Notes under the pieces: model-generated
Database searches by the model: none
What the model was told of the DNA's origin: nothing
What the model saw: the letters and a program-made list of their open reading frames with translations, nothing else
In this document: piece by piece, positions 1 through 64,000 of the stretch
Layout: every line of letters starts with the position of its first letter
How positions within the stretch are numbered: the first letter of the stretch is position 1
Made by a program: the position numbers and the translations under genes
Source of the DNA: Nemertoderma westbladi
Taxonomy: Eukaryota; Animalia; Xenacoelomorpha
NCBI GenBank assembly: GCA_032718475.1
Contig: JAUCBJ010007014.1
Location: 101,946-165,945, forward strand
DNA: 64,000 bases
Reading direction: 5' to 3'

Positions 1-3000
1 CAATATTGATCCTCCTCGGACAGGTTTTTGTCCTTTTCAGCAAACTCTTGGGTCTCTAGATTAAAGTATTTAGTCATCTCTTGCTGGGTTTTTTCGTTCT
101 CAAGAAATAAATCCTCGTCAAGGTCTGTAGCTGAGCAATAACCCACGGATGTTACATTCTCTTTAATCTGACATTTAGGAAGGTATGTATAGGTGTCGGT
201 AGTCTCTTCCTTGATGCCGCAGAGTGTCCATCCCATTATTGTTCGTTCAGCGTAAAAACCGTCATCCTGCTTTATAGATTGGGCTACGTCTCCGGTGGGG
301 ATGTGTAATTCCGGTGTATCAAGTCCGATCAGTAGGGTGATGCGGTTTACATCCAACGGCGGGCACCTTAGGTCTACGTCGTCTCGATCCAGCTGTATGA
401 GGGGGGCGTACTCGGCCGATTGTCGGAACCGCACTCGGAGGTCTGTGTGTACCAAGGCATTCTTGATGGTGAGCTTAACTGTCTCGTAGCCCTTCATTAC
501 TCCTTCCATCTGGAGTTGCACCTCCCCAGATTCTACCTCTCTGTGGTCGGTAATAGTTTGTATGGGCCGTTTGCAAGGTTCATAGTCTAGGCCGAGTTGC
601 TTGAGGAAATCCCGGTTGATGATGGTTTCGTCCGACCCGTTATCAAGGAACGCGAGCGTCGTCAAGGATTTGCCGACTCCCTGAATTCTTACTGGGATTA
701 CCTTGGCGAAGACCATGTAACGGCGATTTATAAGGTTGATCGTGGCTGAGATATTTGTCACTTGTGATGCGTTAGTGGAGGTTTTAAACGGGTTAGTTTC
801 CCTTCGTTGAATCGTCCGGGATCCTTTGGAGATGTGGTTCGTCTCTCCTCTTCGTTTGGCTTCAATCCGGAAGGGGAGAGTGGTGAAGTCAAAGTTTGCG
901 GGGATGTGGAGGAGCGTGTGATGACAGAGGGCGTTACAAACCGCACAACACGACCTTTGGTCGCAATCCTGAACGTAGTGACCTGTTCCAAGACACCAGA
1001 AGCATCCTCGGTGTTTCATAATCGCCTCGAAGCGTGGGATGAGTTCGGCAAACTGGAACTTCCTGCAGAATTCAACTTTATGTTTCTCTCCACAGTAGAG
1101 ACAGAGAAGGGAGTTTGTGATGCCTTCCCTCTCGGGTGCCCAATTCGCGAGATAACATGCCCATTCCTCGGCTGATGTCGGTTCCTCGTAGTCTTCGTCG
1201 TTGGAATCCTCTGCCATGGTGATGGCCATCGTACTCACCGGAGGGGAGCGGAATCTCGGTTTCTGAGTGGGTATCTTACTCCTGGAGTTGCTCTCTATTC
1301 CATCTAACTTGGCGAGACTCTGTTTCGAGAACATCGAATCATTCATGGCTTCGGGTATATCGTCCAGGAATGCCGACATTTCAAGGAAGCTGGGATCTCG
1401 ATCTGGGTGTCTGCGCCGGAGATCTATGCATTTATAGGCCCACTTGCTTTGCAGCCATCCGGGGAACTTCCGGGCGATCTGTCAAAGGTTTAGGATGTTA
1501 TTCACCTGGTCCTCCTTATTTAAGGGTTTTAGAGTGTAGTAGGCATCCTTCATGGAGTCTGAGAATTCCTGGATGTTCTGTGGTTCCCCTAGTGATCCCG
1601 CGTCTTGTATCAGTTTCTCTAGAGTTTTATTAATTATAGTCCCGGTATTTCCGTATCTTTTGTCTAGAGTTTTCCATGCGTCGTAGTATGCTTCATGAGA
1701 ACCTCCCTCAAAACAAGCGATGATTCGGCGTGGTTTGTCACCCAGGTATTACGATAAATATACCAGTTTCTGTGCGTCGGCTATGTCCGTTGATCCAATC
1801 TGCGCAAAGAACCGTTTCTTGAATCTGAGGTAATCGACGGGATCTCCTTCGAAGGTGCGGATCTCCATCTTGGTCATGGAGAGGCGGTTTTCCAATGCCC
1901 GGATAATGCCGACGTCGTCCGAACTGGAGTGGTTCGGAGGGTTATAGTTATTGGCACTCTCTCCCATACTCGATGGATCAATGATAGGTGGAGTTTTAAT
2001 GATGACGCGACTACGGGTTTGTGGTGTGGATGTAAATGGGTTGTTGGATCGGGGAGTGGCGTCCCGTTCCGAGTCCCTTTCAGGCTCGTACTTGGGTACA
2101 CTCGTTGCCGTGGGGTTGGATGGGAAATACGGTTCCTCATTTTTAAGCGTAACCGGTGGGGGATGGAACACTGGTGCTTGTGCCGATAACGTAGACTGTA
2201 TGGTAGGCGGGAACTCGGGTTTCGGAGGTTTCGCCGCCTGCGGTGTAAATGACTTCTCTAATTCCGGTATCGGTATTGGTGCATAGTCTTGATCTATATC
2301 CCTTTCCCAGTCCTCGTATAGTTGAATATCTCGTTCTATAAGTGCGGCTTTGTATTCCGCGAGTTTCGCAATATCCGCATTCTTTTTGTGGGTGAGAATC
2401 GCTTGGGCCTCGGCGTGTTGTTTACGCATTTCTGCTTCCCATTTACGTTGTTCGATCTCTTGTCTGGCCTCTTGTTCACGTTGTTCAGCCTCCTGTTTGG
2501 CCTCTCATTCACGTCGTTCAGCCTCCTGTCTATGTTGCTCAGCCCGCCGTTCGACCTCTTGTTTGGCCTCCCGTTTTTGCATTTCGGTGGCAAATATATC
2601 TTGCTCGGTTTGCAGTTGAACGTACTCATCTTCCATCCGAGCTTTGAGGGCTATTGCCTTCTGTTCTCGTAACTGGTCTCGGAGTGGCTGACCCCCTTGA
2701 GAGCTGTGTGCTGAACCGGACACCGTGCTCCTAGCGCTGGAGTGTTGATTTCTAGAGGACCCCGTTCTCTTTCGATGTACTGTTGTCCTGGTGCTGGAGG
2801 TTCGCACTGATTCTGCGTCTGTTCTTTCAGCTCTCTTGTAGTACTGTTCCTCGTAGCCTCTCACAAGGCTGAGGGTCCTCCGGTGTTGTTTGCGGAACTC
2901 ATCTAGATGGACAACATGTTCTTCTAATCTGGGGTAGTTTACCTGATCGGTGGAGGGAACGAGCTCTTGGTACGCCTGTATCATTCTTTCATATCGCTGT

Positions 3001-3215
3001 AAGATGTTTTGGATACTCTGAAGCTGAGTTTGTATCTCGTTGAGGGGGGTTTTGACTCCCTTGAGTTGTTTCTCTATCCGTTGATACGCTCGAGTTACTC
3101 CGCCCTTGAGAGCCCCTAGTCGACGGGTCATGTTCTTGACGTTCGGTACCTCGTCAGCTTCCGAATCTGTGTGGTGGTCCATCTCATTGGTATCGGATAC
3201 GTTGTTCGCCATCAT
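1..3215 (-). pseudogene. BEL/Pao gag-protease, disrupted by stops and frameshifts
   Basis: ORFs 2505-3215 and 1749-2429 give a coiled coil and a DUF1759-like segment (IRTFEGDPVDYLRFKKRF...QKLVYL). Zinc knuckles CFWCLGTGHYVQDC...CAVC...HHTLLH lie at ~905-1010, and the aspartic protease motif LAFLDNGSDET at ~625-660. Confidence 0.85.
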
Positions 3216-3403
3216 TCCAATGCCTCGTTGATAGCTAGATATGCGATGTCGTAGAATAGTTCCTCATAGGTATTGTACTCAGGGTGGGCCACCCGAACGG
3301 TAATCCTGAATCGTCCGACGTTCGTTCCTTGTACTTCCACCTCAACGTGCCAGATTCCTGGCTCAACTTGGATGATATCAATGGGTGTGATCGATACTTC
3401 CAT
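3212..3403 (-). CDS. small 63-aa ORF upstream of BEL-A gag, unknown function
   Basis: ATG start; its TGA overlaps the gag ATG (ATGA at 3215-3212). Confidence 0.4.
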   Translation of the reverse strand: MEVSITPIDIIQVEPGIWHVEVEVQGTNVGRFRITVRVAHPEYNTYEELFYDIAYLAINEALE

Positions 3404-3761
3404 TCCCTGTTAACAACTCTCCAATATGTGATCTGCCCACTACGAGTTGGTGAGATCGAGTTTGTTGATTAATTAAACCACGACTTTGTCTTAACTCAAA
3501 TACCAGAGTTTCCTCGTAGTGGGTGCTGGGTAAGCACGGAGAGAGTTTGAAGAGTATTGTAGAATTCCCATCTTCCACCAGTTGAAATTGGCCGCGTTTA
3601 ATTATCAATTTTGTTGCCGTTATCCCAACACCAGGGGGGAAAAACGCTGATGTTGGAGTCGTGACTTTACAGACCACAGAGTCCCGGCCAGTCACCGGAT
3701 ATTGATTGTGGAGAAGGAATGATTTCTTAGATGCAGGATTGCGGTTGAGGAAAAGTTGCAT
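3378..3761 (-). CDS. 127-aa ORF upstream of BEL-A gag, possibly a degenerate dUTPase-like fold
   Basis: ATG start, beta-rich composition, and motif order loosely matching trimeric dUTPases (VTTPTSAFFPPG, STHYEETLVFEL, GRSHIGELL). Catalytic motifs are not canonical. Confidence 0.4.
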   Translation of the reverse strand: MQLFLNRNPASKKSFLLHNQYPVTGRDSVVCKVTTPTSAFFPPGVGITATKLIIKRGQFQLVEDGNSTILFKLSPCLPSTHYEETLVFELRQSRGLINQQTRSHQLVVGRSHIGELLTGNGSIDHTH

Positions 3762-4000
3762 TGGTTGGTTATACTCTTTAATGTAACTTCCTACAGTTGA
3801 ACCCTGATTGATAATTAATTGGGCTTCCCCAAATCAATATACACCAAATATTCACAATAATTATACACGACAATATAAATCCCTACAGTATATTATTTAA
3901 TTACCCACTGTTCGCTCAGATTTTAGCCTAACTAATGTTCCCCAGATTTTCCCTTGGTCCTAGTCTTAGTGCCGTAGTGTCGGTGTCGGTTGACCCTGTT

Positions 4001-4795
4001 GCGTGTCCGTTCCACCCCTCCCGAACCCCGAAGGGATCGATCATCGAGAACCAGCACGGCTTGGCTAAGGGTTGGTCCAGTCGGTAGACTCTGTTGCTTA
4101 TCCGTCCCACCCCTCCCGAACCCCGAAGGGATCGATCATCGAGAACCAGTACGGCTTGGCTAGGAGTCTGTCATGTCGGTGGACCCGTTCGCGTGTCCGT
4201 CCCACTACTCCCGAACCCCGAAGGGTTCGATCATCGAGAACCAGTACGGCTTGGCTAGGGGTCCGTCGGTTCATCGCAGAGACCCAACCACCTAGGCTTT
4301 CCAAGTCCTTATTTAGGCTCGTAGTCGCTTCGGCAGCCGAGAAACTGCTCCGAACAGTCGGTAGGCCAGTAGAGTCCAGTCCTTTGTCTTTCGACCCCGT
4401 CGCGTGTCCGTCCCACCCCTCACGAACCCCGAAGGGAACGATCATCGAGAACCAGTACGGCTTGGCTAAGGGGTCTGTCGTTGGTTCCCGTTGCGAATCC
4501 CTGGCACAAGCAGCAGACTTTCCGATGTCCTTTTCAGGCTCGTAATAACTGCTGTTGACCAGAGACCGCTAAGGGCAGTCCTCGTCAAACCCTTCCTCTG
4601 TTAGTCGGCCGACCCTTTCGCATGTCCGTCCCACCGATCGCGAACCCCGAAGGGATTGGTCATTGAGAACCAGTATGGCTTAGCTAAGGGGGCTGTCGTT
4701 TCCCGTCGCGAATCCCTGGCACAAGCAGCAGACTTTCCGATGTCCTTTTCAAGCTCGTAATAACTGCTGTTGGCCAGGGACCGCTAAGGGCAGTC
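4001..4795 (-). repeat. five dispersed ~70-bp repeats containing a cUUCGg hairpin, in the BEL-A LTR/leader
   Basis: The core CGAACCCCGAAGGG..CGATCATCGAGAACCAGTACGGCTTGGCTA recurs at ~4001, 4101, 4190, 4400 and 4619. The last two copies sit within a larger duplication (~4400-4580 and ~4619-4795). Confidence 0.9.
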
Positions 4796-5099
4796 TTTGT
4801 CCTTTAGGCCTGGCGCATTACCAAATCCACCTCTACAGGCAGCAGGAAGTTGGCCAGGGCCTAATAGTACTCAGGCTAACCTGAATACTGCTTAACTTTT
4901 CCTCCCACCCCTGGCCCTTATAAACATGAAATTATTCCCGTACCCTGTAAGTCGCCCCAATGTTTGCCCATAAATCGCCCCCAGTCCATTGAATGTGCCC
5001 AAAACCCATGGTCCCGCACCCAGTAGTGATATCGGAATAATCATTTTAAATAAATACAAAAAATATTCAACTCGCGTTATGAAAAGTTGAAATACTGCG

Positions 5100-6249
5100 A
5101 ACAACCCCAGTTTGATCGGGAAATCTAGAATCTCAAAGAATATATTGAACTTGGACGAACCTACTCTTTGCAGGAGTTTTTGGAAGAACGCTTCCAATGA
5201 CAAGTGGAGGAAAATCAGCTCGAGGAGAAGCATGTCGAAATGGACGAGAGAGAAGAAGCAGCTTTAGCCCAGCCAGAAGCTCAAATCCTTATGACTGATC
5301 TTTATTCCAAAACCATTATTCATCCTTCAATGGTTCCCCATTTCGGAGACAAACTTTTCACCATGGTCAACCCCAACTGGTTGATATCAATTTAAGATCT
5401 AGAGATCTTATCGCTGACGCTCCTATGTTACAACGTCCGCCAATCGAGGCTGCTCGTGTCGACGGTGTACTCGTTGAACCTCCGGACAATTGAGCGGATC
5501 TTGTTCATTGTATGGTACACGAGGTCAACCTACGCACTAGACCTTTACCGAACTCATTTTATGGGATCAAAGACCACCCTTATTATGTCAATTTAACTCA
5601 ATATTATATGGTGAAACTGGAAGATCCTACGCACAGTTTAAAGTTTCTACCATTGATAAATCCCGCGGGGACTTGTTCATAAACTCGCATCCAGAGCTAC
5701 AAGAAGTTCATAGACGACCATATGAATATAAAGCCAGAGAACGCGAGTTGGAAAGAACCATCAAACCGAGGAAATTTCTCACTACTCATGGTCAACCAAC
5801 CTACCGCTCTTGTGCAAACGACCCGTCAGGGAACAGTAAGAGCTGCTGTCCTGAAACGCGCTCTAAAGGTTGTTTGACCTCGTTCCACTGAGGTTGATAT
5901 AGATCAACCGGGTACCTCGACCGGCGGATACACCGACTGTAATCCGAAACCTTCCGATGCAATTGTATTGCACCCCTCACCCAGGAGTTATAGCCCTCCT
6001 AGTAAAGTGGCTCGCCCCAAAGAGAAAAGGACTCTTACTAGCCTCAAAAAACTTTGTAAACGCCTATCACATAAGAAGGACTAATAGTTTAGAGTATTTT
6101 TGTATTTTAGAAACTGTGATTTTTTATAATTTAGAGACTTAAATCCCATTTTCTGGGAGCGGTGTAAAAGCTTTTGCGGACATAACAAGTCATTTTCCGC
6201 AATGCGCAGAATACTCTAAAATAGCCCTAAAGTTATCCAACTACGCAAC
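5100..6249 (+). mobile_element. 3' fragment of a BEL element related to BEL-C: accessory-ORF remnant, PPT and truncated 3' LTR
   Basis: 5108-5240 and 5921-6175 are inverted homologues of BEL-C 39425-39812. GGGAGCGG (6155-6162) is followed by TGTAAAAGCTTTTG (LTR start 6163). The LTR is cut off at 6249. Confidence 0.8.
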
Positions 6250-7183
6250 AGTAGTATATGTTTGTATGACATTGCGCCATGGTCACCCATAGCCCATCAT
6301 TACCATCCATTTCTACTCCTTCCTCCAATCAGAAGCCACCATTTCAACCATTAGCAGTGGTCGTTATTATTTCAACCAATCAGATGTCAGCATTTCAACC
6401 GTAAACATGGTAACTTATCAAGTTCCCGCATCTTCCGCTAGAGGCGTTATTAGTCACCCAACGCTACTCCTTCCTACAATCATAAGCCTTTATCTTACAG
6501 GTGTTCGGGTGTCTACACTTAGCATCAGGTAACTTCTACTATTTTTCAAATCGCTATTTTTCAGCAACCAGTATTTTCATATTCACCAACCTTTATTTTA
6601 CAGGCGCTAAGAGTGTCTACAGGTAACTTCTACTATTTTTCATTTCGTAATTTTTCAGCAACCAGTATTTTCATATTTACCAACCTTTATTTTACAGGTG
6701 CTAGGAGTGTCTACAGGTAACTTCTACTATTTTTCATTTCGTAATTTTTCACCAGTAACTAAATTTAATTTTGCAATTTTTCAGATAACAAAATATTCAA
6801 CCGGGTTCGAACTCGGGACCAATATGATTTGCTACAATTCACCGCTCACTCTTCCATCCAACCTCGAAAGAAAAAGACTATAAATATCCGAGTTATAGCT
6901 GTTGAATGCCAAGTAATAATTATTCAATATCGATTTATTCATCATAACTGGTCGCAGATGTTTACAAATAGCTTGTGGTAGTATCAATTATAAATTATTG
7001 TTCATTGAATTCTATACTTATAGCATATATCACCAACGAGATCCAATTATTCTAATGATTTCGATAGCATAAAATGCATATTAATTAATACGAAATACAT
7101 CTAACTAATAATAAGAATCTACTTGTTCTACATACATTATCAGTACAATATTGACAGGTTAATTACGTTTGAATATAAGATGG
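6250..7183. repeat. outer left arm of the large inverted repeat
   Basis: Reverse complement of 54923-55650 and 38118-38233. Contains CCAATCAG repeats and three ~94-bp tandem units (~6526-6760), where the right arm has two. Confidence 0.95.
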
Positions 7184-8834
7184 TGTTAAACTAGCGCGAG
7201 ACGTGCGCGTAAAACCACTCCGGGTCTAAAATTGCCTGCAGCTGGCTTTAGGCCAGCAAATTACTAGTGTGTTGCGCGTACTGAATAATGCGATCTAGCT
7301 TATTGCCCGCTAATGCAAATAACCGCTCAGCGTGAATAGTTTACGGTACTCTAATTATTACGTTAGCTACCCTCCGCTATGCTGCGTACTAATTCTTAAT
7401 TTTACTAATCGATTACAGTCACAAATATGTAACAGCGTACTAATTACTAAGAGTTCCAGAATGCGTAATTCTAATTTATTACACAACAGGTTTCGCTAGA
7501 AATAGCCTAAAATGCCGTATTACTTTGACCTAATCAGTAATTAATTGTTGTAACTAAGAAATAGAAATCAATCAAAGAGAAAGGCGCCGCCTACCTAAGC
7601 ATTCGTAATCATAGGCACACTTCAGTAACACACCAATCAGCGTCAGCAATCACAGCTCGCAATTATACAGTTAACTACAGTGCAGCCCACAGTTGTGCGA
7701 TTCACTCTTCGTACTCCACACTTCACACTGTGATACGTGCAGGCCTCTCCCGGGTACATCTAGGCTTCCTAACTAACCCGATTCCTGCCCCCCTAATACT
7801 AAATAGAGACGAAACCTGGATCATCAGCCCCCTAATTACTGTACCGGCGAATGGTCTGCATGCTACAGTGCGAAACGCCCGACCGCAACGGTGACCCCCT
7901 GCCAGCGTTGCCCGCCTTTGAATCCTCCGCTCTCCCTTAGTCGCCCAACCCCCCGATGCGCCAACCGCCTACCGGCACCTTAGCCCTTCATTTAATTGAA
8001 TAGCTACCGTAGCGGCGCATGCAAAATCACAAAGGTCTGACAGTCTCAGAAAATCCCTTAGGATTATTGCGTAGAGATGAATCACATAGAACCATTAACA
8101 AAAGGGGTAGAAATCATAGTTCTGATTGTAATTAGCAGTAATCGATAGGATTGATTGAGAAACGCAATTGAGAATAGTAGCACTAACAAATCATTTCAAG
8201 AAATTAATCGAAAATATAGCAAATTGCAGAAATACGCAAAATTATACTTCTAACTTAATGGTACTAAATATGTCTGAGTGGTTCAGCAAGGAATGTGGGA
8301 CAATGAAGAAGGAGAAGGTAGGGCTCTACCGGCAAACCGCCAATTTATAGGTGATCCGAGTGGGGTGATGCAATAAGGGTGACGCAATCGCTCTCCTATT
8401 GGCTCTCCAGTCCGCGCTAGCATTAGGCCAACCTGGAAGCAGTTAGTCCAATAAGAAGGCCGGATTGTAGCCCTATTGCTTCCCAAACCCTCAAATTATT
8501 ACCATATATGGTAATGGATCATGTCCCTGGCTGCTGAATGGTTAGGACTGCGTTTCTATGCTAGCCATGTCGAGGCTAATAACAGCAAGCCCGTATCCAG
8601 GGTCCAACAAGAACTTGCTACCCTGGGACTATCTACCTATATCCTAATACAAAATTACATAGATAGGGCTACGTACTATACAAAATGGATGAATTCAAAA
8701 TATATGGGCGTTTTAACTTCCTTATCTAAATGTCACCGCACTGTGCCTTATCTAAATAATTATACTGCATAATAACAAACATATTATACTGTATGATGGC
8801 TAATAATGTGGATACAGCGCCATATACCGTAACA
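7184..8834 (-). repeat. BEL-B 3' LTR, lacking ~520 bp present in the 5' LTR
   Basis: Matches 30425-30440 plus 30961-32591 with only a few substitutions. The PPT-like GGAGCGG lies on the minus strand at 8835-8841. Confidence 0.95.
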
Positions 8835-11800
8835 CCGCTCCAAGGGAAATCATACAATGTTTCCCTCCAATTGTAGAAGAGTATAAGGTGATGTATACAA
8901 ACAAAATAAATTTCTTTCAAATAAACTAAATACTTGGTACTACAAATTCTACTATTTACAAATATTGCCATAGATATATTGCATAATGGGTTTACGTACA
9001 AATTAAATTTACAAAATATTATCTCCTTCAATATTAACGATTATTTCATACAAATTAAATTTCAAATATTGTTTCTCGTTCGTTCTACATAATGATTACT
9101 ACATACAAGATCAAATATAAAATTTTTGCTAGGGTAGGTGAAAGGAGTAAGCCAAACCCGCAGGTTTGTCTCCCCAATCACCTCCTTCGCCTCTTTCATA
9201 ATATAAATTCAAATTAATGCAAAATATATATTCAAAATCAACGCAACTAGTATATATGAGTCTAGTCGGGTATTTCTGAAATGCTACAATATACATCAGA
9301 GCGACGATGATGTATATATCTAGAGTCTGTCGCCCTATGCTATAATGTATTATCGACCCGGTCCTGGGTTCTTTGGGCTCGCTCCTCTCCTTTGCCCCCT
9401 ACCCAGATACACTACGCTTGTGTCCTTCTGGGCTCCTCCCCGAGGCGCACCCACGAGGCGGACACCTTTCCACCACCCCTGGGGCCAGTCCGACTGATGT
9501 TATTATCAGACCGGGCCGGGGGATGGCCTGATGCTTCCCAGGTTCAATTTTCAATTCCCCGATCACACCGGCACAGCTCGTCGAACGTGTAGCCAGATGG
9601 ACGGCTACTGTCAACTTACTGTGGCCTGACTGTACATTGAGCCAACTCAGAGAGTCAACCGGCAGGTGGACCAGTCGATAGCGATCGAGCACCAAGGTCG
9701 CCCTTGGGCCTGACCGACGGTCTTGTCCCATGTGGGCTTGCGCTACCCAACATGGAATTTTGACTCGTTTTCACCTGCCTCGCCGGCAGTATTGAAAAGA
9801 CAATACTGTCTGTAGCTCAAAAGCTACTGAACAAGTAACCACTTACCAGTCACTGTACACGTGTACTCAACAGATGTTTACAATATCAAGTACACAAATT
9901 GGACACATACCATGCACACACAGAGGACATAATCGGGAAAGACAAAATCGGGGTCAAAATCGAGAGGGACTAGTTGTATCGACTAGAGAGAACATGAGAG
10001 TCGAGAGTACCTTATTTTGCCGTCAGGGCAAAATAACTTTGTGTGCACAAAGTATGCTAGGGCGCAGTAAAATATGGTCCTACTAATACCAGCGGCATCT
10101 GGCTCAACCGGCAAGGTTTCCCACACTCACTCGCAGTGGCCATACACACAATCACGTGTACTCACGTACCCACAGCAACAGAAAGCTCAAAGACCCAAAC
10201 AAATCCCAAAAACCAATCAGCTGAACATGGAGACAATAACATATAGTATCAAAAAAACGGAACAGCTGATGGCCAAAGGAACCCATCCGAGCCCCAAGTA
10301 AACTGCCACTGATCGCCCACATGCAAATCACAGTTCACACCACATGAACCACAAATCACGCCATGCCACCACCCCTACTGTGTACAGGACTGGCAATACG
10401 GCAACATGCCGACTAGACGGAACCACGGCACCATGTTGATTCATGGTTCGCTAGACACGAGGGCCTTAAGTAACTCCCTTGCACTATACCAGAGATTTAA
10501 CGTGCCCCCAGACCCTCACAAGTCTGCCGCCGCCTGTTGACACCACCCCTATAGAGACCTCACCTCTTTAGGTAGCGTCCTCTGGTAGTTCATTCCGTTG
10601 ACGGCGTCCGAGAGGCGTCACTCCCCGGAACCGGCGACGACGTTCCCTGAGCCCCGACTGATTCGCGACTGGTGCTTCTCCCTCGGCCTCGTCCTAATCG
10701 TGCTCCTGTGGTCGCTTCCGCCAACTCTTCCTTATGCAATTGCACGCGCGCCTTCTCCGACGCCCCCTGCGCCTTGTGCTGCAAGCGCTGAGCCTCAATA
10801 ATCGAATGATAGTGGTCGTCCTTGACTTGACGCTTGTCTCGGACCTCTCCTCCTGGTTCTCTCCGCGAGCCTTGAGCTCCAGCGGTTGTCGCTGTGGTCG
10901 CCGCGATCCTCTGTTCCTGTATCCTCTCAGCGGTCAATGACCCCACTGGCACATGAGTCAACAAGAATTCGTTGCGGTATTGGATAGCCGCCATCCTCCA
11001 ATCACCTCGCGCGCGTACCACCTTTCTAGTTTCCGAAAACAGACCTTTTGTAATTCGGTCGCAAATGGCAACGAAGTTCCAAGTATACTTGTTGTCCATA
11101 TTTAACTGTCTGAAGTATTCTCGGACTACGATAACTCCAGTGTTTTGTGGAAGGTCTTGAGCGGTCAGGATGAGCTCTTGATACTGTGGCAAAGACTGTA
11201 AATACGGCTCATATGTAACGTGAGATGGGTCTACTGCCCAAAATCCGTATCCCGCCTTAAATGGTAACCAACGCATCTGCGCTTGAATGTGGTAGTCGGC
11301 CACACTCTCCCACTTATCTAACATCTCCCGAAGTAGGTTGGTGCTATGGTTTTGGAAGGAATCATCTCGCAGCTGACATCTCGCGCTACGATGTCCCTTT
11401 ACTCCACAATATCCGCATTGAGAAATGAAGACGGTGCATGTGTGAAACGAATGGTCGGTCTCATTACACCAACGGCAAACCTTATGCGCCGCCTCTACTA
11501 CCGCGTCGCACGATTTTTGATTGTGCCTTGTGCTGCCGCACAACTTACATCTACACGCTTGTGGAAACCAGGCCCTCTCGTATATGAGGTCTCCAATCGG
11601 TTTCGCACTTCCTTCCTTCCCAATGTCCAATATGATGTCATCCTCTCCGGTCAACGGTTGCCGATCCGGAACAAAGTAAACATCCTCGCCCTTGTCCTCT
11701 ATCTCCAATATTTCCTCCCGCGTTCGTTTCGGATATGTCTTCTCCACCGGAAGATCCACTCCGAATACCTCTACTAACGTCTCCGGCCAACCCTCCTTAA

Positions 11801-14030
11801 CAGGTCTATCAGCCTCCGAGTGGAAGGGAGTACCAAACCCGCGGGTTTGATTCCCGAACCACTTCTCCAAGGCCTCTGGCGTCGGATACTCCATCGACGG
11901 TCGGTCTCCCAAATCTCCGATGTTCTGTCGATATACTCATTCGAATATTGCTAATCCTCTCCTAACCATCGACGTATTCTCTAACGATTGGTTGAAGAAC
12001 GGGGTTAAGAAACGCTTCATCACGTCGGATTGGATTCCCCCTTTCGAGCGAACGTATTGATCTCCTCCGAACACCAATAGATGACGCTTCAAAACTCGCG
12101 CAACGATATCCGTTAATAAACAAGTCACCGTGTTCGACTCAAGCACCAAATAATATTGTAGCGACGCACGGGGTGGCGCGCAAATGTTCCAATACACTAA
12201 CGCTTGCCGCTTGAAGTGGGATTTGAACTCCGCTCCCGGTGGCGTGTTGTATTCACCATACGCCTCCTCGTATTTCTTCTGCGTCTTTAACTTAAAGTCC
12301 CAATTATACAATAAATGTGCTATGAAGCCCATACCAGTCTTGGCAGAGTTGGGATACTCCCTATAAATTCCAATATCCTGTGCCCATAGCAACAATAGCT
12401 TGGTGTCGACGAACGGTCTCGGCAATCTATCTTCCAAGTCAGTCATGGCGTTGAAGTCACTCTCCAAATCGCTCTGAACTCCCGATCCCACCTTGACGTA
12501 ATCTTGGTTGAGAATAGCCTCTCTAACTTTCTTGGGTAGCATCCTGGCGTCGATACGCTCTGCTCCGTGCATACACCTCCTCGCCTGCATACCTCCAAAA
12601 TCTGTTCTCTAGGATCCTTTCCCCTCCGATATTGTGTCGTTATGATGGGCTCCAGTCTCTCTCTATCCGCCCTCACGTGCATAAACACATGAGTCACACC
12701 ATCGGCCGCGCGAATTTGAATGCACTTACTAGTCAAGCATTCTTGATGGGACCCTCCTTCATTGTCGTAGAACATCACTCTCCAATCTTGCAGTGATTCC
12801 TCCATCTTCCTCCACTGACGCTGAATCTCATCTGATGGGGTCCACATGCGCTCGATAGCCTTGTGGTCATCATATCGGGTGTAAGAACCCTTCCTCCTCA
12901 GCCACGTCTGGTCTACCTCCTCGTCGTCTGGGAATGTAGCCACCGCGACCCATACCTTGATGTACTTGTCTAACCATCCAAACAGTTTACTCTCCTTCCC
13001 CGGAGCTCCAATCTTGTCTAGTGTGTCATAATCCGTGATCTGCATCGGGACATCACGCAAGAACTTCGCGCATAAAACTTCCCGTAGACAGTCAACGTTC
13101 CAATGATCCGCCATTCTCACCATCGGCAAGAATCGAATCGCTTCTCGCGACTCCGGATGATCTACCAATATCGCAGGTTTGTTGCCGTCGGAATAATACA
13201 CCGGTCGGGGTTGAGATACGGCCTGTGGAACAAATCCGGTCGCTCTCCTCGTCTCCTCCTGATGTCTATCCGCGGTCTTATTATATTCCGCTACCCGCTT
13301 CTCGAATAACTCCTTCGCTTTCGCCGCTCGCTCCTCCTGCCGCAACGCGTCTATGTCGTCCTGATGCTCAGGCGTGAGGCTTCTCACTCGGTGAGGTGAA
13401 GTAAACGCAGTCCAGGGACTCGAGAGCTCCAAACCCGCGGGTTTGGTACCCGAGTCCCGTGCCGCTTCGCGCCGCACCTCTAGGTCCTTATAGGCTCGGT
13501 ATAGCGAAATGGCCACTGCTGTCTCTATCAAACTGGGTGTCGAACAGGGTTTAATCTCCGTATATGGATCTAATGTCGTAACGGTCGGCGTAACAGGTCT
13601 AGGAGGTTGCTTTCCGCTGAAGTCGATACTGATCATCGGGTTGCTCATTGGGTAACCTCCCTCGTTGTATCTAAGGAACTGATGAGCTGGACATCGTGTT
13701 AATATTGGTTCTGGATGTTGCTCGTCTAGTCGGTCGGGAATCGCCACGTCTTGTTTATTCATGCATTCACCACACTTGTAAAACAACTTGTACACTCTGA
13801 AGACCTTCGGCGTCTCTTGGTCCTTGCCTCGAGTCCTCCTGTACAGATGCATTCCGTTGATCTGGTCTCGGACTGCAGGTAGCGGCTCTTCGTGTCGTAA
13901 ATACATATTCATATGGTACAGCCGCGCGATCTCCTCGTCCGGGTCTGCACTGATGTCGCACACGTCTAAAGCGAAGTCGTAGGGATACCGAGTGCGATAC
14001 TCTCTCCGCAAAACTTCCATACGGTCCCCC

Positions 14031-14157
14031 TGTTAAAGTGTAAAACAGTAAGATAGGAAACGTACCGCCGTACCGGTGTTCCTCCTTCTATATCTTTTAT
14101 ATCTTATATCTAGTTTGAATATCCCGCCACCAATATACTACATATATACATTTGACA
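14031..14157 (-). repeat. Copia 3' LTR
   Basis: Direct repeat of 18772-18898. Confidence 0.97.
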
Positions 14158-14277
14158 TTCTCACCTCTTTCTTTAACATAAACGTAATAGGGTAGTAACA
14201 GAAAAGAAACATAAAATAAGGAGTCCAATAAATGTCCAATAATACTAACTAGTCATAGTTTTTTTTTTTTTTTTTTT

Positions 14278-17200
14278 TTATTGAGTCTGACTGAGTTTAT
14301 GCGTTTCTAGAGTATTTATCAGTGAGTTTGTTGATGCACCCTTCTTAGTTAGAGAGTTGGCCAACTGATGATAGGTATCAACCCATTGTAGATCACTGAT
14401 CTCACCTTTCTCCAACATTTCGCGGATGAGTCGTATATCTATCCGAAGGCGCTTCTCTGTTAAGCTTCCTTTATCAGTGTATATATTGTCAATAAGTGAT
14501 TGACTATCAGTATATATATATATTGGAATTGTGGTCGATAATATTTCACCAAGAACTGATGCCAGTGAGTAGGCATTATCAATAGCATGAACTGCAGCTA
14601 ATGTTTCAGCTGCTAAACTGCTACGTGCTACCCGCCTGAGTTTCTTTGACTGCCAATCTAACAAAGCTCCATTGTTTGTACAATCCGAAACAAAAATAAG
14701 ATAACCCCCTTGGGAGCTTCCATCATCTAAATTTCCATACGAAGCATCGGTATAACATATGATCTTCAAATCTTGCAGATTCAATCTGGGAAATTTCAAT
14801 ACCATAGCGAATGACTTTACACGTCGAACGATTTTATTTGCATAAAATATGTCATTAATCTTGGGGTCTTTTAATTTACTGCTCAAGTTACAAGTATCAA
14901 AACTAATATCTGGTCGACTTTGTGTAGCAATCCAATTGAGTTGCCCACATAGCGTTTGAAGAGCTTTAAACTCCTTGTTGGTAAGTTGCGAATCCTTATT
15001 TCTGTTACTTGCCAAGTCAATTGGCTGAAGCTTCTCAATATAACGATGCTGATCCAGTAAAATACCATGGCGATTTTGCCTCAACTCCAGACCAACATGT
15101 TTAAGGACTGTATCTTTCTCAATTCCAACAACAAAGACCTTTCTTAATTCATTAATAATTGTACATTCGAATTCAGCTGTTCCTGCCCAAAGTTCATCAT
15201 CAACATGCATAGATAAAATGCCACCAATTACACCATTACTTTCCCAGTAATATAAACAGTCATCATTCATTGATCTTTTCATTCCTATTTGTTCTAAAAC
15301 CTTCTTTACTTTCATGAACCACTTTCTTGGTGCATCTGATAAACCATCAACACATTTCTTTAGACACCAAAGTTGACCTGGTTTCTTAAATTCCTGTGGA
15401 GGTTCTAGGTAAACTTCTCGATCTATTTGCTCACCCTGTAGAAAAGCAGTCTGTATATCCATTGAATGAATGGTCCAATTGGTAGTTGCTGCTACTGATA
15501 GTAACAAGCGGATATTTTCTTTCTTTCCAGTTGGTGAAAATTTGGCAAGTTCTGCTGTCTCTTCCTCGAACCCTCGTGCAACTAATCTCGCTTTTAATCT
15601 GCCGTCATTTTTCATTGTACAAACCCACTTAGTAGATAGCCTATCTTGACCCACATCATCTACAGCCTTATATACATTATGCCGGTCCCACATCTGTACT
15701 TGGTATACCTTGGCTTCAGCATATTTATCACTAACAACATAGTCATTTAAATAAACATCTTCAGTACCATCGCTAACTGGTGTATTATTATCTGTCCATT
15801 CATCAATGTCAGTACCAAAGTCAAAATTATCACAATCATCCTGCCTTTCTTTAGGACCAGTAAATTGTACATTTAAGCAATTTCTGTACTTTCCTGTTGC
15901 TTTTCCAGCTCTGCTAAGCACAATTCCATGACACCAGTTATCTTCACCTTTGAGACGAAATGATATTTTATCATTAATCTTTGGTAGTGTTAATTTTGCA
16001 GTCTCTCTGATGGTATGACTCTGGGTATCATGAATGCCTTCCTTATCAACATTAGCAGCAATCAGACCACTAGAAGAATTACCCTTTTGAACATCAGTAA
16101 TATCATCATCATATTCGTCAATACATATGATGTCATCCTCAACATTATGCAGATTACTGTTGACCTCAGATAAATTATCAGGTACACTAGTGGTTTGATT
16201 TTTTTGATCAAATGCAACATCGCAGGTCTTCAAAAGTCTTAAACTATGAACCTTTACAACCGAACCACCATGTTTTACATAAACTATCTTACCATCGCGG
16301 CCAATAACCATTCCAGGGCCCTTCCATTCAGCTGAATTATCCCGCTTGTAGAATACGCTGTCCCCTTGGATATAAACATCATCCTGTGATCTGATGTTGT
16401 GTCGCATTGCTCTTCTAACTTTCTCAGAAGATTCCGCTTGTATACATATTTCTCTGGCTCCATGAATGGCATTTAAATGCTTAGCTACTATTTGAGATGA
16501 CGTGACCCCCTCTAAAGCAGGTAATTGATCATTCAGGACGCAAGGGAGGTTGGGGTTCTGTCCAAAGACAAGTTGATATGGGCTATATCCATTAACATTA
16601 TGTAAACAATTCTTAGCATTAACACACCAAGCCAATCCAGTTTCCAAATCATACTTGCAATCACTCATAAGTTTCTGTAACATATCCTTTAAAACACCAT
16701 TATGCCTTTCATTCAGACCATTTGACCAAGGACTTTCTGCTGGGGTTGGAATAAGTTTAATATTAAATTGCTCAGCCATTTCTCTAAAGGTAGAATTATC
16801 AAACTCACCACCATTATCAGACATGATTTGCTTTGGAGGGCCATAAATGGCCATCCAACAGCGAATGAATTTGTCAGCAATCACAGATTTTTCCTTCGTT
16901 CTTACCACAGTAGCACCACTCAACCTTGTCATATGATCAATCACATGTAGAATCCACGTTTTATTGCCCCATTGAATCAGATCTCCCGCCACAGTTTCAT
17001 TGAACTCTTTGGCCAATGAAAATCCAACAACAGGCCTAGGTTTTGGCTTCTTATACTTCTTACACACTGAACATGTCTCTGTAACTTTATTCACCTCACA
17101 AGTAATCTCTTTGCTGGATAACCCCGCATCCTTAATTAATCCTAATAGCCTGTCAGCTGAAGGGTGTGCAAATTGCTTATGTAATTTTAGTGCCATCTTT

Positions 17201-18693
17201 TTAACATCATTAACACAATTTTCAGTGAACAAAATGACATTTTCAATACAAGGAAAATTTTCCTTTGGTGTCAGTAATATGCAATAATGACCAGATGTAG
17301 ATTTTCTTAATAATATGTCTTGATCAAGTATGTTAGCAGTATCATTATCTAAATTGATAACACACTTGGCTCTTTTTAGTGATTGTTTACTCAAAAGTAA
17401 CGGTATATGTTTGTTTACCACATCTGTTGCCACCATGCAATATTTTTCACCTATAAACACAGGTATTGTTACCTTTTTCTTAGAAGCAACCTTTTCACCA
17501 TCACCAAACCTAAATTTAGTGTTGCTATATTGCTCTATAACATTATTGCTAGCAAACTCACCTAGAGATTCCAGATAAACGGACAACCATTCTTCTCCAC
17601 ATACTGTTGAAGTACAACCAGTATCCAATATACCATGATTAAATGTTTCTAGAACAAATGTCGATTGTTCTTCTTCCGGTTTAATAAACAGTGTTATATA
17701 TACATCATTATCGATACCGGTACCCCCATCTTGATAGTTATTAGGGGGTTGATAGTCAGAGCAGTCTTTTTGAAAATGGTGTGGAGATTTACAACTTCGA
17801 CACAACATTTGTTGACCATCGGCATACCTGGGATTATTAGATACTCTACCATATGTGATCGACCCACCACGTCTGATACTGGTACCGGTACTACTACCTC
17901 GAGAATCAAAACGTCCACGATTATATGAATTATATGATGGTCGTCCAGCTGATCTACTTCTAAAATTAGGCCTACCTCTAATATACCGACCACGTGATGT
18001 AAAATAAACAGATTGTTCATCATCACAGTCCTCCAAATAACCTTCCTCATATAAATTATGATTATCCTCACAAACGAATGTATCCTCAGTCTCTTGCTTG
18101 ACACGCACCGCAGTTGTACGCCCACTATCAGCACCTGTAAACATCACCTTTGATTCCCCAAAGATACGTTTTAATGCTGTCTTCATTTCTTGGTATTTTA
18201 AATCCTTTACTGCTGTTAGAGCCATTTTTCTCTCTGAATCTGACAAATTCGCCTTATCTAAAAGCTCAAAAGCTAAAACTCCATCCCCGATACTCATGTC
18301 ATATTCTTTGGCTTTGTTATACCGTTTCTCAAACTCATTGATAAAGTCGGAAATAGTCTCTACATCTTTCTTCTTTAAATATTTAAACAACGAATAGGCT
18401 TCGTAAGCACAGTCGATTTTATCCTTCAGATAAACTTCATCGAGTTTTCTAAGTAACGTTTTAACTCCGTCATCTGCATTTAGTTGTTCAATGGGTACCT
18501 CTAAAGCTTTATCCTTAGCTTTCCTTGGTAAACACAGCAATATAGCTGGGGCTTGTCGTCTCTTTTCTATATCAGTAACAAGTTGCCAAATCTTTAACTC
18601 CCGTTGCCACGTAACATAATCCGAACCATCACCTAACAGAGGTGGATTTTTATACGACCGCCCACCGGAAACATTTGTACTACTTTCAGCCAT
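14278..18693 (-). CDS. Copia Gag-Pol polyprotein (Gag, zinc knuckle, protease, integrase, RT, RNase H), 1471 aa
   Basis: CRSCKSPHHFQKDC, ILDTGCTSTV, HKQFAH..CSVC, SDNGGEF, KARLVARGF, HVDD, YTDAS and TDSQSL motifs. Integrase precedes RT, which is the Copia order. Confidence 0.97.
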   Translation of the reverse strand: MAESSTNVSGGRSYKNPPLLGDGSDYVTWQRELKIWQLVTDIEKRRQAPAILLCLPRKAKDKALEVPIEQLNADDGVKTLLRKLDEVYLKDKIDCAYEAYSLFKYLKKKDVETISDFINEFEKRYNKAKEYDMSIGDGVLAFELLDKANLSDSERKMALTAVKDLKYQEMKTALKRIFGESKVMFTGADSGRTTAVRVKQETEDTFVCEDNHNLYEEGYLEDCDDEQSVYFTSRGRYIRGRPNFRSRSAGRPSYNSYNRGRFDSRGSSTGTSIRRGGSITYGRVSNNPRYADGQQMLCRSCKSPHHFQKDCSDYQPPNNYQDGGTGIDNDVYITLFIKPEEEQSTFVLETFNHGILDTGCTSTVCGEEWLSVYLESLGEFASNNVIEQYSNTKFRFGDGEKVASKKKVTIPVFIGEKYCMVATDVVNKHIPLLLSKQSLKRAKCVINLDNDTANILDQDILLRKSTSGHYCILLTPKENFPCIENVILFTENCVNDVKKMALKLHKQFAHPSADRLLGLIKDAGLSSKEITCEVNKVTETCSVCKKYKKPKPRPVVGFSLAKEFNETVAGDLIQWGNKTWILHVIDHMTRLSGATVVRTKEKSVIADKFIRCWMAIYGPPKQIMSDNGGEFDNSTFREMAEQFNIKLIPTPAESPWSNGLNERHNGVLKDMLQKLMSDCKYDLETGLAWCVNAKNCLHNVNGYSPYQLVFGQNPNLPCVLNDQLPALEGVTSSQIVAKHLNAIHGAREICIQAESSEKVRRAMRHNIRSQDDVYIQGDSVFYKRDNSAEWKGPGMVIGRDGKIVYVKHGGSVVKVHSLRLLKTCDVAFDQKNQTTSVPDNLSEVNSNLHNVEDDIICIDEYDDDITDVQKGNSSSGLIAANVDKEGIHDTQSHTIRETAKLTLPKINDKISFRLKGEDNWCHGIVLSRAGKATGKYRNCLNVQFTGPKERQDDCDNFDFGTDIDEWTDNNTPVSDGTEDVYLNDYVVSDKYAEAKVYQVQMWDRHNVYKAVDDVGQDRLSTKWVCTMKNDGRLKARLVARGFEEETAELAKFSPTGKKENIRLLLSVAATTNWTIHSMDIQTAFLQGEQIDREVYLEPPQEFKKPGQLWCLKKCVDGLSDAPRKWFMKVKKVLEQIGMKRSMNDDCLYYWESNGVIGGILSMHVDDELWAGTAEFECTIINELRKVFVVGIEKDTVLKHVGLELRQNRHGILLDQHRYIEKLQPIDLASNRNKDSQLTNKEFKALQTLCGQLNWIATQSRPDISFDTCNLSSKLKDPKINDIFYANKIVRRVKSFAMVLKFPRLNLQDLKIICYTDASYGNLDDGSSQGGYLIFVSDCTNNGALLDWQSKKLRRVARSSLAAETLAAVHAIDNAYSLASVLGEILSTTIPIYIYTDSQSLIDNIYTDKGSLTEKRLRIDIRLIREMLEKGEISDLQWVDTYHQLANSLTKKGASTNSLINTLETHKLSQTQ

Positions 18694-18759
18694 TAATATT
18701 ATATTAGTTACGTTGTAGGCCTACTACCTACCTATTGTCTGTTTATTCAGCGTCAACAC

Positions 18760-18771
18760 GCTCTGCTACCA
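18760..18771 (-). promoter_or_regulatory. Copia primer-binding site (tRNA-Met type)
   Basis: TGGTAGCAGAGC immediately inside the 5' LTR, the PBS typical of GalEa Copia elements. Confidence 0.9.
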
Positions 18772-18898
18772 TGTTAAAGTGTAAAACAGTAAGATAGGAA
18801 ACGTACCGCCGTACCGGTGTTCCTCCTTCTATATCTTTTATATCTTATATCTAGTTTGAATATCCCGCCACCAATATACTACATATATACATTTGACA
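18772..18898 (-). repeat. Copia 5' LTR
   Basis: Direct repeat of 14031-14157. Confidence 0.97.
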
Positions 18899-19822
18899 CC
18901 CCAACGCTCTCATTTTTCCCTCCGTAATTCCTTATCATAAGTAGGTTTGTATTTCCCATTTAGCTCCATCACGGACCGTCCATGGTAGTAAACGTTAGAA
19001 TCTTTACATCCTGGTCGCGCGAATGGTAACTCCGCCTCCTCTCTGGCAGTAAATCCTCTGCGCGGTTGCGCTCTAATTCCCTTCTCCATTATGCCCCGCG
19101 TATATACATATATATATCCCAATAAGTGCCATTACGTAACCAATTACACTGTGGGTAAATCAGTTAGATGTTGCCGAAGGACAGACCTCTCGAACCCCCC
19201 CCCCCCCCCCCCCCGCCTTCCAGCAGTTCAGGTTCGACTCTCTAGATCCCATCTCTTCCTAACTAACTATCCTCTAACCTATTCCCATGCATAGCGCAAA
19301 AACTTTGGAGATAAACTGGCCGTGACCAACTCACTTTTTGATGCCCAAACTACTCCCATTACTCGTACTAAACTACAGTAGTTAGAAAGTTCGACTATAC
19401 CAAACCCACAGGTTTGATAATCGAACATCACACTTCACTGCAAACTACTGAGTGGGGTCCATGTACGCCTCTGGTGCTACTAACCTTTAGCACCTTAGTT
19501 GCACTGTTGGCACCAATCTGTGGAAGTTGCTAAACTCAATTTACACTCCTACGTAATATAGCCGTCACCATGGTTTCTAAATGCTATTTTCCAGGCTTCA
19601 CGACTTTTCAAATTACTGTATCTCTATAGACGAATTCTAAAACGCATCTATACACAGCGTCTGAGATTGTCTTGGGTTTTAATTTTCCAAAAATTTTGAA
19701 AATAAAATTTTTGTTTTGATACCCACCAGACAAAACTCAACGCAAATCACCACAACCCCGCTCCTATGCATTTCCTAGTATTTCCATACGAGGAATGCAT
19801 TTGAAGTGAGTTGCGTCCAACA

Positions 19823-22800
19823 CTAATTTTGCTTTGAGGCAGGAGACAAATTATAATCTCCTGTCTCTGTGCGTGTCTCTTCCAATAACACAATATCTTG
19901 GACCGGTCGGTCCAAGGTGTGTAAACCATTAGTTTTACACTTCTTCGGGTGCGGACACTTGCACCTAATTTTCACAGTGACTGTGCGCACTATGTTTTGC
20001 ACGTCTGGGTGTATATGCAAGATCACTCCAGTCTCCCAATATTTTCTCTTGACTATCGGCTCGGTTATTAATACGTAGTCTCCTCTTTGGAGGCTCCGAA
20101 CCGTTTTGTACCACTTATTTCTGGTGGATATGGTAGGAAGATAATATTCCCGCCAATATTCCCAGAATGTGTACGCCACAAATTGAGTCACTTTCCAGCT
20201 TTTACGACTATATAGGTCGGCACTAATGGGTTCTGATGCCGGCACAAGAAATGCTGGACTCTGCATTAGCAAAAGATTCGGCTTTAATGCAACACCGTCT
20301 GGCAACATAGCTATCGGCCTCGAGTTTAGGGTATGCTCGATTTCGATGAAAGCTGTAACCAGTTCGTCGTCGGTAAGTTGTTTATTTACAGGCAATGTTT
20401 TGGCAATGGCCTGCTTTACAGAGCGAACCAATCGCTCCCAACTTCCTCCTCTCCAAGGACTTTCTGGAGTATTGAATCTCCACTCTACTCGTTGCGGCAA
20501 AAGTGCTGCAGAAATTTCTTTATTCTGTGCTGCTTTGTGAGCCGCGTTTAACTCGCTATTCCCTCCGACAAAGTTTGTACCCTTATCGGAGTAGAACGCC
20601 TTTACTAGTCCTCTCCTTGCCATAAATCTCTTTAAGGCCAGGAGCAGAGATTTGGTCGACATGTCTGCCACACGCTCAATGTGTATGGCTCTACTAGCCA
20701 TGCATGTCAGTAGCAGACCCCATCGCTTGTGGGTCAGCCGTCCACTCTTTGCCTCAATCGGACCAAAACAATCCACCCCTGTGTTCGTAAAAGGTGGGTT
20801 ATATGCCTGCACTCTCGCTTCCGGGAGTTCAGCCATCTCCTGTTCCAATACTCTGGCGTTCACCCTCTTGCAAACCAGACAGGCGTCGTACATAGTACCT
20901 ACTGCCCTGCTTGGCTGCAATAGAATGAATCGCTGTCTCGCTGTCGACAAACAGTGTAACTTTCCCGCGTGATGCAACCTCTTGTGTATATCCCATAGAA
21001 TCGCTCTTTGCAATTCTATTGGGTGACTAGGGATAATCACTGGGAACCTAAACTGTGAATTTATGTCGACAGTCTGGATTCTCAATCTATGACAAATCAA
21101 ACCCTTATGGATTAATGGACTCCATTTTCTAAGGGGTTTATAGAGAACTGGTAGTTGAGCCGATAATAGATAGAATTCTTTCGGGAAGGCACACATTTGA
21201 TAATGCTTCAAATGCTTTAATTCCGCTTGATCAATCTCATCCTCTGTCAGAGGTTGTTTCAATTTCCGAATTTGCTCACTATTAGTGCTCGATGGTTCTC
21301 CCAAATGTTCCGAATGTTTTATACAAAGGTACGCAATATATCGGCTTAACCACGCAGTTCTTTTACAAATTGTCAGCCAAGAGGCAGACGAATTTAGTAA
21401 TTTGTCATAAACACGGCATGACTCTAATGCCAGCGACGGTTGTCCGCTAACTAATGGAAGTTTCGAATCCAAACCCGCAGGTTTGGAAACCAAAGGCTCC
21501 ATTGTGTCGGTCATTTTCTGTCCGTCACTTACCAACTGTGACTCTCGTCTAGTCTGTAAGGGTGGTTTTATGTCATAACTTACCCTTCCTGACCTAGTAG
21601 TCACGTAAGTCTGTTGGTCTGACAGGTCTCCGGGCCGCTCCAATGACTCTTCAGGCCGCTCCAATGACTCTTCAGGCTGCTCCAATGACTTGAGTTTGGC
21701 TTTAGACTTTGACTTAGAGACTTTCTCCACTTTGACTTCTGCATCTTCTGGCATCGGATTGGTCACTATCTTCAGTAGCTCTGGCCAATGTTCCTGTGTC
21801 CTCGTTAGAAAATCAGGTCCATGCAACCAAAACTCCTGGGACTCTTCTTGACAGAATTCCGCCGGCATAGCACCTCTCGAAGTTATGTCGGCCGGGTTCA
21901 ACACTCCCGGACAATGTCTCCATTGTTCCTTCGTCGTAAAGTCGATGATCTGAGCGCGTCTGTTGGCCACAAATGTCTTTAGTGCAATATTGTCGGCTGC
22001 AATGTATACTAACACCAAGGATGCGTCCGTCCAATAGAATAAGGTCAATGTCGTGTCTAGCTCCTCAATTACCTGCTTACTTACCTCGACTGAAACTACT
22101 GCCGCCTGTAACTCTGCACGAGGGACAGTCATGTATTTGACTGGCATTGTCTTTGATCTAGAAGTCACAAAGGCCGTCTCAAACTTGTATTGACTTACCT
22201 CTTGGCGAAGGTAGGCTACCATACCAAAGCCGGTGTCACTTGCGTCACTAAACAAGTGGAGCTCTAAGTCAGCTGGAAATACCAGCTGATTCGGAAAGTA
22301 GGATCGGGGCACATCTATATTTTTCAATAGATGCAACTCGGCTTCCCACTCTCTCCACTGCTTTGCATGTATAGGAGATATTGGTTCGTCCCACTCTAGG
22401 TCGGACAACCAAATTTTCCTCATGCACGCTCGTGCTTGTAATATTACTGGACTGATAAAGTTCATCGGGTCAAATAGTCTAGTTAATGTCGATAAGCAAA
22501 TTCTCTTAGTCAAAATTTTGTCTGGGCTACTGGGCTCAAATCTAACTCTTACCTGGAACTTGTCAGTGTTCGGGTTCCAAGCGAGTCCCAGTACTCGCGC
22601 CATGGGAATGGGTTCCACCCCCAATTCAATGTCTCCGCTCCCGCGATCTTTCACCGGGAACGACTCTAACAAGGCCTCCGAGTTAGTGGTGAACTTGGTT
22701 AGAGGAAAACCCCCTGTAGCCAAGCACTCCTGTAGGCCGTGAGCTACTTCTATGGCTTGCTCTGCTGTATCCTTAGACACCAATCCGTCGTCCATGTAGA

Positions 22801-24500
22801 AGTTTCTCAAGATGGACTCGATTACTTCTACTGGATACTTACCAATCTGGGCTGTTGCCGTTTTCTTTAGAACAAACAGCGTACCATTTGGACTATCGCG
22901 GGCGCCAAATATCCTAACGTACATTTGGTATGTAACCACTGGGCCGGATAAGTCTTTATTCTCATACCAGAGAAACCGAAGGCTATCCTGGTCTGCCTTA
23001 CAGGCTCTTACCTGGTGGAACATCGCCTCGATGTCACAAGTAAATGCGAATCGCCGCTGTCTAAAACGTAACAGTATACCTATACTTCTCCCTAATGTCC
23101 GGATTCCTCAACAACCGAGCCCTTACTCCATTCAATCTTTTCAAGGCTAAGCTGTAGTTGTTCTCCAACTTAGGTGGTTGTCGACGCCACAACATTCCAA
23201 CTTCAAAATGTCCAGTCGGTAGCAGACGTATGGTATCTTCCATCATCTCCAGCGACCGTTTCTCATCAGTAGACATGGTTAGGTCATATCCACCGGGTTC
23301 CATTGCGTCCCTATCCAGCCATTCGACGGTTCTAGCTCCTGTCTCGAGGTCCTGGCGTATCAATTCCTTCTGCAACTCCTTCTCACTGTATTGGAAAATG
23401 TCTAGGTCTCGATATCTAGCCACTTGACCCTCCACTATATCGATATAAGTCAAAACGTTAGTCAGATAAGTAGCGTGGGCCGCTGAACCAGACCCACGGG
23501 TCTGATAACAGTAGTCCTCGGGTTCACTATCTGTCCGGTCGTTGTGAAGTGGTTCCGACAACCTAACATTATCGGGAATCAACTCCTCGTCCGACTCGCT
23601 AATGTCACTATAATGGTCAATACAGGTTCTCCTAAACTCGTCTAAGTCTGGTGGTTCTACTAACGGTGGTTCAGTCATAGGCTGTAATCCGTCGTATCTA
23701 TCTATTGGCTTGTCGCCACCTGTAAACTCATAAGACATGGGTACTCTTGTATACCAACCTAGTATAGTCCTATGGGCATGTGGTCCATTTACATGCGGTT
23801 CAGCTGGTCTCGTTTCCCATATTTGGTGTGCGATCAGCTGTTCTGCACCAATCAACATAGAAACATTCCTATAACCTACCTGGTGTCTGGGTACTCTGAG
23901 CTTGTCAAAATACTCCTGTGCTATGGGACTCATCGGCGGCACCTTACCTAACTGCCTGCCGAACCCCTTCATAGCTAGACACTTAAATCCGTCCAATGGC
24001 AAAGCTCTTCGTTCTTGTCGAGTGTGCTGGTCTCTCGGAAGTAGGGAATCTAGTTCTACAGAAATCCTGTGACCCTTGAGGTCACCTACTCCGTGCATAG
24101 ACTTTAACTCTATTTGGATCTCCTCGGCATCCTGGAAGCTAGAAACGGCTCTCGCCACTTCCTCGTCGATATAAGATAATGTGGACGCCGTGTCCAACAT
24201 CACATATATTCTTTTCGATCCCTTATCTCCGGTAAGTTTCACCGGAATCACGCTGAATATTTCCAACGTGGCCGATGATAAATACGTCCGCGCGCTGGTC
24301 GATGAACTATCCGCGGTGAAACCTTGGCAGGTCACTTCTCTCGCGCTCGACTCGCCATCTTCGTCCGACGAACCTGGTTGGTAACCATCGTCCTGGATGC
24401 CAGTGTACGTATTTCTCCTTATCGATACAGGTTCTTTGCTCCCCTTCCTTTGAGGATTTCGCTGTAAGTAACGGTCCGTTGGGGTATGGAAATCCGCATG
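19823..24500 (-). pseudogene. BEL-B pol (protease, RT, RNase H, integrase), with an internal RT deletion and frameshift near 23080
   Basis: MLDTASTLSYI, DIEAMFHQV, FYMDD, LHLFSDAS, GVDCFGP, SDKGTNF, GGSWERLV and LDRPVQDIVLL. The segment between IREKY and GILLRF is missing compared with BEL-C. Confidence 0.92.
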
Positions 24501-25917
24501 TACTACTACTACTACTACTACTAGGATCGGCATGCTGCATTGCAGCTGCATTTTTAAGAATGCTGTGCCGGCTTGTCAACAAAATTGCACCGCCACAACT
24601 CCCTATCACCCATGACATTTGCTAGATCATCCGCATCTTTAAGGCCAGTGTCCTTTAAGATGCGTCTCAAGAAAGTCATGGGCTGTCCACCATGCTTATT
24701 CACTCCATGAGGCTGCCAAAGTACAAGATTATGCACTGGCTGGTCCTCACGGCGAAAGCAATGTCCTGCAAAGCGGAGGCGATTTTGTTCTAGTGTCAAG
24801 CTTGGGGGAACCAATGAGACACCTCCAATGTTATATAGTGTCTGGTTGGAGATGTGTGCATTGTACTTGACACAATGTACCCGGCGTAGCATTCTTGTGA
24901 ATGTGCCATCCAGAGATTTGGTGTCCTCAGCAGTTAGAGCCCAGCATGGACTCCCGTAGAGGAGTACTGGAACTACTGCTGCTCTGAATAATCGGACCTT
25001 AAGTTTCCGATTAATTCTAGGTGACTTCCAAATCCTGGAAAGCCTATTCAAGGCTGCCCATGCCTTTCCCTTACGTATTCGAAGGTCCTCACCTGACTTC
25101 CGGATCCATGATCCCAGGTAACAGAAGTCGTCCACATGCTCAAGCATACCATCCTTTGAGCTTATGCTCATCCGATCAGAGACTTGCTGAGGACTTTCAA
25201 AGTTAACTGTCAGAATTTTGGTCTTTCTGGAGTTAGTAAAAAGACCAACACTAGAAGCAGCATGTTCTAATGAGCTGAGGAGCCGCTGGGCTCCCTCTAA
25301 TGATTCTGAGAGTACTCCTAAGTCATCAGCAAAGTCTAGATCAGTTAGGTACTTGGCAGGATTTCCTCGACTTCTGGAGCCAGTAGGGGGAGTTATCATC
25401 ACCCCATCATCATTATGATGATCTAAGGACATGCGTAGAACATAGTCAACCACAATAATGAACAAGAATGGTGCAAGTGTGTCTCCTTGGAGGACGCCCC
25501 ATAACACTTCAAATGGTTCTGTGTCACCATCAACAGTAGACACAAATGTTGTCGAACCATCGTATACTGATCTGATTGCTGCAATAATTTCATCAGTAAT
25601 CCCATATAATGAAAGTATGCTGAACATACGTGAGCGAGAGACTGAATCAAAGGCCTTGAAGAAGTCAACAAAGATAACAGCCAGATGCCTGTCTTTCTTT
25701 TTTGATAACTCTTCAATTATCCTTCTAAGTGCCAAAATGGGCTCCATGGTCCCACGACCTTTACGGAACCCATTTTGATTTCCACGTAGCAGTCTCTCAA
25801 TGGGATCCCTGATGCGATTTAATAGAATTCTATTGTATAGTTTTGCAGCAATCGAGATCAATGAGATTCCCCGAAAAGAACCATAGAGTGTTAGGTTGCC
25901 CTTCTTGGGAACTGGCA
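24501..25917 (-). mobile_element. RTE-clade non-LTR retrotransposon, 5'-truncated (RT C-terminal part), inserted in BEL-B
   Basis: QNGFRKGR, VDFFKAFDSV, GVLQGDTLAPFLF, DFADD and YLGS motifs; (TAG)n tail at 24501-24523; near-identical to 59203-60611. Confidence 0.93.
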
Positions 25918-28900
25918 TAGCAACTTGTGATGTAGTCTGCCGCATTCCATGCATCCGTCCTTGCTGTTCGGGCACTGCCGCCGTACATGACCTGGCGCAA
26001 GACAAGCCCAACAGGTGTCCAACGTCCGCACTTGAACTCTTCTCTGTTCCGAATTTAATTCTTTGAACTGTCTGCAACTATCTAACTTATGGTCGTCAGA
26101 TCTTACCTCCTTTAGTAAGCAGAATTGGCAACCTACAAATCCATCCGGCAACTCCTGTTGCTTTAACCTATGTCTATCTAACCGCTCACCTGACCATACT
26201 TGCGAGTCTGATCTAAAGGCTGGGGTACTCGAATTATATCTGTCTACTGAGTTAAATGTCACAGTGGTCCTGTCATCGTCAAAACTTACCATAGACTTAC
26301 CGGTAACAGGCTTAGACTCCCTCATATTCTCCTCTGAGAAGTTTGACTTCATCTCTGCTACAGCGTCTGTGGCTATCATGTCATGAATGTGCTGAAGTGT
26401 CAATACTTTACCTTGGCCCTCCAACTTATTCTCTAATTTGCGCCATTTCTGTCTGTAACGCATGTTTAAACGTCTTATTACGCTTTTCAAAACTTCGGCG
26501 TGATCACCATGATGAGGTAGATTCACCGTCCTCAAGATGTCTATTGCGTTCGAAATCGCGTTCGCTAAGTTCAACAGCTCTAACGGAGTTGTAATCCTTC
26601 CGCCCTTACCCAAGTCTTCTACTATCGACTGTGCCATCTTGGTTTTATTCCCGTAGATTTCGCTAAGCATCTTCATTGCCAACTCAAATGCTCTTTCATT
26701 GCCGACGAAGTTGTCAGCAATGGCTCTAGGTTCTCGATGGAGCATCTGAAGCAAATAGTTGAATTTCTTGTTGGGAGTAAAGGTGCTGTTGGTCAGCTGC
26801 TCGTCGACATAGGTTTTGAATGTCCTCCAGTGCTTGTGGTTACCCATAAACTTCTGGGGTTGTTGCGTCGGCAGTCCTTGCCTAGCAGCAAACTTACCTA
26901 TGTCCCTAAGGGTTGTGTCATTCCGGGTTAACAAATGGTTTAGTTCCACAGGGTTGTTAAGTCTGGTCCTTTCCCGGTGGTTCCAACTTACCTGCTCCGC
27001 GTCGGTCCTTCTTTCTTTATAGTTTCGGGACTTCTGACGTCTCATGTCTTCCTCTTCATCGCTTGAGTCTGTGTCGGTCCGTAGCGCTCGCGTTGGTTTG
27101 CGCGCCGAAGCCCTGACCCAAGCATCCTGAATAAACTTTTCTGCCGAATTTTCGAAATTGGGATTATGGATATTCGGGACAGGCGTCCTTACCTGAGGTC
27201 TATGTGGTATAGTCTCCTCTGATATACGTACTCGTTGATTAGGTTGGACTTTATCTAAGTCAGGCCTGCTAGGATTTGAATTACTCCTTACCTGGGCTGC
27301 TTCCATTAACCGTAGGTTACTAAGCATGTCCGTTATAGGTTGGATGTGCGGCGATATAGCTTGCGCTAAACTGGCACTTAACTCATCCCTCGTAATAAAT
27401 TCCTGGCTAGGGTTCTGTTGTATAGTCGGCTCTATCTGAGTAATTCGCTGTCTCTCATATGATCCCTCTTCCGGTTTAACCCGGAAGTTCTCCGTCGAAC
27501 TGGGTCGGCGCTCCGTCCGCGTATTCCAAACCCGCGGGTTCGGTTCGCCAAATACTCGTCCCGTTGGAGTTTCTCTAAACTCTGCATTGTCGCGTTCGGT
27601 ATGAAGTGGTGCGGTGTTCCGATGACGTGGATCCTGCGCGATGGGTGAAGCACTAATACCAACTGGCGTGCGATATGTAGAGAACGGTTTAGCGATCCGA
27701 GTACTCGTAATAGCTGGACCGGGTATAGGAATTCTGGTCGTCGTCGACTCGCGTATAGTCGGAGTTCTCGCTTCCTGTTCGGCCTTCTGCAGTGCGAACA
27801 GTTCTCGCAACTCAGTACCTACACTCGCCCCACATTCTTCGAGCATTCGCATCCCCTTCTCGGCGATTTCATTCGTCTTCCTAGTCCGTTCTTCACTCTC
27901 TAAATTTAATCTCGCACTTTCCAACTGCGCCAGTTTACGTTCTTCTTCTTCCCTCGCTCGTCTCGCTGCGCTCTCTTCTTCCACTCGCGCCTTTTCTTCA
28001 TACAATGCGCGTCGCTCCTTCTCGATCTCGAGTTCACGTTCTTTGCGCTCGTGTTCGAGTTGGAATTCGCGTTTCTTCGCTTCCCGTTCGCGTTCAAGTT
28101 GGAGTTCGCGTTCTTTCTGTTCGCGTTCTTTCTGTTCGCGTTCAAGTTGGAGTTCGCGTTCCTTCTGTTCGCGTTCCGCTTGCTCACGCTTACCTTTCTC
28201 TTCCAACTCTCGCAACTTTGCGTCTAACTTACGTGTGCGCTCCCTTTCCCGTTCGGCTTCCTTCCGTGCCTCCGATGCACGCAAAACTTCCGCCTGCTGT
28301 TCGTCTAGTCGGCGTCTTCTCTCCTCCGCCAAGTTGTGAGAAACAAGGGATCTAGCACATATAACCTTCCCTCGCGCGTGACTAACCTGGGAATCGCCAC
28401 TGTCTCTGGATGCGTCGTCGGGTGGAGTCAACGTTCTCTGTTGGATGTTCTCCGTCGTCGGTAGCACCTGGCCCGGTACCACCACTCCATTCTGCATCAG
28501 CCAGCTAGTAACTTCCCTCTGATAACGGCGCTCTTCCTTATCTTGCGTCTCTTCCCGCTCCACTAAATCTCTCAACTCTGCGTCACTCACCTGAGTCGCC
28601 TGCGCTTGTGATGCCCATAGCAACCAGTTCTCCGTCCTAACTCGTCGAAATCGCTCCGATAACTCGCGGTGCTCCAACAGGGCTGCCAAAACCCTATTGT
28701 AAACCCTCGTTGCCACGTCGCTCGACTGAGACTCTGCTGCCTTCTTCGCTAGGACTGCAAGCTCCTCCGTCTGCTTGAATAACGCTGAGTTATATCCTCT
28801 TCTAATCTCTACTAACCCTTCCCGTCCGATGTTCGCTGAGTCAGCTAACATCTTCCTTACCTTGTCCGCCGTCCGAGTTATATGTCCGGCATGCGCGCGA

Positions 28901-29337
28901 AGTTTCTTCTTTATCGCGATGTCAAGTTCTCTCTCACTTACCTGACTTACACTCAGTGGACTTGAAGGATTATTTCGGGAACTACGGGTACTCCTTACAG
29001 CCGCTGGGACCATGGCACTTACCATACCCACAGGTCTGGAAACCGGGCTCCGGGCTCTCGCTTCTGCTACACTACCCTCCCTATCACTCACCTCTGTCCG
29101 GGCTGCTGTGCAATCCTTCCTTACAGTAGTGGTAGGGGATCCTAATACTATTACTTGAGGTTGTTGTTCTTCCTCACTAGTTACTGTCTCATCCTCCTGT
29201 TCACTTACGTCAGCGTCGCTCGCTGCATCGTCATAGTCGGCATTGTCGTCAACAGTTATGTTGGTGCTATCGTCAGTCGGCGGTCCAGCCACCGTCTCAT
29301 AGCTGTCCTCTAGTGCCTCCTTGTCTGAGACACTCAT
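25918..29337 (-). CDS. BEL-B Gag (coiled coil, DUF1759-like, zinc knuckles), cut from pol by the RTE insertion
   Basis: Long open frame with KFMGNHKHWRTF...KFNYLLQML, CWACLAPGHVRRQC and CMECGRLHHKLL. Confidence 0.92.
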
Positions 29338-30413
29338 AGTCTAAATGTTTGCCTTCCGGCCAAAATATCTCGCAAAGGTTCGAGATATATATATAATTTA
29401 ATCGAAATACGATTAAATTATTTGACAAATAATCAGTTGGTCCAAAATGTCAAAATAAATTCGCAATGCAATATTGTGAATTTAATAGGATATAGTTATA
29501 GCAAATACTAGCACAATATTTAAACAAAAATATTATTATATAGCTATTATATAGCATTTAAATACTGGTATAGCACAAAATAACTTTGAATCTAATACAA
29601 AATATTCAAAATAAACTTGCCACCCGAATATTTCTAATTTTACATATATAGCTCTAATCAACACAATTTTAATTTGAAATATTATTATGTATCCACTAGC
29701 GCGTGGCTACATCTTCGGGTTGCGACTCTCTCTAACTCTCTCTCTCTAACTTGAGCGATTCAAAAAACCATGGCCGGCTAAACCTAAATATCCTAACTAA
29801 TAAATTGAGTTCAGCTTCGCAGTTAAACAACCGGTAATTTTTTACTGCTTCCACAAACACAATGGTGCCAACAGAACAACTAACCTTGTTTGCTGTGAGA
29901 TTCCACGTCCGCGTCCAAAGTTTCAGTCCTTTCGCTGATTGCAAACCGAACCCGCAGACCCACACGAACCCCAAACTCAGAAGTCCCGTCTTGCCATGTA
30001 TCTCCAGATGGTATAAAATAACTAAGCGGTTACCTAACATACCGGTACAAAACTCTAGAATTTTACAAATAATTTTGACCGAAACTGAATTCTCGCAAAC
30101 CTAGCTAAAATTTTCAAAAAACTCACTAATTACAGTTTGCCCTAAGGCCTAAGGAACTGCTGTATTCGCAATTAGTAAAAACGCACTACCGTACTTCCAC
30201 TGTACGCAGTACAGTAAGTAGAACAGTACACCAACCTAACAGCCTAAAGAATACTGTATGTGGTACGGCAAACAAATGTCCTTCTACCGTACGCAGTAAC
30301 AGCAATCAGCCTAATGTACTACTGTACTACTGTACGCGACCAATGAATACAGTAATCTAAAACTGTCTCAGCCTAAGAATACACTATTGACTGCTGCAAG
30401 CAACAGCCAACAA

Positions 30414-30424
30414 ACACGTATCAC
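30414..30424 (-). promoter_or_regulatory. BEL-B non-canonical PBS, complementary to its own LTR (31487-31497)
   Basis: GTGATACGTGT abuts the 5' LTR and pairs with GCACGTATCAC (10 Watson-Crick pairs plus one G-U). Confidence 0.7.
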
Positions 30425-32591
30425 TGTTAAACTAGCGCGACCCCTATACTAACAGCAGAACTGTTGAACAGACAAATACTGGTATACTTCTCTGCCAACC
30501 TAATGAGTTCTCGCCTAACCAATAAGGCACCAAGACTGCTCTACTGTTAAGTAAAGGGGATCAGGAGCGTGCTATTACTAAATGTAGGGCTGCTAAATAC
30601 AATACCGCTACTTACCGTTGGATGGTGCTAATCTGCCGTCCGCTAATATATTTTACTAAATTTACACAGCTCCTGCAAAATCGCTTGTTCCTTTCTCTAC
30701 CGATCGCTCGATAGAGAGCTAACTGTTCGAATCTATGAGCCACGCGGGAATAACCAAACAATAAACCTGAGTCGGCTCCCTAAGCTTACTTAAGACGAGT
30801 GCGAGAGGCTTTGCACTCAGAGTATTCTTACGCCTAACCTTACTATTAAAGTACGCCAATGCCTACGTCTTTTCTAATCGTGAATACTGGGGTTCCCTAA
30901 CGGAATGTATGAATGCGAGAATATTTAAAATAATCAAAATTGGTACAGTATGCTGTCTCTACGTGCGTGTAAAACCACTCCGGGTCTAAAATTGCCTGCA
31001 GCTGGCTTTAGGCCAGCAAATTACTAGTGTGTTGTGCGTACTGAATAATGCGATCTAGCTTATTGCCCGCTAATGCAAATAACCGCTCAGCGTGAATAGT
31101 TTACGGTACTCTAATTATTACGTTAGCTACCCTCCGCTATGCTGCGTACTAATTCTTAATTTTACTAATCGATTACAGTCACAAATATGTAACAGCGTAC
31201 TAATTACTAAGAGTTCCAGAATGCGTAATTCTAATTTATTACACAACAGGTTTCGCTAGTAATAGCCTAAAATGCCGTATTACTTTGACCTAATCAGTAA
31301 TTAATTGTTGTAACTAAGAAATAGAAATCAATCAAAGAGAAAGGCGCCTACCTAAGCATTCGTAATCATAGGCACACTTCAGTAACACACCAATCAGCGT
31401 CAGCAATCACAGCTCGCAATTATACAGTTAACTACAGTGCAGCCCACAGTTGTGCGATTCACTCTTCGTACTCCACACTTCACACTGTGATACGTGCAGG
31501 CCTCTCCCGGGTACATCTAGGCTTCCTAACTAACCCGATTCCTGCCCCCCTAATACTAAATAGAGACGAAACCTGGATCATCAGCCCCCTAATTACTGTA
31601 CCGGCGAATGGTCTGCATGCTACAGTGCGAAACGCCCGACCGCAACAGTGACCCCCTGCCAGCGTTGCCCGCCTTTGAATCCTCCGCTCTCCCTTAGTCG
31701 CCCAACCCCCCGATACGCCAACCGCCTACTGGCACCTTAGCCCTTCATTTAATTGAATAGCTACCGTAGCGGCGCATGCAAAATCACAAAGGTCTGACAG
31801 TCTCAGAAAATCCCTTAGGATTATTGCGTAGAGATGAATCACATAGAACCATTAACAAAAGGGGTAGAAATCATAGTTCTGATTGTAATTAGCAGTAATC
31901 GATAGGATTGATTGAGAAACGCAATTGAGAATAGTAGCACTAACAAATCATTTCAAGCAATTAATCGAAAATATAGCAAATTGCAGAAATATGCAAAATT
32001 ATACTTCTAACTTAATGGTACTAAATATGTCTGAGTGGTTCAGCAAGGAATGTGGGACAATGAAGAAGGAGAAGGTAGGGCTCTACCGGAAAACCGCCAA
32101 TTTATAGGTGATCCGAGTGGGGTGATGCAATAAGGGTGACGCAATCGCTCTCCTATTGGCTCTCCAGTCCGCGCTAGCATTAGGCCAACCTGGAAGCAGT
32201 TAGTCCAATAAGAAGGCCGGATTGTAGCCCTATTGCTTCCCAAACCCTCAAATTATTACCATATATGGTAATGGATCATGTCCCTGGCTGCTGAATGGTT
32301 AGGACTGCGTTCCTATGCTAGCCATGTCGAGGCTAATAACAGCAAGCCCGTATCCAGGGTCCAACAAGAACTTGCTACCCTGGGACTATCTACCTATATC
32401 CTAATACAAAATTACATAGATAGGGCTACGTACTATACAAAATGGATGAATTCAAAATATATGGGCGTTTTAACTTCCTTATCTAAATGTCACCGCACTG
32501 TGCCTTATCTAAATAATTATACTGCATAATAACAAACATATTATACTGTATGATGGCTAATAATGTGGATACAGCGCCATATACCGTAACA
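30425..32591 (-). repeat. BEL-B 5' LTR (2167 bp)
   Basis: TGTTAAACTAGCGCGA...CCGTAACA, followed by the TSD GATGG. Confidence 0.95.
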
Positions 32592-32596
32592 GATGG

Positions 32597-35500
32597 AATG
32601 ATAATTAATGTTTAGATGTAGGGTATTGATTGTTGTGAGTATGTGCTAGATATAGCAGTAATAGTGTTATTCGATATGTAACATTATGAAACAATGTCTC
32701 ATGTATACACTGTAGTGTTGCAACTATGTGTAGGTAAGTCAATGTGTCAGTGTTAATATAGTATATTACATTTTTTATAATATGTTGGTTCTACAGAGTG
32801 ATGCTGGGTTTTAGCACTATTAATTTGACATTTTTTTATTGCGAAATTAGATTCACTGAAAAATTCCATGAATAAACTTTGCGAGACATTCCTTAACTAT
32901 TCTTTGACAACAAATTGTCTATCTATCTATTTTGAGTAAAAAATTTGAAAATTAAAATGCAAGTCTTAAAAACTGAGTAAGTACTGTTATATTTATTTAA
33001 AAATATGAAATTTTGTCAGTAAATGCGAGACTGCTGTAATCATCTATTTTTTTAGTAAAAAATAATAAACTTACTGTATATATGTTGAAAACCAAGCATC
33101 ATGCTACAGAAAAAATATTAACTTAAAATTCTTCACAAACTTATTAACTGAATATTATAACTTATTAACTGTTTCAATGAATTCATATGATGTCATAGCT
33201 TTGCTGAGTTTTGTCAGAGTCATATTCATTGCCTCTGTTGATGTTTCCTTTGGTTGTGTTTTCGGGGAATTCATAGTGGGATTCCTCGGATTTGGTTCTT
33301 GATAAATAAACTGCTGCCTGAGCCTAATATTATTATGTGCTTCACTGTCACAGCCGATTTCAATTGCAACAGGCTTTGTGCAGGGAAGGTTATCTAATGA
33401 ATTGGTGCGACTATGATTGCGTTGGTTAATCTTGCTGGCCTTTCTAGTGTTATGATGTTCCGTTCCCTTCTTTTGGGAAGCAGATTGAGAAGTGTATAAT
33501 GGTTGTGTAATTCGAACATCTTTCATACATGTTCTTAGCCACCCAGTTTCGAACAGCTATGCTTCTCTCCTTGGGATTGATTGGAGGGCAAGATGAATGG
33601 CTTTTCAAGAAGAATGAATTTTTTTTTGGCTTATGAAATTTCTTCAGTAAATGCGAGACTGCTGTAATCATCTATTTTTTTTAGTAAAAAATAATAAACT
33701 TACAGTATATATGTTGAAAACCAAACATCATGCTACAGAAAAAATATTAACTTAAAATTTTTCACAAACTTATTAACTGAAAACAGTATCTAGCATATAT
33801 CCAACCTTTAATTTTACATTTTTTTTTTAGTCAAAGGTAGATTCACTGACATTGTTCTAGAACTTAATAGAAATCTGAGTTAGACATTGAAGCACTATCT
33901 TAAGGTAGGTGTGACAATGTGTGAAATAGATTTCATGTATTATGATCAAGTGAGATATTGTTTTGATTATAAAAGCTAGTATGTTTGTTTAGTTAATAAA
34001 ATAAGGTTTTAATAGTTAATAGTAATAATTAATTCAATAAGGTTATGAAGTCATATTATAAGATTATAAGGTTATAAGGTCACTTCATAATCAATACTCA
34101 AATAGTATGTTACAACTGGAAATACAAGTGTTAACTACATTTGTCCTGGAAAATAAATAATCGACACACAGGAAGATGTTCTATTTACGCCACCTAGAGA
34201 AATGAATTATTTGGCAATTATCAAAGATGAAATACATTCTGCTCCCGCTGGGCGGCTTTATCCTGAATAAATTTAGAAAAGCCTGTTGCCTATATGCTAG
34301 ATACTGTTTTCAGTTAATAAGTTTGTGAAGAATTTTAAGTAAATAGTATATAAGTTAATATTGTTTCTATATGGTGATGTTTGGTTTTAAACATATATAC
34401 TGTAAGATTATTATTTTTTACTAAAAAAATAGCTGATTACAACAGTCTCACATTTACTGAAGAAATTTCTTATTTTTGAATAAATATAACAGTACTTACT
34501 CAGTTTTAAGGCTTACATTATAATTTTCACTTTTTTACTCAAAATAGATAGATAGACAGTTTGTTGTCAAAGAATAGTTGAGGAATCTCTCACAAAGTTT
34601 ATTTATGGAATTTTTCAGTGAATCTAATTTCGCACTAAAAAAATGTCAAATTAATAGTGCTAAAACCCAGCATCACTCTCATCAGCATCAGCATCTCACA
34701 ATATTAAATTTTTTATAATATATTGTTTCTACAGAGTGATGCTGGGTTTTAGCACTATTAATTTGACATTTTTTTATTGCGAAATTAGATTCACTGAAAA
34801 ATTCCATGAATAAACTTTGCGAGACATTCCTCAACTATTCTTTGACAACAAACTGTCTATCTATCTATCTATTTTGAGTAAAAAATGTGAAAATTAAAAT
34901 GTAAGCCTTAAAACTGAGTAAGTACTGTTATATTTATTCAAAAATATGAAATTTCTTCAGTAAATGTGAGACTGTTGTAATCAGCTATTTTTTTTAGTAA
35001 AAAATAATAATCTTACAGTATATATGTTTAAAACCAAACATCACCCTATAGAAACAATATTAACTTGTATACTATTTACTTAAAATTCTTCACAAACTTA
35101 TTAACTGAAAACAGTATCTAGCATTATATATAGGCAACATTAAATTTAACATTTTTTTTTTAGTCAAAGTTAGATTCATGTTCCCTTTGAAGGCGTTTCT
35201 AAATTTATTCAGGATAAAGCCGCCCAGCGGGAGCAGAGTGTATTTCATCTTTGATAATTGCCAAATTATTCATTTCTCTAGGTGGTGTAAATAGAACATC
35301 TTCCCGTGTGTCGATTATTTATTTTCCACGACAAATGTAGTTAACACTTGTATTTCCAGTTGTAACATACTATTTGTGTATCGATTATGGAATGACCGAC
35401 CTTATAACCTTATAATCTTATAATATGACTTCATAACCTTATTGAATTAATTATTATTATTAACTATTAAAACCTTATTTTATTAACTAAACAAACAAAC

Positions 35501-38233
35501 TAGCTTTTATAATCATAACAATATCTCACTTGATCATAATACATGAATTATATTTCACACATTGTCACACCTACCTTAAGATAGTGCTTCAATGTCTAGC
35601 TCACATTTCTATTAAGTTCTAGAACAATGTCAGTGAATCTACCTTTGACTAAAAATAAATGTAAAATTAAACGTTGGATATATGCTAGATACTGTTTACA
35701 GTTAATAAGTTTGTGAAAAATTTTAAGTTAATATTTTTTTCTGTAGCGTGATGTTTGGTTTTTAACATATATACTGTAAGTTTATTATTTTTTACTAAAA
35801 AAATAGATGATTACAGCAGTCTCGCATTTACTGAAGAAATTTCATAAGCCAAAAAAAAATTCATTCTTCTTGAAAAGCCATTCATCTTGCCCTCCAATCA
35901 ATCCCAAGGAGAGAAGCATAGCTGTTCGAAACTGGGTGGTTAAGAACATGTATGAAAGATGTTCGAATTACACAACCAGTATACACTTCTCAATCTGCTT
36001 CCCAAAAGAAGGGAACGGAACATCATAACACTAGAAAGGCTAGCAAGATTAACCAACGCAATCATCGTCGCACCAATTCATTAGATAACCTTCCCTGCAC
36101 AAAGCCTGTTGCTATTGAAATCGGCTGTGACAGTGAAGCACATAATAATATTAGGCTCAGGCAGCAGTTTATTTATCAAGAACCAAATCCGAGGAATCCC
36201 ACTATGAATTCCCCGAAGACACAACCAAAGGAAACATCAACAGAGGCAATGAATATGACTCTGACAAAACTCAGCAAAGCTATGACATCATATGAATTCA
36301 TTGAAACAGCCAGGGCGGAGAGCATCATGCAAAATCCAAAAGAAATTTTTGCTAGGTCCCTAGTGCCACTTGGCTTAGAAAAAGTCCACAACTTCTACAA
36401 CTGACATATCTAGAAGTCCACAACTTCTACAACTGACATATCTTCACCATCAGAGACTGATGAGTATATAACAGTAGATAATATATCAGACAATTCAAAT
36501 GAAACTGAAATGGATCCTACTTACTCATACAGCATAAAGGAAAAGAAAGGTGAATCCCTGCAAGGAAGTCAGGTACCAACAAACATAAGAAAAGACTCTG
36601 TAATAATCACAAACCCATCAGTGAAATGTCCCTCTACTCTAGAACAAGTCCTCAAAAACAATGACACCTGGCAAGAACCAAAAAGACCTGCCAAACCAAC
36701 CTTCAAATCAAAGATCCAGATGCAGCACAACATTAAGACTGAAAACAAATATAGTGAACTAGATAATGATACCAAAATTACCATACTTCTACAACAACAG
36801 ACTGATTTCTTGGCGAATCTAAATAATGTTTCCAAAGAAACTGTCAATCTAAGAAAATCACAAGGTAGTAGCAAGAATGAACACAACAACTTTAAGCAAC
36901 ATCAAACGAGATACGAACAAGAAACCCAACGAAGCACCCCTTCCAACAAACGGAAGCAGTAGAAGCAGCACAGATATGAAGCGGAATAATAAAGGGTTTG
37001 ATCTACACTACAAAACCTCTAGGGATTCATACTGGCACAATAACAATCAAGCCAACTATAATGGTAATCAATATAAATCTATCCCGCAAGATAATATTAG
37101 GCATACGGAGTATGTGAGGAACTCTTGGAGACATGCCCCAGAACCATCTCGACACCAAAGTCAAACATACCAGCAGTATCAGAAGCACAGAGTGAGTAGA
37201 CACGATTATCCACATCAACACTTCCCAAACCCTCATCTAAGAGACCAATCTGAACATACCTCGTACCCCAGTAATGACCAATGTGACATAACCTATGACA
37301 ACAGGTATTACAACCGATCCAACAGAAGTCATATGGCTAGGAATCGTTTTTAAGCTGGCTCCGAGTATCACAACTGGAGACCTAAATTTCAAAGATGCTG
37401 GAAATACGTGTAATATTTTGCAGAGAAGTGAAATCAGTCGCCATAGGCAGCATATGAAGGATGATCTGCAACATGACAGCAAATTCTATTAAGTTCTAGA
37501 ACAATGTCAGTGAATCTACCTTTGACTAAAAAAAATGTAAAATTAAACGTTGGATATATGCTAGATACTGTTTTCAGTTAATAAGTTTGTGAAGAATTTT
37601 AAGTTAATATTTTTTCTGTAGCATGATGCTTGGTTTTCAACATATATACAGTAAGTTTATTATTTTTTACTAAAAAAATAGATGATTACAGCAGTCTCGC
37701 ATTTACTGACGAAATTTCATATTTTTAAATAAATATAACAGTACTTACTCAGTTTTTAAGACTTGCATTTTAATTTTCACATTTTTTACTCAAAATAGAT
37801 AGATAGACAATTTGTTGTCAAAGAATAGTTTAGGAATGTCTCGCAAAGTTTATTCATGGAATTTTTCAGTGAATCTAATTTCGCAATAAAAAAAATGTGC
37901 TAAAACCCAGCATCACTCTGTAGAACCAACATATTATAAAAAATGTAATATACTATATTAACACTGACACATTGACTTACCTACACATAGTTGCAACACT
38001 ACAGTGTATACATGAGACATTGTTTCATAATGTTACATATCGAATAACACTATTACTGCTATATCTAGCACATACTCACAACAATCAATACCCTACATCT
38101 AAACATTAATTATCATTCCATCTTATATTCAAACGTAATTAACCTGTCAATATTGTACTGATAATGTATGTAGAACAAGTAGATTATTATTATTAGTTAG
38201 ATGTATTTCGTATTAATTAATATGCATTTTATG
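32597..38233. repeat. inner palindrome of the inverted-repeat element, built partly from a reiterated ~370-400-bp AT-rich unit
   Basis: 32597-34680 mirrors 34733-38117. Unit copies lie at ~32790-33152(+), 34290-34680(-), 34733-35123(+) and 37550-37920(-). The left arm lacks ~36309-37570. Confidence 0.92.
35846..37483 (+). pseudogene. degenerate coding fragment of unknown, possibly retroelement ORF1-like, origin
   Basis: Overlapping ORFs 35952-36404, 36510-36962 and 36877-37353; WQEPKR...TENKYSEL segment; N/Q/H-rich tail; a 32-bp duplication near 36382-36443 breaks the frame. Confidence 0.35.
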
Positions 38234-39437
38234 TGTTCGCGCTTTTAAGACCTTTGGCAGTTTAACCCGCCAAATCTGTATGTCTTCTAGGTTATAGTTC
38301 GACTTTAGCCTATGACAAGTATTTGACACAAATAAATCCAACATTAGCCGAAGCCAGTCTATGTGCGACCATTCACCCGCTGGATATACCCGGGAGACTG
38401 GATTCGGATGCTTTAATTTGATTGCGGTGCAGGCCTACCGTACTATTCGATTGATCGTTAATATAATTCCTGACAAATATCATTCACTTTCGGGAAATAT
38501 TAGCAGTTCCTTTAGGACGTGGCGCTCTATCTATATAAACAGAGCTATGGCTCACACTAAACACAACGGAATGGATTATAAGTTACACATAAGGCGCATT
38601 CTTTAGGAAATGCTTTGTTACGCGGACAAACACATACAGACTATTGCACACCGCTGCACACTGAATTGTCGATAGTCACTGATTTGAATCACATATAAAG
38701 AGAATAGCAACCGGCATTTGTAGGGCCTATAAAATAGCATTCAATTCACTACAAACCACGATAATATAAGCCGCAATTGCTATATGTAACCGTTCTCTCT
38801 AACCTTAGTGTATCAAGAAGATCGGGGTTTCTGATCGTTTATCGTTATTCTCCAAATAACAATATGTAAACAACTGATACAATTAATAACAAACAGTAAA
38901 TAGCAGTAAATAATGTGCAATACAGCAGTAGGTACCGTACCGTACCGGTCCTCCGGTGCTGTGCTGTGCTCCGTGCGTCCTCACGGTAACAGTTATGTGA
39001 TCTTATAATTAAAGACGTTCTAATGTTGGAATAATTCAGAAATATTCCACAGCCGATGTTTCTAGGCTCTGGAAAAACCAACACACTGAACCCTGTGAGC
39101 TGTTGCAGGTAGCTTTCAACACAGAAAGGAAAAGCTCTCATTGGCAGAACTCCAGATTCTGTAGGTTCCAAATGGTCTAAAATGCCAAACCACCCTAGCC
39201 TTTGCAGCCAATTACATTGATTTAGCCAACATAAGGCTGAATCACTCTGTTTGGTTGATCGTTGTTCCGATTGGTTGATCGAACCGAACGAAGAGGCCGT
39301 CGCTAGGCAAATCAGCCAATCAGCCGGTAGCTTTCATCCTTTGAGTTAGGGAGTTTTTCTTTAGAGTATTTGAGCGCATTGAGGGAAACTGGATTGCGAA
39401 GCAAAAGGGCCAGTTATATCCCACAAAAGCTTTTACA
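38234..39437 (-). repeat. BEL-C 3' LTR
   Basis: Direct repeat of 53719-54922. PPT-like GGGAGCGG on the minus strand at 39438-39445. Confidence 0.96.
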
Positions 39438-39669
39438 CCGCTCCCAGGAAATGGGATTTAATTCTATAAAATATAAAAAATCACAGTTTCTAAAATATAA
39501 AAATACTCTAAACAGTTAGTCTTTCTTGCGTGGATGGCGTTTACGCAGTTTTTTAAAGTTAGCAAGAGTCCTTTTCTCTTTGGGGGGAGCCACTTTACTA
39601 GGAGGGCCATAACTCCTGGGTGAAGGGTGCAATATGATTGCATCAGAAGGTGTAGGATTATGGTCGGGG

Positions 39670-41070
39670 TATCCGCCGTTTCAATATGCTTCTCCTCGAG
39701 CTGATTTTCCTCCGCTCGTAGCTGGATACGTTCATCCAAAAACTCTCGCAGAGAATAGGGTCGTCCAAGTTCGATATCTTCTCAGAGATTCTGGACTTCC
39801 CGATCGAACTGAGATAAAGTTAATTCGTTTATCGCTTCGACTTGCTACTGCAATTTATGTTACTCTAAACCATTGTAGGTTCATTTTCAGATCTTTTGAC
39901 GAATAGTGTCCAACGCGTTTCGTATAACTCTTTCCTCCGCCTCGGTGACAGGTTGTATCGGGTTAAACAGGGACAATGGTACGGTTGAATGGCGATATTA
40001 GATGTCCGCATCCCAATCCGACTAAGTAAGATGGGTGAATATTTAAGGGAGCTCACAACCGGAGTGCCACCGACTAACTGTTCGGGTAACGTAACACTAG
40101 ATCTTTGAACAGTGAGTACAGCTCGGGAGGATCCGTCATACTAATAGGATCAAGAGTCTGAGGTCTCACTAGGGAATGAGGAGGTCTGATCGAGTATTCC
40201 GGAACTCTGATCATCGGTTTATTTAAGGATCGTCTGAGTCGAACGAGCGTAGGTGATACGTCAAACAAATTTCGCTCGAAATTCCCGCAAGTATAGCGAG
40301 TAAAACCGTGTTTAGTGCAACGTCTCCGTGGATGTTTAGGTCTTTCCGTTTGTTGGTTGGGTCTAGGGCATTCATCGCAATAATACCAAAGACGCACGTC
40401 TTGTAGGGGAAACGCGAGTGATCTTTCTCCAGCTTACAATATTTCTCCATCTGTTCGAAGATATCCGGTACAACAGGTAGCGGTCGATCGGCGGTAAGAT
40501 ACATCATAGTGGAATAGAGCCGTTTGAGTTCTACCATGCGGTCATGATGTATACCTTGAGGATATCGAGTTTCTAGATTCTGTTGACTGGTAATATCGAG
40601 ATATGTTTCTCTCAAGAATTCCAGATATTTTGGTGAAGTCGCTACGTTTATCCGGCTCTTCAACATCTTCACTTTCGAGTCGGTTTCGAATAGAATTTTC
40701 GTGTTCGAGTATCAGTTTATCGTTCCCCTTCCGCAGGGTATGATATATAAATAAAACCGTTTCCCTTTTGGTGTCTATATCGTTCGTATCGTGTAGGTCG
40801 ATAGGATGACCAGTAGTTAAGAAGTCCATATACGTACCATTTACGACGCGCACAGCGAGCGGTGAATTTTCTACAGTCCAACCCACGCGCAAGTTGCTCC
40901 CGGGACATTGGCGGTTAGATATAACGACCATCGTCCTCCGTAGTAGTTGGACCAGCGTCGCCGCGTATCAAGCTATCAACAAACGCTTGTAAAGGTAGAG
41001 TATATCGCTACCTGATACCAAGATCATCTTCTATCAACTCAATCATATCTGCTATATAAGTTTATCCATA
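39670..41070 (-). pseudogene. BEL-C accessory ORF remnant between pol and the 3' LTR, unknown function
   Basis: Overlapping frameshifted ORFs 40542-40931, 40223-40672 and 40074-40397. The C-terminal peptide QFDRE...IELGR.YSL.EFL.ER...EENQLEEKH is conserved with 5108-5240. Confidence 0.55.
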
Positions 41071-41715
41071 TTATAATGAGTTTATATTTAGGCGAGCGGG
41101 CGTCGCTGCCTACCCCTCTCTGCCCCCGGACAGTGCGAGATCCTCAGCGCTGGTGTACTTTCGCCGATGTGCCTATCGCCAACGTCGTAGCTGCACAACA
41201 ACTACAACAACCAGCACGAGTCACTCCACCGTCCGTCCCAAAGGCTTAGATACACTTCAGGTTCTTACTGGAGAGTTAGGGCTACTTTTACAATTGCGAC
41301 TCGCTACTGTAAACACACCTTAGTAGTAACATTCACCTACAAACGCACAAATTCCACGTAATTGTCACAAATGGTCCACATTCTATCACACATTCGGGTC
41401 ATTTGTCCGTTAGTCAAGTGCCTTCCAGAATGTCACGTTGTTATTATGTATCCTTGGATACTAACAGTGTGCTATTTATTCCGTATGCTATTCAATGAGC
41501 AAGCTTTTTATTGTTCTGTTAACTCGCTTCTAATTCTAGCGCGGTTGTTGCTATGGTGACATTATGGAAAGCTAGCGGTAGAATTAGGGTAATTCTCATG
41601 CATACAGATCTGGGATGCTATTTAATAGTAAGTCTTTAATGGTCAATATCATCTTTATATATGATTTTATGAATTTTATCGGCTATTGACTCTATATTGG
41701 AGATTCTCGCACACT

Positions 41716-42355
41716 AATACACGTTCGTGGGGACTTCGCGCAGCACGTAGTCGGCAAGCCTTGGCATACGGTTCATATAGAGCAAATGGGGCATGTCTAG
41801 TTTGGACCCCATATCCCATGCTATAAATGTATTCATTCGATATACAATCATATGTTAATCCGCTAGGTGGTGTCAAATTGTTATTCTGCAATTTCGTACT
41901 TACCAGTGCAGCACTGTACAGCAGTACCGTACCGGTAGGCCTATGTCATTACTTCTGAGACTCTAGCGGATCCCCAATTAAATGTCTTAACTTTTCAATT
42001 TCGTAAAAGATAGACTTTATGATTCTCTACAGGCCACCAAAATTTCAGCTCAGGAAAATGAGGCCTTCCCGAGAAATTTAACATTTTCTAAAAACCACAT
42101 AATCTGTCGTAGCTGACGTCAGACTGCATGATTTTTCACCAAACTTTACAAACTTTCTAAACTTTCTCTCTACTACTTACCTACTAAGTTTGGTTCAATT
42201 CCGAACGAGCGATGCCGAGAAATTCGCGTTCAAACATTTACCAGACAGACGGACAGACAGACAGACGGACAGACAGACAGACGGACATGCCCCATTTACC
42301 CTATATGAACCGTATGCAAAGGCTCGCCGACTACGTGTCTCGCCCCACACTTAAT
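41716..42355 (-). mobile_element. small non-autonomous DNA element (HINE/DINE-1-like or MITE) in BEL-C
   Basis: Subterminal inverted repeats at ~41745-41793 and ~42284-42336, plus a GACA/GACG microsatellite at 42243-42286 as seen in Helentron-associated elements. Confidence 0.55.
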
Positions 42356-42503
42356 AGGTGAATCTCCGCTCCCATGATCTATTAATTAATGGAATTTTGG
42401 GAATGTTATAAATTGTATAAAATGACAATTTATGGAATTCATTAAAATATGAATTTAAATTTATTCCCGTAAATTTTATTATTTAATGTTAAATAGACAC
42501 AAT

Positions 42504-42770
42504 TTTATTCCAGAACATGTCTGGGGACTGGGATCCTTGATTCTAGGAAATTTGTCTCTTTTAAGATTATCGGTAAGTGCTACGATATCTTAATCGACTA
42601 GAATTTCAAAGGATCTAAATTTTGACAGATTTTATAAATATTAATAATTAATATTTAGGATGGGCACCAGTTTATTCCAGAACTTGTCTGGGGACGTTAA
42701 CCACTGATTCTAGAAATTTGTCTTTCAAGTATATCGGTGGGTGCCGCGATATCTTAATCGACTAGAATTA
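42504..42770. repeat. degenerate direct repeat (two ~100-bp copies)
   Basis: TTATTCCAGAAC.TGTCTGGGGAC...GATATCTTAATCGACTAGAATT at ~42505 and ~42672. Confidence 0.8.
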
Positions 42771-43377
42771 CAGATGGTCAAAGGGTTTAACAGATTTATC
42801 TGCGTTGTATGCTACTGTTAAAGGGACATCACGCTACTATATGTATTATTTAATATACGGTATGAGAGCAATATCGCACGAAGCAATGTCAGTGTGAAGA
42901 GGCAAGTCGTTTCCAAGGTCTACCCAGAGCTTGGTTTAGCCGAGACACGAGGATCTGAACTTTGCATTCCTAATACTCTGCCTACCAATAATACTTAAAT
43001 ATAGTAGGAGCTTTATTGTACTTTAATAAGTATGGATATTTCATCTTACTGTAGTCACGTATTTATAATATGATACGGACAGTAAGGAAAGAGAAAATTA
43101 ATTATTTCTCGCCGTCGCACTAAATATAATATACATAATTAACTAATAAACACGAATATATTGCACTAATCTACTAAACAATCGCTACAATAACATTCTA
43201 CTAAATAAAATTAAATAAAACGATTATAATAAAATTACATAATAATGCATACATAAGTATAAAATAATAAGAATATAAAATAATATGGTCACACACCCAC
43301 TCCAAATGCTACTAAGCTGGGGAGTCCCTAGATGTTTGTTGGATTAGGGAGGTGGTCGTGGGAAGAGTATCTTGTCT

Positions 43378-46300
43378 TCAATAGTTTCCGGAGAGTTCTC
43401 TGTCTCTTTCCAGTAAACACAAACGACCAACTGGGCGATTGAGCTGCTGTGTCTCAAAGACAATTCCCGGTTTCTTGAAGTTACTTCGCATGACGACGAG
43501 TTCTACCGATCGCACCAAACCGTCATCCGAGATGTGAGTCTCGATGATACGTCCTGTCTGCCACCGCTTACGTGGAAGATCTGAGTCTACAATAAGGACC
43601 ATGTCTCCAGCGCTGACGTTTTCTTGCTGCACAAACCACTTAGTTCGAAGTTGTAGCGTGGGCAGATAATGTTTCTCGAAATGGTCAGCGAAACGACGGG
43701 ATAACAACTGCATAAGTTGCCAAGTTTGCCGGCAGTATTCGTCTCCGTCTGTGATTTCCGATTGTGGGAGCATGGCTACAGGTTTCTTCAGTTGGAAATG
43801 CGCGGGTGTTAGCGCTTCCAGGGAATCGGGACTCGATGAGACTGGCATAAGTGGTCTCTCGTTGAGATAGGCAGCAATTTCCTCCATTAACGTCCGCAAA
43901 AGTTTGTCGGTGAGATACGCGCGGCAAGGCACTATAAAGTGAAATGCGGTCTTCACACTTCTAATCAATCTCTCCCAACTTCCTCCCCACCAAGGGGCGT
44001 CAGCGGCGTTGAAGGTCCAGCTAGACGCTGTTACTCTTAGCTGATCATCCACCTGTCTTTGGTTCCAATCCTTGACGTAAGCTTTGATTTCATTGTTGGC
44101 ACCAATGAAGTTCGTTCCCTTATCAGATCTCATTGTGTTACTAGTTCCAAAGCGAGCGATCTGTCGTTGTAAGCTTAATAGGAAGCTGTTGGTAGACAAG
44201 TCGTTCACCATGTCGAGATGGATAGCTCTACAAGTCATACAAACAAAGATGACACACCATCTCTTGACTATAGTTCTAGCACGATACACTTCAATAGGGC
44301 CAAATAAATCTACACCGGTATTAGTAAAGGGTGGTTCATAGAAGCTTACTCGTTCCCTAGGTAATTCTGCCTCTCGCTGTGTTAAAGGCCTACTGAATGC
44401 TTTCCTACAGGGTATGCAGTTCCTAAGAACTTGGTTCAGAGCTCTACGGGGTTTATAGAAATAATAGCGAGTTCGAATTTCGCTGAGAACTCGTTCTCTA
44501 CCAGCATGATAAAGTTTGCTGTGAACATCTACAATCATCTTGACTTGTATTTCAAGATTTCTAATGAGTATGGGAAACTTAGTGTCAAAGGATAATGGAG
44601 CATTCATTAATCTTCCTCCAACACGTATCAACCCATCTATCATTGTGCTAGAGAAACGATCCCTTAAGCGCATCTGGGGATTTCTCAACAACAGGAAATA
44701 CTTATCGGAATCCTCATAGCATTGCAGGAGTCTCAGCATCTGTTTGTTGGTTTCTTCATGCTCCTGATAACTGATCTTCTCCTTCAGAAACCTGTCGGAT
44801 ATCTTATATTTGGGAAGATCTTTAACAACATGGACCTGCACTGATGTCAGTGGAGCTGTATCACTATTGGTCTTCGTCCCGGAGTAGTGATGATGAAAAC
44901 ATCGTTTTAAATATGTTACGGCCTTACAGAGCCGATTCCAGGAACTGTAGTGATGTATCGCTCTCTGCAGGAGAGGTGAGAGTCCTTGCGAAACGTCTGG
45001 TATTCCAGATTTCCAATCCTTCTCACGGATTTCCATAACCTGCTTGTTTACGGCTATGGGTTTCTGATCCAAAGCGTCGTCTCCGGAAGTATATAGTACG
45101 GACAGGTCTACCATAGGTTTAAATAACTTCGATTTACTCGCCTGAGTTTTAGGTTTAACTTTCTCCGCTCCCTTGGGGTGTCTAATCTCTGCTGTAGTAA
45201 GATGAGGAGGCCATTCTTCTTCTTCTTTGTACAGGAAGTCGGGTCCACCTAACCAGTCTGGAGTATCTACCAGCTCTTGTGGAGTTGCTCCCCTGGAGGC
45301 GATGTCGGCTGGATTGATCGTTCCGGGGCGATGTCTCCATTGGTCCATTGTCGTGCGACTAAGTATAATGGCCACTCTGTTGGTAACGAAGACGCTGAAC
45401 TGACAGACTTCATTGGTTATATACTCTAACACGAGTAAAGCGTCAGTCCAATAGACAGCTTTCTCCAATGGATAATCGATCTGTTCAGTTACATTCCGAC
45501 CGATGGCTGTAGCGTATAGAGCCGCCTTTAACTCCGCTCGAGGAACCTTCAACTTGTTGTTTATCAACGCCTTAGAGGTAACCAAGGCAACCTTGATTCC
45601 GTCTGGAGTTTCCACTCTTAGGTAGGCTACTATACCTATTCCCATATCGCTGGCGTCTCCAAACACATGGAGTTGATAGGAATACGTAGGGAGAACATGA
45701 CCAAAATATGAACGGGAAATTATAAAGTTCTCGATGGCTGGTAAAGAATCTTCCCATTTCATCCACTTCTTTAATAATTCTCCCTTAAGTGGATCGTCCC
45801 ATGAGTGGTTTTCTAGCCACATTTGTTGTACTAAACTCCGAGCAATCAATATAACTGGGCTAATAAATCCCAATGGATCGAAATAAGTGCTTAGGATACT
45901 TAAACAAATCCGTTTAGTTCGAACTGGATTATCTCGCTGTTTTAGTTGGAAAAACAGGATATCCCTCTCGGTGTCCCATTTCAAACCAAGTGTCTTGGTT
46001 TCTGGAAGATCATCTTTGATTAGGTCTAGGTCTTTCGCCCCTCGATCTTCTACCGGGATCGATTCCAGAAACTCACGGGAGTTGCTGGTGAATTTAGTTA
46101 ATCGAAATCCACCTCTTTTTAAACACTCTACCGTTCCTTTAGCGACATCAATGGCTTCTTTGCTTCCATGTATATGTCTCGTTTGATATTGTCGATCACC
46201 TCTTTAGAGAAGGCTTCCCGATTGTCATCCGCAGTGGTACGCACTACTGAACAGGCGTTTGAAGGACTTGAGATTATTCCAAAAGCCTGGATGGTCATCC

Positions 46301-49300
46301 AGTACTCCACCGGTTTCTGGTTGAGGTTTCCTTCAGGCCACCACAGAAATCGTAGGCTATCTCGATCCCTATCCAGTGCCTTGACTTGTAAGAACATGCC
46401 TTCTATATCTGAGGCGAAAGCAACTGAATATTGTCTTAATCTTAAAAGTATTCCCAACAAAGATTGGAGTAAGTTGGGTCCGGGTAACAATTCGGAATTA
46501 AGGGATTGGCCCATGTAGAGGGCGGAGCCGTCAAACACTACTCGTACTTCGTGAGGTTTACCGGGTTTGGGAACATAATGGTGAGTTAAATAATACGTTC
46601 TCTCGGTTATAGGTGTTTCTTCCGGTACTCGCTCCGCATATCCCTTGCTAATAAATTTCTTCAACTGCGTTTGATACATTTCTTTAGCTGAAGAATTTGC
46701 CGTAAGGCGTTGATGTAGTTGAGCAATTCTTTTCTCCGCCAAGGGTCTGTTGTTGATGAACTTTGGTTCTCGCTTTCGGAAAGGTAGACCGATTTCATAT
46801 CTAACTTGATCTTTCAGAAAACGGGTAGTTGTCTCTTGGATCTGCTTGGCTCTTTCTTCTTCTACCGATAGGGCCTTATCGTAGGAGTTGGGCTCTACAG
46901 CCTCTTGAGTAAAAAATCGTACGGCGTGTTCATCCCGAGTTTTGGCATTATAACGTTCAATGACGTCATTCAGTTCGTCGTTGTAGTCGTCTCGTTCCGA
47001 TGGACGAATGAGCTGACATAAGTTTACTTGGTTTTGCCAAGTCTCGTTTTCCGTAAGGAGATCTATTGTATTCTCCTCATCGAAGAGTTGGTGTATATCA
47101 TCGTTGTCTGAGGAGTATGGAGTTCCCTCAATTGGATCGTCTAACTCACTGTTCTCAACTTCCCATTCTCGTACTTGATATACCTGATCTTTCGGTAATC
47201 TTTCCATGAGAGTTCTACGGGAAGGGCCAGTAAAGTACCAACCCACTCTGGTTCTTACCGCATAAGCTTGTAATGGTTGCGGCTGAGCGGGCCGTTTCTC
47301 CAATGTCTCGAGCGCTTCATGCACGTTTTGACCGATGAGTATTTGCACTCCAGGGTAATCGGTGTTGAATCTAGGTATTTTAAGGTGCTGGGTGAAATCG
47401 TCCTCATCCCAGTTATAAGGTTCCACTTGGCTGGTAGCGAAGTTCTTTATCGCCACCATTTTTACTGACCTTATACTATGTTCTCCTAGTTCATCCTGGG
47501 GTGTGGACAATGCGCTTACATAATAATCCGCTGTTACGGTAGATTTCCAAACTTGCATTATTCCTGACATGTTTAGCTTAGTTCGGTATTTGGGTTGTCC
47601 AGCAAAGATGTCCTCGGCTAGTTCTTTGTCGATGAATGTTCCTGTGCTACCGGAGTCAAGGAGGGCGTTTACTATATAACTCCTTTGAGGTCCGTGGACC
47701 CGTAACTGGACTACAGGAAATTCTCGGATCCCTACATTGGAAGTTGGCGCTTTCCAAGATGGTTGTTGATCAGAAGTAGTTAGGGTGAGGTCGCTGTCTG
47801 GGTCTTTTTCATACATGAGTGCTCGATACACTGCGGTATTTATCATGTAACAGGATTCGTTTTCGTCGGAGAACTCGTCCGTATAGAATCCTTCCATCTC
47901 AGAACTTTGGTCAGTGTCGTTCACATCACTGAATTGGACATGTAATTCGGAATCACTCACCTGACCCTGGCTGTTTCGCTCGAATTCAGTGTGCAACAAG
48001 ATATGATGCTTCGCGCCGCACTTTGCACACCTGGTGTCAGAGTAACAGGTTCGCCGTTAGTGTCCTTGTCTGAGGCAATTATAACACAACCGCTTATCCC
48101 ACATGACTTCTCGTCTCTCCGTTAATGATTTCTTTAGGAATTCATCACACGTATTCAAACGGTGGGTCCCGTCACATAGCACACATTTCAGTTTGATGTT
48201 ACTTACCTTGTTTTGAATAACATTGTGCACACTCGTTCTTTCATCGGGCTTTCTTACCTGAATTCTCTTAGGAGACGTAGGAGGAGTTTTTCTTAACGGT
48301 TCTCTCCTGTCATTGGTTCGAGACTTGAATTTACTCTCCTGTTCTTTAGGTGTTTTATTGACATAATAAGATCTTTCAGTATCTTTCCCGCTATCCTCTC
48401 CTTGAGAATTCTGGCTTTCGCCGTCGTCGGTATAACATACTGGTGTTACCTTTCTCCTAGAAATGGGTTTCTCACTTACCTTACTTTCCGATGTCTTCTC
48501 TCTGGACTGCTTTATGAGCTGTAAATTCACCTCGCTATCCAAGAATGACATGAGATCAGCCATGGTAGGGTCTCATTGTTGTTGTTCCATCATATATAAC
48601 ACTTTCTTGTCCCAGCGTGTACCTACTCCACCTTTCGGTAAAGTAGAAGTCACTGCTCTAATAACCATAGCACTCTGATACTCATGAGACTTACCTAGCC
48701 AATCTAATTGTCGGCAGATCTCCTGAATCTCATCGGAAAACTCGATAATCCCACTGCTAATAAACTTTCGGGGCGCTACCAACTTTGCATACAAATACCC
48801 AGCTATGTTATTCCTATTACCATACCTGAAGTTTAGAGTATCCCAAACTTGTCTTAATCCCTCTGGATGTCCAACAAATTTTAACGCCATTAACTTAGGA
48901 GGTCCTTCCAAGCATTCGATGAGGTATCTGAGTTTCTCTCCGTTAGATAGCACAGAGTTCTGTATGTTATCTTTATAATATTCATTAAAAGGTAACCATT
49001 TCATCTCATCTCCATTGAACTTGACGATCTCTCCTACCTTTACCGCTTGGCGGGCTTCGGTTCTAGCCATTTGAGTAAATTTATAAATAAATCAAATATT
49101 CCATTAATATAGCATATTTGATTTAGTTTTAGTCTAAAACTTTCTTGGGCCATCGTGTTATTTAATATCGAATTATCAGTATATAAATTTCTCAGATTAT
49201 TATCAAGTCTATATGGGATATCATTGTCAACAGGTTTATAATTACCCTTAATAGGGTTTACTATAGGAGTTTCTACTTCGCTAGCAGTATAGATGCGTGT

Positions 49301-51529
49301 AGGCTCCACACCTTGCGCATGAGATACTTCAGACCTAACGGGTTGACATATTGTTACAGGGAGTGGTGGTATACCCTTTTGTAAATTGACTAATTTATCG
49401 CGTTCTAACGCGATACTTTGCTGCACTTCTTGCAACTCTAACCTACTTTCCTTTACGGTTCCCTTCAACTGTTGAACAGTCCCTTCTAACTCTCGGACCT
49501 GTTGGGAGGAGCGCACTTGATTCTCCTCCATCTTTCCGAGGAGAATATCCATCCCCCGCCATCTCTCGTCTACCCAATCAACCGCCGAAGCGGGATTCGC
49601 CAACGTCGTAGCGGGCAGACGAGGGACTACGGGCGATATATCCTTTATATTTCGCTCGGAGTCCAGGACCGACACTGTTTCAGGGGCTGCTCCTCTAGGC
49701 ACGGATAATTTGGTGCTGTGTAAGGGGAATTTAAAGGTAGGTTCAGGGAGCACAGGTGTCTCTATCACCGAAGGGGTGATTTCAAGAACAGGCCTAATTA
49801 TTTCAGGCTCATCTACTATAGTAGGGAGTCTTTCTATTTTAATTATTTGGTCTGTGAGTTCTGTACTACCTAAGCCTGCGCTAGTTAGTTGTCTTTTAAC
49901 AGCTGGGGGCAAATCAGGCAATTTCTGACGGTGAGATGTTCTTCTACGTCTGCTTAGACGAGATCTATTTCCTCCGCCTTCAGCATCGGTGGTATCGCCT
50001 TCCTCAGATGATGTATATCCTTGGCGTTTGGGAGTAGATCGACTCATCATCTGCATTCGACTATCTGTTAACTGTTTATTTATGTTGTCTTGCGTCTCTT
50101 GCAGATTTTCCAACTCCAGTTTGGTGGTCTCTTCCACCGCTCTCCGTTCTGCTTCTGCCACTGCCACTGCCGCTTTTCTTTCCATTTCGGCTGCTTTTCT
50201 TTCCGCTTCTGCCTCTTTTCTTTCCGCTTCTGCCTCTGCCACTGCCGCTGCCGCTGCCGCTTTTCTTTCCACTTCGGCTGCTTTTCTTTCCGCTTCGGCT
50301 GCTTTTCTTTCCGCTTCTGCCGCTGCCACTGCCGCTTTCTTTCTGTCTTCTATACGTTTTTTCTTTACTTGTTCTTCTTGGACTCTAGCGATGCGGAGTT
50401 GTTCATCAAATTTAGCTTGGTTCGCAGCTATCATATCTGCATCGATTGCGTCCAACACAAGCTTGGCTCCTTCACTATTAGGGCTAAGTCCCTCCAGCCG
50501 TCTCCTCAACTCTTCGTCTCCTAAAAAGCGTTGATAGTCTGACAGATAGATGTCAATAGCATCCCTCTTATGCGGTTTCTCTGCTGTCGCCTCACTTTCC
50601 ACTTGGGAAAAGGTAGCGTCGGTGGATTCCCCAAGTGTTGAGCGCTCATCTAACTGCGATTTCCACGGGGCAGCTCTTTGAACTTGGAGACTCAGCCGCT
50701 GCAACCAAGTCTTTACGGCAACTTGCAACGACGTGTCTTGCTTTCTTTTCGAAGCCTCCTCAAAGGCAGATAAGATTAGTCTGATTCTTAGAATTCTTTC
50801 TCTAACTTGATAAAGCAGCTCTCCCTGCTCTTGAGGTCCTTGTGGTTGTCTAAACAGTTGTTCCTCCAATCGCTCCATAGAGCTGGAGAATCCCTGTACG
50901 TATCCGGCTGCTGACCTCTTCCATACAGCTGGATCGATGGTTTCCTTTGTTACTCCCATCCTGTGTATGTCTTCCCAAGCAGCTTCCGATAAGTCAAACG
51001 GTAGTCCGGGTCCGGGGAAGCTCCATTGCGACTCGACAATAGACTTCAGTTCTTCCCGTGGATATCACGCATAACTATCCTTGGTCGATCGCTTACTTCT
51101 CGCCCAATCAATCTGGTGTTCCTCCACTGCAATCAATACCCTGGTGAGTACGGCTGCAGGAAGGATGAGAAGGGGATCCGAATAAACCGTATCCGCTATC
51201 TTCGCTTCGCGTTCGGGCGTTAGCTCAACAGTATCCGAACTACTGGAGCTCTCGGGTCGCTGAGAACTAGGTTCTTGGCTAGGAGGTTGCTGCTGTTTGA
51301 CAGCTGCTTCTTGATCCCGCTTAACTTGGGCCCGAGTACCGATGATAGACCTATGGTGTTGGATTAGCCTAGGGTCTGATATTACTACAGGAGGGATGAC
51401 CTTCCTCACAGTAGGAGGTGAACTGAACTTAGGTCTAGACGGTTCCACACCCCTATCTGAGTCGCAGATAGTTACATCTAATAAACTGTCTGACAGGTTC
51501 TGCTTAGTATCAGACATGTTTGTTTGCAC
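43378..51529 (-). pseudogene. BEL-C gag-pol with in-frame stops, frameshifts and loss of the RT YMDD motif
   Basis: ORFs 51065-51529, 49040-50959, 48573-49070, 48057-48563, 46128-47999 and 43378-45984. Motifs: KFNGDEMKW, CYNCLRQGH, ALLDSGSTGTF, RVVFDGS, DIEGMFLQV, FGDASD, GVDLFGP, SDKGTNF, GGSWERLI. The frame reads IYM and then jumps past DD at ~46165. Confidence 0.93.
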
Positions 51530-51649
51530 AGTTGAATGCCCACTGCTATATTACAGTTAAAGCAAGTCTAGTAATTCAGTATTAACTGTTAGCCTAGTAA
51601 TTAATTACCGATACTGCTACGCAGTGTAGCGTGATATATATATAATATA

Positions 51650-51905
51650 TTAGAATACCGGTATGCTTATAGTATATATATATAAGTTTTATTACAGACT
51701 AGGTTTGTCACAGAATACCGGTATATAAATTTAGCACAAATATATATAAATATATAATAGGCCTATCGTGAATACCGGTATACAGTCTACACTTATAGTA
51801 TATATAAGTATAATTCTGGACTAGAATTAATTACAGAATACCGGTATAATTTCAGCCTAAATTTATAGAAATAAAGATAATAGGCCTATCGTAAATACCG
51901 GTATA
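51650..51905. repeat. ~60-bp periodic AT-rich repeat carrying AATACCGGTA in the BEL-C leader
   Basis: The motif recurs at ~51654, 51714, 51771, 51837 and 51894. Confidence 0.8.
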
Positions 51906-52910
51906 TCAATTATTTTAAATAATTGAATTTCTGTATTTTAGGGGTTACTTGGTTACTTTACTTACTTTATTACCGTTATTTGAGCAGTAGTCCAACTAAT
52001 ATTGAGACCTAATTGTTGTATGTCAGGCCTACTATTTATAAATCGTTAGAGTTGATTTATAATATATATATATATACCCGTTTAATGGGTTTTGTCAATA
52101 TTTGAAATAAATGTTATTATTTCTGAGAAAGAGTCACTACACAGAAGCTGTGCGCTCTCAGTGAAGTGCTACTTGTTGGACACTAAAACAAATAATTCTA
52201 ATTTACCTAAGTTACTTAATACTATAAATTACGTATAATTCGGGGTGAGATTACAATCTCTAAATAAACACAAAAATTACAAAAAAAAAACAAATACGAA
52301 TTTTTAGGGTAATTTTACAAGAAGTCTACAAACCAGCCTAACAAAGGATTAGAAATCTGGTTATTACAAACGGACAGGATACTACGGTATTTGAAAATAA
52401 TAAGTAGTAGTAAATACACTGCGTTGTCCAGATAGGAAAATACCACCGTCTGACGACCTATAGCCGTATCGCTATAGGTACTACGTTATGTATCACGGAG
52501 TGTCCCTACCTAGAAGTTAATTACCGCGGTCTACCAGAACCAACGTGCCTATTAACCACTTTACAACACAAATATACTGCCTACACACTAATTACCCTCG
52601 GAAAGCACTGTACACTAAACCCTAAATTAGGTACAAGTACTTGTACAACAAATAATCAGTAGTTAGAAATACTTGAACAGCTAAAAGAACCACGGTATCT
52701 GCCGGAGTGACCGGTGCACAAAATCACCAGCCTTTACCTACGCCAAGCAGCCCTGATGTAGTACCGGGGTTAATTTAACTATAACGGTATATATAACAAA
52801 CAAGCACAATTACTGTAGGAATAAACTTGGGGATATGAATGTTGCGAATAATCGCATAAACTCTGAATAATAAATATTACGCTACCCGTACAAACTACTC
52901 AAACAAAATA

Positions 52911-53446
52911 CAACCAAATGCTGACAGACTACTATCAAGCCTAAATAAATTACAGAATGTGCAGATTCCGAAATGGTTAGTTAGTATGCGTTCTAACTGA
53001 GTAGTACGACTTATTCTTTCAGAGGGGGTTTACCTTACAGCTCTGGCTGCCCCAACGTTCCCAACTAGTACTTTATCGGACATACACTCTACACACACTA
53101 CAATCCCTTCAGACCTAACAACAGCCAGACAACAATCTAGCCTATAAATTATCTGAATAAGAAATATTACGGTACCTGTACAGACTACACAAACAAAGTA
53201 CAGACCAAACGCTGGCAGACTACTATCAACCCTAAATAAACTACAGGACATGCAGACTCCGAAATGGTTAGTTAGTATGCATTCTAACCTAGTAGTACGA
53301 CTTATTCTTTAGGTGGGGATTTACCTTACAGCTCTGGCTGCCCCTACTTCCTAACCGTCACTTTATCGGACATACACTCTACATGCACTGCAATCCGTTC
53401 AGACCTAACAACAGTCAGAACAACAGTCCAGCCTACAAATTATCTG
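52911..53446. repeat. tandem duplication (~290-bp period) in the BEL-C leader
   Basis: 52911-53155 is similar to 53202-53446. Confidence 0.85.
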
Positions 53447-53707
53447 TACGATCTGAGCAGGGTTACACGCCTTCTGCTCAATAATAGCCTACTAGTAAAT
53501 AAAACTGACAGAAATAAGTAAAATCTCAATAAAAAACCAGGGCGGGCCCTCCCTGATTTAATATTAAGGCCTACCGGTATATAATTATCAAAATCGAATA
53601 ATACTGCTGTACCTGTACTGTAAGTACCGGTTCGGGCAGTTGGGCCTACAGGCCTACAGGTACCGGTTGTCTGGTACTTCAGCTTTATTGCCTACTGCAA
53701 TCAGAAA

Positions 53708-53718
53708 ATAACTGTTAC
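53708..53718 (-). promoter_or_regulatory. BEL-C non-canonical PBS, complementary to its own LTR (54471-54481)
   Basis: GTAACAGTTAT abuts the 5' LTR and is the exact complement of ATAACTGTTAC in the LTR (11/11). Confidence 0.75.
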
Positions 53719-54922
53719 TGTTCGCGCTTTTAAGACCTTTGGCAGTTTAACCCGCCAAATCTATATGTCTTCTAGGTTATAGTTCGACTTTAGCCTATGA
53801 CAAGTATTTGACACAAATAAATCCAACATTAGCCGAAGCCAGTCTATGCGCGACCATTCACCCGCTGGATATACCCGGGAGACTGGATTCGGATGCTTTA
53901 ATTTGATTGCGGTGCAGGCCTACCGTACTATTCGATTGATCGTTAATATAATTCCTGACAAATATCATTCACTTTCGGGAAATATTAGCAGTTCCTTTAG
54001 GACGTGGCGCTCTATCTATATAAACAGAGCTATGGCTCACACTAAACACAACGGAATGGATTATAAGTTACACATAAGGCGCATTCTTTAGGAAATGCTT
54101 TGTTACGCGGACAAGCACATACAGACTATTGCACACCGCTGCACACTGAATTGCCGATAGTCACTGATTTGAATCACATATAAAGAGAATAGCAACCGGC
54201 ATTTGTAGGGCCTATAAAATAGCATTCAATGCACTACAAACCACGATAATATAAGCCGCAATTGCTATATGTGACTGTTCTCTCTAACCTTAGTGTATCA
54301 AGAAGATCGGGGTTTCTGATCGTTTATCATTATTCTCCAAATAACAATATGTAAACAACTGATACAATTAATAACAAACAGTAAATAGCAGTAAATAATG
54401 TGCAATACAGCAGTAGGTACCGTACCGTACCGGCCCTCCGGTGCTGTGCTGTGCTCCGTGTGTCCTCACGGTAACAGTTATGTGATCTTATAATTAAAGA
54501 CGTTCTAATGTTGGAATAATTCAGAAATATTCCACAGCCGATGTTTCTAGGCTCTGGAAAAACCAACACACTGAACCCTGTGAGCTGTTGCAGGTAGCTT
54601 TCAACACAGAAAGGAAAAGCTCTCATTGGCAGAACTCCAGATTCTGTAGGTTCCAAATGGTCTAAAATGCCAAACCACCCTAGCCTTTGCAGCCAATTAC
54701 ATTGATTTAGCCAACATAAGGCTGAATCACTCTGTTTGGTTGATCGTTGTTCCGATTGGTTGATGGAACTGAACAAAGAGGCCGTCGCTAGGCAAATCAG
54801 CCAATCAGCCGGTAGCTTTCATCCTTTGAGTTAGGGAGTTTTTCTTTAGAGTATTTGAGCGCATTGAGGGAAACTGGATTGCGAAGCAAAAGGGCCAGTT
54901 ATATCCCACAAAAGCTTTTACA
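53719..54922 (-). repeat. BEL-C 5' LTR
   Basis: Direct repeat of 38234-39437. Confidence 0.96.
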
Positions 54923-54927
54923 TTATG

Positions 54928-55650
54928 GTATCGAAATCATTAGAATAATTGGATCTCGTTGGTGACATATGCTATAAGTATAGAATTCAATGAACAATAA
55001 TTTATAATTGATACTACCACAAGCTATTTGTAAACATCTGCGACCAGTTATGATGAATAAATCGATATTGAATAATTATTACTTGGCATTCAACAGCTAT
55101 AACTCGGATATTTATAGTCTTTTTCTTTCGAGGTTGGATGGAAGAGTGAGCGGTGAATTTTAGCGAATCATATTGGTCCCGAGTTCGAACCCGGTTGAAT
55201 ATTTTGTTATCTGAAAAATTGCAAAATTAAATTTAGTTACTGGTGAAAAATTACGAAATAAAAAATAGTAGAAGTTACCTGTAGACACTCTTAGCACCTG
55301 TAAAATAAAGGTTGGTGAATATGAAAATACTGGTTGCTGAAAAATAGCGATTTGAAAAATAGTAGAATTACCTGATGCTAAGTATGGACACCCGAACACC
55401 TGTAAGATAAAGGCTTATGATTGGAGGAAGGAGTAGCGTTGGGTGACTAATAACGCCTCTTGCGGAAGATGCGGGAACTTGAGAAGTTACCATGGTTACA
55501 GTTGAAATGCTGACATCTGATTGGTTGAATTAATAACGACCGCTGCTAATGGTTGAAATGGTGGCTTCTGATTGGAGGAAGGAGTAGAAATGGATGGTAA
55601 TGATGGGCTATGGGTGACCATGGCGCAGTGTCATACAAACATATACTACT
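54928..55650. repeat. outer right arm of the large inverted repeat
   Basis: Reverse complement of ~6250-7067, missing one ~94-bp unit. Confidence 0.95.
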
Positions 55651-56653
55651 CCGGATTAGGATGGATATTTCCTGACATTAGGAGAAGCATATTGATTGTT
55701 ACCGCGAGAATAAGGAGTATATCTAATATAGAGCTTCGATATATTGTGAAGGATAATGCTACTGCATGATATATTAGTAATAAATTACTTTTTAATTTTG
55801 GTTTGTAAGTTTTCTGCCAGTGTAAATAATTGTTGTATTTTGTAAAATTGAGGTCATTCCTCAGAAAAGTATAGGAATTAAAAATAATAAAAATAACGCA
55901 AAGCGCTGAAAGAATTTCTTTATTTGTTTTTAGAGTTTCAGTTGCTGTCTGCAATTTTGGATGCCAATTTTTAATTTTATATGTCGGATCAATTAGTTTT
56001 ATGCATATAATGTACGTTGAATATCGGTAAAAAAAATACTTAACAATAGTTAGCAACCAAATATGTTTGAAGGGATATATTGTTTTGTAGTAAAATATTG
56101 TAATGTGTATATAAAGCGTTTGGAATGCTATTTGAAAAATAACACCATTAGTAAATTTCATGTCATACTGCATTATCAGGTACTGCGGTATAATTACCAT
56201 AAATAGCAGCCCGACTAACCAAAGCAATCCAAATTCATATCCCATATATGTTGGAATATTTCCTCGGTATTTGAGTCTAAATTTTTGGAATATTGTTATT
56301 AGCACAATTTTTTTATTGGTAAATTGTTTTTGTAATAATATTCCTGCAAATACAACTACTAAAGTCGAGAGTTGAGTGAAAATTGTAAGTACTGGCACAG
56401 ATAAAATATTCCAACAACATATAAAGGTTTTTATCATTATATTGCACAATATTTCTCTAGAAATTGTACTAATGTTAGAATAGTGGTCAAAACCTAGGTC
56501 GTTTAATTTATTGAGATTATTTATTAATTGCACGAAAAGTATATACGTAGTTTTATTTTCATATGTATATACGGGTAGACATGGGATCATTGGCGGTGTA
56601 CCAGGTAGGATAGGTAGAAAATATATACAATAATTTATAACAATGTATATCAA
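55646..56653 (-). CDS. hydrophobic ORF ending in a truncated 2A-like peptide (N-terminal part of LINE ORF2)
   Basis: 335-codon open frame in AT-rich DNA with several hydrophobic stretches. It ends in LLLMSGNIHPNP/E, and the stop is supplied by the adjacent element. Confidence 0.6.
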   Translation of the reverse strand: MIYIVINYCIYFLPILPGTPPMIPCLPVYTYENKTTYILFVQLINNLNKLNDLGFDHYSNISTISREILCNIMIKTFICCWNILSVPVLTIFTQLSTLVVVFAGILLQKQFTNKKIVLITIFQKFRLKYRGNIPTYMGYEFGLLWLVGLLFMVIIPQYLIMQYDMKFTNGVIFQIAFQTLYIHITIFYYKTIYPFKHIWLLTIVKYFFYRYSTYIICIKLIDPTYKIKNWHPKLQTATETLKTNKEILSALCVIFIIFNSYTFLRNDLNFTKYNNYLHWQKTYKPKLKSNLLLIYHAVALSFTIYRSSILDILLILAVTINMLLLMSGNIHPNPE

Positions 56654-58450
56654 TAAGATAGTGAGTGACGCTTGAATTAAATTTATGTAATATATTAAAA
56701 ACCATTTTTAATAAGATAAAATATTTGTGGGGTGGGGTTAAAAAACTTACACCTGTAATGCAGACCACTAAAGTTAGACATACGCCCAGTAGTAATTCTA
56801 TTTTATTGCACAATTGTACATCGACTGACAAAACTGACAAAAATACAATTATATCTTTTATAAAAATGAATGTAATAATTAAGTCATTTAGAGGTGGTTA
56901 TTATATTGTATGACTCTACTGTCATCCCCTAATATATTAATACTGGGCTTTGGATTCGCCTATCGCTCTCATTAGATCTATAACAGCGTTGAACACCCTT
57001 CCTCCTTCACCGTGATTCGCTGTAGGGTTGGAGTAGGGTTAGTAGGTTGGTGTTCTCTATAGGACCCCGGTTGCGGCCAATAATAAGCCCTGTGGGTCTG
57101 GATCAATGGCCATTCAGATGGTTGACTTGGATGTTGAATATTGTTGTTATTAAAGCGCGCTCCCATTGGGTCCCGGGGTTGTGACTTTCCAAATAACGCA
57201 CGTTTAATATTGCTAACATATAGACCCATAGCGTTATGAGAAAGGTGTTTAGCATCATATAGATGTATCGTGGTAAGGTTAGCATGATGAACAAAGGTTA
57301 TATCTAAATCTCTACAAACTTTGCTAATTTCGTTGTTAATTGGGGTAACGCTTTTGTCCGCTCGCGCAATAAGTGCAGATAAACAGATGTTCGCATCCGG
57401 CCATTTCTGATTAATGGCTTTGACGCTCTCCTTCAGATTTCTCGTGAGTTCTACTGGGTTGCGATATTGACTAGCGTTATCAACATCATTAGTTCCTGTC
57501 TGTATATATACGTGCTCTATATTATTATATATACTCAAAGCTGTTTGTATATTTTCTAACAATATTTGTGACGTTTGTGTTGGTACCATTTTAGCGAATC
57601 GGTTTATTTTGCGTGGGTAGACAAACTTCCTATTGCTATCCATAAATAGCAGTGTAGAGATTTCTTCAGTAGAACGCCTTCCATTGTCGACCTTGGTGAA
57701 TTTGTTTGGTGCCGCTATGGGCGCACCTCTTTCAGGAGTAATTTCGTTCAGGCTATTACATTGTAAGCCCACTGAAGTTGTTGTTTCAGTGTTACGTGGC
57801 AATACCGTATTATCAGCCGTATTTCCACTGTCACCAGTCAACAACAATGAGTTGTCCGGAAGAAGGACTAATGATTCGTTTAGGCCCCTACCGATTTCTG
57901 ATAGTGAGGATGTCTCATTCTGAATTGAGCTGAGTACCGGTAATGGAAACGATTGAGAATCCTCAGTCAGACCCAGGCCCTGCCTGATAGATATCCGCGG
58001 GGTTGGGGGGTTGCCGTTTGTATTAGTTCCCTCGTTAGATAGTTGTCCCATTAACTCGGTCCCCTTTCCAGAAGAGTAGTGTGTGAGGAGTATTATCTGC
58101 TCTTCAAGTACCTTTATTCGCTTAAGATCCTGTTCGCGTATAGTAAAAAGTGTTTTAAACGAATCCTCGAGGTATGGCAATCGGTTGATTATCGTTTCCC
58201 TGGCAACATCCGGAGTGTCTGCAGATTCGGTAATTATAGTTGGATCCGGATCCGGATTAGAATTAGTAACGCCTACATGAAAGTTTTTGGGTCCATCACC
58301 GTTATCTTCATTAGTTGAGATCTCTGAGGTTTGTTTAAGAACCACAGCACCTGTGAATTAGTAAAACATTGAGAGCAACCAAACAAAGTATATTACCTTA
58401 GATATATCGCTCGGGTAAATATAGATTACACAAATAAACGTAACATAATA
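55651..58450 (-). mobile_element. CR1/L2-group LINE, 5' half only; truncated at the start of ORF2
   Basis: Esterase-type ORF1, then an ORF ending in the 2A-like LLLMSGNIHPNP at the junction with the palindrome. The 5' boundary is approximate. Confidence 0.7.
56978..58345 (-). CDS. LINE ORF1p with coiled coil and SGNH/GDSL esterase domain
   Basis: FMDSN (block I), QTGTNDV (block III) and YDAKHLS (DxxH) motifs. The start codon is uncertain. Confidence 0.85.
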   Translation of the reverse strand: MVLKQTSEISTNEDNGDGPKNFHVGVTNSNPDPDPTIITESADTPDVARETIINRLPYLEDSFKTLFTIREQDLKRIKVLEEQIILLTHYSSGKGTELMGQLSNEGTNTNGNPPTPRISIRQGLGLTEDSQSFPLPVLSSIQNETSSLSEIGRGLNESLVLLPDNSLLLTGDSGNTADNTVLPRNTETTTSVGLQCNSLNEITPERGAPIAAPNKFTKVDNGRRSTEEISTLLFMDSNRKFVYPRKINRFAKMVPTQTSQILLENIQTALSIYNNIEHVYIQTGTNDVDNASQYRNPVELTRNLKESVKAINQKWPDANICLSALIARADKSVTPINNEISKVCRDLDITFVHHANLTTIHLYDAKHLSHNAMGLYVSNIKRALFGKSQPRDPMGARFNNNNIQHPSQPSEWPLIQTHRAYYWPQPGSYREHQPTNPTPTLQRITVKEEGCSTLL

Positions 58451-58509
58451 ATATAAATAAATAAAATAAACTAAGAGTCAATCATATAACATCGAATAAG
58501 TAATTCGTA

Positions 58510-59202
58510 ATGGATGAATCCAAAGCCGGTTCCTGTTCCGGGTATAACGAATCCACTTGGCCTGCAGTTTCAGCAATGCTTGCCAGTAGTTTATGGAATC
58601 CAGCGTATTCGCACATCGCACCTGAAAGATCATCAACTGTCACTCAGGTGCCACAAGTTCCATATAACCACAACCCCCGAACATTAATCGACGACGAACA
58701 TCAGTTACATTCGTTGATGACATCTCTAGGCCTAGGAGCGCCAGCGGCGAGATCGAGTCCAACAGATGACGTCCCCCAAGGTGGGAACCTGCGTTTCAGA
58801 ACGCCAACATGGGCAGAAACCCAGACCAGTCTTGGCGGGAAATCCAGACAACCTCCATCACGGGGACTATGAGCTAGGCCTACCGGTAGCTGGTTTAATC
58901 AGCTCGGCGGATCCACAGCGAACACGTTTTAGGGCTGGTGTACGAACAGCAACTGGAAACGGGGAGTTACCAGTCACCGGAAGGGAGTTTAGCAGACAGG
59001 ATGAGCAAACACAACAGGTAAGGTTTAGGCCTAAACGGCAATCAGAACAGGATAGAGGAAGCTGCACTGGGTATGATCAAATGCAACCTGGCCATCAGGT
59101 ACCGGTATCGGCTAGCTGGTCAACTGAGGGACTGATGCCTCCAGGGGCCACCTCTCCTGCACGGAGAATCAGGCCAGGAAATAGCGACCAACACAATAGT
59201 GC
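58510..59202 (+). other. unassigned coding-like segment (overlapping ORFs 58510-58872 and 58766 onward), cut by the RTE
   Basis: ATG-initiated, low-complexity P/S/Q/G-rich frames with no recognisable motif. Confidence 0.25.
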
Positions 59203-60830
59203 ACTACTACTACTAGGATCGCCATGCTGCATTGCAGCTGCATTTTTAAGAATGCTGTGCCGGCTTGTCAACAAAATTGCACTGCCACAACTCCCTATCA
59301 CCCATGACATTTGCTAGATCATCCGCATCTTTAAGGCCAGTGTCCTTTAAGATGCGTCTCAAGAAAGTCATGGGCTGTCCACCATGCTTATTCACTCCAT
59401 GAGGCTGCCAAAGTACAAGATTATGCACTGGCTGGTCCTCACGGCGAAAGCAATGTCCTGCAAAGCGGAGGCGATTTTGTTCTAGTGTCAAGCTTGGGGG
59501 AACCAATGAGACACCTCCAATGTTATATAGTGTCTCGTTGGAGATGTGTGCATTGTACTTGACACAATGAACCCGGCGTAGCATTCTTGTGAATGTGCCA
59601 TCTAGAGTTTTGGTGTACTCAGCAGTTAGAGCCCAGCATGGACTCCCGTAGAGGAGTACTGGAACTACTGCTGCTCTAAATAATCGGACCTTAAGTTTCC
59701 GATTAATTCTCGGTGACTTCCAAATTTTGGAAAGCCTATTCAAGGCTGCCCATGCCTTTCCCTTACGTATTCGAAGGTCCTCACCTGACTTCCGGATCCA
59801 TGATCCCAGGTAACAGAAGTCGTCCACATGCTCAAGCATACCATCCTTTGAGCTTATGCTCATCCGATCAGATACTTGCTGAGGACTTTCAAAGTTAACT
59901 GTCAGAATTTTGGTCTTTCTGGAGTTAATAAAAAGACCAACACTAGAAGCAGCATGTTCTAATGAGCTGAGGAGCCGTTGGGCTCCCTCTAATGATTCTG
60001 AGAGTACTCTTAAGTCATCAGCAAAGTCTAGATCAGTTAGGTACTTGGCAGGATTTCCTCGACTTCTGGAGCCAGTAGGTGGAGTTATCATCACCCCATC
60101 ATCATTATAATGATCTAAGGACATGCGTAGAACATAGTCAACCACAATAATGAACAAGAATGGTGCAAGTGTGTCTCCTTGGAGGACGCCCCATAACACT
60201 TCAAATGGTTCTGTGTCACCGTCAACAGTAGACACAAATGTTGTCGAACCATCGTGTACTGATCTGATTGCTGCAATAATTTCATCAGGAATCCCATATA
60301 ATGAAAGTATGCTGAACATACGTGAGCGAGAGACTGAATCAAAGGCCTTGAAGAAGTCAACAAAGATAACAGCCAGATGCCTGTCTTTCTTTTTTGATAA
60401 CTCTTCAATTATCCTTCTATAAGTGCCAAAATGGGTTCCATGGTCCCACGACCTTTACGGAACCCATTCTGATTTTCACGGAGCAGTCTCTCAATGGGAT
60501 CCCTGATGCGATTTAATAGAATTCTATTGTATAGCTTTGCAGCAATCGAGATCAATGAGATTCCCCGAAAAGAACCATAGAGTGTTAGGTTGCCCTTCTT
60601 GGGAACTGGCACCAACTTATTTGTTTTCATTTCTTGTGGGACTCTTGTTGTTCGGTACATGTCTACTATGATGGGATAGATGAGCTTTAAACACTCAGGT
60701 ATTTTAAAGAGCTCAGGGGGGACACCATCTACTCCACTGGCACGATTGGTCTTAATGCTCTTTGCAGCAGCCTTCACTTCTGCAAAGGAGATATCGCCAA
60801 TGGGAATATCTGGAGTACAGACTCAGACAC
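59203..60830 (-). mobile_element. RTE-clade LINE copy 2, 5'-truncated and frameshifted
   Basis: (TAG)n tail at 59203-59215; ORFs 59246-60319 and 60409-60777 (RASGVDGVPPEL, PVPKKG); 2-bp insertion near 60419 relative to copy 1. Confidence 0.93.
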
Positions 60831-61041
60831 TTTTACTTCTATAAAGTTATCAGGCAATACCCTGTATTATTTTGCTGTATTGTATGTACAGATGTAGGTA
60901 TAAAGCAGATTTATCAAAAGTCTGAAACTACCGGCTATCAGTACCGGCATATTACCTGACTATCAGACAGCCTACTGGAACAACCGGTAGTTTGTATATA
61001 ATCATTGGATTCTCTCGCTGCCTGCTGGTCTACAATATAAT

Positions 61042-62292
61042 ATGGATAGAAGAAAGTCCACCGATACAACGAAGAAACAACAGGTTAACATAAACGCGCG
61101 ACAAACGGATGCTCATTCCTCGCAGACGAGGGGTAAATCAGGTTCACTACAAAGGAACACTAAGATTAATAAGATAACCATAGCACGGGATATTGCACGG
61201 GACGATGGGTTTACCGAAATCGAAGTTAACTGCTCTGGTTCGAACTGTGACGTCTCAATGATTTGTATAGCTAGAGAAGGGACCGAATTCGGCCGAATCG
61301 ATTTTTATTGTGGCACATGCGTGAGCCAACGTCTAGCTGGTCTCGCTGCCGAACTAGAGAAACACGAGACGCGTGTATGTGATAATCTGTTGGAGATGCA
61401 ACAACAATTGGACTCTATCACCGGTAGAACCAATAAACTGGAAAAACGGGTTAATGATAACAGAGACGCAACATTAACCAGATTAAAGGAACTTCGGGTT
61501 GAACTTGAAACAAACACTGACGATAACATGAAGAGGATCTCAAACCTTGAAACTTCTGTATCAGAATTCAACAATGCATGTACAACAGCGGAAGTGGAAC
61601 CTGATATCGGAGGTGTATGGAACAAAGTATCGTACTCTTCAAAGGTTAAATCCAACAAGAAAGTGCCAAACCTTGCCGCGCTATCAAAGCAAATACAACA
61701 CGAAGAAGCAGAACACAACAAACGTAAACTTAATCTCGTAATAAAAGGTTGCGATCTGCCACCAGAACGCGACGTTAAAGATGCTGTAATTGACATAGCT
61801 AGCGCCATTAATGTTGATCTAGTTAGGGCGGAGACTATTACAAGACGCGTCGGAAAACTGCAGAACAGTGGTCACCCGAGACCAATAGTTATTACTCTAT
61901 CCCAGGAGAAACGCCAGGCTCTCCTACGGAATGCCCGGGGACTCCGCAACATAGAGCGGTACAAGAGAGTATATATCTCCCCTGATTACACACCCGAAGA
62001 AAGTCGACTTCAGTTCGAGTTACGAGAGGAGCTCCGGTCTCGGACAGCTGCTCACCCAGATAAACGTTGGATTATCCAACGCAGTACCGTAGTGGAAGCT
62101 ACCTTTCAAAGATCAGACCGATCTGTCCGGCAATATCCTGTGGCAGGTGATATGGACAACGCACCCGAGCCTGTACAGAACCCGAAAACTATAGACCTTA
62201 CGACATCACCTCCTCATAAAGCCACCCATTCATATTCCGAACGACAATTTCGAACCAGAAAGAGTTCGGGAATATCCACGCAGACAGACTGA
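61042..62292 (+). CDS. CR1/L2-type LINE ORF1p (PHD-like Cys cluster, coiled coil, RRM-like region)
   Basis: CSGSNC...FYCGTC, heptad-rich region, RKLNLVIKG, RPIVITL and VYISPDYT motifs. Confidence 0.85.
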   Translation: MDRRKSTDTTKKQQVNINARQTDAHSSQTRGKSGSLQRNTKINKITIARDIARDDGFTEIEVNCSGSNCDVSMICIAREGTEFGRIDFYCGTCVSQRLAGLAAELEKHETRVCDNLLEMQQQLDSITGRTNKLEKRVNDNRDATLTRLKELRVELETNTDDNMKRISNLETSVSEFNNACTTAEVEPDIGGVWNKVSYSSKVKSNKKVPNLAALSKQIQHEEAEHNKRKLNLVIKGCDLPPERDVKDAVIDIASAINVDLVRAETITRRVGKLQNSGHPRPIVITLSQEKRQALLRNARGLRNIERYKRVYISPDYTPEESRLQFELREELRSRTAAHPDKRWIIQRSTVVEATFQRSDRSVRQYPVAGDMDNAPEPVQNPKTIDLTTSPPHKATHSYSERQFRTRKSSGISTQTD

Positions 62293-62400
62293 CAACCACC
62301 TACATGCACAGCCGGGACACCGAAGGTATCCCTGTCACTTGTAAGTTTCAACCATACAATCAGTACCATACACTTTGACAATATACCCGGTAATGGCAAT

Positions 62401-64000
62401 AACGATGGTATCAATAATGTAAACAGTCCCGATACCGATGATTATATATCCGGTACCGGCAGTAATGATATTGTCAATAATGTAGACAGTTCCGGAAATG
62501 TTAGTGATTATAAATCAACCTGTAATGAAAGTGTCAATAATGTAAACAGTCTTGTTACCGGTGATTATATATCCGGTACCGGCAGTAATGATATTGTCAA
62601 TAATGTAGACAGTTCTGGAAATGTTAGTGATTATAAATCAACCTGTAATGAAAGTGTCAATAATGTAAACAGTCTCGTTACCGGTGATTATATATCCGGT
62701 ACCGGCAGTAATGATATTGTCAATAATGTAGACAGTTCTGGAAATGTTAGTGATTATAAATCAACCTGTAATGAAAGTGTCAATAATGTAAACAGTCTTG
62801 TTACCGGTGATTATATATCCGGTACCGGCAGTAATAACATTGTCAATAATGTAGACAGGTCTGGAAATGTTAGTGATTATAAATCAACCTGTAATGAAAG
62901 TGTCAATAATGTAAACAGTCTTGTTACCGGTGATTATATATCCGGTACCGGCAGTAATGATATTGTCAATAATGTGGACAGTTCTGGAAATGTTAGTGAT
63001 TATAAATCAACCTGTAATGAAAGTGTCAATAATGTAAACAGTCTCGTTACCAACGATTATATATCCGGTACCGGCAGTAATGATATTGTCAATAATGTGG
63101 ACAGTTCTGGAAATGTTAGTGATTATAAATCAACCTGTAATGAAAGTGTCAATAATGTAAACAGTCTCGTTACCAACGATTATATATCCGGTACCGGCAG
63201 TAATGATATTGTCAATAATGTAGACAGTTCTGGAAATGTTAGTGATTATAAATCAACCTGTAATGAAAGTGTCAATAATGTAAACAGTCTTGTTACCGGT
63301 GATTATATATCCGGTACCGGCAGTAATGATATTGTCAATAATGTAGACAGTTCTGGAAATGTTAGTGATTATAAATCAACCTGTAATGAAAGTGTCAATA
63401 ATGTAAACAGTCTCGTTACCGATGATTATATATCCGGTACCGGCAGTAATGATATTGTCAATAATGTAGACAGTTCTGGAAATGTTAGTGATTATAAATC
63501 AACCTGTAATGAAAGTGTCAATAATGTAAACAGTCTCGTTACCAACGATTATATATCCGGTACCGGCAGTAATAACATTGTCAATAATGTAGACAGGTCT
63601 GGAAATGTTAGTGATTATAAATCAACCTGTAATGAAAGTGTCAATAATGTAAACAGTCTCGTTACCGATGATTATATATCCGGTACCGGCAGTAATGATA
63701 TTGTCAATAATGTGGACAGTTCTGGAAATGTTAGTGATTATAAATCAACCTGTAATGAAAGTGTCAATAATGTAAACAGTCTCGTTACCAACGATTATAT
63801 ATCCGGTACCGGCAGTAATGATATTGTCAATAATGTGGACAGTTCTGGAAATGTTAGTGATTATAAATCAACCTGTAATGAAAGTGTCAATAATGTAAAC
63901 AGTCTCGTTACCAACGATTATATATCCGGTACCGGAAGTAATGATATTGTCAATAATGTAGACAGGTCTGGAAATGTTAGTGATTATAAATCAACCTGTA
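62401..64000 (+). repeat. 123-bp tandem array (~13 units, each 60+63-bp subunits), open in frame, runs off the window
   Basis: AGTAATGATATTGTC recurs at 62461, 62584 and 62707. The unit translates as SNDIVNNVDSSGNVSDYKSTCNESVNNVNSLVTGDYISGTG. Confidence 0.97.

Follow-up and report, generated by a model that had tools for sequence, protein, structure and literature searches.

How does a BEL/Pao retroelement begin minus-strand synthesis when the bases behind its 5′ long terminal repeat (LTR) lack the TGG of a tRNA-type primer-binding site? The question is raised by two elements, BEL-B and BEL-C, in a 64-kb window (the whole stretch of 64,000 nt analyzed here) of animal-type DNA that is dense with retroelements. 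We consider the best overall explanation, at a probability of about three in four, to be that a short tract within each element's own LTR serves as its minus-strand primer.

Anatomy of BEL-B and BEL-C

The features of the two elements and of a nested internal control, in window coordinates, are as follows.

30425-32591, minus strand: BEL-B 5′ LTR, 2167 nt, TG..CA
7184-8834, minus strand: BEL-B 3′ LTR
7179-7183 and 32592-32596: BEL-B target-site duplication GATGG, 5 bp
30424-30414, minus strand: BEL-B primer-binding site GUGAUACGUGU, starting GT right behind the ACA of the LTR, without TGG
31497-31487, minus strand: BEL-B LTR tract GCACGUAUCAC, putative self-primer, with its 3′ end at 31487
7730-7740, minus strand: BEL-B tract in the 3′ LTR copy
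30384-30413, minus strand: predicted 13-bp hairpin directly behind the BEL-B site
31235-31240, minus strand: candidate poly(A) signal, the first AATAAA past the BEL-B tract
25891-29340, minus strand: BEL-B gag, with DUF1759 and C-terminal zinc knuckles
19823-24575, minus strand: BEL-B pol pieces (protease region, RT-RNase H, Peptidase_A17, integrase, DUF5641)
8835-8844, minus strand: purine-rich tract before the BEL-B 3′ LTR, its last six bases identical in BEL-C
53719-54922, minus strand: BEL-C 5′ LTR, 1204 nt
38234-39437, minus strand: BEL-C 3′ LTR, 1204 nt, with 13 substitutions relative to the 5′ LTR
TTATG: BEL-C target duplication
53718-53708, minus strand: BEL-C primer-binding site, starting GT, without TGG
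54481-54471, minus strand: BEL-C LTR tract able to pair with the site, repeated in the 3′ LTR at 38986-38996
14031-18898: nested copia element, with near-identical 127-nt LTRs and a 1480-aa open frame
18760-18771, minus strand: tRNA-Met-type site (GalEa type) of the copia element, internal control

Both elements share with the Belpaoviridae a gag-pol organization in PR-RT-RH-IN order, TG..CA LTRs, and a purine tract (PMC8742986). Their gag/pol is of the Pao type, with Integrase_H2C2, Peptidase_A17, DUF5641, and DUF1759 present in each, and the LTRs are paired and bounded by a target duplication. The best BEL-B homologs are BEL/Pao proteins of the same domain families at 30-42% identity, the named ones coming from marine invertebrates, fish, and insects. 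The ICTV description of the family, in which replication is tRNA-primed and poorly understood, lists LTRs of 0.2-1.2 kb and a primer-binding site of 18 nt that matches tRNA-Arg or tRNA-Gly (PMC8742986). In place of a site matching 18 nt of a host-tRNA 3′ end, BEL-B and BEL-C have one that starts GT and contains no TGG, and their LTRs of 2167 and 1204 nt exceed the stated range. By their proteins and tree position, both are BEL/Pao elements, and they depart from the ICTV description in primer site and LTR length.

The BEL-B copy is disrupted by a frameshift in pol, a LINE at 24511-25917 between gag and pol, and the copia element nested at 14031-18898. Its LTRs differ by 11 substitutions, one 3-base indel, and 519 nt (30441-30959 of the 5′ copy) that are missing from the 3′ copy. 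The LINE piece is 98% identical to another at 59203-60611, with RVT_1 and DUF6451 domains. Both elements are inserted into copies of one other repeat (5922-7183, 37573-38233, 54923-55650), at points ≈110 bases apart in the coordinates of that repeat. Between pol and the 3′ LTR, BEL-B also carries a broken extra sense ORF (10590-14032, minus strand), whose pieces measure 529, 223, and 448 aa. It contains three CCHC-like knuckles, with an Atlas lead of 0.88 to fungal CCHC proteins; it has no Pfam match and no counterpart among 81 loci or elsewhere in the window. The product could be a candidate RNA chaperone. Elsewhere, a 123-base unit forms a tandem array with an open minus-strand frame (62408-64000), and a 459-aa frame (56978-58357, minus strand) has a weak GDSL lipase/esterase-like match (E 0.004, under the family cut-off). 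Domains of this kind occur in some LINE ORF1 proteins.

Rfam gave no matches on 29300-32700, ARAGORN found no tRNA in the whole window, and a search across the window for sister-subfamily primer sites gave nothing relevant. The copia site is the tRNA-Met site of GalEa1, as given in the accessible part of PMC3587641.

Complementarity between the primer-binding site and the LTR

The BEL-B primer-binding site (30424-30414) pairs with the LTR tract at 31497-31487 through 10 Watson-Crick pairs and a terminal G-U, and the tract appears again at 7730-7740, exactly where the initial annotation had placed it. The BEL-C site (53718-53708) pairs with 54481-54471 through 11 Watson-Crick pairs, with a loop of 752 nt. 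That annotation had also described two LTRs that cannot be aligned yet share an ACA-GT junction and an 11-nt duplex, and this description is confirmed: the best blastn match between the LTRs has an E value of 0.25, and ACA-GT stands at both LTR ends. The loop of ≈1070 nt proposed for BEL-B measures 1062 nt from the tract 3′ end to the site, but it is an outlier, the loops of 17 relatives spanning 77-226 nt. An 18-base look-alike with the palindrome CCCGGG occurs at 31503-31520 and 53865-53882 on opposite strands (16/18, E 0.25), just upstream of the tract in BEL-B; its origin may be chance.

Dinucleotide shuffles of the LTR reached the observed Watson-Crick run from the first post-LTR base in 6/5000 trials for BEL-B and 3/5000 for BEL-C. 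Matches no more frequent than in shuffled LTRs across the clade had been named in advance as a potential refutation, and the shuffle nulls contradict a chance match. Among downstream offsets, at least 10 pairs were found at 4/1105 (BEL-B) and 11 at 1/1099 (BEL-C), offset 0 being included in both. With G-U pairs freely allowed, the chance probability was 0.15 for BEL-B and 0.04 for BEL-C; given this loss of significance, the case rests on the Watson-Crick pairs, and the terminal G-U adds nothing. When spacers of 0-3 bases and splice junctions were allowed, 6/600 (BEL-B) and 3/600 (BEL-C) shuffles reached the observed length. Only 2 pairs were obtained for the nested copia element, whose primer-binding site is of the TGG tRNA type.

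Split and contiguous partners in related elements

A metagenome scan for relatives returned 80 loci, of which 51 with DNA upstream of gag were tested and 29 were left out. Many of these relatives lack TGG, and their post-LTR bases match an LTR sequence that forms only after in-silico removal of a GT..AG segment. We applied a strict junction rule that required a GTRAG, GTANGT, or GTAGG donor, a YAG acceptor behind 7/12 pyrimidines, and at least 10 pairs beginning 0-3 bases after a CA. Under this rule, which was fixed, donor pattern included, after the first matches had been seen, 18/51 loci (13 families) matched as against 44/1550 cross-family swapped pairs; among the 33 negatives, many lack a complete LTR. 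A permissive version (any GT[AG], any YAG, any CA) was dropped, flooded by swap matches.

Further reading added split cases (L027, L030, L041, and L051 (16 pairs)) and contiguous ones (L014, L018, L020, L021, L054, and L056). Four loci (L016, L036, L049, and L080) show one half only, at contig ends, and those that were not readable (L003, L004, L007, L047, L071, L037, L058, L052, L078, and L079) were left out. A tRNA-type site with TGGTCC was present in six metagenome relatives and one insect-derived locus. Scans of the viral collection gave 0 and 1 loci, with no LTR, and a 20-base LTR motif had 0 matches. Some LTR copies end in TA or AA instead of CA (L021:900-911, L027:83-91, L094:6690-6700), and two loci (L023 and L030) are tandem BEL/Pao arrays in which neighboring internal regions have one LTR in common.

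The 24 families gathered by eye as positives comprise 16 split and 8 contiguous ones, with BEL-B and BEL-C among the latter. Their post-LTR bases pair with their own LTR over 10-16 positions (mode 11), and the tract 3′ end is always ..AC or ..AU. In the split families, exon 2 supplies 4-7 of the paired bases, the introns measure 71-426 nt, the donors are GTAAGT-like, and the acceptors are pyrimidine-rich. There are 23 different 10-base sites over the 24 families, in which positions 1 and 2 alone are constant (G in 23/24, T in 24/24). In a 24 × 24 cross test, each site formed 10-16 pairs with its own tract, whereas a foreign partner gave 7 or fewer in 550/552 cells. Among relatives whose LTR end is fixed by both copies, 6/6 of the non-tRNA type match at 10-12 bases, a length reached in 0-1/600 shuffles each, and a seventh (L027) has 11 pairs; two tRNA-type loci with ends fixed in the same way (L008 and L044) reach only 4-5. 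Across the 24 families, then, the site is complementary to the element's own LTR, site and tract covary, and in 16 of them a GT..AG segment interrupts the partner. The earlier proposal that self-complementarity with covarying sequence is a clade trait is well supported by these 24 families, their 23 site sequences, and the single split on the tree that is not rejected (see below).

Two alternatives bear on these data. LTRs of 1.2-2.2 kb offer many windows for a chance match, BEL-B alone reaches 1% once spacers and junctions are allowed, and the permissive junction scan was flooded by false matches. Chance would, however, have to account for two elements in one window and 22 more families, and it is contradicted by the shuffle and swap nulls; we give it almost no weight. 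In a second alternative, the duplex would be regulatory, acting in translation, export, or the choice between spliced and unspliced RNA for packaging, and an unrecognized host RNA such as a tRNA fragment would prime. There is precedent in the tRNA halves that prime some copia elements (PMC6317226, available sections). Against this, each of the 23 different sites in 24 families is matched by its own LTR, the duplex never stops more than a few bases from the LTR end, the point at which synthesis has to begin, and it is absent from elements with a TGG site, so that we regard a regulatory duplex with priming by a host RNA as improbable.

Held-out loci

A second scan provided 30 further BEL/Pao loci (L082-L111), 22 of them long enough to test and six with both LTR ends. 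All 30 come from records of prokaryote genomes, including one for a Wolbachia chromosome, and most likely reflect host contamination of the assemblies. Of the six with both ends, two pass the strict rule unchanged (L091 with 10 pairs and L094 with 14), three match when the rule is relaxed or reset, and one (L100) is of the tRNA type. The three comprise L111, with 12 pairs once its 5′ end is reset and from a family already in the first set; L082, contiguous with 11 pairs behind a 4-base spacer that lies outside the rule; and L105, a miss with 10/11 pairs across the junction and a mismatch at position 3. Two more loci (L085 and L087), when read by hand, have 11 pairs across a junction, and L084 and L099 show the acceptor half with no matching donor half.

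Phylogenetic placement

A quick, unrooted LG+G tree of 30 rows, which are unnamed or named by host only, places 21 self-complementary families in a single starred branch. BEL-B and BEL-C, two long-branched sisters (100), fall outside that branch and close to the tRNA-type rows and L065. Mapping the matches on a tree had been suggested from the start, and a single split of all 24 families from the six tRNA-type rows is not rejected, with a slightly better score (AU p 0.549). The split and contiguous states require 6 changes on the tree, indicating that the intron was repeatedly lost or gained. Descent of BEL-B and BEL-C from an intron-bearing ancestor may be a candidate history, weighed down by their placement outside the starred branch.

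Predicted splice junctions and folding

In one relative (L014), the 5′ LTR copy has an acceptor where the 3′ copy has the joined sequence at the same base, a pattern expected if a spliced RNA had been reverse-transcribed, with the caveat that similarity between the copies is 88% and that the contig could be chimeric. Its upstream part resembles the exon-1 ends of L036 and L030. For BEL-B and BEL-C, a retained intron starting one base behind the tract was rejected: the donors there score −5.2 and 2.5, compared with 7.3-11.4 across the 16 split families. Nothing near either tract scores as an intron remnant. Acceptor-like sites (scores 6.0 and 8.5) lie 53-73 bases upstream of the two tracts.

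The primer helix was predicted at a probability of at least 0.6 in 8/12 spliced folds and at 0.16 or below in 12/12 unspliced ones (arbitrary starts); it was 0.0 in 3/12 spliced and 3/5 contiguous relatives. In the folding check proposed in the initial annotation, the predicted BEL-B helix stands at 0.92-0.98 at all three tested starts; the BEL-C value is 0.69 if the RNA begins at the tract and 0.04-0.13 with a start upstream, which favors a start at the tract for BEL-C.

These predictions, together with the poly(A) signals, bear on whether priming occurs in cis or in trans. In the latter case, a short capped, spliced, and polyadenylated RNA from any LTR, solo LTRs included, would anneal tRNA-like to a separate genomic RNA and be trimmed to the tract 3′ end. 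Such a primer would account for the persistence of the intron, and it fits the absence of a predicted cis helix in 6/17 relatives, the very long loops of BEL-B and BEL-C, and an AATAAA or ATTAAA 7-90 bases past the tract in 15/24 families. A nearby poly(A) signal is equally needed by a short R region, however, and in BEL-B and BEL-C the signal lies 247 and 569 bases from the tract. The strong predicted cis helix of BEL-B and the cis action of the known self-primer Tf1 (PMC7175516, accessible text) also argue against priming in trans, which we consider unlikely.

Genomic copies and the transcription start

In organism A, copies of the BEL-B family abound in three DNA runs that come from two samples, one of which may be the source of the window. 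Of the 17 variable places listed in 31430-31580 (151 bases), four fall inside the 11-base tract (31489, 31491, 31495, and 31496), which is no more conserved than its flanks among genomic copies. The four variants each keep a G-U pair with the site in the window, a result that is not significant, as 8/11 positions tolerate a transition (≈0.2 by chance). One low-depth contig has a change at site position 3 that would restore Watson-Crick pairing with the 31489 variant, the two being unphased. Many contigs track the LTR upstream of 31496-31498 and then diverge, marking a boundary at the 5′ edge of the tract. A sequencing run guessed to be RNA gave 7 short contigs, with the tracts outside them.

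In Tf1, the transcript's first 11 bases pair with the primer-binding site and RNase H makes its cut between bases 11 and 12 (PMC7175516, PMC4600332, in the sections available). The same mode applied strictly to BEL-B and BEL-C would make the tract the capped first 11 bases of transcripts that start at 31497 and 54481, with a cut after base 11. Consistent with this are a duplex of exactly 11, tracts that both begin at a pyrimidine-purine step, the BEL-C helix of 0.69 obtained only with the tract start, the lack of a second upstream helix in either element (ranks 14 and 17 of 23), and the contig departure at 31496-31498 in organism A, a pattern that a promoter block with its end at the start might produce. 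The wider family set argues otherwise. No family of 24 has a TATA at −24 to −36, only 8/24 have pyrimidine-purine at the tract start (BEL-B and BEL-C included), and extra pairing upstream of the tract exceeds permutations (p 0.009 over 24 families; split 0.02, contiguous 0.15). A start at the tract would moreover require first exons of 3-10 bases in the split relatives, and the acceptor-like sites upstream of both tracts also speak against it. We therefore regard the strict Tf1 mode as somewhat doubtful, and the transcript start probably lies upstream of the tract. The initial annotation had coupled self-priming to a start at 31497; the self-complementarity behind that proposal stands, and for BEL-B and BEL-C alone the evidence on the predicted start is mixed.

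Proposed mechanism

Priming by the element's own RNA, as such, appears very likely; for the specific case of priming in cis with an internal cut, we see even odds. In this cis mechanism, the genomic RNA would fold back so that the LTR tract pairs with the primer-binding site, and the element's RNase H or another nuclease would cut behind the tract 3′ end. Reverse transcriptase would then extend from the freed 3′ end into U5. In split families, the host spliceosome would first join the two halves of the primer. During LTR replication, the 3′ LTR is the template from which all sequence upstream of the cut is restored. With the predicted cut in exon 2, an unspliced 3′ LTR could therefore supply the intron again. 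Occasional splicing of the 3′ LTR copy might yield contiguous, intron-less LTRs like those of BEL-B and BEL-C. By copying the primer, plus-strand synthesis would rewrite the site in each cycle, and site and primer would change in lock-step.

Beyond the window, we lean toward a broader scenario in which a large, mostly marine BEL/Pao branch dropped tRNA priming. The spliceosome would build the primer as an exon-exon junction in the 5′ LTR, so that splicing licenses replication, and the site would preserve that junction as copied by reverse transcription. BEL-B and BEL-C would then represent a long-LTR offshoot with a ready-made, intron-less primer and loops of 0.75-1.06 kb.

If correct, self-priming, known in Ty3/gypsy and proposed for copia, would reach a third LTR superfamily, and the lack of a recognizable primer site in many BEL/Pao elements would be explained. 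A splice-assembled primer would couple reverse transcription to RNA processing in the nucleus, a connection that we did not encounter in the literature searched. It would also provide a simple annotation rule and sharp predictions for the junction position, the cut site, and the end of the strong-stop DNA.

Comparison with known self-priming elements

The BEL-like element Cer7 of Caenorhabditis elegans has been proposed to carry its own primer, an element-encoded tRNA-like sequence rather than an 11-base LTR tract or a splice junction. In the literature searched, we found no report of self-priming or a splice-built primer in BEL/Pao elements (including the accessible parts of PMC6238403, PMC8220671, and PMC4558846), although subscription journals, Repbase, GyDB, and supplements could hold one; term searches of PMC3118150 and PMC554778, on the text available, returned no mention of primer sites. 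The accessible sections of the sources consulted describe self-priming for Tf1/sushi, Tj1, Tcn1, and TAR only (PMC7175516, PMC4600332, PMC6317226, PMC3601003, PMC6934838).

Among these, the plant Ty1/copia TAR lineage (Houba, Osr-1) is likewise predicted to self-prime from sequence alone; unlike the split BEL/Pao families, it belongs to the copia superfamily and has no splice junction reported in the part of the source at hand (PMC6317226). The closest likeness is to Tf1/Tf2 of Schizosaccharomyces pombe, Tj1, and the Tf1/sushi and Tcn1 chromoviruses, which, in the sections available, also lack a tRNA site and pair ≈11 post-LTR bases with their own LTR RNA. BEL-B and BEL-C show the same combination of ≈11 post-LTR bases complementary to their own LTR and no tRNA site. 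The Tf1 group is Ty3/gypsy, however, and the window elements are BEL/Pao by their proteins, which makes them Tf1-like but not members. They differ further in that the tract lies at the transcript 5′ end in Tf1, whereas its position here is putative, in that an intron-like segment splits the tract in 16/24 families, and in the loops of 752 and 1062 nt found in the window elements. BEL-B and BEL-C appear to represent a new form of Tf1-type self-priming within a superfamily whose members are described as tRNA-primed, with a contiguous primer in this window and a predicted splice-built one in most families.

Follow-up and report, generated by a model that had tools for sequence, protein, structure and literature searches.

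Organization of the Locus

The window, that is, the whole 64,000-nt stretch of Nemertoderma westbladi contig JAUCBJ010007014.1 that was analyzed, carries two BEL/Pao elements, BEL-C and BEL-B, whose parts are collected in Table 1. BEL-C lies on the minus strand, runs from 54922 to 38234 and spans 16.7 kb. Its membership in BEL/Pao is indicated by Gag/Pol domains of the Pao type, arranged as PR-RT-RH-IN, two TG..CA LTRs, a polypurine tract (PPT), and a 5-nt target-site duplication (TSD). The repeat into which BEL-C has inserted occurs once more, without an insertion, at about 7068–7072 of the window, which confirms the duplication. Pfam detected DUF1759, Peptidase_A17, an integrase zinc-binding domain, and DUF5641, and echinoderm, coral, and fish BEL/Pao proteins are the best homologs (31–34% identity). 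With 13 differences over 1204 nt between its two LTRs (98.9% identity), BEL-C is young. It is also a defective copy: stops and frame changes interrupt its gag-pol, one of them in the RT catalytic region, and RT would have to be supplied in trans. The earlier note overlooked this defective state.

Several further features surround these parts. A 2.2-kb leader (51500–53718, minus strand) with internal repeats of ~290 and ~110 nt precedes the BEL-C gag, and ~3.9 kb of mostly non-coding sequence lies upstream of the PPT. A BEL-C relative at 5922–6186 (plus strand, 88% identical) is present as a 3′ end only, consisting of the PPT and the LTR start, and breaks off after a short LTR stretch. BEL-B, whose ends are fixed by the CCATC duplication, has extra 3′ ORF pieces of 529, 223, and 448 aa (10590–14032, minus strand), which gave no match in Pfam or the Atlas and weak matches only in PDB; by eye, they presumably contain three CCHC-like knuckles and an exonuclease-like stretch. 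Nested in BEL-B is a Copia element (14028–18898, minus strand) with short LTRs, which we take to be GalEa-like. LINE-like ORFs (55646–58357, minus strand), with a weak GDSL esterase match and presumably with a 2A-like peptide end, are found upstream of the repeat interrupted by BEL-C. A 3.1-kb region (33169–36309), part of a larger inverted arrangement, is 92.5% identical to its reverse complement, and a tandem array of 123-nt units, 90–97% identical, occupies 62277–64000.

Table 1. Positions in the window of the BEL-C and BEL-B features discussed here.
Feature	Position	Strand	Remarks
BEL-C 5′ LTR	53719..54922 (54922-53719)	-	1204 nt, TG..CA ends
BEL-C 3′ LTR	38234..39437	-	1204 nt, TG..CA; second tract copy at 38996-38986
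BEL-C target-site duplication CATAA	54923..54927, other copy 38229-38233	-	
Polypurine tract preceding BEL-C 3′ LTR	39438..39445	-	
BEL/Pao-type gag-pol of BEL-C	43378..51550	-	interrupted by stops and frame changes
BEL-C primer-binding site (PBS) GTAACAGTTAT	53708..53718 (53718-53708)	-	offset 0 from LTR, without TGG
Candidate self-primer tract of BEL-C, LTR 442-452	54471..54481	-	11 nt
Splice-donor-like GTGAG	54465..54469	-	1 base past tract; one of two GTRAG in LTR
TATAA motif	54488..54492	-	11 nt upstream of tract; only nearby TATAA
Conserved block across BEL-C family copies	54471..54515	-	depth profile, contig ends, loose ends; 4/4 runs, 3 samples
BEL-B 5′ LTR	30425..32591	-	2167 nt; TSD CCATC
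BEL-B 3′ LTR	8834-7184	-	without ~520 nt of sequence
BEL-B PBS GTGATACGTG	30415..30424	-	offset 0
BEL-B tract, LTR 1096-1105	31487..31496 (copy 7739-7730)	-	10 Watson-Crick pairs and one G-U

Complementarity between PBS and LTR in BEL-C and BEL-B

The earlier note had claimed that the 11 nt adjoining the 5′ LTR of BEL-C are the exact complement of a tract inside this LTR, and this was confirmed, the tract being repeated in the 3′ LTR. Indeed, GTAACAGTTAT is matched with one mismatch or less at only three sites within the window, namely the PBS and both LTR tracts. Contiguous Watson-Crick pairing stops at 11 bp, as claimed, the pyrimidine-A step (C-A) is present at the start of the tract, and the loop between tract and PBS measures 752 nt, close to the ~760 nt given before. 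The absence of a TGG-type PBS likewise holds, with no TGG within the first 20 nt past the LTR, whereas the Copia element of the same window carries such a PBS; an 18-nt PBS of the ICTV type, complementary to a host tRNA 3′-end, is absent from BEL-C as well. Among 20,000 dinucleotide shuffles, complementarity equal to that of BEL-C arose 5 times at offset 0 and 75 times when offsets 0–5 were allowed, and 7 of the 14,271 internal 11-mers of BEL-C, the PBS counted among them, have a complement in the LTR.

BEL-B, which had been overlooked as a replicate, shows the same relation, and the claim of self-priming itself gains from this comparison. The complement of GTGATACGTG is present in both BEL-B LTRs, and its complementarity was equalled in 6 of 10,000 shuffles. 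The LTRs of BEL-C and BEL-B contain no alignable sequence (best E 0.09), and therefore the letters differ though the PBS-tract relation holds. The RH-IN regions of the two elements are 34% identical, and they are long-branch sisters (support 99) in a quick tree that includes no named-clade references. In neither element did a splice junction improve the match (at offset 0, the best was 7 for BEL-C and 6 for BEL-B).

Distant BEL/Pao Relatives and a Predicted Intron-Split Tract

A scan of genome contigs yielded 12 BEL loci; they come from bacterial assemblies, into which animal host DNA had presumably been binned. Three (L124, L128, and L129) were too short and nine long enough for examination; L123 and L125, which have no LTR pair, gave nothing convincing in the complementarity test. 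All five LTR-paired relatives (L118, L119, L120, L126, and L127) have a self-complement of 11–14 nt. That of L118 is contiguous over 11 nt but lies at offset 4. In L119, L120, L126, and L127, the contiguous complement at offset 0 is just 5–8 nt, and a complement of 11, 11, 11, and 14 nt, respectively, appears across a GTAAG..AG junction bounding a predicted LTR intron of 76–697 nt. L121, with a collapsed LTR whose end was set after the match had been seen, has an 11-nt complement across such a junction, and L122 has the same PBS and joint as L119. Thus the PBS complement of L119, L120, L121, L122, L126, and L127 exists only across a predicted LTR intron, the introns being called from motifs only. 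The split tract takes 3–7 nt from exon 1 and 5–8 nt from exon 2, and post-splice loops would be 74–149 nt. This intron-split form, overlooked by the earlier note, points to a primer made at the RNA level if the predicted introns are real; since the match exists only after intron removal, a DNA inversion cannot be its source. In the quick tree, one branch (support 97) has the junction-type elements together on the same side. The ends of L118, L119, L120, and L127 were confirmed by target-site duplications. The LTR of L127 (L127:7169-7873) ends in TA..AA instead of TG..CA and is accompanied by a clean 5-nt target duplication. Apart from this sample, a 16-nt pattern scan of metagenomes returned 117 loci, none of them homologous except for one 40-nt match (E 8e-4), and no relative was found in three viral-contig scans.

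The matches are specific to each element. When random internal positions of seven elements were scored in the same way, 0–5 out of 400 per element equalled the score of the PBS, and in a PBS × LTR matrix of eight elements, each PBS matched its own LTR over 10–14 nt and the others over 9 or less (56/56 cells). The match is exactly 11 nt long in six of the eight elements, with 10 nt plus a G-U pair in BEL-B and 14 nt in L127. The duplex starts at the first base past the LTR in 7/8, which is a requirement of a primer, and every one of the eight tracts ends in AC and is followed by a base unable to pair, which suits a defined cut. Judged by these signatures, the putative self-priming feature is common to a wide BEL/Pao sample. 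Of the earlier interpretation, the proposal that this BEL lineage self-primes is well supported by the comparison with BEL-B and six distant elements, each with its own PBS matched to its own LTR.

These data bear on two other explanations. First, the BEL-C match might be due to chance, aided by the near-palindromic, AT-rich nature of the 11-mer, and a single scan match at 2.5e-4 to 4e-3 is not rare among many elements. Its replication in BEL-B and six relatives, with 0/56 cross pairs reaching 10, and the conservation of the tract in family reads (see below) leave this explanation strongly disfavored. Second, the primer could be a host tRNA half or small RNA, the LTR match being incidental or copied from such an RNA. 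ICTV gives tRNA-Arg or tRNA-Gly as BEL/Pao primers (PMC8742986), half-tRNA priming exists in Copia according to the accessible part of PMC6317226, and the GT with which all eight PBSs begin might mean shared primer types; in L120, a TGG at offset 1 leaves room for a tRNA there. However, the eight distinct PBSs fit only their own LTRs, five of them across a predicted intron, and the two elements of one genome have unrelated sites. In BEL-C, moreover, the search for an element-encoded primer gene gave no internal complement, no tRNA, and no Rfam match; this last result, although Rfam is weak for an 11-mer, also speaks against a host RNA, which we regard as a quite improbable primer.

Variation within the BEL-C Family

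Contigs of BEL-C from four sequencing runs are numerous and include many variants, and the family is therefore abundant. With a 121-nt reference, the best contig depth was found at ~54470–54515 and fell to zero immediately beyond the tract, a drop that so short a reference may overstate, the depth with a longer reference being lower there too. At that point, contigs of all four runs (three samples) either stop or continue into dissimilar sequence, and the last base of the tract differs in a few contigs (1–3 per run). In the distal PBS, a 1-nt insertion is common (2644/21191 in X1, 7402/13917 in X3, 15/15 in X5, and 0/33 in X4). No matching insertion in the tract is listed across the family contigs, which are too short to join the PBS and the tract of one copy. 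The +1 variant would keep 9 bp plus a bulge, and its occurrence without a tract change counts against strict conservation of 11 bp. For X5, the RNA nature is only guessed, and the tract has no cover in this run, which is hence silent on expression.

A splice-donor-like GTGAG lies one base past the tract, and the spliceosome, instead of RNase H, might make the primer 3′-end there. The 1204-nt LTR contains just two GTRAG motifs, of which this is one; a T-rich stretch follows, and predicted introns are tied to the putative primer in the relatives. Cleavage there, however, would put a single mismatched nucleotide against the terminal A, so that the CA end would presumably be impaired; GTRAG is missing from that spot in BEL-B and L118, and the sequence after the tract varies between family copies. 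Almost no weight can be given to this possibility.

Transcription Start and the 5′-End of the Putative Primer

Two arrangements of the primer 5′-end were considered. The primer 5′ boundary quite possibly coincides with the RNA 5′-end, as in Tf1, with transcription starting at 54481. The C-A step and the conserved block, which extends from about −35 to +11 relative to such a start and ends at the tract's last base, agree with this, and a pyrimidine-purine step opens the tract in five of the eight elements (P 0.03, post hoc and with the BEL-B wobble base included). Predicted pairing is 0.5–0.9 if the BEL-C RNA starts at the tract or 6 nt upstream, and 0.06 or less for three earlier starts; in the minimum-energy fold from the tract start the duplex is absent, its ensemble probability being 0.5–0.75. 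Against a 5′-terminal primer, the junction-type relatives would need first exons of 3–7 nt. No TATA is found at −30 of 54481, and by the spacing rule between TATA and start, the TATAA at 11 nt is too close for a start at 54481. In BEL-B, CCAAT and TATAAA promoter motifs lie ~610 nt upstream of the tract. Almost as probably, the primer may be an internal tract carrying a 5′-tail or released by a second cut. The 3′ LTR copy of the tract or a second packaged RNA could serve as the primer source. An extra helix 5′ of the tract in BEL-C and BEL-B was also considered and rejected, as about half of random 8-mers match (624/1157 and 809/2120).

The pairing of tract and PBS might instead be a structural RNA element acting in packaging, dimerization, or as a translation switch, with another primer in use. 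The pairing is a prediction, as are the cut and the extension, and the long-range fold is unstable to the chosen RNA start, all of which leaves room for such a role. On the other hand, the duplex begins at the first base past the LTR in 7/8, a position required for priming but not for a switch, and BEL-C and BEL-B have no other evident primer site. A purely structural role is thus considered unlikely.

Proposed Mechanism

Directly visible in the sequences are a tract complementary to the PBS in each LTR of BEL-C, a PBS that abuts the LTR without a gap, and the corresponding relation, spelled in other letters, in seven further BEL/Pao elements. On these grounds, BEL-C is most likely self-primed by its own LTR tract, a reading that can be held with high confidence. 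In the proposed pathway, folding of the RNA would bring the tract into pairing with the PBS over the 752-nt loop. RT-RNase H would then cut past the last C of the tract, where pairing meets the mismatch opposite the LTR-terminal A, and RT would extend the 3′-OH into U5 to give the exact CA end. By copying the primer, plus-strand synthesis would finally reset the PBS to the complement of the tract in every cycle, which would explain the sharp, element-specific matches, even those across a splice joint.

In the intron-split relatives, a cut in exon 2 would keep the spliced joint out of U5/R; the joint would not be copied, the intron would survive, and splicing could therefore act as the licence for reverse transcription. 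It appears rather probable that a large BEL/Pao branch does without tRNA and uses its own 11-nt RNA primer, which BEL-C, BEL-B, and L118 would carry in one piece and a separate subclade would put together by host splicing. Should the signature be functional, splicing and reverse transcription would be coupled in the intron-split relatives. Self-priming predicts, to a single base, an RNA 3′-end at 54471 and a splice joint identical to the complement of the PBS.

Comparison with Known Self-Priming Systems

A BEL element of C. elegans has reportedly once been proposed to encode its own primer RNA. No description of BEL/Pao self-priming was found among the open-access articles searched. The main text available for three BEL/Pao surveys contains no PBS, primer, or tRNA terms (PMC3118150, PMC554778, PMC6238403), and the accessible portions of five other papers hold nothing on the subject (PMC3601003, PMC8220671, PMC5443660, PMC9094657, PMC11042837). 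BEL/Pao replication is poorly understood, and priming by tRNA is assumed per ICTV, which lists an 18-nt PBS for the two tRNAs named above, LTRs of 0.2–1.2 kb, and genomes of 4.2–10 kb (PMC8742986). BEL-C resembles the ICTV BEL/Pao group (Belpaoviridae, Semotivirus) in its Gag-PR-RT-RH-IN order, Peptidase_A17, DUF1759, and DUF5641 domains, PPT, and TG..CA LTRs, but differs from it in the absence of a tRNA-type PBS and in its length of 16.7 kb, and BEL-B differs in its LTR of 2.2 kb.

If functional, the feature described here would bring self-priming to a third LTR superfamily, after shown Gypsy and predicted Copia cases, and would account for BEL/Pao elements that lack a recognizable PBS. Such elements would also be freed from dependence on host tRNA and from control by tRNA fragments.

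In the text available for these sources, self-priming is described for Tf1/sushi elements and predicted for Tcn1 and TAR (PMC6317226, PMC4600332, PMC5341516, PMC10085805, PMC7175516). The sequence rule, as given in the accessible part of PMC6317226, is at least 10 complementary nt starting 0–5 nt past the LTR, and by this rule self-primers were predicted in plants for Tcn1 (Gypsy) and for TAR, Houba, and Osr-1 (Copia). BEL-C and BEL-B satisfy the same rule, but they belong to another superfamily and to other hosts, and the intron-split form is not mentioned for those elements in the part of the source at hand. The Tf1 primer is reported to be 11 nt long, with the RNase H cut between bases 11 and 12 (available text of PMC7175516 and PMC4600332), and plus-strand synthesis to copy the primer (PMC7175516, same portion). 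The Tf1 structure is described as a three-duplex pretzel (accessible sections of PMC10085805). The flanking helices of Tf1 find no general support here: a 10-bp helix adjacent to the PBS is present in BEL-C, as it is in 43 of 1000 controls (only the leader-side helix being scored against the null), and by the same leader-side scoring no flanking helix above chance was found in the other seven elements. Like Tf1, Tf2, Tj1, and the Tf1/sushi elements in general, BEL-C has its PBS directly past the 5′ LTR and complementary to an LTR tract of ~11 nt. Unlike Tf1/sushi elements, which are Ty3/gypsy chromoviruses, it has BEL/Pao domains and homologs and no chromodomain match; the loop here is 752–1062 nt, and the relatives join the tract across a predicted intron. 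The BEL-C feature, most likely a self-primer, would work like that of Tf1 but outside the Tf1/sushi group.
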